A stretch of 32,000 nt of DNA from Desulfocapsa sulfexigens DSM 10523 (GCF_000341395.1 NC_020304.1:2850001-2882000), one strand, 5' to 3'. Counted from the first letter of the stretch, positions 1 through 32,000 are shown. Notes: generated by a model from the letters alone, not told the origin. Translations and numbers: made by a program.

Positions 1-1
1 G

Positions 2-346
2 ACCTTGGGAAAACAGTTGGTGACAGTTTATAGCCCGGTGGATCTTTTCACCTCCCGTATTGCCCTTCCTGTAGAAGAAAAAAATGGAGTTTTCCTGAAG
101 AATGACAGGGGCGAGAAGTTACATCTCACAGTGAATAGGGGGCTGACCATTACTCAGGCAGACAAAGCCTTTTCTCTCATTGGTTTGATTTCAGAGCTCC
201 AGGAAATGGGATGTTGTAATTTTGTCTTGGACCTACGGGGAACTGGGCTGGCAACTCCAGGAGGGCAGGAGATTATGATGGCCTATGCTGAAGATAGAAC
301 TATTCCAGGCACCATTCTGCTAAACTATGAAAAAGGGTTGATCTGA
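2..346 (+). CDS. 3' end of a CDS entering from the left edge; product not recognised
   Basis: Frame is open from the window edge to TGA at 344-346 (track ORF 5..346). I can name no motif. Its last 22 nt overlap the convergent gene at 325..771. Confidence 0.45.
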   Translation, partial: TLGKQLVTVYSPVDLFTSRIALPVEEKNGVFLKNDRGEKLHLTVNRGLTITQADKAFSLIGLISELQEMGCCNFVLDLRGTGLATPGGQEIMMAYAEDRTIPGTILLNYEKGLI

Positions 347-771
347 CTTTTGCTGTCAAAGAATTTCTGGAGGGAATGAGAAATGTATTTTTCCACTTCC
401 TTCAGACTTGTGTATACTATCACTTTGAAAAAAGAATTGCCGGCAATCATGGCGGACAGGGAATTGTTTTTATTGTTACGAAACAGGCAGAGGCAGGGGA
501 TGTTGAGCTTTTCAGCAACAGCAAGCTCGTAGCCAACACCGAGTGATGGTGTGGAGACCTCAGCTATGAGCAGGTCGGCCTCTTCAAGCCATCGCATATC
601 GCGAGCGTATATTTCTTTTTCGGAGAGAGACTGCTCTTCCTGCAGGAGTGTCTCATCTCCAACATGTTCAGTAAGAACCGTCCCCCGTGACTGAAGAAAC
701 TCTATTATATTACGGTATATTTCAGCGTCATCACGACCACCGCGGATGGCACCCGCAAAGTAAAAATTCAT
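325..771 (-). CDS. 2'-deoxynucleoside 5'-phosphate N-hydrolase-like protein (DNPH1/Rcl, nucleoside 2-deoxyribosyltransferase superfamily)
   Basis: N-terminal FYFAGAIRGGRDD matches the DNPH1 YFCGSIRGGRED motif. TVLTEHV and PSLGVGYELA match the block carrying the catalytic Glu (SLGVGYELG), and LSAMIAGN matches LSAMIRG. The size of 148 aa is typical. Confidence 0.8.
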   Translation of the reverse strand: MNFYFAGAIRGGRDDAEIYRNIIEFLQSRGTVLTEHVGDETLLQEEQSLSEKEIYARDMRWLEEADLLIAEVSTPSLGVGYELAVAEKLNIPCLCLFRNNKNNSLSAMIAGNSFFKVIVYTSLKEVEKYISHSLQKFFDSKSQINPFS

Positions 772-786
772 TGTGTTAAGAAAAGA

Positions 787-1872
787 TTATTCCGATTCCA
801 TTTCGGCAAGAAATCTCCGCCTCCACCCGATTTTCTGGCGTGAGGTGGAGGTTGAGCTGTGTCGTATGCATTGCAAAAGCTCACTTTTGTTACCAAGGAG
901 GGCAGGGTCTATGCCGCTGACATCGCTTTTCAGGGTAATATAGTCCTGCAGACCGGTGAGCGCTTTTTTTTCTTTGGTACTCAGTTTGGGGACAGACAGG
1001 AGGGGAGGGCACTCTTCTGTAGGCCGTTGCAACCCTTTATTTACAAGTTGAATCAGGGTGTCTCCGTAGGTTTTGACACTTTTTACAGATATTCCTTCGC
1101 ATTGTTCTAAGGTGTCGGGACTTGTCAGTCGTTCTCTGGCTATAGAGAGAAGCACGGTATCTTTTATGATGTGACCGCGCGGACGATTTCTGTGTCTCGC
1201 CTCCGCTTCTCGCCAGGCGGCTAACTCCTGAAGTATTGCCAGAGACTGTGCCTCAAGACCTCCTGCTCCCTTTATCTTTGTGTAACGTTCTTCATCTGTG
1301 ACACCAAGGTAGCTTGCCGGGTTGTCTAGTCTTTGCAGTTCTTCTTCCAGCCAGGGGAGCGTTTCAGGGAGGACGCGGGCAAGCAGGAGAACACGTACAG
1401 CTCGCAGGTATCGGACATCATCCATTGCATATAATGTCTGCTTTGAGTTCAATGGCCGCTTGAGCCAATTGGTACGTGTCTCGGTTTTTTCAAGTTTGAT
1501 ATCAAGAAGTAATTCGATCAGGGCTCCGAGGGAAAGTGTAGAGGTGAACCCTGCAAATCCGGCCGCTAATCTGGTGTCAAAAATATTTTTGGGATCTTTG
1601 CCAGTTGCAGTACGCAGGATCGTAAGATCTTGAGGGGCATCGTGAAATATTTTGACAACTGATCTGTCAGCGAGTAATTCTCCTAATGGGGAAAGATCGT
1701 CTAAAGCGCAGGGATCGATGAGGAAACATTCCTCATTGGAAAGTGCCAGCTGAATAAGCCCAAGCTTGGGATAATAGGTCTTTTCCCATACGAATTCTGT
1801 ATCAAGGGCTACTGCGTTTGTTTCCTGGGCCCGTTTTATAAGGGCTTCTAGAGCTTCTGGTGTTGTAATCAT
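787..1872 (-). CDS. rnd: ribonuclease D (DEDD 3'-5' exonuclease plus HRDC domain)
   Basis: ALDTEFVWEKTYYPKLGLIQLA is the ExoI motif. FHDAPQDL and YAMDDVRYL are the ExoII/III-like motifs. A C-terminal HRDC-like segment is present and the length is 361 aa. Confidence 0.85.
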   Translation of the reverse strand: MITTPEALEALIKRAQETNAVALDTEFVWEKTYYPKLGLIQLALSNEECFLIDPCALDDLSPLGELLADRSVVKIFHDAPQDLTILRTATGKDPKNIFDTRLAAGFAGFTSTLSLGALIELLLDIKLEKTETRTNWLKRPLNSKQTLYAMDDVRYLRAVRVLLLARVLPETLPWLEEELQRLDNPASYLGVTDEERYTKIKGAGGLEAQSLAILQELAAWREAEARHRNRPRGHIIKDTVLLSIARERLTSPDTLEQCEGISVKSVKTYGDTLIQLVNKGLQRPTEECPPLLSVPKLSTKEKKALTGLQDYITLKSDVSGIDPALLGNKSELLQCIRHSSTSTSRQKIGWRRRFLAEMESE

Positions 1873-1970
1873 TTGATATTGTCACATAGGAATGGAGTAT
1901 ATTGCACGCTAAAATTTATATTCGCAACTAGCCATATAGATCGAGAAAATACAAGGATTAAACGGTAATT

Positions 1971-3017
1971 TTGATTTTTTATATTTTAAAACGTATAGGG
2001 CTGATGATCCCGACTCTTTTCGGAGTGATGCTTCTCACTTTTGTTGTGACCCAGTTTGTGCCCGGTGGCCCGGTGGAACAGTTACTGGCTCAGATGGAGG
2101 GACTCGGAAATGGGGGAGAGGTTGCCGGAAGTACCTCCGTTTATCGTGGTGATTCTGGACTTGATGACGTACGGCTAGCGCAACTCAAAGAGTTGTATGG
2201 TTTTGACCAGCCTCCAGCTACCCGTTTTGTGAACATGATGAAAAATTATCTCGTGTTTGATTTTGGAAACTCCTATTACTATCACCAGTCTGTAGCTGAT
2301 CTGGTGATTTCCAGAATGCCCGTATCCATGTCACTTGGACTCTGGAGCTTTGTTATTGTTTACGGAGTTTGTATTCCACTTGGTATCAGTAAGGCGGTCC
2401 GTGACGGTTCCCGATTTGACATGCTGACATCAACCGCAATTCTGATAGGATATGCAATACCTGGTTTTGTCCTTGCAATCGTTTTAATAGTTCTCTTTGG
2501 CGGTGGCTCATTCTGGAATATTTTTCCCCTGCGAGGGATTGTTTCCGACGGTTGGGCTGACATGGGTATGGTGCAGAAAATTCTTGATTATCTTTGGCAT
2601 ATGGTCCTTCCCATTACGTCAGGTGCTGTTGGCAGTCTTGCTGTAATGACAATGCTCACTAAGAATTCCTTTCTTGAAGAAATCCGTAAACAGTATGTTT
2701 TAACGGCGCGGGCCAAGGGGTTAAGTGAGCAGCAGGTGTTGTATAAACACGTATTCAGGAATGGAATCATCCCTATTATTACAGGATTTCCAGGGTACTT
2801 TATCGCCGCGTTTTTCACAGGCAGTCTGCTTATTGAGACGATTTTTTCACTCGATGGTATGGGGCTCCTTGCCTATCAGTCAGTGTTGAATCGTGACTAC
2901 CCGGTGGTGTTGGGAACCCTTTATTTTTTTACTATTATCGGTCTTTTTTCCAGATTGCTTTCGGATCTGAGTTATGTAGTGGTTGACCCGAGGATCAGTT
3001 TTGACAGAACCGATTGA
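1971..3017 (+). CDS. yejB: ABC transporter permease, YejB-like (oligopeptide/microcin C type)
   Basis: N-terminus ILKRIGLMIPTLFGVMLLTFVVTQFVPGGPVEQ is typical of DppB/YejB permeases. It is multi-pass hydrophobic with an EAA-like loop (LTARAKGLSEQQVLYKHVFRNG). The start is TTG in the track. Confidence 0.8.
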   Translation: MIFYILKRIGLMIPTLFGVMLLTFVVTQFVPGGPVEQLLAQMEGLGNGGEVAGSTSVYRGDSGLDDVRLAQLKELYGFDQPPATRFVNMMKNYLVFDFGNSYYYHQSVADLVISRMPVSMSLGLWSFVIVYGVCIPLGISKAVRDGSRFDMLTSTAILIGYAIPGFVLAIVLIVLFGGGSFWNIFPLRGIVSDGWADMGMVQKILDYLWHMVLPITSGAVGSLAVMTMLTKNSFLEEIRKQYVLTARAKGLSEQQVLYKHVFRNGIIPIITGFPGYFIAAFFTGSLLIETIFSLDGMGLLAYQSVLNRDYPVVLGTLYFFTIIGLFSRLLSDLSYVVVDPRISFDRTD

Positions 3018-4053
3018 AAATCAGGGTGTGGAGAAGTCGATCAGTCTCTCCCGCAGGAGGTGGCGAAGATTCTGCCGTAACCGAAGGGGCTTCTACAGCC
3101 TTATTGTCTTTGCCTTCTTTTTTGTGATAAGCCTCTTTGCAGAAGCCATATCAAATGATGTTCCGCTTCTGGTACGATATGAGGGACATCTCTATTTTCC
3201 ATTGCTGGTTGAGTATCCGGAAACCACTTTTGGAGGTGATTTTGAAACCGAGACTGACTACCTTGATCCCTATATTTACGAAAAACTTACAACCGATGGC
3301 AATAGTGTTTATTTCCCGTTCAACAGTCACAGCTATCAGAGTATAAATTTCAACATTGATGGTCCTGTTCCTTCTCCGCCAACAGACGAAAACATTCTTG
3401 GCACTGATGATCGTGGGAGGGATGTCTTTGCGCGACTTCTTTATGGCTTTCGTCTGAGCATTTTATTTGGTTTTGCCCTCACTACAGTAGGAACGCTTGT
3501 CGGAATTATTACCGGCGCAGTGCAGGGTTTTTTCGGTGGCAGGGTGGATCTGTTCTTCCAAAGGTTTATAGAAATATGGGGGGCGATGCCTGAGCTCTAT
3601 CTGCTTATTATTTTTGCTTCAATTTTCAAACCAAGCGTTATGTTATTACTTGTGCTACTCTCGCTATTCAGCTGGATGGGACTTTCCGATTACGTTCGTG
3701 CCGAATTTTTAAAAGGCAGGAATATGGAATATGTGAAGGCGGCCAGAGCTCTTGGTGTTTCGAACGTGACCATTATGTATCGTCATCTGCTTCCAAATGG
3801 CATGACTCCGGTTATTACTTTTTTGCCATTCAGGATGTCTGCTTCAATTCTTGCTCTTACCAGCTTGGATTTTCTTGGACTTGGCGTTCCCCCATCGACA
3901 CCATCACTTGGAGAACTTTTGGCCCAGGGCAAAGCCAATATTGATGCCTGGTGGCTCTCTCTTTCAACTTTCCTTGTCCTGGTCGGAACGCTTGTTCTTC
4001 TGATTTTTATCGGAGAAGCGCTGCGGGAAACCTTTGATCCTAGAAAAAACTGA
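2983..4053 (+). CDS. yejE: ABC transporter permease, YejE-like
   Basis: Carries the NILGTDDRGRDVFARLLYG motif of DppC/YejE permeases and the EAA loop YVKAARALGVSNVTIMYRHLLPN. The start is uncertain (TTG at 2983 or 3001) and overlaps the yejB stop. Confidence 0.8.
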   Translation: MTRGSVLTEPIENQGVEKSISLSRRRWRRFCRNRRGFYSLIVFAFFFVISLFAEAISNDVPLLVRYEGHLYFPLLVEYPETTFGGDFETETDYLDPYIYEKLTTDGNSVYFPFNSHSYQSINFNIDGPVPSPPTDENILGTDDRGRDVFARLLYGFRLSILFGFALTTVGTLVGIITGAVQGFFGGRVDLFFQRFIEIWGAMPELYLLIIFASIFKPSVMLLLVLLSLFSWMGLSDYVRAEFLKGRNMEYVKAARALGVSNVTIMYRHLLPNGMTPVITFLPFRMSASILALTSLDFLGLGVPPSTPSLGELLAQGKANIDAWWLSLSTFLVLVGTLVLLIFIGEALRETFDPRKN

Positions 4054-4149
4054 TTTGTGTTTTTTAGTATATTTCGAGTCAAGGGTGCAGATGTGCTTGT
4101 TTTCTAAATAAAAGAAGTTCTTTTAAAAGATCGGAATTATTCTCGGCCA

Positions 4150-4178
4150 TTGACATTCTTAGTTACAGATTTTATCAT
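4150..4178 (+). promoter_or_regulatory. putative sigma70 promoter for the mla operon
   Basis: TTGACA (4150-4155), a 17-nt spacer, then TATCAT (4173-4178), about 85 nt upstream of the mlaE ATG. A second TATAAT lies at 4194-4199. Confidence 0.45.
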
Positions 4179-4260
4179 AGGGCTGCAAAAGATTATAATG
4201 ATAGACGCTCATTTCTTTATCATTGTCTCCTGAAACCGAAAACCACATGCTGTAACGCTT

Positions 4261-5052
4261 ATGCAACTAAATGTCATATCTCGATTTGGAAGTACCGGAC
4301 TTGTTGTGGTCACAGATATGGGGCGTATGGGCTTATATCTGCTCCAGATAATTCAGGGTTGTTTCAGGGTGCCATTTCGTTTCTCGGAGTTGATGCGTCA
4401 GCTCAATTTTATTGGTGTCGGCTCTCTTGTCGTAATCTTCTTCACCGCTGCTTCAACCGGAATGGTTCTTGGATTGCAGGGCTATTACTCATTACACAAA
4501 TTTGGCGCTGAAGGAATGCTTGGCTCGGCTGTGTCACTCACTCTTATAATGGAGCTTGGTCCGGTACTTACCGCCCTTATGGTGACCGGTCGTGCAGGAT
4601 CAGCCATGTGCGCAGAGCTTGGCATTATGCGTATTTCCGAACAGATCGATGCACTTGACTGTATGGCTGTTGATCCTTTCCGCTATCTTATTTCCCCTAA
4701 ACTTCTTGCTGCCTTTATTTCCGTTCCGTTGTTGACTGTCCTGTTCGATGTTGTCGGGATAGCTGGAGGCTATGTGGCTGGGGTCCAACTGATGGGAGTC
4801 AATCCGGGTAGCTTTTTTGATGGGATGCAGCGTAGTGTGACGAACCATGATATTATGCTCGGTACTGTGAAGTCATTTGTTTTTGCAGTGCTGATTGTCT
4901 GGATCTGCTCTGGCCGAGGGTTTTTTGTTCATCAGATCAAGGGAGCAGGATTTGGGGCCCGTAGTGTGTCAAAAGTTACCACACAGGCTGTTGTCCTTTC
5001 TTCAATATCTGTTCTTGTTTTCGATTATCTGCTCACGGCCATCCTGATATGA
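4261..5052 (+). CDS. mlaE: phospholipid/lipid-asymmetry ABC transporter permease MlaE
   Basis: 263-aa multi-pass protein. LGPVLTALMVTGRAGSAMCAELGIMRISEQIDAL is the hallmark MlaE/Ttg2B block. The stop overlaps the mlaF start (ATGA at 5049-5052). Confidence 0.88.
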   Translation: MQLNVISRFGSTGLVVVTDMGRMGLYLLQIIQGCFRVPFRFSELMRQLNFIGVGSLVVIFFTAASTGMVLGLQGYYSLHKFGAEGMLGSAVSLTLIMELGPVLTALMVTGRAGSAMCAELGIMRISEQIDALDCMAVDPFRYLISPKLLAAFISVPLLTVLFDVVGIAGGYVAGVQLMGVNPGSFFDGMQRSVTNHDIMLGTVKSFVFAVLIVWICSGRGFFVHQIKGAGFGARSVSKVTTQAVVLSSISVLVFDYLLTAILI

Positions 5053-5834
5053 ATGATATTAGCATAGAATTTAAAGAGGTTGCAAAAGCCTTTGTTCGCG
5101 ATAACGGCAGTAGGCAGGTTATTCTCGATAATGTGAGTTTTTCAATTCCAGCTGGTAAAACAACTGTTATCGCAGGGGGTAGTGGACAGGGGAAAAGTGT
5201 CACCTTGAAACTTATTCTTGGTCTCATGCAGGAAGACAGTGGGCATATATTTGTCGGAGGTGATGAAATAACCGGAATTCGAGGAGGTAAGCTTAAGGAA
5301 TTGCGCACTAGATTTGGTGTCTTGTTCCAAGGGTCTGCGCTTTTCGATTCCATGACCGTTTTTGAAAATGTTGCTCTCCCACTTAAGGAGAGAACAAATA
5401 AAACCGACAGTGACATAAAAAAACAGGTGTTGTCCAGTCTTGAGCAGCTCGAGTTGCTCGGTCACGAGAACAAGTTTCCGGCGCAGCTCAGCGGTGGTAT
5501 GAAGAAAAGAGCTGGGCTGGCAAGGGCTCTACAGCTGAAACCTGAGATTATGCTCTTTGACGAGCCAACCACAGGTCTTGATCCGGTGATGACTCAGGAG
5601 ATTTATCAGCTGTTTGCAAAAACTCAGGAACAGATTGGCTACACATCTGTTATTGTAAGCCATGATATTCCCAAAGTTTTCAATCTCGCTGATCAGGTGA
5701 TCGTTCTCCATAACGGGGAAGTGGAGGCTTTTCCCTCTCCTGAAGCGATACAATGGTCCAGTAAACCCCATATTCGTAAATTTGTGGAAACCACAATGGG
5801 TGAAATTTATCAGAGTCATTTGGTGGAACAATGA
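5049..5834 (+). CDS. mlaF: ABC transporter ATP-binding protein MlaF
   Basis: Walker A GGSGQGKS, signature LSGGMKKR, Walker B MLFDEPTTGLD and H-loop VSHD are present. It lies between mlaE and mlaD with ATGA overlaps at both ends. Confidence 0.88.
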   Translation: MNDISIEFKEVAKAFVRDNGSRQVILDNVSFSIPAGKTTVIAGGSGQGKSVTLKLILGLMQEDSGHIFVGGDEITGIRGGKLKELRTRFGVLFQGSALFDSMTVFENVALPLKERTNKTDSDIKKQVLSSLEQLELLGHENKFPAQLSGGMKKRAGLARALQLKPEIMLFDEPTTGLDPVMTQEIYQLFAKTQEQIGYTSVIVSHDIPKVFNLADQVIVLHNGEVEAFPSPEAIQWSSKPHIRKFVETTMGEIYQSHLVEQ

Positions 5835-6277
5835 AAAACAGCGTAGAATTTTTGGTAGGTCTTTTTATGATTGCAGGCTTTACAGCATTTGGGTATCTGG
5901 CTCTGCAGCTTGGCGAAGTTTCTCTCTTCAGTGATAGTAAAAACTATACTATAGTTGCTCAGTTTGACAACATATCAGGTGTGAAAAAAGGTGCTTCTGT
6001 GCAGGTGGCAGGTGTGGTTGTAGGCCAGGTCGACAAAATCTGGCTTGATGGTACCGGTGTGGCTAATATAGCCTTGAAACTCTCAAAAGATGTTGAACTC
6101 GCCACCGACTCCATGGCTTCAGTCAAATCCCAGGGGCTTATCGGTGATAAGTTTATTGCTCTGAGCCTTGGCGGAGATGAAGAATCTTTTAAAGATGGTG
6201 ATATTCTTACTGACACAGAGTCTGCAGTAGATATTGAATCTCTGATCAGTAAATTCGCCTTTGGTGATGTGAAATAA
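5831..6277 (+). CDS. mlaD: MCE-domain protein MlaD
   Basis: N-terminal TM anchor (VEFLVGLFMIAGFTAFGYLAL) is followed by a single MCE domain (SGVKKGASVQVAGVVVGQV). Length is 148 aa. Confidence 0.85.
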   Translation: MKNSVEFLVGLFMIAGFTAFGYLALQLGEVSLFSDSKNYTIVAQFDNISGVKKGASVQVAGVVVGQVDKIWLDGTGVANIALKLSKDVELATDSMASVKSQGLIGDKFIALSLGGDEESFKDGDILTDTESAVDIESLISKFAFGDVK

Positions 6278-6298
6278 ACTTCATCTTCTTCTTAATGT

Positions 6299-7135
6299 AT
6301 GAAAACTCTATTGTACCCTAAAATTATAATTCTTTTTACTCTATTGCTACTCTTGTGCTGCAGTTTTGGCTGTTCCCAGAAAGGTAGTGCTGTAGCTTTT
6401 CAGGATGTAGTCATTGAAGATGACGAGGTGCCGGTTGATAAAATGGATATGCTCCTGAATGATGATTTTTTCGATGAGGAAAAAGTCGTAGAACAGATTT
6501 ATTATGATCCGCTTGAGCCTATGAATAGGGTCTTTTTCGAGTTTAATGATAAGCTCTATTACTGGTTTCTGAGTCCATTGAATACTGCTTACACCGCTAT
6601 CTTACCCTGGGATATACGTTTTTCTATTGGAAATTTTGTGAATAATCTTGCTGCGCCTATTCGTCTGGTGAACAATCTCCTCCAGTTGAAAATTAAGGAT
6701 GCAGGGGTTGAGATATCCCGTTTTTTGATTAACTCCACACTGGGCGTTTTTGGCTTTGGTGATCCTGCCATGCTTGACTTCGGTCTTGCACCCAGAGAAG
6801 AGGATTTTGGTCAAACCCTTGGATACTGGGGGGTTGGCGAAGGTGTTTATCTCTGTGTGCCGATCATTGGGCCATCGAACGTCCGTGACCTGGTGGGGTT
6901 TACCGCAGATGCTTACACCCACCCCATGGTGTATTATATAGATGAACTCTATGTGAGTGCCGGGTATTACGCGGGGAGCAGGGTTAATCTGCTGTCTCTC
7001 AATCCTGAAGTATACGAAGATTTGAAAAAATATTCATTGGATCCTTATGTTTCCATGAGACAGGTCTATCTTGAATATCGCAGGAAAAAAATTGACGACA
7101 ACCCAATGCAACGCAGAAGTGATAATGAGTTGTAA
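6299..7135 (+). CDS. mlaA: MlaA/VacJ family outer-membrane lipoprotein
   Basis: Has a signal peptide with Cys-containing lipobox-like end (LLLLCCSFGCSQ) and the VacJ core DPLEPMNRVFFEFNDKLY...LGVFGFGD...FGQTLGYWGV. Confidence 0.85.
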   Translation: MKTLLYPKIIILFTLLLLLCCSFGCSQKGSAVAFQDVVIEDDEVPVDKMDMLLNDDFFDEEKVVEQIYYDPLEPMNRVFFEFNDKLYYWFLSPLNTAYTAILPWDIRFSIGNFVNNLAAPIRLVNNLLQLKIKDAGVEISRFLINSTLGVFGFGDPAMLDFGLAPREEDFGQTLGYWGVGEGVYLCVPIIGPSNVRDLVGFTADAYTHPMVYYIDELYVSAGYYAGSRVNLLSLNPEVYEDLKKYSLDPYVSMRQVYLEYRRKKIDDNPMQRRSDNEL

Positions 7136-7160
7136 AATCAATCTTTGAGTGAGTGTGTTT

Positions 7161-7778
7161 ATGATTAGAAAGCGATTGGTGTTTCTTCTGGTATATTTTG
7201 TTATCTTTTGCGCCCATGTTGCTGTGGCCTCTTCCAGTCCCACGGATTCTTTAAGACCCACCCTTGAAGGGGTGATTGATGTTATTCGTGATCCGAACCT
7301 TGCAGGTGTTGACCACAAGAAGGTGAGACGTGAAAAGGTGATGGCTATTGCAACCAGGGGGTTTGATTTCACCGAGATGTCTAAACGTGCTCTGGGAGCG
7401 ACCTGGAGAGATCTGAGTCAGGAAGAGCGCCAGTATTTTGAAGAACTTTTCACTAAGCTTCTTGAAAATGCCTATATCGGAAAACTTGAAGGGTACTCCG
7501 GGCAGGAGATAGTCTATCAGGATGAAAGGATAAAAGGAAACAGGGCTGCTGTTGCAACCATTGTAAAGAGCAGTGATACCGCACCTTTTTCGGTAAGTTA
7601 CGTGATGCTTCAAAGCGGCAGTGATTGGCTGGTCTATGACCTTAATATAGAAGGGGTCAGTTTTCTCCGTAATTACAGTGAACAGTTTAAATCAATTCTA
7701 AGGAAGGATAAATTTGCCGGATTGGTGAAAATACTTGAAGAAAAAAATGAGACTTTTGAAAAAGAGGAAAGCAACTAG
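7161..7778 (+). CDS. mlaC: periplasmic phospholipid-binding protein MlaC (Ttg2D family)
   Basis: Sec signal peptide (MIRKRLVFLLVYFVIFCAHVAVASS). The MlaC-type block is FDFTEMSKRALGATWRDLSQEERQYFEELFTKLLENAY. The track ORF begins at GTG 7149; ATG 7161 is preferred. Confidence 0.8.
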   Translation: MIRKRLVFLLVYFVIFCAHVAVASSSPTDSLRPTLEGVIDVIRDPNLAGVDHKKVRREKVMAIATRGFDFTEMSKRALGATWRDLSQEERQYFEELFTKLLENAYIGKLEGYSGQEIVYQDERIKGNRAAVATIVKSSDTAPFSVSYVMLQSGSDWLVYDLNIEGVSFLRNYSEQFKSILRKDKFAGLVKILEEKNETFEKEESN

Positions 7779-8212
7779 TGGAAAGGTTCCTGACCCGTAT
7801 TGGCCTCTCGGACGAAAATGCTTCCCATGAGCTTGTCTCTCTATTCACTGAGAAAAAAGTAGTGGGTGGTGACATCCTTTTTAATTATAATGATCCTGCT
7901 GAGGAATTGTTTTTTTTAATAGAGGGGCATCTTGCTGTTCATAAATATACTGGCTTCTTAGAAAAGACCCAGGTGATCGCCTTGATCGACCCAGGAGCTA
8001 TCGTGGGCGAATGCGCTATTTTGCAGCAGCATAAGCGAAGTACCCGAGTGACGGCAATTCAGGACAGTAAGCTTTTGTGCCTCACAAAAAATAATTTTGT
8101 AAAATTCCAGGAAGCATTTCCGGAAGTTGCGAATGCAATCCTCCAGTATCTACTTTCTATTGTCAGTCTCCGTCTTGAAAAGACCTCGGAGCGTCTAGCT
8201 CGCATTTTGTAG
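7778..8212 (+). CDS. stand-alone cyclic-nucleotide-binding domain protein (no HTH)
   Basis: GDILFNYNDPAEELFFLIEGHLAV begins the beta-roll. The phosphate-binding cassette GECAILQQHKRSTRVTA is intact (G-E-x-A...R-S-T). GTG at 7778 overlaps the mlaC TAG (7776-7778), and GAGGA lies 9 nt upstream. Confidence 0.75.
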   Translation: MERFLTRIGLSDENASHELVSLFTEKKVVGGDILFNYNDPAEELFFLIEGHLAVHKYTGFLEKTQVIALIDPGAIVGECAILQQHKRSTRVTAIQDSKLLCLTKNNFVKFQEAFPEVANAILQYLLSIVSLRLEKTSERLARIL

Positions 8213-8348
8213 TTCGTGTTTTCATGGTAATTCCTTCGGTTTTGTAATCATTTACAAGAATAAAATTTTTTTCTCGCCATTCTTGTGAAAATTGGGTATT
8301 TTCGTCAGTTTCGTTTGCACGTTTGATATTGTGAGTTGCTGAGGAAAA

Positions 8349-8861
8349 ATGGAAATTCTACTTGCCGATAGTGCTGCAAAGAAAAACAGTCTTACTGTGA
8401 AAGAATTGATTCAATTTTCAGATATTGAACCTGAATTGAATGCTGAAGTAGTTGCCAAGTTTCTGGTTAGTCAACGGGAGGGAAACATATACAGTCTGGA
8501 TGGCAGTCTTATCGCTGCCGTTGTCACATGTTGTGATCGCTGTACCAATACGGTTGAACTTAACTTTGAGCAGGAGTTTTCTTATCAGCTGCGAGTAGAA
8601 GAAGAACCACAAATGGCAGCTGAGTATGGCTTTGGCGAAGAAGACTGTGATGTTGTATATCTCAAGGAGTCCGTTGTTGAAAGTGGAGATATCCTGAGAG
8701 AACAGCTGTTACTAGCCCTGCCAACTACTTGTTTATGTAGTGATACATGTAAGGGCTTATGTGATCGTTGTGGGATCAATTTGAATGAAAAGCAATGCAA
8801 GTGTAAGGAGACTAATGAAGATTCTCCTTTTGCTATATTAAAAAAATTACAGAAAAATTAG
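8349..8861 (+). CDS. yceD: YceD/DUF177 family protein (large-subunit rRNA accumulation protein)
   Basis: Cys motifs CDRC...C...CKGLCDRCGINLN..C.C are typical of DUF177. The gene sits at the conserved position directly upstream of rpmF-plsX. Confidence 0.8.
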   Translation: MEILLADSAAKKNSLTVKELIQFSDIEPELNAEVVAKFLVSQREGNIYSLDGSLIAAVVTCCDRCTNTVELNFEQEFSYQLRVEEEPQMAAEYGFGEEDCDVVYLKESVVESGDILREQLLLALPTTCLCSDTCKGLCDRCGINLNEKQCKCKETNEDSPFAILKKLQKN

Positions 8862-8907
8862 ACAATTCGTGTCGCTGATGCGGCATTGTATTATTGGAGG
8901 ATATATC

Positions 8908-9096
8908 ATGGCTCTGCCCAAAAGAAGACATTCCCGTTCCCGTACTAGAAAAAGAAGATCCCACGATGCTTTGACCGCACCAGGACTCAACAAGTGTTCA
9001 GAATGTGGTGAGGCTAAAATGCCCCATCGCATCTGCCCAAGTTGTGGTATGTATAAGGGTCGTTCCGTTTATAGTCTGGATGCCGAAATAGAGTAG
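8908..9096 (+). CDS. rpmF: 50S ribosomal protein L32
   Basis: MALPKRRHSRSRTRKRRSHD plus a zinc ribbon CSECG...CPSCG. GGAGG at 8896-8900 precedes ATG 8908. The track ORF begins further upstream at 8869. Confidence 0.92.
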   Translation: MALPKRRHSRSRTRKRRSHDALTAPGLNKCSECGEAKMPHRICPSCGMYKGRSVYSLDAEIE

Positions 9097-9106
9097 GCTG
9101 TATATC

Positions 9107-10126
9107 ATGCGCATTGCCTTGGATGCCATGGGGGGTGACCATGGACCTGATGAGCAGATAGCCGGGGCAATACAGGCTTTAGAAGAATCTGATCTAAAGC
9201 TGACTCTGGTCGGGGATGAGATTGCCATTCAGGCCTGTCTTGATCGGATGGCTCCGGCCGATGATGTCCTTTCCAGATTACAGGTCGTACACACTTCCGA
9301 AATGGTTGAGATGGGAGAGTCCCCAGTCGATGCCATCAGGAAAAAGAAAAACTCTTCTGTTATGCTTGCCTTTGATCTAGTAAAGAAAGGTGAAGCTGAT
9401 GCTGCAGTCAGTGCTGGAAATTCTGGTGCCACCATGGCTGCAGCCATTCGTAAGCTCGGGCGCATAGAGAATGTGTCCCGCCCTGGTATAGCCAGCGCTT
9501 TTCCCACCCTCAAGAAACCTGTAGTGATGATGGATGTTGGTGCCAATGTGGACTGTCGGCCGCATCATTTGTTTCAATTCGCCCTCATGGCTGCCGCTTT
9601 TTCCCGTGTTTTTGAAATCAAGTCTCCTCGAGTGGGGATTTTAAGTATAGGTGCGGAAACAGGGAAGGGGAATATCCTTGTAAAAGAAACCCATACTTTA
9701 CTTGCTAACAGTTCCCTGAATTTCATTGGCAATGTCGAAGGGCGGGATATCTTCCAGGGTAATGTCGACGTGATTGTTTGCGATGGCTTTGTAGGAAATG
9801 TTTGTCTGAAAGTCAGTGAAGGCCTTATTGAAGCTGCCACCGAGACGCTACGTGAAGGTATCATGAACTCCATGAAGGCTAAGTTCGGTTATTTTCTTGC
9901 AAAACCCGTTTTCCTGAAATTTAAAAAGCGTATGGATTATGCTGAGTACGGTGGAGCACCACTGCTTGGGATAAATGGGACTGGAATTATCTGTCATGGA
10001 AAATCTAACGCGGTTGCCATTAAAAATGCAATTCTTGAAGCTGCCAAAATTGTTGAGATAAAGGTAAACGAAAAAATTGTAGCGAGCCTTGCCGAACATC
10101 CTGAACCTTTGGCGGAGAAGAAATAA
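9107..10126 (+). CDS. plsX: phosphate acyltransferase PlsX
   Basis: MRIALDAMGGDHGP N-terminus and GFVGNV motif; 339 aa; canonical position after rpmF. Confidence 0.92.
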   Translation: MRIALDAMGGDHGPDEQIAGAIQALEESDLKLTLVGDEIAIQACLDRMAPADDVLSRLQVVHTSEMVEMGESPVDAIRKKKNSSVMLAFDLVKKGEADAAVSAGNSGATMAAAIRKLGRIENVSRPGIASAFPTLKKPVVMMDVGANVDCRPHHLFQFALMAAAFSRVFEIKSPRVGILSIGAETGKGNILVKETHTLLANSSLNFIGNVEGRDIFQGNVDVIVCDGFVGNVCLKVSEGLIEAATETLREGIMNSMKAKFGYFLAKPVFLKFKKRMDYAEYGGAPLLGINGTGIICHGKSNAVAIKNAILEAAKIVEIKVNEKIVASLAEHPEPLAEKK

Positions 10127-11100
10127 TGGGTGCGGTTATTCTTGGGACCGGTTCTTGCCTCCCTGAACGGGTTGTTTCGAATCATGATCTTGAACAATTG
10201 GTTGAGACCAGTGATGAGTGGATTGTGAGTCGAACCGGTATCTCGACTCGACGTATCAGCGGCAAAGGTGAAAATACTTTTCAACTTGCAACGTCGGCAG
10301 CAAAAAAGGCCATGGATATGGCCAAGGTCACAGCAGATGATATTGATCTCATAATTGTTGCAACCATGAGTTCACATATGCTTATGCCCTCCTGTGCATG
10401 TTTTGTTCAAAAGGAACTTGGTGCCCAAAAGGCTTATGCCTATGATGTGAATGCAGCTTGTTCCGGTTTTCTTTTTGCACTTGATAACGGTGACAAACAT
10501 CTCCGTGTTGAGCGGCAGCAAAAAATTCTCATAATTGGAACAGAGACGCTGTCAAGTCGAACAAACTGGAAAGACAGAAATACCTGTATTTTGTTTGGCG
10601 ATGGTGCTGGTGCCGTAGTCCTTGAGTATCAAGATGAAAATCGTGGTATTGTTGCATCAAGCCTTTTTTCCGACGGTACGCTCTGGAATCTTCTTTATAT
10701 GCACACTGCTCCCTCTTGTAATCCAGAAATTGAGCAAGCTGACAATCCTGGGGCTCATATCCTGATGGAGGGAAGGGAAGTTTTTAAATATGCCGTCAAG
10801 GCCATGCAGGGTGCAATAGAAAATCTGCTTGTACGGGAACAGATAGATCTTGACGCCATAGACGTAATGATTCCTCATCAGGCAAACATCAGAATACTGA
10901 AAAAACTGGTCTCCCGCCTTGGTATAAAAAAAGAAAAAGTGTTCATAAACGTGCAGAAATATGGTAATACATCAGCGGCTTCCATCCCGATTGCTCTTGA
11001 CGAGGCAAATCGTGAAGGACGTTTGAAACGTGGTGATTTGCTTTTAGTTTGTTCCTTCGGTGGTGGGTTTACATGGGGAGCATCTTTGATTAGGTGGTAA
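10126..11100 (+). CDS. fabH: 3-oxoacyl-ACP synthase III (FabH)
   Basis: The Cys-His-Asn triad contexts are NAACSGFLFAL, PHQANIRIL and GNTSAASIP. SDEWIVSRTGI is also present. Length is 324 aa. Confidence 0.92.
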   Translation: MGAVILGTGSCLPERVVSNHDLEQLVETSDEWIVSRTGISTRRISGKGENTFQLATSAAKKAMDMAKVTADDIDLIIVATMSSHMLMPSCACFVQKELGAQKAYAYDVNAACSGFLFALDNGDKHLRVERQQKILIIGTETLSSRTNWKDRNTCILFGDGAGAVVLEYQDENRGIVASSLFSDGTLWNLLYMHTAPSCNPEIEQADNPGAHILMEGREVFKYAVKAMQGAIENLLVREQIDLDAIDVMIPHQANIRILKKLVSRLGIKKEKVFINVQKYGNTSAASIPIALDEANREGRLKRGDLLLVCSFGGGFTWGASLIRW

Positions 11101-11112
11101 AGAGGAGAGACG

Positions 11113-12267
11113 ATGGATTATTTTCTTACAGAAGAACAAAGCATGATTGTGGATATTGCCAGGCAGATAACAGACGAGCAGATCATTCCAAAGCGTGCAG
11201 AGCTTGATGAAAAAGATGAGTTTCCTCGTGAGATTCTCGAAAGTATGGGACAGGCAGATCTTTTCGGGGTGCCGATTCCTGAAGAGTATGGTGGTTTTGG
11301 TGGAGGATGTTTCGATATTGTCTTAGCTCTGGAACAGCTCGGTCGTGGCTGTATAGGTGTCGCAACTGCTTTTGCAGCAAGCGCCCTTGGAATTTATCCA
11401 ATTATGATTTCTGGATCTGAGGAAATGAAACAAAAGTATCTTCCCTCAGTTGCCGCTGGTAAGAAATTCGCAGCATTTGGCCTTACGGAGGCCAATGCCG
11501 GGTCAGATGCCTCTGGAATCCAGACCACTGCAACCCTGGATGGTGATGAGTGGGTTATTAATGGAACCAAACAGTGGATTACTAATGGTGGTGAAGCCCA
11601 GATATATACAGTTGTAGCTATCACTGACAGGTCAAAAGGTGCCCGTGGTGCTTCGATGTTTGTTGTGGAGGAAGGTGATCCTGGCTTTACCTGTGGGCCT
11701 AAAGAAAAAAAGATGGGGATTCGTGCCTCGTCCACCACGGAATTGATTTTTAAAGATTGCAGAATTCCCAAAGACAGACTTATTGGGCGTTTGGGAACCG
11801 GGTTTATCACCGTGATGAAGACTCTTGATTCATCCCGTCCAGGTATTGCAGCACTTGGACTTGGTATTGGACAGGCTTGCATTGATGAGGCAACATCCTA
11901 TGCCAAACAGAGAATTCAGTTTGATAAACCTATTATTGGATTCCAGGCGATTCAGCATATTCTGGCAGATATGGCCATTCAGTTGGAGGCTTCAAGAGCA
12001 CTTGTCTATGCATCCGCCAAGCATATTGATGCGCACCCCAAGGATATGTCAAAAGTTTCCTCCATGTGCAAAGTCATGGCGACCGATATGGCTATGAAGG
12101 TGAGTACCGATGCTGTACAGGTTATGGGAGGCTATGGTTATATGCGTGAATATCCTGTTGAGAAAATGATGCGTGATGCCAAGATTCTCCAGATTTATGA
12201 AGGAACAAATCAGGTACAGCGTAATGTGATTGGTCAGGAACTAAATAAGGAATACTCGCGTAAATAG
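11113..12267 (+). CDS. acyl-CoA dehydrogenase family flavoprotein (short-chain/butyryl-CoA dehydrogenase-like)
   Basis: GLTEANAGSDASG and WITNGG motifs are present. The C-terminal QIYEGTNQVQR carries the ACAD catalytic Glu. GAGGAG SD lies 5 nt before the ATG, 12 nt after the fabH stop. Confidence 0.88.
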   Translation: MDYFLTEEQSMIVDIARQITDEQIIPKRAELDEKDEFPREILESMGQADLFGVPIPEEYGGFGGGCFDIVLALEQLGRGCIGVATAFAASALGIYPIMISGSEEMKQKYLPSVAAGKKFAAFGLTEANAGSDASGIQTTATLDGDEWVINGTKQWITNGGEAQIYTVVAITDRSKGARGASMFVVEEGDPGFTCGPKEKKMGIRASSTTELIFKDCRIPKDRLIGRLGTGFITVMKTLDSSRPGIAALGLGIGQACIDEATSYAKQRIQFDKPIIGFQAIQHILADMAIQLEASRALVYASAKHIDAHPKDMSKVSSMCKVMATDMAMKVSTDAVQVMGGYGYMREYPVEKMMRDAKILQIYEGTNQVQRNVIGQELNKEYSRK

Positions 12268-12285
12268 CAAACAGAGTTAACTACT

Positions 12286-13065
12286 ATGAAGATTGTTGTC
12301 TGTATCAAACAGGTGCCGGATGCCAAGGATGTACGTCTTGATCCGGTGACTAATACGCTGGCAAGAGAAGGGGTTCAGTCCATTATGAATCCCTATGATC
12401 AGCACGCTGTTGAGGAAGCAGTCCACCTGAAAGAAAAACTTGGTGGTACTGTAACTGTGTTGAGCATGGGACCGCCCCAGGCTGAAGAGGTTCTTAGACA
12501 GGCTATTTCCTGTGGTGCTGATCATGCAGTACTGGTCTCCGATCGAGCATTTGCAGGGGCCGATACCTGGGCTACTTCTTACACCCTTGCTAAGGCGGTT
12601 CAAAAGATTGGTGACTTTGATCTGATCCTCTGCGGAAAGCAGGCGATAGATGGTGATACTGCTCAGGTTGGACCAGGCCTTGCCATTCAACTCGACATTC
12701 CATTTGTTACCTGTATTCAGAAAATTCGTGAGGCAACGGATACAGAGCTTGTTATGGAACGGATGATGGATGATGGGTATGATGTGTTGGCCGTTGACTA
12801 TCCTGTTCTACTTACCGTTGTGAAGGATATTAATACTCCACGTGTGCCTTCATTGAAGGGCAAGATGAAAGCGAAAAAGGCGGAAATCCTCGTCCTGTCT
12901 GCCGCAGATGTCGGTGCTGATCCGAAAAAAATTGGTTTAGCAGGATCACCGACTCAGGTTGTTGATGTGTTCCCGCCACCTCCGCGTGGAGAGAGAGCTC
13001 TTTTGACCGGTTCCATTGATGACCAGGTTGAACAACTGGTTGAAAGACTGGCTGTCTACCTATAA
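12286..13065 (+). CDS. etfB: electron transfer flavoprotein beta subunit (EtfB)
   Basis: MKIVVCIKQVPD N-terminus and LILCGKQAIDGDTAQVGP motif; 259 aa. Confidence 0.9.
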   Translation: MKIVVCIKQVPDAKDVRLDPVTNTLAREGVQSIMNPYDQHAVEEAVHLKEKLGGTVTVLSMGPPQAEEVLRQAISCGADHAVLVSDRAFAGADTWATSYTLAKAVQKIGDFDLILCGKQAIDGDTAQVGPGLAIQLDIPFVTCIQKIREATDTELVMERMMDDGYDVLAVDYPVLLTVVKDINTPRVPSLKGKMKAKKAEILVLSAADVGADPKKIGLAGSPTQVVDVFPPPPRGERALLTGSIDDQVEQLVERLAVYL

Positions 13066-13088
13066 AGAGACTGGAGAAAGAGAAAACT

Positions 13089-14282
13089 ATGCTGATTGTT
13101 GATAAAGAACGGTGTACCGGTTGTGGTGTCTGTGAAGCTAATTGTGCTTTTGGGGCCATTGAAGTTGTTGATGGTATAGCCGTTGTCGGTGATGCCTGTA
13201 CTCTTTGTGGAGCCTGTGTAGAGAGTTGTGAGTTTGACGCCTTAACGATAGAGGGTGCTGAAAAAAGTGTTCAGATGGATCTGGAAAGCTGGAGCGGCAT
13301 CTGGGTTTACTGTGAATTCAGGGGTGGTAATTTAGCAACTGTTGCCTTGGAACTTCTGGGTGTCGGTCGAACACTTGCTGATGCCAGAGGTGTCAAATTG
13401 GTTGCAGTGTTGATTGGTTCCGAAACAGGTGACAGCGCTGAAAAGTTAATCGGCCACGGCGCTGATATTGTCTATCGTGCAGATGATCCTGCGCTCCACT
13501 ATTTTACCGATGAAGCATATGGGGCCATTCTTACAGAATTAATACGTAAGAAAAAACCGGAAGTAGTTCTTGCAGGTGCCACTGCTATTGGTCGTTCATT
13601 TTTTCCAGGTGTTGCAAATGCTCTTGGGGCCGGGCTTACTGCGGACTGTACTCAACTGGCAATACGCGCTGGTGACGGTGCGTTGCTGCAGACACGGCCA
13701 GCCTTTGGAGGCAACATCATGGCAACCATTGAATGCCCAGGCTCGAGACCACAGATGTCCACTGTACGGCCCAATGTGATGAAACAGCTTGAGTTTGATC
13801 CAAGTCGTAGTGGTGAGATTATAGATATAGATCTTGCTCCAGCCATGCTCAAGTCAAAAGTCAGGGTGTTGGAATCCGTTGTCTCTGATTCTGATGATGT
13901 CAATATTCAGGAATCTGATATTCTGGTCGGGGGTGGACGAGGACTTGATACTGAGAAAGGCTTTACCCTTATCCGTGAACTCGCCAGAAGTCTCGATGGT
14001 TCTGTTTCTGCAAGCCGTGCAGTTGTTGATGCCGGATGGATAGGATATCCTCACCAGGTTGGGCAGACCGGGAAAACAGTTGCTCCCAAGTTGTATATTG
14101 CCTGTGGTATTTCCGGGGCAATTCAGCATGTTGCCGGAATGCAATCATCTGAGACTATTGTTGCTATTAATCGTGATGAGAATGCTCCGATATTTAACGT
14201 TGCTGACTTTGGCATAGTGGGTGATCTGTTTGAGGTTTTACCTAAACTTATCAGTAAAATTGAGGAACATCGAAAATCATGA
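13089..14282 (+). CDS. etfA: electron transfer flavoprotein alpha subunit with N-terminal 2x[4Fe-4S] ferredoxin domain (Fd-EtfA)
   Basis: Two CxxCxxCxxxC motifs in the first ~55 aa (CTGCGVCEANC and CTLCGACVESC). The EtfA FAD block is PKLYIACGISGAIQHVAGM. The stop overlaps the fabG start (ATGA at 14279-14282). Confidence 0.88.
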   Translation: MLIVDKERCTGCGVCEANCAFGAIEVVDGIAVVGDACTLCGACVESCEFDALTIEGAEKSVQMDLESWSGIWVYCEFRGGNLATVALELLGVGRTLADARGVKLVAVLIGSETGDSAEKLIGHGADIVYRADDPALHYFTDEAYGAILTELIRKKKPEVVLAGATAIGRSFFPGVANALGAGLTADCTQLAIRAGDGALLQTRPAFGGNIMATIECPGSRPQMSTVRPNVMKQLEFDPSRSGEIIDIDLAPAMLKSKVRVLESVVSDSDDVNIQESDILVGGGRGLDTEKGFTLIRELARSLDGSVSASRAVVDAGWIGYPHQVGQTGKTVAPKLYIACGISGAIQHVAGMQSSETIVAINRDENAPIFNVADFGIVGDLFEVLPKLISKIEEHRKS

Positions 14283-15022
14283 GTCTGAAGGGGAAAAATG
14301 CATTGGTCACCGGTGGGAGCAGAGGAATTGGTCGTGCGATCTGTATTCGTCTTGCTGCCATGGGAGCCCATGTGTATATAAACTATGTGTCCAATCCCGA
14401 CGCTGCCAGTGAAACCCGAAAAATTATCATTGACGCAGGAGGGAGCGCTGATATCCTTGCGTTTAATGTTGGGGAGAGTACCCAGGCTCAGGATGCAATA
14501 CAAAGTTTAATAAAAGAAGCCGGGTCTCTCGATATACTTGTAAATAATGCAGGGATTACCCGGGATGGCTTGATGGCCAGAATGAAAGAAGAAGATTGGG
14601 ACGCCGTTCTTGATATCAATCTTAAAGGTTCTTTTATCTGTTCAAAGGCAGCGGCACGTTCCATGATGAAAAAAAGATGGGGACGGATTGTCAATATTTC
14701 TTCAGTCATAGGTTTTGCCGGAAATGCCGGACAGGTTAACTATGCAGCAGCCAAGGCTGGAATGCAAGGTCTGACTAAATCAATGGCACGTGAGTTTGCT
14801 GGACGGAATATTACGGTTAATGCGGTTGCCCCCGGGTATATCAGTACCGATATGACCCGTGACCTCCCTGAAGCAATACAGGAAAAAATTAAAAATCAAA
14901 TTCCCCTGGCAAGTCTTGGCAGTCCTCAAGATGTTGCTGGAGCAGTTGCGTATCTTGTCAGTGATGATGGGGCGTATGTCACAGGAAATACAATTCATGT
15001 GAATGGTGGAATGTATATGTGA
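14279..15022 (+). CDS. fabG: 3-oxoacyl-ACP reductase FabG
   Basis: LVTGGSRGIGRAI Rossmann motif, NNAGI, and the YAAAKAG catalytic Tyr/Lys; 247 aa. Confidence 0.92.
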   Translation: MSLKGKNALVTGGSRGIGRAICIRLAAMGAHVYINYVSNPDAASETRKIIIDAGGSADILAFNVGESTQAQDAIQSLIKEAGSLDILVNNAGITRDGLMARMKEEDWDAVLDINLKGSFICSKAAARSMMKKRWGRIVNISSVIGFAGNAGQVNYAAAKAGMQGLTKSMAREFAGRNITVNAVAPGYISTDMTRDLPEAIQEKIKNQIPLASLGSPQDVAGAVAYLVSDDGAYVTGNTIHVNGGMYM

Positions 15023-15123
15023 TTTACAGTTTCCTCTGAGTTTGTTAATAGTGGTGTCTGTGACCGAATACCCGAAAAATTCGGGATTCATAAAAAATAG
15101 TAAAAAACATACAGGAGCAAAAA

Positions 15124-15354
15124 ATGGCAATTGAACAACAGATGGTTGATATTATCGTTGAGCAGTTGAGTGTTGATAAAGATAAAGTGGTTCCCGGTGC
15201 ATCATTTGTTGATGACCTTGGGGCCGATTCCCTCGATCTTGTTGAACTGATTATGGCAATGGAAGAAGAATTTGACGTCGAAATTCCCGACGAGGAAGCC
15301 GAAAAAATCGCTACTGTCCAGAATGCTATTGATTTTGTAAACAACTTGAAATAA
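15124..15354 (+). CDS. acpP: acyl carrier protein
   Basis: [20 protein letters not shown] contains the phosphopantetheine Ser in DSL; 76 aa. Confidence 0.95.
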
Positions 15355-15401
15355 TTTTTTTCCGGGGTGCTTGGTGCTTCCTGGAACTCAAGAGGAATAC
15401 A

Positions 15402-16646
15402 ATGGCTAAGCGCAGAGTAGTTGTAACAGGCATTGGTTTGGTAACTCCTTTAGGAACTGGAAGGGATAAGACCTGGAAAAAGCTTCTTAACGGGGAAAGT
15501 GGTATAGGTCCGATTACTCGTTTCGATGCCTCCGGGTTTGCCTCGCAGATAGCTGCTGAGGTGTCCGATTTTGAGACCCTGGATCATTTTGATACAAAAA
15601 GTTCCAAACATCTTGATCTTTTTGTTCAATATGGCATCGTTGCTGCTCGTTCTGCCATTGAAGACAGCGGCGTGAATATTACTCCAGGTAATTGCAACAG
15701 GGTTGGGGTGATAACCGGCTGTGGCATGGGGGGGCTTGGGACGATTGAGAAGAACCACAGCGTTTATCTTGATCGCGGTTCAAAAAGGATATCACCATTC
15801 TTTATCCCAATGGCGATCCCTAATATGCCATCCGGGCATATATCTATGCAGATAGGCGCCAAAGGCCCTAACCTGTCATTGTCCACAGCCTGTGCTGCAG
15901 GGACTCATGCAGTTGGAGAAGCTTTCAGGTCCATTGTTTATGGAACTACTGATATTGTGGTAACCGGTGGGACTGAGTCTGTTATTTGTCCACTTGGGGT
16001 TGGTGGGTTCTCAGCTATGAAAGCTTTATCGACGAGAAACGATGACCCTACCAAGGCTTCACGTCCTTTTGATAAAGATCGTGATGGTTTTTTGATTGCT
16101 GAAGGTGCAGGCATGATTGTTCTTGAGGAATTGGAGCATGCACTTGCCAGAGGTGCTGATATTTATGCAGAAATGGTTGGTGCAGGAGCATCCAGTGATG
16201 CATATCACATCGCTGCTCCTCCTGAAGATGGCAACGGTGCAGCTCGCTGTATGGAAATGGCACTCCAGGATGCTGGTTTATTGCCATCTGATATTGATTA
16301 TATTAATGCCCATGGAACGTCTACTCCTTTGAATGATCGTTGTGAAACTGCTGCTATCAAAAGTGTTTTCGGTGACCATGCTGCAAAACTTGCCATTAGT
16401 TCAACAAAATCAATGACCGGACATGCTCTTGGCGCAGCTGGTGGTCTTGAGGCTGCGTTCCTTGCCATGACTATTAAGGATCAGATTGCTCCACCCACTA
16501 TTAACCTGGATAGTCCGAGCATTGAATGTGATCTGGACTACGTTCCGCATATCGCAAGAAAGATGGAAATTAGAGCTGCTATTTCCAATTCTTTTGGCTT
16601 TGGTGGAACCAATGGTGTTGTCGTTATGAAGCGTTTTGGTTCTTGA
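15402..16646 (+). CDS. fabF: 3-oxoacyl-ACP synthase II (FabF)
   Basis: RRVVVTGIGLVTPLG N-terminus, active-site Cys context STACAAG, and His motifs HGTSTP and GHALGAAG; 414 aa. Confidence 0.92.
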   Translation: MAKRRVVVTGIGLVTPLGTGRDKTWKKLLNGESGIGPITRFDASGFASQIAAEVSDFETLDHFDTKSSKHLDLFVQYGIVAARSAIEDSGVNITPGNCNRVGVITGCGMGGLGTIEKNHSVYLDRGSKRISPFFIPMAIPNMPSGHISMQIGAKGPNLSLSTACAAGTHAVGEAFRSIVYGTTDIVVTGGTESVICPLGVGGFSAMKALSTRNDDPTKASRPFDKDRDGFLIAEGAGMIVLEELEHALARGADIYAEMVGAGASSDAYHIAAPPEDGNGAARCMEMALQDAGLLPSDIDYINAHGTSTPLNDRCETAAIKSVFGDHAAKLAISSTKSMTGHALGAAGGLEAAFLAMTIKDQIAPPTINLDSPSIECDLDYVPHIARKMEIRAAISNSFGFGGTNGVVVMKRFGS

Positions 16647-16666
16647 TTTAGATAAAAGGGGACAGT

Positions 16667-17092
16667 GTGAGAGTAGCAATCGGTTCAGATCATGGTGGAT
16701 TTTCGTTAAAAGAAGTAATTATACCTCTCTTAAAGGAACTGGGCCACGAAGTTATTGATGTTGGTTGCCATGACGAGCAATCCGTTGATTATCCAGGTTT
16801 TGCTGATCTTGTCTGTGAACAGATCATGTCCTCTGAGGCCGATAAAGGTATCCTTATATGTGGGACAGGAATTGGTATGTCCATGGCTGCAAACAAACAT
16901 GAAGGTATCCGGGCCGCATTGTGCAGTGAGCAATACACAGCACGCATGAGTCGCGAACATAATGATGCAAATATTCTTTGCATGGGGGAACGTGTTACTG
17001 GTCCTGGAGTAGCGATGGAAATCGTTCGAACCTGGCTTGATACACCTTTTGGAGGTGGACGGCATCAGCGTCGTATAGAGTTGTTCAGTTAA
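16667..17092 (+). CDS. rpiB: ribose 5-phosphate isomerase B
   Basis: MRVAIGSDHGGFSLKE and ICGTGIGMSMAANK motifs; 141 aa; GTG start. Confidence 0.88.
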   Translation: MRVAIGSDHGGFSLKEVIIPLLKELGHEVIDVGCHDEQSVDYPGFADLVCEQIMSSEADKGILICGTGIGMSMAANKHEGIRAALCSEQYTARMSREHNDANILCMGERVTGPGVAMEIVRTWLDTPFGGGRHQRRIELFS

Positions 17093-17121
17093 AGTGATTT
17101 TATTAAAATCTACTGTTAAAG

Positions 17122-17153
17122 CCGGCTTACTTTCTTGGGTATGCCGGTTTTTT
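17122..17153 (+). terminator. rho-independent terminator after rpiB
   Basis: Stem ccggcttac (17122-17130) pairs with gtatgccgg (17139-17147) with one mismatch. The loop is 8 nt, followed by TTTTTT at 17148-17153. Confidence 0.7.
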
Positions 17154-17199
17154 CGTCTGTTTAGTGATAAACAGATACTATTTTCAATAAGAAGAGAGA

Positions 17200-18444
17200 A
17201 TGTTTATGTCTGCCTTAGAAAACACTGATCCAGATATCTTTGCCTGTATCAACAATGAGTATGAACGTCAAAACAGTCAACTTGAATTGATAGCATCTGA
17301 AAATATTGTTTCCGCAGCAGTTCTTGAGGCTCAGGGGTCTATTTTTACCAATAAATATGCCGAAGGATATCCTCAGAAACGATATTATGGTGGATGTGAT
17401 CAGGCTGATAAAGTTGAGACGCTTGCCATAGACAGAGCTAAGGAGATTTTTGGTGCTGAATATGCTAATGTCCAGCCCCATTCCGGGTCTCAGGCAAATA
17501 TGGCTGTTTATTTCGCCACATTAAAGCCTGGCGATAAGGTGCTTGGGATGGATCTTGCCCATGGTGGTCATTTAACCCATGGTAGCGGGGTCAATTTCTC
17601 AGGTCAGTTGTTTAACTTTCTCTCTTACGGGGTAGAAAGGAAAACTGAACAGATTAATATGGAAGAAGTTGAACGTATTGCTTTTGAAAACCGGCCCAAG
17701 ATGATAGTTGCCGGAGCTTCTGCCTACTCCCGCTTTATTGATTTTGAAGGTTTTCGTAAGATTGCCGACCAGATAGGTGCTTTATTTATGGTAGATATGG
17801 CACATATCGCAGGGCTTGTTGCTGCGGGGGTACATCCCTCTCCCGTGCCATATGCTGATTTTGTAACGACTACCACCCATAAGACCATGCGTGGGCCACG
17901 TGGTGGCTTGATTCTTGCTCGGAATAAATGGGGACAGAGTTTGAACTCCAAGATTTTTCCTGGTATTCAGGGAGGCCCCCTTGTCCATGTGATATCAGCT
18001 AAGGCCGTCGCCTTTAAAGAGGCTATGACGGATTCCTTTAAAAGCTACCAACAACAGGTTGTAGATAATGCCAGTGCGCTTGGTCAGAACCTTGTTAATA
18101 AAGGGTTCAGATTAGTTTCCGGGGGAACTGATAATCATCTCATTCTTCTGGATCTGACAAGTAAGGATATTACTGGTAAGGAAGCGGAGGAACTGCTGGA
18201 GCGAGCTGGATTGACCACAAACAAGAATGCTATTCCTTTTGATAAACAACCGCGATTTGTTACTTCCGGGATTCGCATAGGTACCCCTGCTGTTACAACA
18301 AGAGGCCTTGGAATTAAAGAAATGGGTCTTATTGCTGAGTGGATTGAACGTGTTCTTACAGAGAGAAGTGACGAAGCGATGATTGCAGTGCGTCAGGAAG
18401 TGCGAGCGCTGTGTGACACTCACCCACTGTCTAATATTTTCTGA
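17200..18444 (+). CDS. glyA: serine hydroxymethyltransferase
   Basis: [14 protein letters not shown] is the PLP-Lys motif. [10 protein letters not shown] and [14 protein letters not shown] are also present. Length is 414 aa; the start may be ATG 17200 or 17206. Confidence 0.93.
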
Positions 18445-18471
18445 TATCTATCTTAATTTACAGGAGATTTA

Positions 18472-18954
18472 ATGAAGTGTCCCTATTGCGGTCATCTTGA
18501 CAATAAGGTTATCGACTCACGGCTTAATAAAGAAAGTACTATTACCAGAAGACGGCGTTCCTGTCTTTCTTGTGAACAGCGCTTTACTACTTATGAGCGC
18601 CTTGAGGTTATGCTTCCCATGCTTGTTAAGAAAGATGGTAGAAGAGAGGTATGGGATAGGCAGAAGATGGTTGTTGGTCTTGAGAAAGCCTGTGAAAAGC
18701 GTCCTGTAAGCTGTGATGATATAGATGAATTTGTTGACAATATTGAAAGCAAGCTGCAGGATTTTCCCTCCAAGGAAGTTCCATCAGTGGTCATTGGTGA
18801 ATGGGTTATGGAAGATCTTCCAGGTCTTGATGAAGTTGCCTATGTCCGTTTTGCCTCTGTGTACCGTCAATTTAAAGACGTTAACGAATTTATGGATGAG
18901 TTGAAGGGGCTACTCGATTCAAGGGGCGATGTTGAGTCTAAAAAAGAAGGCTGA
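18472..18954 (+). CDS. nrdR: transcriptional repressor NrdR
   Basis: [17 protein letters not shown]...[17 protein letters not shown] is the zinc ribbon, followed by an ATP-cone C-terminal part; 160 aa. Confidence 0.92.
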
Positions 18955-20077
18955 GAGAACATTTTCAAAAAGAGATGAGCAGTTTATGCGTCTTGCTCTG
19001 CATCAGGCCCGAAAAGGAATTGGGAGGACTTCTCCTAATCCATGTGTCGGGGCTGTTGTTGTACAGGATGACGATACTGTCGTAAGCCGTGGTTACCATA
19101 AAAAAGCTGGAACGCCACATGCCGAGGTGCATGCACTGCGAAAAGCTGGAAGCCGTGCTGAAGGGGCTACCATTTATGTAACTCTTGAACCCTGCAACCA
19201 TACCGGTCGTACGCCGCCCTGCAGTCACGCTGTTGCTGCTGCAGGGATCAAACGAGTCGTTGTTGGTATGGTGGATCCAAACCCTTTAGTCAGTGGTAGT
19301 GGAATCAGTTACCTGAGAAAACAGGGGATAGAGGTTCTTAGTGGTGTTCTTGAAAATGAATGTAAGGAAGTTAACCTTCCCTTTGTGAAACACATTACAA
19401 CAGGTAAACCCTTTGTAGTTATGAAGGCTGGAATGAGCCTTGACGGGAAACTCAGTTACCAGAAAGGCGTCCCTGGGAAAATGACTGGTGCTAAAAGCCG
19501 ACGTACCGTACATGGTCTTCGTAACAGTATGGATGCTATTCTGGTCGGTGTTGGTACCGTTATCGCTGATAATCCATCCCTTACAACCCGTTTGGTCAAG
19601 TGTGGCAGAGATCCGCTGCGTGTTGTTCTCGATAGTTCTTTGAGGATCTCCTCTCAAGCAAAAATTCTTCATCTGGATTCATCTGCATCAACCCTGATTT
19701 TTTGTTCACCTGTTGCTGATAGAGATAAAAAAGAACTGCTCGGTAAAATGGACGGAGTCAATGTTCAGTCGGTAGCTTTAGACGAAACTGGCAGAGGGTT
19801 AGATATGAACAGAGTTCTTGACCACCTGGGGAAAATGGGTATCTGTTCCCTCCTTGTTGAAGGTGGTGCTGAAATTCATGGCAGTTTTCTCAGCAAATCA
19901 CTGGTAGACAGAGTAATGCTTTTTGTCGCGCCTCTCTTTGGCGGCTCGTCGGGAACACCTTTGCTGAGTGGCTTCCCCGTGAGCGATAACACGAGTGCTC
20001 CAAGGTTACAAAACATTCACTATAAAAAATGTGGAGAGGATGTACTTGTTCGGGGAGATTTTTTTACTACTCTTTGA
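18929..20077 (+). CDS. ribD: bifunctional riboflavin biosynthesis deaminase/reductase RibD
   Basis: Deaminase zinc motifs HAEVHAL and [13 protein letters not shown] are present. The reductase part has MSLDGK and [13 protein letters not shown]. The start overlaps the nrdR 3' end and is uncertain by a few codons. Confidence 0.9.
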
Positions 20078-20085
20078 TACTCCAA

Positions 20086-21066
20086 TCAGTTGCGCCTGGT
20101 TTCAGCAAGGTGTAGGATTTCTGGTACCCGCTTCTCCAGTTCTGTGAGTGTCTTAAAATCCATTATAAGAGAAACAGCATCTGTTTCAAACGAAAGAGCA
20201 TGGGTTACCTTGCAGGTGGCTGGTAAATTCATGGTAGTAACTTTTTTTCTGAATAATTCTTCTGCAGAAATGCTTTGTGGAAAGAGCATCTTTTGCATGC
20301 AAGCCAAAAGAACAGTTGCTTTCTGTGGTTGATTCATTTCAGGATGAGTAAGGATTTCATTGAATTCGGGTTTCATTAACAGCTCTGTTAGTGTTTTTTC
20401 TTCTCTGTACGCAAGATCCTTGCACAGAGAAAGTAGCCTTTTTTGCTTTCCCCCACCAAGTTGTAAATCAATAAATATTCCATGAAGCAACTGTCTGTCT
20501 TCTGGACTCATTTTTAGTAGCTCATGTGCAGTTTTTTCACCAATGATTCCATTGTGTATGCTGATTTGAATATCCAACTCAAGCTCTATCAGATCTAAAC
20601 ATTTATTGATGGTGTGCGGCTGTATTTTTTGGTGAAGAATTGTAAAAAATAATGCCGCTGCCTCTTTACTATCCATATATTTAAGACAGTGGCTGAAAAA
20701 ATAGGCTTTTTCCATTGCACTGAAATTGCCAGAGAGTGACTGGTCTTCAACTATATAGGACAAAATATTTTTAGGTGAGTTATCTTCTCTGAGAATGAGA
20801 CATAGAGGGGATTTTTTACCAGGGTTGGTTTTGAGAGTTTCCAGCCTGGATTTTCCGCAGACCAATTTGTAGCGCTCTTTAGGTTGCCGCAGGAGGATTG
20901 GTGGACGAAGTATGCCTACTCTATTAATAGATTCAACAAGGGCAGTGGCGGGTGGTTTAGAACTAAGAAAAGGGTGAAGGCTCCATTCGTCTGAGATTTG
21001 TATTTTATTCAGCTCTATTGGGTGAAAGGTCGCAGAGGGATGCATCGTATCTGTAGTATGAAGCAC
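20086..21066 (-). CDS. divergent orphan ParB-like protein (ParB/Srx N-domain, helical middle, C-terminal dimerisation-like segment)
   Basis: LVESINRVGILRPPILLRQPKERYKLVCGKSRLETLK aligns to ParB box II/III (GILQPLIV....Y.IVAGERRFRAAK) with GERR replaced by GKSR. VEDQSLSGNFSAMEKAYFF resembles ENLQREDLSPLEEA. No ParA is adjacent. The start is either GTG 21066 or ATG 21045, and neither has a clear SD. Confidence 0.6.
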   Translation of the reverse strand: MLHTTDTMHPSATFHPIELNKIQISDEWSLHPFLSSKPPATALVESINRVGILRPPILLRQPKERYKLVCGKSRLETLKTNPGKKSPLCLILREDNSPKNILSYIVEDQSLSGNFSAMEKAYFFSHCLKYMDSKEAAALFFTILHQKIQPHTINKCLDLIELELDIQISIHNGIIGEKTAHELLKMSPEDRQLLHGIFIDLQLGGGKQKRLLSLCKDLAYREEKTLTELLMKPEFNEILTHPEMNQPQKATVLLACMQKMLFPQSISAEELFRKKVTTMNLPATCKVTHALSFETDAVSLIMDFKTLTELEKRVPEILHLAETRRN

Positions 21067-21087
21067 GGCAAGAAGGCGTTAGAGAAT

Positions 21088-21131
21088 AAAAAAAACCTGT
21101 GTTTCTTCAAGGTGATGAGAATAAACACAGG
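21088..21131 (-). terminator. rho-independent terminator after the IHF/HU gene
   Basis: On the minus strand CCTGTGTTT pairs with AAACACAGG (plus-strand coordinates 21096-21104 and 21123-21131). An 8-nt U-run follows (plus-strand A-run 21088-21095). The loop is long at 18 nt. Confidence 0.55.
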
Positions 21132-21178
21132 TTAACGGGAGACCTGAATAATAATTACTTTAGTAAAACTATTGGTGA

Positions 21179-21466
21179 TCAGGCCTCATTAATTTTGTCG
21201 CGGAGAATTCCAGACGGTTTAAAGGTGACCACACGTCTGGCATCAAGGGTCAGTTCATCGCCTGTCTGGGGATTACGTCCTCTTCTGGACTTTTTGTCTT
21301 TAACATTGAATTTCCCGAAACCACTTAAGAGAAGATCGGTACCATTAATTAGTGATGTTTTGGAGATACGTAGAAAAGCTTCAACAGAATCGGTTGCTTG
21401 AGCCTTTGTTAACGATCCGTGAGATTTGTATACTTGCTGAACAAGATCAGCTTTTGTGAGAGTCAT
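21179..21466 (-). CDS. IHF/HU family DNA-binding protein (IHF-alpha-like)
   Basis: GFGKFNVKDKKSRRGRNPQTGDELTLDARRVVTFKPS is the DNA-binding arm of the HU/IHF fold. Length is 95 aa, and a strong GAGGAGG SD precedes the ATG. Confidence 0.88.
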   Translation of the reverse strand: MTLTKADLVQQVYKSHGSLTKAQATDSVEAFLRISKTSLINGTDLLLSGFGKFNVKDKKSRRGRNPQTGDELTLDARRVVTFKPSGILRDKINEA

Positions 21467-21623
21467 GATTGATTCCTCCTCTAAGGTAATCGATATTTAG
21501 TACCTTTTCCCCTCAAGGGGGTTCTGAACTGAGTACTGGCTTACTTATTTTAACCAGTGTTAGTTATAATCTGCTTTTAATGATATGCGTCAAGGGAATA
21601 AAGTCAATAGTAACTGTTTTTTT

Positions 21624-22835
21624 TTATCCACCAACGGCATTGGCCATTGAGAAAATTGGGAGATACATGGCGATGACCAGACCACCAATCATGCCCCCCA
21701 GGAAGACCATCATGAAAGGTTCGATCATGGCGGTGAGGTTTTCAACTGCCTGATCTACTTCTCCATCATAAAAGTCAGCAATCTTGGCGAGCATAGTGTC
21801 GAGTGCTCCAACAGATTCACCAACGTTGATCATCTGGACGACCATATTGGGAAAGACACCACTTTCTTCTAAGGGTTCAGCAATGGGGCGTCCCTCTGCA
21901 ATACTATCGGCTACACGAAAAACAGCAGCTTCAATGACCTTGTTGCCGGCAGTTTTTGCAACCACCTGTAATGCGTCAAGAATAGGAACGCCACTTTGCA
22001 GCATGGTGCTGAGAGTCCTGGTGAATTTGGAAACAGCAACCTTTCTGATTAAGGGGCCAGCAACTGGAGCTTTGATCAGCATTGCATCCATTCTGAACCG
22101 TCCTCTCTCCGTGGAATATATCTTTTTTATGGTGTAAATTACTGCAAAGAGGCCCATGCCTAGCCAAAGAAAATTGCTTTTGAAGGTGTTTGACATTGAG
22201 ACTACGATTTGGGTAGGGATCGGTAGCGCTGAGCCAAAACTTGCAAACATTTCCTCAAAAACAGGAATAACAAAAACCAGAATTACCACAAGTATAAGTG
22301 CTGAGATTGCAAGACAGATTGCGGGATAGGTCATGGCTCCTTTAATTTTTTTCTTAAGAGCCATGGATTTTTCCATAAAAATAGCCAGCCTACCTAATAT
22401 CGTATCGAGTATACCGCCTGTTTCACCAGCTTCGATCATATTTGAGAAAAGGTTGTCGAAAACTTTGGGATGTTTCCGCATGGCATCAGCAAAGGTTGTT
22501 CCTGTTTCGACATCGGATTTGATGTTTCCTAAAACTTTTTTTAATGTTGGGTTTTCCTGTTGCTTGGCCAAAATTTCCAGGCCTTGAACCAAAGGAAGTC
22601 CAGCGTCAATCATAGTGGAAAGTTGTCTGGTAAAAATAACAATATCCTTGCCGGTAACCTTAGGCTGGAAAAAGGAAATGTTTTCTAAAAGATCTTTGGG
22701 TTTTTCTTTTACAATCGGATCTTTAATACGAAGACGCTTGACATGGCCAAGAGCTGTTGCCTGGTCAGGAGCTTCTATTTCGCCTTTACGTTTGTCACCG
22801 TAGGAATTGATACCTTTCCATATATAGACCGGCAT
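21624..22835 (-). CDS. pilC: type IV pilus / type II secretion platform protein (PilC/GspF family)
   Basis: 403 aa with two GspF-type repeats (FTRQLSTMIDAGLPLVQGLE and FTRTLSTMLQSGVPILDALQ) and three TM segments. AGGAG SD lies 8 nt upstream of the ATG. Confidence 0.88.
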   Translation of the reverse strand: MPVYIWKGINSYGDKRKGEIEAPDQATALGHVKRLRIKDPIVKEKPKDLLENISFFQPKVTGKDIVIFTRQLSTMIDAGLPLVQGLEILAKQQENPTLKKVLGNIKSDVETGTTFADAMRKHPKVFDNLFSNMIEAGETGGILDTILGRLAIFMEKSMALKKKIKGAMTYPAICLAISALILVVILVFVIPVFEEMFASFGSALPIPTQIVVSMSNTFKSNFLWLGMGLFAVIYTIKKIYSTERGRFRMDAMLIKAPVAGPLIRKVAVSKFTRTLSTMLQSGVPILDALQVVAKTAGNKVIEAAVFRVADSIAEGRPIAEPLEESGVFPNMVVQMINVGESVGALDTMLAKIADFYDGEVDQAVENLTAMIEPFMMVFLGGMIGGLVIAMYLPIFSMANAVGG

Positions 22836-23280
22836 TAGTTTTTCTCCTGCATGATACTATTTTACTAAATTAAACCAATTAGTTGATTTGCTTTTATGTG
22901 AGCCGGTGCGTGTATACTCAAGGGGGCCGGCTACGCTTACATTTGAGTTGGATGTAAGTTCATTGAATACTAAGCAATTGTTAAATAACACAATGAAATT
23001 TATTCTATATCATGAAGTTATAGATTACAAGTTAGAGTATTGTGAGAAGTAATTATTTTCTGAGTGTCTCCTGTAGATTGCCATATTCTTTGATATTGCG
23101 TCTTCTTGGAAAAACTTTAGGGACTCCAATGTCTCTATTTGTTGCCTTTGTGAAAATTTGTTCTTGTCTAAAGTGATCGTGCTTGTTAATATGATCATCT
23201 TACGGTGAGTTTTCAGTGAGGACGTAGTTCCTGCGCTTTAATTGTATTAGATTAGTGTCATTGACTTTGAGGAGAACAGC

Positions 23281-23529
23281 ATGCAGAATCAAGCTGCTAT
23301 GAGTTTTAGCGAGAGAAGTTTTCAACCTGTTGTTGAAAAGTGTGAAGGTTGTGAGAGAATTGTAGAGGAAGCTGGTTCTAAATATTGCCAGTCTTACCTT
23401 CAGCCCGAGGCTAAATGGCGTTTGGGAATTTGTAATTTTGCAACGCATGCGAAACCAGAAATAACGGTCGTTACTGTCAGAATCAATCCTTTGAAAGCTG
23501 CAAAGAGAGCATCTGCTAAGAAAGTTTAA
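23281..23529 (+). CDS. small Cys-rich protein, PxxKW-type (function unknown)
   Basis: 82 aa with C-x2-C (CEGCERIV), then C...PEAKW..GIC.FATH, and a basic tail INPLKAAKRASAKK. GAGGAG SD lies 5-6 nt before ATG 23281. The family name is recalled from RefSeq naming and was not verified here. Confidence 0.6.
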   Translation: MQNQAAMSFSERSFQPVVEKCEGCERIVEEAGSKYCQSYLQPEAKWRLGICNFATHAKPEITVVTVRINPLKAAKRASAKKV

Positions 23530-23559
23530 CAGTAGCAGCAATAAGGAAGAACTAAAAAA

Positions 23560-23598
23560 AGCATTTTCTCGTTAATGAGAAGATGCTTTTTTTTTTTT
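23560..23598. terminator. bidirectional rho-independent terminator between the Cys-rich gene and yggS
   Basis: An 11-bp stem pairs agcattttctc with gagaagatgct (one G-U wobble) around a 6-nt loop. It is flanked by A7 (23554-23560) and T11 (23588-23598). Confidence 0.8.
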
Positions 23599-23648
23599 GA
23601 AAAAACGCTTTGTCCTTCATATCCTGTGTTAGGACTGACACCGTCCCA

Positions 23649-24347
23649 TTAAGCGATTTCGGGTCTGTCACCAAAAATTGCTGTCCCTATTCTTATAATC
23701 GTTGCCCCCTCTTCAATAGCCGTTTTGAAATCCTGTGACATCCCCATGGAAAGCTCAAACCTACTGTTGTCTGAAAAAAGTTCCTGCTTTGCTAGCTCTT
23801 TACCAAGGTTGCTAAGATCTCTGAAATAAATTCTGGTTTTTTCGGTATCAGACGAAAAAGGTGGAATGGTCATAAGTCCCATTGGCCGAATTTGTGAAAG
23901 GGTTCTTATGTGTTTTAGGAGGGCTCCAGCATTTTCAGGAGGAACTCCTGATTTTTTAGGATCTTCACCTATGTTTACCTGGATCAAGATATCTAATTTC
24001 CGATCAAGGGTGAGAAGATGTTTGTTTAAGGCTTTGGCGAGTTTAAGTCTGTCCACCGTTTCGACCATGGAAAAGAGCTCAGCTGCCAGTTTTGCTTTGT
24101 TGCTCTGGACATGGCCAATAAAATGAAACTTCGCTGCATCATCAATGCTGTGTCTTTTTTCTGCTGCCTCCTGGATATAGTTTTCACCAAAATAATATTG
24201 ACCTGCTGCCATTGCCTCTTTAATACTGGCAATGGAGTGACGTTTTGAAACTGCAATTAATTTGATAGAAGAAGGGGCTCTATCACAGGCGAGAGCTGTC
24301 TGATTTATAGATTGGTGGATGGTGTTGAGGTTGTTGGCAATGGACAT
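23649..24347 (-). CDS. yggS: YggS family pyridoxal-phosphate homeostasis protein
   Basis: IKLIAVSKRHS is the PLP Lys context. HFIGHVQSNK and SMGMSQDF motifs are present. Length is 232 aa, starting 5 nt after the tatD stop. Confidence 0.88.
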   Translation of the reverse strand: MSIANNLNTIHQSINQTALACDRAPSSIKLIAVSKRHSIASIKEAMAAGQYYFGENYIQEAAEKRHSIDDAAKFHFIGHVQSNKAKLAAELFSMVETVDRLKLAKALNKHLLTLDRKLDILIQVNIGEDPKKSGVPPENAGALLKHIRTLSQIRPMGLMTIPPFSSDTEKTRIYFRDLSNLGKELAKQELFSDNSRFELSMGMSQDFKTAIEEGATIIRIGTAIFGDRPEIA

Positions 24348-24352
24348 GGGGG

Positions 24353-25180
24353 TTAATCTCTGGGGCTGTAGTTGAATAGACGCGCAACATTTTCACTTGT
24401 AGTATCTGCCACTTCTTCCAGGCTGATTTTTTTGAGTTCGGCCACTTTCTCAGCCGTGTACAACAGATACGATGACTCATTTCTTTTTCCCCGCCAGGGA
24501 ACGGGCGCGAGAAATGGCCCATCCGTTTCAAGAATTAATGAATTCAAGGGGATGTGTTTGGCAACCTCTTGAAGGTCGACTCCATTTTTGAAGGTCACAA
24601 CTCCTGGAATTGAAATAAAAAAGCCAAGATCAATTATTTTTTTGGCAAAATCCATGTCACCTGAAAAACAGTGCATCACTCCTCCGTTAGGGAATGGGCC
24701 GTTGAGCTGCAGACTCTTCAAGGTGTCGTCGTGTGCTTCTCGGTCATGTATTATTACAGGCAAACAAAGTTCTTTTGCGAGGAGTAACTGTTTATGAAAG
24801 GCTTTTTTTTGGAGAGCAGGTTCAGCATATTGTTTTGCGTAATCAAGCCCTATCTCACCATAGCCGACGATATGTTCTCTATTGTCTGACACTAGTTGCT
24901 TCAGGCGCGTGTAGGTGGAATTGTCTGCGCTTTTGACGTCGTGGGGGTGAATCCCAACGGTGGCCTTGATCATAGAGTGGTGTTTGGCAAGTTCAATGGC
25001 TGTTTTCGAGCTTTTTTCGTCGATTCCAATGGTTATGATAGAACGCACCCCATTGGATTTTGCCCTCGCAAGGACCTGACCGAGATCTTCCTCGTAACAA
25101 CTCATGTCGAGATGACAGTGGCTGTCAATAAGGAAACTATCTGCCTGAAGAACTGGTAATGGACGTTTGGTTTTTTTCAT
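24353..25180 (-). CDS. tatD: TatD family metal-dependent hydrolase/DNase
   Basis: LIDSHCHLD is the N-terminal metal motif. IGEIGLDY, VIIHDREAH, GVMHCFSG and LETDGPFLAP are also present. ATG 25180 is preferred; the track ORF extends to a TTG at 25225. Confidence 0.85.
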   Translation of the reverse strand: MKKTKRPLPVLQADSFLIDSHCHLDMSCYEEDLGQVLARAKSNGVRSIITIGIDEKSSKTAIELAKHHSMIKATVGIHPHDVKSADNSTYTRLKQLVSDNREHIVGYGEIGLDYAKQYAEPALQKKAFHKQLLLAKELCLPVIIHDREAHDDTLKSLQLNGPFPNGGVMHCFSGDMDFAKKIIDLGFFISIPGVVTFKNGVDLQEVAKHIPLNSLILETDGPFLAPVPWRGKRNESSYLLYTAEKVAELKKISLEEVADTTSENVARLFNYSPRD

Positions 25181-25354
25181 AATATTTTCAATGAGATTTT
25201 TAGCAGATTCATTCTGGTCATGCAATGTTGAAATGTATTAAAAACTGCTTTTGAGTTTCTCGATGCCACGATATACTTGTGATGATCAGCTGCGGATCAT
25301 TTTAGAAGAATTGTCACGCTCCTTGATACCCTATTTATCAACCGAGGTTTTGAA

Positions 25355-27085
25355 ATGAGAATTGACACAAAATTTACAAAGAGAAACCTGCAGGCAAGAG
25401 GACTTGAGCCTGCAGACTGTGTCTTGAAAAATTGTCGCATAATTGATGTCTTCTGTGGAGAAATTGTACATGCCGATGTGGCAATCTGTGAAGAAACAAT
25501 TGTTGGAATAGGCGACTATTCAGGAAAAAAAGAGATCGATTGTAAAGAGGCATTTGTCGCTCCAGGGTTTATGGAGGGGCACATCCACATAGAAAGTTCC
25601 ATGCTTAGTCCCAAACAATTCGTCAAAACTGTTTTACCGCACGGTACAACAACTGTCGTTTGTGATCCCCATGAAATTGCAAACGTTGCAGGAGTTGAAG
25701 GCGTGAAATATGTACTTGAAGAAAGTAAAGACCTTCCCTGTGCAATTTATGTGATGGCTCCCTCGTGTGTTCCTGCAACTCACCTTGAAAATTCTGGAGC
25801 AAGGCTTTCCTCAAGCGATCTTGAACTATTGTTAAAGTTACCTCGGGTGATTGGTGTGGCTGAGATGATGAATTACCCAGGTGTATTATTTCAAGACGAG
25901 GAAGTCGTGAGGAAAATTTGTCTGGCCAGGGAAAGTGGTGTTCCGATTGATGGTCATGCTCCAGGGGTAAGTGGAAAAGACCTCCAGGCCTATATTGGAA
26001 GTGGTATATTCTCCGATCATGAATGTGCCACCGCAGCTGAGGCTCTCGAAAAGCTTTCCTCCGGAATGTTTTTGTTTATGCGGGAAGGGTCAACCGCAAA
26101 GAATCTTGAAGACCTTCTTCCGGCTGTTACTGAGAAGAACAGTCACCGATGTCTACTGGTAACAGATGATTGTCACCCTGACGAATTGTTGAAAGAAGGA
26201 CATCTTGATCGGATCCTCCGCAGGGCAATTTCCCTTGGACTTGACCCTGTAATAGCAATTCAAATGGTTACTATTAATGTTGCCAGTTACTTTAGGTTGT
26301 ACGATCGAGGTGCGATTGCCCCTGGGTATCGCGCAGATCTCGTTGTGTTTGATGATTTAATGGATATTAGAATTAAGACTGTTTTCAGCGGCGGAACACA
26401 GTTAGATGAAATAATGTGTAACGAATCCCTTTTCTCCAAGTCCCTGACAGAAGGTTATCCTTCAGTACTCAATTCGGTTCATGTGGACACATCGAAAATT
26501 TCCTTTAAAATTCCAGCCGTCGGTAAGATTATCAAGGTGATTGGGGTTAGGAAGGATCAATTGGTCACTGATTCTCTTAGACTCCCTGCGTTGATTGACG
26601 ACGGTTTTGTGCTTTCCGATATTTCCAGAGATATAATAAAAATTGCTGTTATAGAGCGCCACCATACAACAGGAAATATGGGACTTGGATTTGTTCATGG
26701 GATTGGTTTGCAGGAAGGGGCACTCGCGTCAACTGTGGGACATGATTCTCACAATATTACAGTTATTGGTGTAGATGATATGGATATGGAGATTGCTGTT
26801 CAGGCTATTGTCAAGCAGGGTGGGGGACTTGCAGTAGTGAAAAATGGAGAAGTGGTTGAGAGACTCGTGTTGGATGTGGCCGGTCTTATGTCAACGGATG
26901 AAGCTCATGTATTAGCTGATAAATTTTCCAATTTACTGATGGCTGCTCTAAAATTGGGCGTTCAAGTTTCTGATCCATTTATGTTGATGAGTTTTCTCGC
27001 TCTTCCCGTGATTCCTCATTTAAAGATTACAGACATGGGATTAGTTGATGTTGATGCCTTTTCCCACACGGATCTCTGGCTTTGA
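25355..27085 (+). CDS. ade: adenine deaminase
   Basis: APGFMEGHIHIESSML is the metal-binding HxH motif. DPHEIANV and IDGHAPG are present. Length is 576 aa. Confidence 0.88.
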   Translation: MRIDTKFTKRNLQARGLEPADCVLKNCRIIDVFCGEIVHADVAICEETIVGIGDYSGKKEIDCKEAFVAPGFMEGHIHIESSMLSPKQFVKTVLPHGTTTVVCDPHEIANVAGVEGVKYVLEESKDLPCAIYVMAPSCVPATHLENSGARLSSSDLELLLKLPRVIGVAEMMNYPGVLFQDEEVVRKICLARESGVPIDGHAPGVSGKDLQAYIGSGIFSDHECATAAEALEKLSSGMFLFMREGSTAKNLEDLLPAVTEKNSHRCLLVTDDCHPDELLKEGHLDRILRRAISLGLDPVIAIQMVTINVASYFRLYDRGAIAPGYRADLVVFDDLMDIRIKTVFSGGTQLDEIMCNESLFSKSLTEGYPSVLNSVHVDTSKISFKIPAVGKIIKVIGVRKDQLVTDSLRLPALIDDGFVLSDISRDIIKIAVIERHHTTGNMGLGFVHGIGLQEGALASTVGHDSHNITVIGVDDMDMEIAVQAIVKQGGGLAVVKNGEVVERLVLDVAGLMSTDEAHVLADKFSNLLMAALKLGVQVSDPFMLMSFLALPVIPHLKITDMGLVDVDAFSHTDLWL

Positions 27086-27206
27086 TGTAGCAAGAAGATA
27101 TGTATGCAAAGACTGTTAAATCAGTGTGTTAGATGAGAAGGTGGTGGCAGTGACGGAGGTTTTGCTATATCAGTATGATTTTTTTAGATAAAATAAAAAA
27201 AACATC

Positions 27207-27235
27207 TTCATATCGATATGAATCTGTCGTATACT
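27207..27235 (+). promoter_or_regulatory. putative promoter with overlapping perfect 16-bp palindrome upstream of mglBA
   Basis: TTCATA (27207-27212), a 17-nt spacer, then TATACT (27230-27235). The perfect palindrome TTCATATCGATATGAA (27207-27222) covers the -35 hexamer and part of the spacer, about 175 nt upstream of mglB. Confidence 0.35.
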
Positions 27236-27408
27236 AACTAGCGTTATGGTATCTTTGCTATGTGATTTATTTGACGAAGGAAATCTTTTTCTTCCGATTT
27301 AGAAAAGATAAAAAGAAAAATGTGGCCGCTGCCTAAGGGCTGAACGCTATATTAACAAGCTTAAGGGTCGACTGTGAAGACTCGTAATTAAGGAAAGAGG
27401 TATTTGGC

Positions 27409-27813
27409 ATGAATTATGGAATAGTCAGTCAAGAGCAGCTGGAGCAGATTGATACAATTCTGGCCAGCAAGCTCATTAAACTTGGTGTCGATTGTGTCAT
27501 CATTATAGATATGGCAGGCAATATAATCACTGCCAAAGATAACGGTGAGAGTAAATATGATGTGTATTCCTTTGCTGCTCTGGCCGCAGGAAATTTTGCA
27601 ACAGTAGATGCTATGGCCAAATTGGTTGGTGAGGCGGAGTTTTCCCTGCTTTTCCATAAAGGTCAGGAATCGAATATCCATTTCAGTAAGATTGATGATG
27701 AGTTGTTACTTATATCTATGTTTGGAAAGGACATATCTCTCGGTTTTCTAAGACTAAACGTGGTTGAAGCTATCGAACAGATCCGTAAAGTTTGGGAAGG
27801 TGGCAACGGCTGA
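27409..27813 (+). CDS. mglB: Roadblock/LC7 domain protein, MglB-like GTPase-activating partner
   Basis: 134 aa with a typical Roadblock pattern (VDCVIIIDMAGNIITA...FAALAAGNFATVDAMAKL...LLLISMF). It lies directly upstream of the mglA homologue, as in the Myxococcus mglBA operon. Confidence 0.8.
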   Translation: MNYGIVSQEQLEQIDTILASKLIKLGVDCVIIIDMAGNIITAKDNGESKYDVYSFAALAAGNFATVDAMAKLVGEAEFSLLFHKGQESNIHFSKIDDELLLISMFGKDISLGFLRLNVVEAIEQIRKVWEGGNG

Positions 27814-27876
27814 TTTAATTCTGACAGCTTTCATTTTTGTAAAAAAACAGATGCGTTTAATACCGGGGGTAATGCG

Positions 27877-28482
27877 TTGAGTTTTATTAATTTAAAAGAC
27901 AAAGTAGTTCAGGTTAAAATTGTTTATTATGGCCCTGGCAGGTGTGGTAAGACAACAAACTTGGAATATGTGAATCGTAAATTTCGTGACCAGATTCAAT
28001 CAGAAATGGTTAGTCTGAAAACACACGGGGATCGAACGTTATTCTTTGACTTTCTACCCTTTGATATGGGCCAGATTAAGGGATATGACATTAAAATTCA
28101 GCTCTATACTGTACCTGGACAGGTGAAATATAATGCTACTCGAAAACTTGTTTTAAAAGGGGTAGATGGCGTTGTTTTTGTTGCTGACGCCATGGAGAAA
28201 CAGCGCGAAAAAAATATCCGTTCACTGAACCAGTTACACGAAAATCTCCAGGCATATAAAGAATCAATCTTTAAGATTCCTCTGGTTATCCAATACAACA
28301 AGGTCGACTTGAAAGATCATGGAGTCCCGATATTGCCCACGGCAGTTCTGCGAAAAGATCTGAACAGTCGGCTGAAAGTACCGGATTTTGAAGCAAGTGC
28401 TATTACGGGATATAATGTTGCGGCAACCTTGAAAAAGATTATTTCATCAACGGTTGTTTCTATACAGAAAAAATTACTATAG
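27877..28482 (+). CDS. mglA: Ras-like small GTPase MglA
   Basis: Nearly collinear with M. xanthus MglA as I recall it. MSFIN...KIVYYGPGRCGKTTNL is the P-loop. DRTLFFDFLP carries the intrinsic Arg, YTVPGQV the catalytic Gln, LKGVDGVVFVAD follows, and YNKVD is the NKxD box. TTG start with GGGGG SD 7 nt upstream. Confidence 0.88.
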   Translation: MSFINLKDKVVQVKIVYYGPGRCGKTTNLEYVNRKFRDQIQSEMVSLKTHGDRTLFFDFLPFDMGQIKGYDIKIQLYTVPGQVKYNATRKLVLKGVDGVVFVADAMEKQREKNIRSLNQLHENLQAYKESIFKIPLVIQYNKVDLKDHGVPILPTAVLRKDLNSRLKVPDFEASAITGYNVAATLKKIISSTVVSIQKKLL

Positions 28483-28492
28483 GGAATAGACG

Positions 28493-31400
28493 GTGACACA
28501 GCAGAGCGGAAATCAATTTGATGATGATCTGACCGTTGGTTTTGATAACGATGGATCTTTTTCTACGGATTCTATAGACCTTTTTGAATTTACCAGTGAT
28601 GAAGAATCTCCCATTGCCAGGTTAAAAACGATAATTCTCTCAATTGACTGGGAAATAAACGACGAAATCCTCGGGCAACTGGAAGATGAACTTGTGGATC
28701 TCAGTGACATCTGGGCCGATGACAAAATCAAACTGGTTTACATTCAGGGCCTAAGTAAAATTGGGAAGTACATTTATAAAGAGAGGGCCAACGCTCATCC
28801 CAATTCAATTAAACTGCTCATTACCTTTTATCATAATCTGGAGAAGATTGTTTCTTCAGGAGATTTAATGAGTGAAGATGAGAAAAAGCAGTTACTTGTC
28901 GAAGATGTGAAAAAATTTGACCAATTAAAATCACAGATTGGCTCATCCGCTCCTAAAAAAGAGATGGTCGCTTCATCGGTTCCAGTTGCAGATGATATAA
29001 GTGATGGCATTTTACAATTAAAAAAACTGAAGGCTCAGGTTCTCGGGATTGACTGGGAAATTAATGATACTGAGCTACAGAAACTGAGTGATGAAGTTCA
29101 ACGCCTTGAAGGCATTTTCGCTCAAAGTAAAGCAAAATTGATCCTTCTTCAGGGAATTGGCTCGCTGGGTTCCTATATTAACAAGATGAGAAGTGGTTCA
29201 AACAGCAAAGCGTTCACCCTTCTTCATTCTTTTTATAATGCTCTTGAAACAATTTCTTCCTCCAGCCTTTCAGCTGAAGATGAAAAACGCTTACTTCTTT
29301 CTGAAGTTGAAAAATTCAAATCATTTAAGGCAGAGATTTCTCAGGTGCACGTTGGGACAGAAGAAGAAGCACGGGATGACCGTATTCCACCTGAACAAGA
29401 TGTACCCCTTGAATCTGAAATTCCCCAAGCTCCATCTAAGGAAGTCCTTCCTGTAGATAAGAGTATGGATGAAATTGGGGTGGCCGCTGATGTTGACGAT
29501 CGACTCGCCTCCGTTTTTGGCGATATCAGTGAAGATGATGGGGAGGGCGTTGATGCAAGTGCTGCTCTTCAAGGTGTAGATGTAGAAACCGAAGCGGATG
29601 ATGATTCAGAGGAAGATGCCCTTCCATATGAGGATGGTTCAATTGCTCCAGCGCTTGCAGAGGCCGATGAAGAAAGTAGTTTCAGTGTTGAAAAACTGGC
29701 TGGTGATCTTGTCGAATCAATAGAAACCGAGGTTCCCGATGATATTGTGGAATCAGAGAGTATTCTTCCGGGTGTCGATGTTGAAACTGAAGCTGATGAT
29801 GATTCCGATGAGGACGAGCTTCCGTTTGAGGGTGATGAAATTGCTCCTGCTTTAAGTGGAACGTTCAGTGATGAAGATTTTGAAAAGGATAGTCTGGACG
29901 TAACCAGTGATGATTCAGAATCCGACGACCTTGATAGCAGGTTGGACTCATTTTTTGATGATGAGGTGCAAACTTCCTCCCAAGAGTGGAGTGGTGATAA
30001 GAAAGACACAGGTGAAGAGCCTGTTGAAGAAGGTTTTGTACCAGATGAAGATGGCTTTGTTGCTGCATTAAGCGGTATTACTGAAGAAGATACCGAAGAA
30101 GATACGAAAGAAGAAGCAACAGTAAGTGATGATACTGAAAATGTTTTAGTTTCTGCTGAAGAAGAGATTCCAGCAGCACTTAGTGACTTTGCTGAAGATG
30201 ACTTCCAGCCAGTCCTTGAAGAGCCTGACTTCGCAGTAGAAGAAGAACAGACTGAAGAAGACGATTCTGAACCTGTCTTTACTGCAGTCGAGGAACCGTC
30301 TCTTCCTGAAGGAGTGTCAGAAGAGAATGTGGAAGAGCAGCTTTCATTTTTTGACGAAGAAGAATCTGGCAACTCCGAACCTGATGAGCCATCCGTTGTT
30401 GAAGACATGCTTCAAGACGAAAATCCTGAAGACCAACTTTCGTTTCTTGATGAAGAAATTCCTGCTCCAGAGTCAACAGAGTCCGCAGATGATATAGATA
30501 CGTTTTTTAACGATTACGATGATGACGTTGAGGAGGCATTATCCTACACTGATACAGATACGTCACCGACTCCTGCTCTCAGTTCTGAGCTTGAAGATGT
30601 GGACGGAGAAGAGAGTAGAGAGATTGGGGCTTCTTTCTTCGAAGATGCTGATGGACCTGAGAATACCCTTGATGAAGAAAGTCTCTCGTTTTTCGATGAA
30701 GAGAAGGAGTCTCTATTTGAAGAAGAACCTGGTGAAGCAATCGTTCTGGAAGAAGGTGATGAAGGTGATGAAATCCAGTTTACCGTTCCTGGAGAAATTG
30801 CTGCTGATGATGATTTACAAGATACTGTACTTAAAGATTCATCATTTGATGATATTATTGAATTTAATGTACCAGGAGAAGAAGATTCTTCGGAGGTACT
30901 AAATGATAGTATTGAGGATTCTGAGAGCTCTGAAGTTGTTTTTGAAGTGGTCGACGATGATGTGGAAGTCGATCCGCTTCCTGGTGAAGAGTATGCCGAT
31001 GAGTATGAAGATTTGGCAAATTCTGATCAGAAAGAAGATGTTGTGTTCCTTGAAGCCCAGGATGTTGGGTTCTCAGTTGAAGACTTTCAGGATATTAATC
31101 TTTTTATAGGACTTTTAAGGGATGATATTACAGAAGATGGTATTCAAAATGTCTTAACAGAACTTAATAGACTTAGAAATAACAGTGCTTCCACTCCCAC
31201 CATCAAAATATTCCTGCAGTTACTCTCAACGGTCTGTCAAAGTCTTGAGAAAATAACTTCTGCGGATTCCATTGCGGAAAGGCTTGAGTTGATAGAAGAA
31301 ATTTATTCCGGCCTTGAATCATGTGTTACTCCTGAAATCACAATAGAAGCGGTTCAGACGCGGTTACTCGGTTGTACCACTCGGGTATTACTTATGCAGA

Positions 31401-31645
31401 ACAATGAGGTGACGCAAACGGAAGCCCTTGTGGTTGAGGATGAAGAGGAAGTGTCCGCTGAAGTTTTAAGCAGTGTAAGTGATTCAATGGTTGATGACTC
31501 TGTCGATGATGAGGAAATATTCCCCGATGAATCTACTGAAAGAGATGATCAGCTGAGAGAGTATGTCCATGAGGAGTTAGCTGACATTAAAAAACTTTTT
31601 ATCGATGAAATTGCAGCACTTAGGAAAGAATTTATTGATAAGTAA
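28493..31645 (+). CDS. 1050-aa extremely acidic repeat protein (two N-terminal helical modules, ~600-aa D/E-rich disordered centre, one C-terminal module); no family recognised
   Basis: A single long ORF begins 10 nt after the mglA stop (GTG 28493, AGGGA 7 nt upstream). There is no signal peptide or TM segment. Internal repeats are described under findings. A strong terminator follows. Confidence 0.75.
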   Translation: MTQQSGNQFDDDLTVGFDNDGSFSTDSIDLFEFTSDEESPIARLKTIILSIDWEINDEILGQLEDELVDLSDIWADDKIKLVYIQGLSKIGKYIYKERANAHPNSIKLLITFYHNLEKIVSSGDLMSEDEKKQLLVEDVKKFDQLKSQIGSSAPKKEMVASSVPVADDISDGILQLKKLKAQVLGIDWEINDTELQKLSDEVQRLEGIFAQSKAKLILLQGIGSLGSYINKMRSGSNSKAFTLLHSFYNALETISSSSLSAEDEKRLLLSEVEKFKSFKAEISQVHVGTEEEARDDRIPPEQDVPLESEIPQAPSKEVLPVDKSMDEIGVAADVDDRLASVFGDISEDDGEGVDASAALQGVDVETEADDDSEEDALPYEDGSIAPALAEADEESSFSVEKLAGDLVESIETEVPDDIVESESILPGVDVETEADDDSDEDELPFEGDEIAPALSGTFSDEDFEKDSLDVTSDDSESDDLDSRLDSFFDDEVQTSSQEWSGDKKDTGEEPVEEGFVPDEDGFVAALSGITEEDTEEDTKEEATVSDDTENVLVSAEEEIPAALSDFAEDDFQPVLEEPDFAVEEEQTEEDDSEPVFTAVEEPSLPEGVSEENVEEQLSFFDEEESGNSEPDEPSVVEDMLQDENPEDQLSFLDEEIPAPESTESADDIDTFFNDYDDDVEEALSYTDTDTSPTPALSSELEDVDGEESREIGASFFEDADGPENTLDEESLSFFDEEKESLFEEEPGEAIVLEEGDEGDEIQFTVPGEIAADDDLQDTVLKDSSFDDIIEFNVPGEEDSSEVLNDSIEDSESSEVVFEVVDDDVEVDPLPGEEYADEYEDLANSDQKEDVVFLEAQDVGFSVEDFQDINLFIGLLRDDITEDGIQNVLTELNRLRNNSASTPTIKIFLQLLSTVCQSLEKITSADSIAERLELIEEIYSGLESCVTPEITIEAVQTRLLGCTTRVLLMQNNEVTQTEALVVEDEEEVSAEVLSSVSDSMVDDSVDDEEIFPDESTERDDQLREYVHEELADIKKLFIDEIAALRKEFIDK
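28613..29341 (+). repeat. intragenic tandem duplication of a ~110-aa predicted helical module (aa 41-150 and aa 173-283)
   Basis: Copy 1 reads IARLKTIILSIDWEINDEILGQLEDEL...KLVYIQGLSKIGKYI...LLITFYHNLEKIVSSGDLMSEDEKKQLLVEDVKKF. Copy 2 reads ILQLKKLKAQVLGIDWEINDTELQKLSDEV...KLILLQGIGSLGSYI...TLLHSFYNALETISSSSLSAEDEKRLLLSEVEKF. Confidence 0.8.
29573..29854 (+). repeat. two copies of an 84-nt (28-aa) acidic core motif spaced exactly 198 nt apart
   Basis: GVDVETEADDDSEEDALPYEDGSIAPAL (29573-29656) and GVDVETEADDDSDEDELPFEGDEIAPAL (29771-29854) share 22 of 28 residues. The first 12 codons are identical at protein level with 5 synonymous nucleotide differences. Confidence 0.85.
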
Positions 31646-31671
31646 TTAGCGAATTTATAACAGATAAAGAA

Positions 31672-31703
31672 GACCTGCTCCGATGGAGCGGGTTCTTTTT
31701 TTT
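31672..31703 (+). terminator. rho-independent terminator after the acidic-protein gene
   Basis: gacctgctcc (31672-31681) pairs with ggagcgggtt (31685-31694), giving a ~10-bp stem with G-U wobbles and a short loop. TTTTTTTT follows at 31696-31703. Confidence 0.7.
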
Positions 31704-31825
31704 GTTTTTATCGTCTATTTTCCACGAGAATTTTATAAAAACACCATGATCCTGGTGAATTATCGTTTTTTTCATACATTAATAGCGTAAGCTATCTGTT
31801 TACAAAATGATATTGAGAGATTTGA

Positions 31826-32000
31826 TTAGCGGTTCAGTCCTATAACGGACAGGATTGCATAGAAAAAGAGCCAGCTGAGAACAAAGAGAAGGAGAAGAGT
31901 GAATTTACTGTTTTTCTTTTGTAGATACGCAATGGCAAAAAGTAGGGACGCAGGGAAGATCACTCCAGCGAGTAATGGTGGCAGGTAACGTAGGAGTTCC
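31826..32000 (-). CDS. 3' end of a minus-strand CDS entering from the right edge; hydrophobic C-terminus, probable membrane protein
   Basis: My manual translation of the reverse strand is open for 57 codons to TAA (plus-strand tta at 31826-31828): ...LPPLLAGVIFPASLLFAIAYLQKKNSKFTLLLLFVLSWLFFYAILSVIGLNR. It is below the ORF-track size cut-off. Confidence 0.4.
   Translation of the reverse strand, partial: ELLRYLPPLLAGVIFPASLLFAIAYLQKKNSKFTLLLLFVLSWLFFYAILSVIGLNR

Follow-up and report, generated by a model that had tools for sequence, protein, structure and literature searches.

In bacterial fatty-acid synthesis, the reduction of enoyl-ACP is the step that sets the pace and that drugs target, and four classes of reductase are recognised for it: FabI, FabL and FabV, which are SDR proteins, and FabK, an FMN enzyme of the nitronate-monooxygenase (NMO) family. 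In many Firmicutes, fabK lies between fabH and fabG/fabD. Complexes built from an acyl-CoA dehydrogenase (ACAD), EtfB and EtfA are known from other pathways. These include Bcd-EtfAB (C. difficile, 5OL2; A. fermentans, 4KPU/4L1F) and CarCDE from Acetobacterium woodii (6FAH), which serves phenylacrylate respiration. The ACAD fold can also take carrier-protein thioesters, as in MbtN, RedW/PigA and AnaB (4IRN), which belong to secondary metabolism and for which we know of no dedicated bifurcating Etf. Finally, a precedent for a fatty-acid synthesis flavoprotein acting on acyl-ACP is FabX from Helicobacter pylori, an NMO-family dehydrogenase/isomerase that carries a [4Fe-4S] cluster and requires O2 as acceptor (PMC8626469).

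The window analysed here, a stretch of 32,000 nucleotides from Desulfocapsa sulfexigens DSM 10523, contains on its plus strand the gene order yceD-rpmF-plsX-fabH-ACAD-etfB-(ferredoxin-domain)etfA-fabG-acpP-fabF, in which the ACAD and Etf genes occupy the operon slot that matches that of fabK. Genes were identified with Pfam and NCBIfam profiles, and PlsX, FabH, FabG and FabF each exceed an NCBIfam curated cut-off. The first lipid gene of the operon is plsX (phosphate acyltransferase, 9107..10126; TIGR00182, 376 bits, cut-off 243; Pfam FA_synthesis), followed by fabH (beta-ketoacyl-ACP synthase III, 10126..11100; NF006829, 430 bits, cut-off 249; also TIGR00747). The module itself comprises an ACAD-family flavoprotein of 384 aa (11113..12267), the putative catalytic subunit for enoyl/acyl thioesters; etfB (12286..13065; Pfam ETF), the predicted small subunit of a bifurcating-type Etf; and a CarE-like etfA (13089..14282; Pfam ETF and ETF_alpha), whose N-terminal 2x[4Fe-4S] ferredoxin domain is encoded at about 13089-13290. 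It is followed by fabG (3-oxoacyl-ACP reductase, 14279..15022; TIGR01830, 330 bits, cut-off 298), acpP (acyl carrier protein, 15124..15354; Pfam PP-binding) and the final fab gene, fabF (beta-ketoacyl-ACP synthase II, 15402..16646; TIGR03150, 638 bits, cut-off 494), after which lie rpiB-glyA-nrdR-ribD.

The junctions are as tight as the initial annotation had described them. The ACAD starts 12 nt past the fabH stop (fabH end 11100, ATG at 11113, AGGAG upstream), 18 nt separate the ACAD stop (12267) from the etfB start (12286), and 23 nt separate the etfB stop (13065) from the etfA start (13089), which has GGAGA upstream. The TGA of etfA shares the fabG ATG (ATGA at 14279-14282), and by this overlap fabG is probably translationally coupled to etfA. 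A scan for consensus promoters and terminators returned nothing at the gene junctions. The gene order is identical in the 12 Desulfobulbales/Desulfobulbia loci sampled, with a fabH-ACAD gap of 12-18 nt in eight of them and an etfA-fabG junction of -4 to +3 nt in nine out of 11; given this identity and these tight junctions, the arrangement is not due to chance, and the view that the three genes are integral to the fab operon holds. Of the enzymes in the cluster, the ACAD shows the strongest conservation (78-86% identical among Desulfobulbales), and acpP is 72-92% identical across orthologous clusters. The usual slot of fabD, between fabH and fabG, does not contain it. The cluster had also been said to lack FabI/K/L/V and FabA/B/M, and the Pfam/NCBIfam scan agrees: none of these, nor FabZ, was found in the 32-kb window or in the next 10 kb downstream (locus L091). 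A role of some kind for the module in fatty-acid synthesis is very probable, and no description of an ACAD-etfB-(ferredoxin)etfA module in this pathway was found in the searchable literature.

Regarding the Etf subunits, alignment to solved Etfs shows that EtfB has the exact IDGDTAQVGP motif, which has been used to call bifurcating EtfB proteins (PMC10553843). Among solved structures it comes closest to CarD (249 bits) and LctB (248 bits), with non-bifurcating Etfs at 102 or less. Overall, scores against bifurcating Etfs (CarDE, LctBC, Bcd-linked) are 224-249 bits for EtfB and 273-432 bits for EtfA, compared with about 80-150 bits against the non-bifurcating Etfs from human, Paracoccus and Methylophilus. 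The whole of EtfA aligns with CarE (6FAH_A; 432 bits, 50.9% identity, from residue 4), including the 2x[4Fe-4S] region, and its N-terminal cysteines at 9, 12, 15, 19, 37, 40, 43 and 47 form two CxxCxxCxxxC motifs; the ferredoxin domain is conserved, with 8 or more cysteines in 10 out of 11 loci. Judged by motif and similarity, the Etf is predicted to be of the electron-bifurcating (group 2) type, which supports the earlier suggestion of a bifurcating module as far as the type of Etf is concerned.

The ACAD has the N-terminal, middle and C-terminal domains that define its superfamily (PF02771, PF02770 and PF00441, all above cut-offs) and keeps the catalytic glutamate (Glu363, within the C-terminal IYEGTNQ). 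Its closest solved structure is C. difficile Bcd (5OL2_C; 51.5% identity, 395 bits), ahead of CarC (304 bits) and AnaB (4IRN, 184 bits). However, in a neighbour-joining tree built without bootstrap support its clade contains neither 5OL2_C nor the butyrate-type loci L020 and L024, and it lacks the one-residue helix-E insertion common to Bcd and SCAD, so that placement inside the bona fide butyryl-CoA dehydrogenases, one part of a refuting condition in the initial annotation, was rejected. The pocket floor is lined by the small residues Ala, Gly and Ser. The module also differs from Bcd-EtfAB in the extra ferredoxin domain of its EtfA and in its partners, which are fab genes instead of thl/hbd/crt. 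A Bcd of butyrate fermentation was likewise rejected by context, as the window, the 12 loci from Desulfobulbales and about 90 further contexts showed no thiolase, 3-hydroxybutyryl-CoA dehydrogenase or crotonase as a partner. A caffeyl-CoA reductase of the CarCDE type was rejected too: EtfA has the expected CarE-like build, but the neighbours are fabH and fabG and not the CoA transferase and ligase genes carA/carB, the CarC score is the weaker one, and the context is lipid synthesis. Membership of a known enoyl-ACP reductase family was rejected because the only domains matched in the module are those of ACAD and ETF, the sole SDR protein of the cluster being FabG. The ACAD belongs to a separate, highly conserved, cross-phylum subfamily linked to fab operons, and is not a clostridial butyryl-CoA dehydrogenase.

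Restriction of the arrangement to this one genome, listed in the initial annotation as a refutation, was clearly not what was seen: subfamily relatives occur in the fab operons of many phyla. Most of the refuting conditions named there have thus been decided in favour of the annotation. A metagenome scan, performed with a profile of non-Desulfobulbales members of the ACAD subfamily, yielded 80 loci, in 39 of which fab genes lie on the same strand no more than 6 kb away. Of the 25 loci flanked on each side by 2.5 kb or more, 15 have fab neighbours and about 40% have none. At least five gene orders are represented: the ACAD follows fabF, lies in the fabH-fabD, plsX-fabD or fabG-acpP interval, or is divergent in Clostridia, one lineage of which has the ACAD subfamily 3-4 kb away from the fab cluster. 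In arrangement D, from Syntrophorhabdales, the ACAD has no adjacent etf genes. Named cluster members place these loci in Nitrospirota, Fermentibacteria/Sabulitectum (Fermentibacterota), Omnitrophota/Ratteibacteria and Syntrophorhabdales. In two further operons, L121 and L127, an NMO-family gene adjoins the ACAD-etf genes, and, judged by what the nearest relatives of this NMO are called, these operons probably come from Margulisbacteria/Saganbacteria and Actinomycetota. Altogether, the fab-linked module is present in anaerobes of about seven phyla.

Expression data are available for Desulfurivibrio dismutans, an obligate autotroph with the same fab-ACAD-etf gene order. The published table (PMC12142623 supplement) covers detected proteins only, so presence and absence hold among the proteins listed; all three module proteins are among them. 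By abundance the ACAD ranks 157, FabZ 126, FabG 298 and FabF 372 (PMC12142623 supplement), and the ACAD is thus about as abundant as FabZ. It is also the only "acyl-CoA dehydrogenase" among the detected proteins listed, which include no thiolase, hydroxybutyryl-CoA dehydrogenase, enoyl-CoA hydratase or other beta-oxidation enzyme (PMC12142623). This sets the module apart from Bcd-EtfAB, since D. dismutans does not make butyrate. The same list contains no desaturase, no FabI/V/L and no FabA, FabB or FabM; FabZ and FabF are present, as is an abundant 322-aa protein of the NMO (FabK/FabX) family, a possible FabK-type reductase (PMC12142623).

The explanation that we favour over a dehydrogenase of a desaturation branch is that type II fatty-acid synthesis may have taken over a single flavoprotein complex with the build of Bcd-EtfAB and CarCDE. 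Such a complex would consist of the ACAD-fold catalytic subunit, the bifurcating-type EtfB and the EtfA with its two-cluster ferredoxin domain, and we regard the chance that it is an NADH-dependent, ferredoxin-reducing enoyl-ACP reductase as about even. From the operon context across phyla we infer that it reduces trans-2-enoyl-ACP; the ACP-bound substrate, the reductive direction and bifurcation itself are predictions. NADH would reduce the bifurcating FAD of EtfB, from which one electron would pass via the EtfA FAD to the ACAD FAD, where the product of FabZ, a trans-2-enoyl thioester that is most likely ACP-bound, would be converted to acyl-ACP. The other electron would reach ferredoxin via EtfA and its [4Fe-4S] clusters, giving the net reaction enoyl-ACP + 2 NADH + Fd(ox) -> acyl-ACP + 2 NAD+ + Fd(red). 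Strict anaerobes would in this way regain low-potential reducing power in each elongation cycle, with the complex acting alone or beside a FabK/FabX-like enzyme. The proposed step is the one performed by FabI, FabL, FabV and FabK, which simply consume NAD(P)H, whereas the module would take 2 NADH and reduce ferredoxin. As its three subunits, with ACAD fold, Etf, FAD and Fe-S, have no homology to those enzymes, the module would be a new class if it is an enoyl reductase.

A wider reading combines these elements and is held more tentatively, at somewhat less than an even chance. According to it, the module, which is widespread in strict anaerobes (among them Desulfobulbales, Syntrophorhabdales, Nitrospirota, Omnitrophota, Fermentibacterota, some Clostridia and, probably, both Margulisbacteria and anaerobic Actinomycetota), would be the fifth enoyl-ACP reductase class and the first bifurcating step in type II fatty-acid synthesis, would yield one reduced ferredoxin per elongation cycle, and might offer an oxygen-free electron sink to a FabX-like FeS flavoenzyme that makes the cis double bond. 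If true, a mechanistically different enoyl reductase would be added to the known ones, and anaerobes near the thermodynamic limit would regain low-potential electrons even from biosynthesis. It would also explain the "butyryl-CoA dehydrogenase/Etf" found without a butyrate or beta-oxidation pathway in many uncultured anaerobic phyla, genes that metagenome reconstructions routinely read as pointing to fermentation or the degradation of fatty acids. On the unsolved question of how anaerobes that lack FabA/B/M come by their unsaturated fatty acids, the FabX-like Fe-S flavoprotein that co-occurs with the module would provide a testable lead.

Among the alternatives, the module could be an ordinary Bcd-like enzyme working at the CoA level, as enoyl-CoA reductase or acyl-CoA dehydrogenase, that supplies or removes short acyl-CoA primers for FabH or lies beside the fab genes with no functional link to them. 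The identity of about 50% to Bcd, CarD and CarE speaks for it, as do the best NCBIfam matches of the ACAD, which are to the CoA-dependent AcrABC. Its scores are nearer to CoA-dependent ACADs (AcrC 416 bits, Bcd 395) than to the ACP/PCP-dependent ones, namely MbtN (84 bits, cut-off 700), RedW (253, cut-off 650) and PigA (235, cut-off 500); all of these, AcrC included, are below cut-off, and the ACAD reaches no NCBIfam equivalog cut-off at all, which weighs against the CoA-level assignment. The CoA-contact residues D269/R272 of SCAD are kept as D239/R242, a pair that does not discriminate between ACP and CoA, and the protein carries an acidic net charge, without an evident shift to the basic side that would suit ACP. 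Many stand-alone copies in Clostridia, Omnitrophota and Endomicrobia lie away from fab genes; in the contexts examined, these were never beside thl/hbd/crt or beta-oxidation genes. Against the CoA-level role stand the lack of a thiolase/Hbd/Crt partner in about 100 contexts and among the D. dismutans proteins listed, expression at the level of FabZ in an obligate autotroph, the variety of gene orders in which fab operons of different phyla hold it, plsX-ACAD-fabD without fabH among them, and the clade apart from Bcd with no helix-E insertion. We consider this role unlikely.

A similarly low probability is given to the module being an acyl-ACP dehydrogenase for oxygen-independent unsaturated fatty acids, with the ACAD running backwards like FabX. 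Medium-chain acyl-ACP would be oxidised to the trans-2-enoyl form and shifted to cis-3 by the catalytic glutamate, the Etf would remove the electrons, and a FabK-like protein would be the true enoyl reductase. ACADs are able to isomerise 3-enoyl and 2-enoyl thioesters, and the pocket of this one looks medium-/long-chain-like rather than C4. Moreover, the D. dismutans proteins listed, with FabZ and FabF only, leave the route to cis double bonds open, and an NMO-family candidate reductase is present there and in two operons, so that the module may not be the sole enoyl reductase, or not one at all; the option raised in the initial annotation, that it completes the cycle, is accordingly not established in the sense of a sole enoyl reductase. 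The energetics argue against the backward direction, as reduced ferredoxin would have to be spent to drive the oxidation of an acyl thioester (about -10 mV) into a bifurcating NADH/ferredoxin Etf, and the characterised relatives (Bcd-Etf, CarCDE and acryloyl-CoA reductase) are all reducers of enoyl thioesters. FabZ already provides trans-2-enoyl-ACP, so isomerisation alone would need no redox partner. FabX itself has another fold and no Etf. In the NMO of L121 and L127, three of four cysteines match the [4Fe-4S] ligands of FabX exactly and the fourth is one residue off (PMC8626469), which makes this protein the more natural FabX analogue, and not a reductase; in these operons the candidate for an NADH-linked reductase that remains is then the ACAD-Etf.

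Least likely is that the module serves as an electron hub for another flavoenzyme, its EtfA ferredoxin domain and the [4Fe-4S] cluster of a FabX/FabK-like NMO exchanging electrons so that those from cis-3-decenoyl-ACP formation pass through Etf/ACAD to another enoyl-ACP in an oxygen-free replacement for the O2 use of FabX: the anaerobic hosts, the co-operonic NMO-FeS genes, the four-cysteine motif in 120 of 120 NMO homologues and the conserved ferredoxin domain are in its favour, but it is purely inferential, the Desulfobulbales NMO gene lies outside the operon with a putative cluster motif, and arrangement D has no adjacent etf genes. The Fe-S ligands of the L121 and L127 proteins fall in the region that makes up the motif for NAD(P)H binding in FabK.

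The acyl-CoA dehydrogenase (ACAD) family flavoprotein that, together with etfB and a ferredoxin-domain etfA, forms a module within the fab operon of the window belongs to a distinct subfamily that is tied to fab operons well beyond the Desulfobulbales, which constitutes the main new result. A search of metagenome contigs with a profile built from subfamily members outside this order yielded 80 loci; in 39 of them, fab genes lie on the same strand no more than 6 kb from the ACAD gene. The 25 loci flanked on both sides by 2.5 kb or more include 15 with such neighbours. The association that the initial annotation had read from a single operon thus extends to several phyla, in which the subfamily is embedded in or beside fab operons of differing gene order. 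These orders include rpmF-plsX-fabH-fabD-fabG-acpP-fabF-ACAD-etfB-etfA (type B; loci L094, L096 and L110), plsX-fabH-ACAD-etfB-etfA-fabD-fabG-acpP-fabF, which is the window order plus fabD (type C; L126, L127 and L163), plsX-ACAD-fabD-fabG-acpP-fabF-rpiB-glyA-nrdR, with no etf adjacent (type D; L145, L167 and L168), and plsX-fabG-ACAD-acpP-fabF-rnc-etfB-etfA (type E; L100). Type F, from a Clostridia lineage (L081, L082, L085 and L103), is divergent: 3-4 kb separate the module from rnc-fabF-acpP-fabG-fabD-fabH-plsX-...-pgsA. Very short junctions also occur in these loci, such as the 1 nt between plsX and ACAD in L168 or the 4-nt overlaps in L121. Such differing gene orders point to repeated recruitment of the subfamily to fab genes or to a long-maintained linkage with them. 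Exact-sequence cluster look-ups placed L126 in Nitrospirota, L130 in Fermentibacteria (Sabulitectum), L115 in Omnitrophota (Ratteibacteria) and L145 in Syntrophorhabdales, while for L121 and L127 the naming of the nearest relatives of a nitronate-monooxygenase (NMO) family gene suggests, indirectly, an origin in Margulisbacteria/Saganbacteria and in Actinomycetota, respectively. Stand-alone modules adjoin housekeeping or unrelated genes, and neither thl/hbd/crt nor beta-oxidation genes were found beside them in the contexts seen.

Some of these loci present distinctive features. In the Syntrophorhabdales-type loci (L144, L145, L154, L155 and L167-L171) the order is rpmF-plsX-ACAD-fabD-fabG-acpP-fabF, with the ACAD in the usual slot of fabH and neither fabH nor etf adjacent to it. 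In the Clostridia loci L081, L082, L085 and L087, a stand-alone ACAD-etfB-Fd-etfA lies between rimO/miaB-like-pgsA and recX-recA, and the adjoining fab cluster (plsX-fabH-fabD-fabG-acpP-fabF-rnc) contains neither fabK nor fabZ. One type B operon is interrupted between etfB and etfA by a gene (L094:12046-12879) for a 277-aa relative of uroporphyrinogen decarboxylase (URO-D).

In the window, the operon runs on the + strand through yceD (8349-8861), rpmF (8869-9096), plsX (9107-10126), fabH (10126-11100), the ACAD-family gene (11113-12267, catalytic Glu363 in YEGT), etfB (12286-13065), etfA (13089-14282, an N-terminal ferredoxin domain whose eight cysteines form two CxxCxxCxxxC motifs), fabG (14279-15022), acpP (15124-15354) and fabF (15402-16646), followed by rpiB, glyA, nrdR and ribD. 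The junctions first described from the sequence (gaps of 12, 18 and 23 nt, and the etfA stop overlapping the fabG start as ATGA) were confirmed, as was the proposed Shine-Dalgarno sequence, since SD-like purine runs precede the starts of both ACAD and etfA. The cluster was also correctly said to be devoid of FabI/K/L/V and FabA/B/M: nothing in the 32-kb window resembles any of these or FabZ, and the next 10 kb past its downstream end, on the 76.8-kb Logan assembly contig that is its source (L091), likewise showed none. FabD is missing from its usual slot between fabH and fabG. GC content runs on unbroken from the flanks through the module, and a recent horizontal transfer was ruled out because of this continuity and because the Desulfobulbales ACAD tree looks vertical. 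In a consensus scan, promoter-like sites did not exceed chance and terminator-like sites lay about 2 SD above it, relative to shuffled sequence; with counts close to those of shuffled sequence and every site within genes, the scan says nothing on transcription.

The arrangement is an order-wide trait. When one genome per species was scanned, 12 Desulfobulbales/Desulfobulbia loci were recovered, all of which keep the order yceD-rpmF-plsX-fabH-ACAD-etfB-etfA-fabG-acpP-fabF, and most of which preserve the close fabH-ACAD and etfA-fabG junctions. Across these loci, ACAD identity (78-86%) is above that of FabH (55-71%), FabG (63-75%) and FabF (65-77%). The same cluster appears in the proteome table of Desulfurivibrio dismutans AMeS2 (PMC12142623, supplement), as PlsX RS01475, FabH RS01480, ACAD RS01485, EtfB RS01490, EtfA RS01495, FabG RS01500, ACP RS01505 and FabF RS01510, with the etfA/fabG overlap present as well and fabD encoded elsewhere (RS06875). 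The Nitrospirota-type operon (L126/L163), plsX-fabH-ACAD-etfB-etfA-fabD-fabG, shows the Desulfobulbales order with fabD kept, which suggests that fabD was lost or moved in Desulfobulbales once the module was already in place. D. dismutans grows by obligate chemolithoautotrophy through the Wood-Ljungdahl pathway, and every protein of the cluster was detected in its proteome, with abundance ranks of 157 for ACAD, 259 for EtfA, 298 for FabG, 348 for EtfB and 372 for FabF, and of 126 for FabZ (PMC12142623). In the part of that table covered, which lists detected proteins only, the module ACAD is the only "acyl-CoA dehydrogenase", and no thiolase, hydroxybutyryl-CoA dehydrogenase or enoyl-CoA hydratase, no desaturase, FabA, FabB or FabM, and no entry named enoyl reductase occurs. 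Because these proteins are made by an autotroph, and none of the catabolic partner enzymes is among those listed, a catabolic or butyrate-forming role of the module is very unlikely in this organism.

From the perspective of its family, the nearest solved relative of the window ACAD is Bcd from C. difficile (51.5% identity). The protein scores below every NCBIfam equivalog cut-off for CoA- or carrier-protein-dependent ACADs, and an identity with the acryloyl-CoA reductase AcrABC was ruled out (scores of 416, 248 and 359 against cut-offs of 640, 475 and 600). In a neighbour-joining tree without bootstrap, it nests with its Desulfobulbales orthologues in a cross-phylum clade, whose members from different phyla are 65-72% identical; a placement within bona fide butyryl-CoA dehydrogenases, raised at the outset, is not what this tree shows, as both Bcd and the butyrate-type ACADs of Odoribacter and Acetatifactor fall outside the clade. 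The subfamily conserves the signatures MDYFLTEE (N-terminal), GLTEANAGSD, SRPG and EGTNQIQRN and has specific basic residues at R178, K236 and K310. Bcd and SCAD share a one-residue insertion in helix E that the clade lacks, and at the pocket floor the clade has Ala, Gly or Ser, where MCAD has Gln95 and Glu99. These features argue against a C4-restricted pocket, while proving nothing. A role of helix E as chain-length determinant is supported by PMC11153573 and PMC13027082.

As for the Etf, which the initial annotation had left as either bifurcating or not, its sequence classes it as of the electron-bifurcating type: EtfB contains IDGDTAQVGP, a motif previously used for calling bifurcating Etfs, and the best solved matches are of this type. 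With CarDE, LctBC and the Etfs of A. fermentans, T. maritima and C. difficile, the two subunits reach 224-432 bits, compared with only about 80-150 bits for non-bifurcating Etfs. The match of EtfA to CarE spans the full length and takes in the ferredoxin domain (50.9% identity).

Each component has a known family, and the chemistry put forward follows Bcd-EtfAB. In a mechanism modelled on Bcd-EtfAB and CarCDE, the bifurcating FAD of EtfB would take up electrons from NADH; the high-potential one would travel over the FADs of EtfA and ACAD to a trans-2-enoyl thioester, and the low-potential one would exit via the pair of [4Fe-4S] clusters in EtfA and reduce ferredoxin. Gene order, conservation, expression and family assignments are observations, and from them we infer the substrate, the reductive direction and the bifurcation; enoyl-ACP is most likely the substrate, since the other enzymes of the operon all use ACP thioesters and no CoA-pathway partner was present in any context seen, and the module would then be a new class of enoyl-ACP reductase. 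Such a function, if true, would represent a new class of an enzyme that is central to fatty-acid synthesis (FAS) and a drug target, and would set right how "Bcd/Etf" genes are often misread when metabolism is reconstructed from metagenomes. Full-text searches of open-access papers and bioRxiv turned up no account of ACAD/Etf in fab operons, nor any of an enoyl-ACP reductase that depends on Etf or bifurcates electrons.

This favoured reading, about as likely as not, has to be weighed against three others. That the module acts at the CoA level, being merely co-located with fab genes or supplying primers, is unlikely, although the ACAD is nearer to CoA-dependent than to carrier-protein-dependent ACADs, which counts against an ACP-level reductase, and the acidic net charge of the subfamily, a proxy for the docking surface, is like that of other ACADs, without a visible basic shift for ACP. 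The CoA contacts D269/R272 of SCAD are retained as D239/R242, and being kept across all ACADs in the alignment, they cannot tell a CoA enzyme from an ACP one. Equally unlikely is that the module "backtracks" in the manner of FabX, as a dehydrogenase of acyl-ACP that serves unsaturated fatty acids; in some genomes this job may fall to a second flavoenzyme. Abundant in the D. dismutans proteome is RS00235, a 322-aa "nitronate monooxygenase" of the FabK/FabX family (rank 180; PMC12142623). L121 (15051-16013) and L127 (15183-16130) have a 316-320-aa NMO-family gene between acpP and fabF, within the operon that also carries ACAD-etfBA. Its product differs from canonical FabK in several respects. 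With the FabK equivalog model it reaches 194 bits (cut-off 453), with T. maritima FabK 157 bits and with a FabX-type entry 138 bits. It carries CxxCxxxCxxxxC, kept in 120 of the 120 homologues listed, of which the named ones are mostly Margulisbacteria/Saganbacteria with a few Omnitrophota and Actinomycetota. Three of these cysteines match exactly C304, C308 and C320 among the [4Fe-4S] ligands of H. pylori FabX (C300, C304, C308 and C320; PMC8626469), and the fourth is one residue off C300. The protein could be a FabX-like enzyme that works anaerobically, or else a FabK linked to ferredoxin. A coexisting NMO-family protein could itself be the reductase, a weak point of the enoyl-ACP reductase reading; in the simpler assignment, it would be the FabX-like enzyme and ACAD-Etf, which has the NADH site, the reductase. 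Because of this coexistence in D. dismutans, L121 and L127, at least some genomes hold two FAS-linked flavoenzyme systems, and two jobs that these may fill, enoyl reduction and introduction of the cis double bond. That the module serves as electron hub for the cysteine-motif NMO enzyme would fit their shared operon but is improbable.

The surroundings of the window operon are rich in membrane-lipid genes, given that an Mla lipid-transport set (mlaE, ABC ATPase, mlaD, mlaA and mlaC) with a cNMP-binding protein (4261-8212) lies directly 5' of yceD-rpmF-plsX, and pssA and psd lie about 5-6.5 kb past the downstream end of the window on L091. A 326-aa ORF on the - strand (20086-21066; also called at L091 1592-2572) has no Pfam family. 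Finally, at 27409-31645, a 134-aa ORF without Pfam match, a Ras/Arf-like small GTPase (27877-28482) and a 1050-aa Pfam-less protein (28493-31645) follow one another, and could be a candidate GTPase-associated system.
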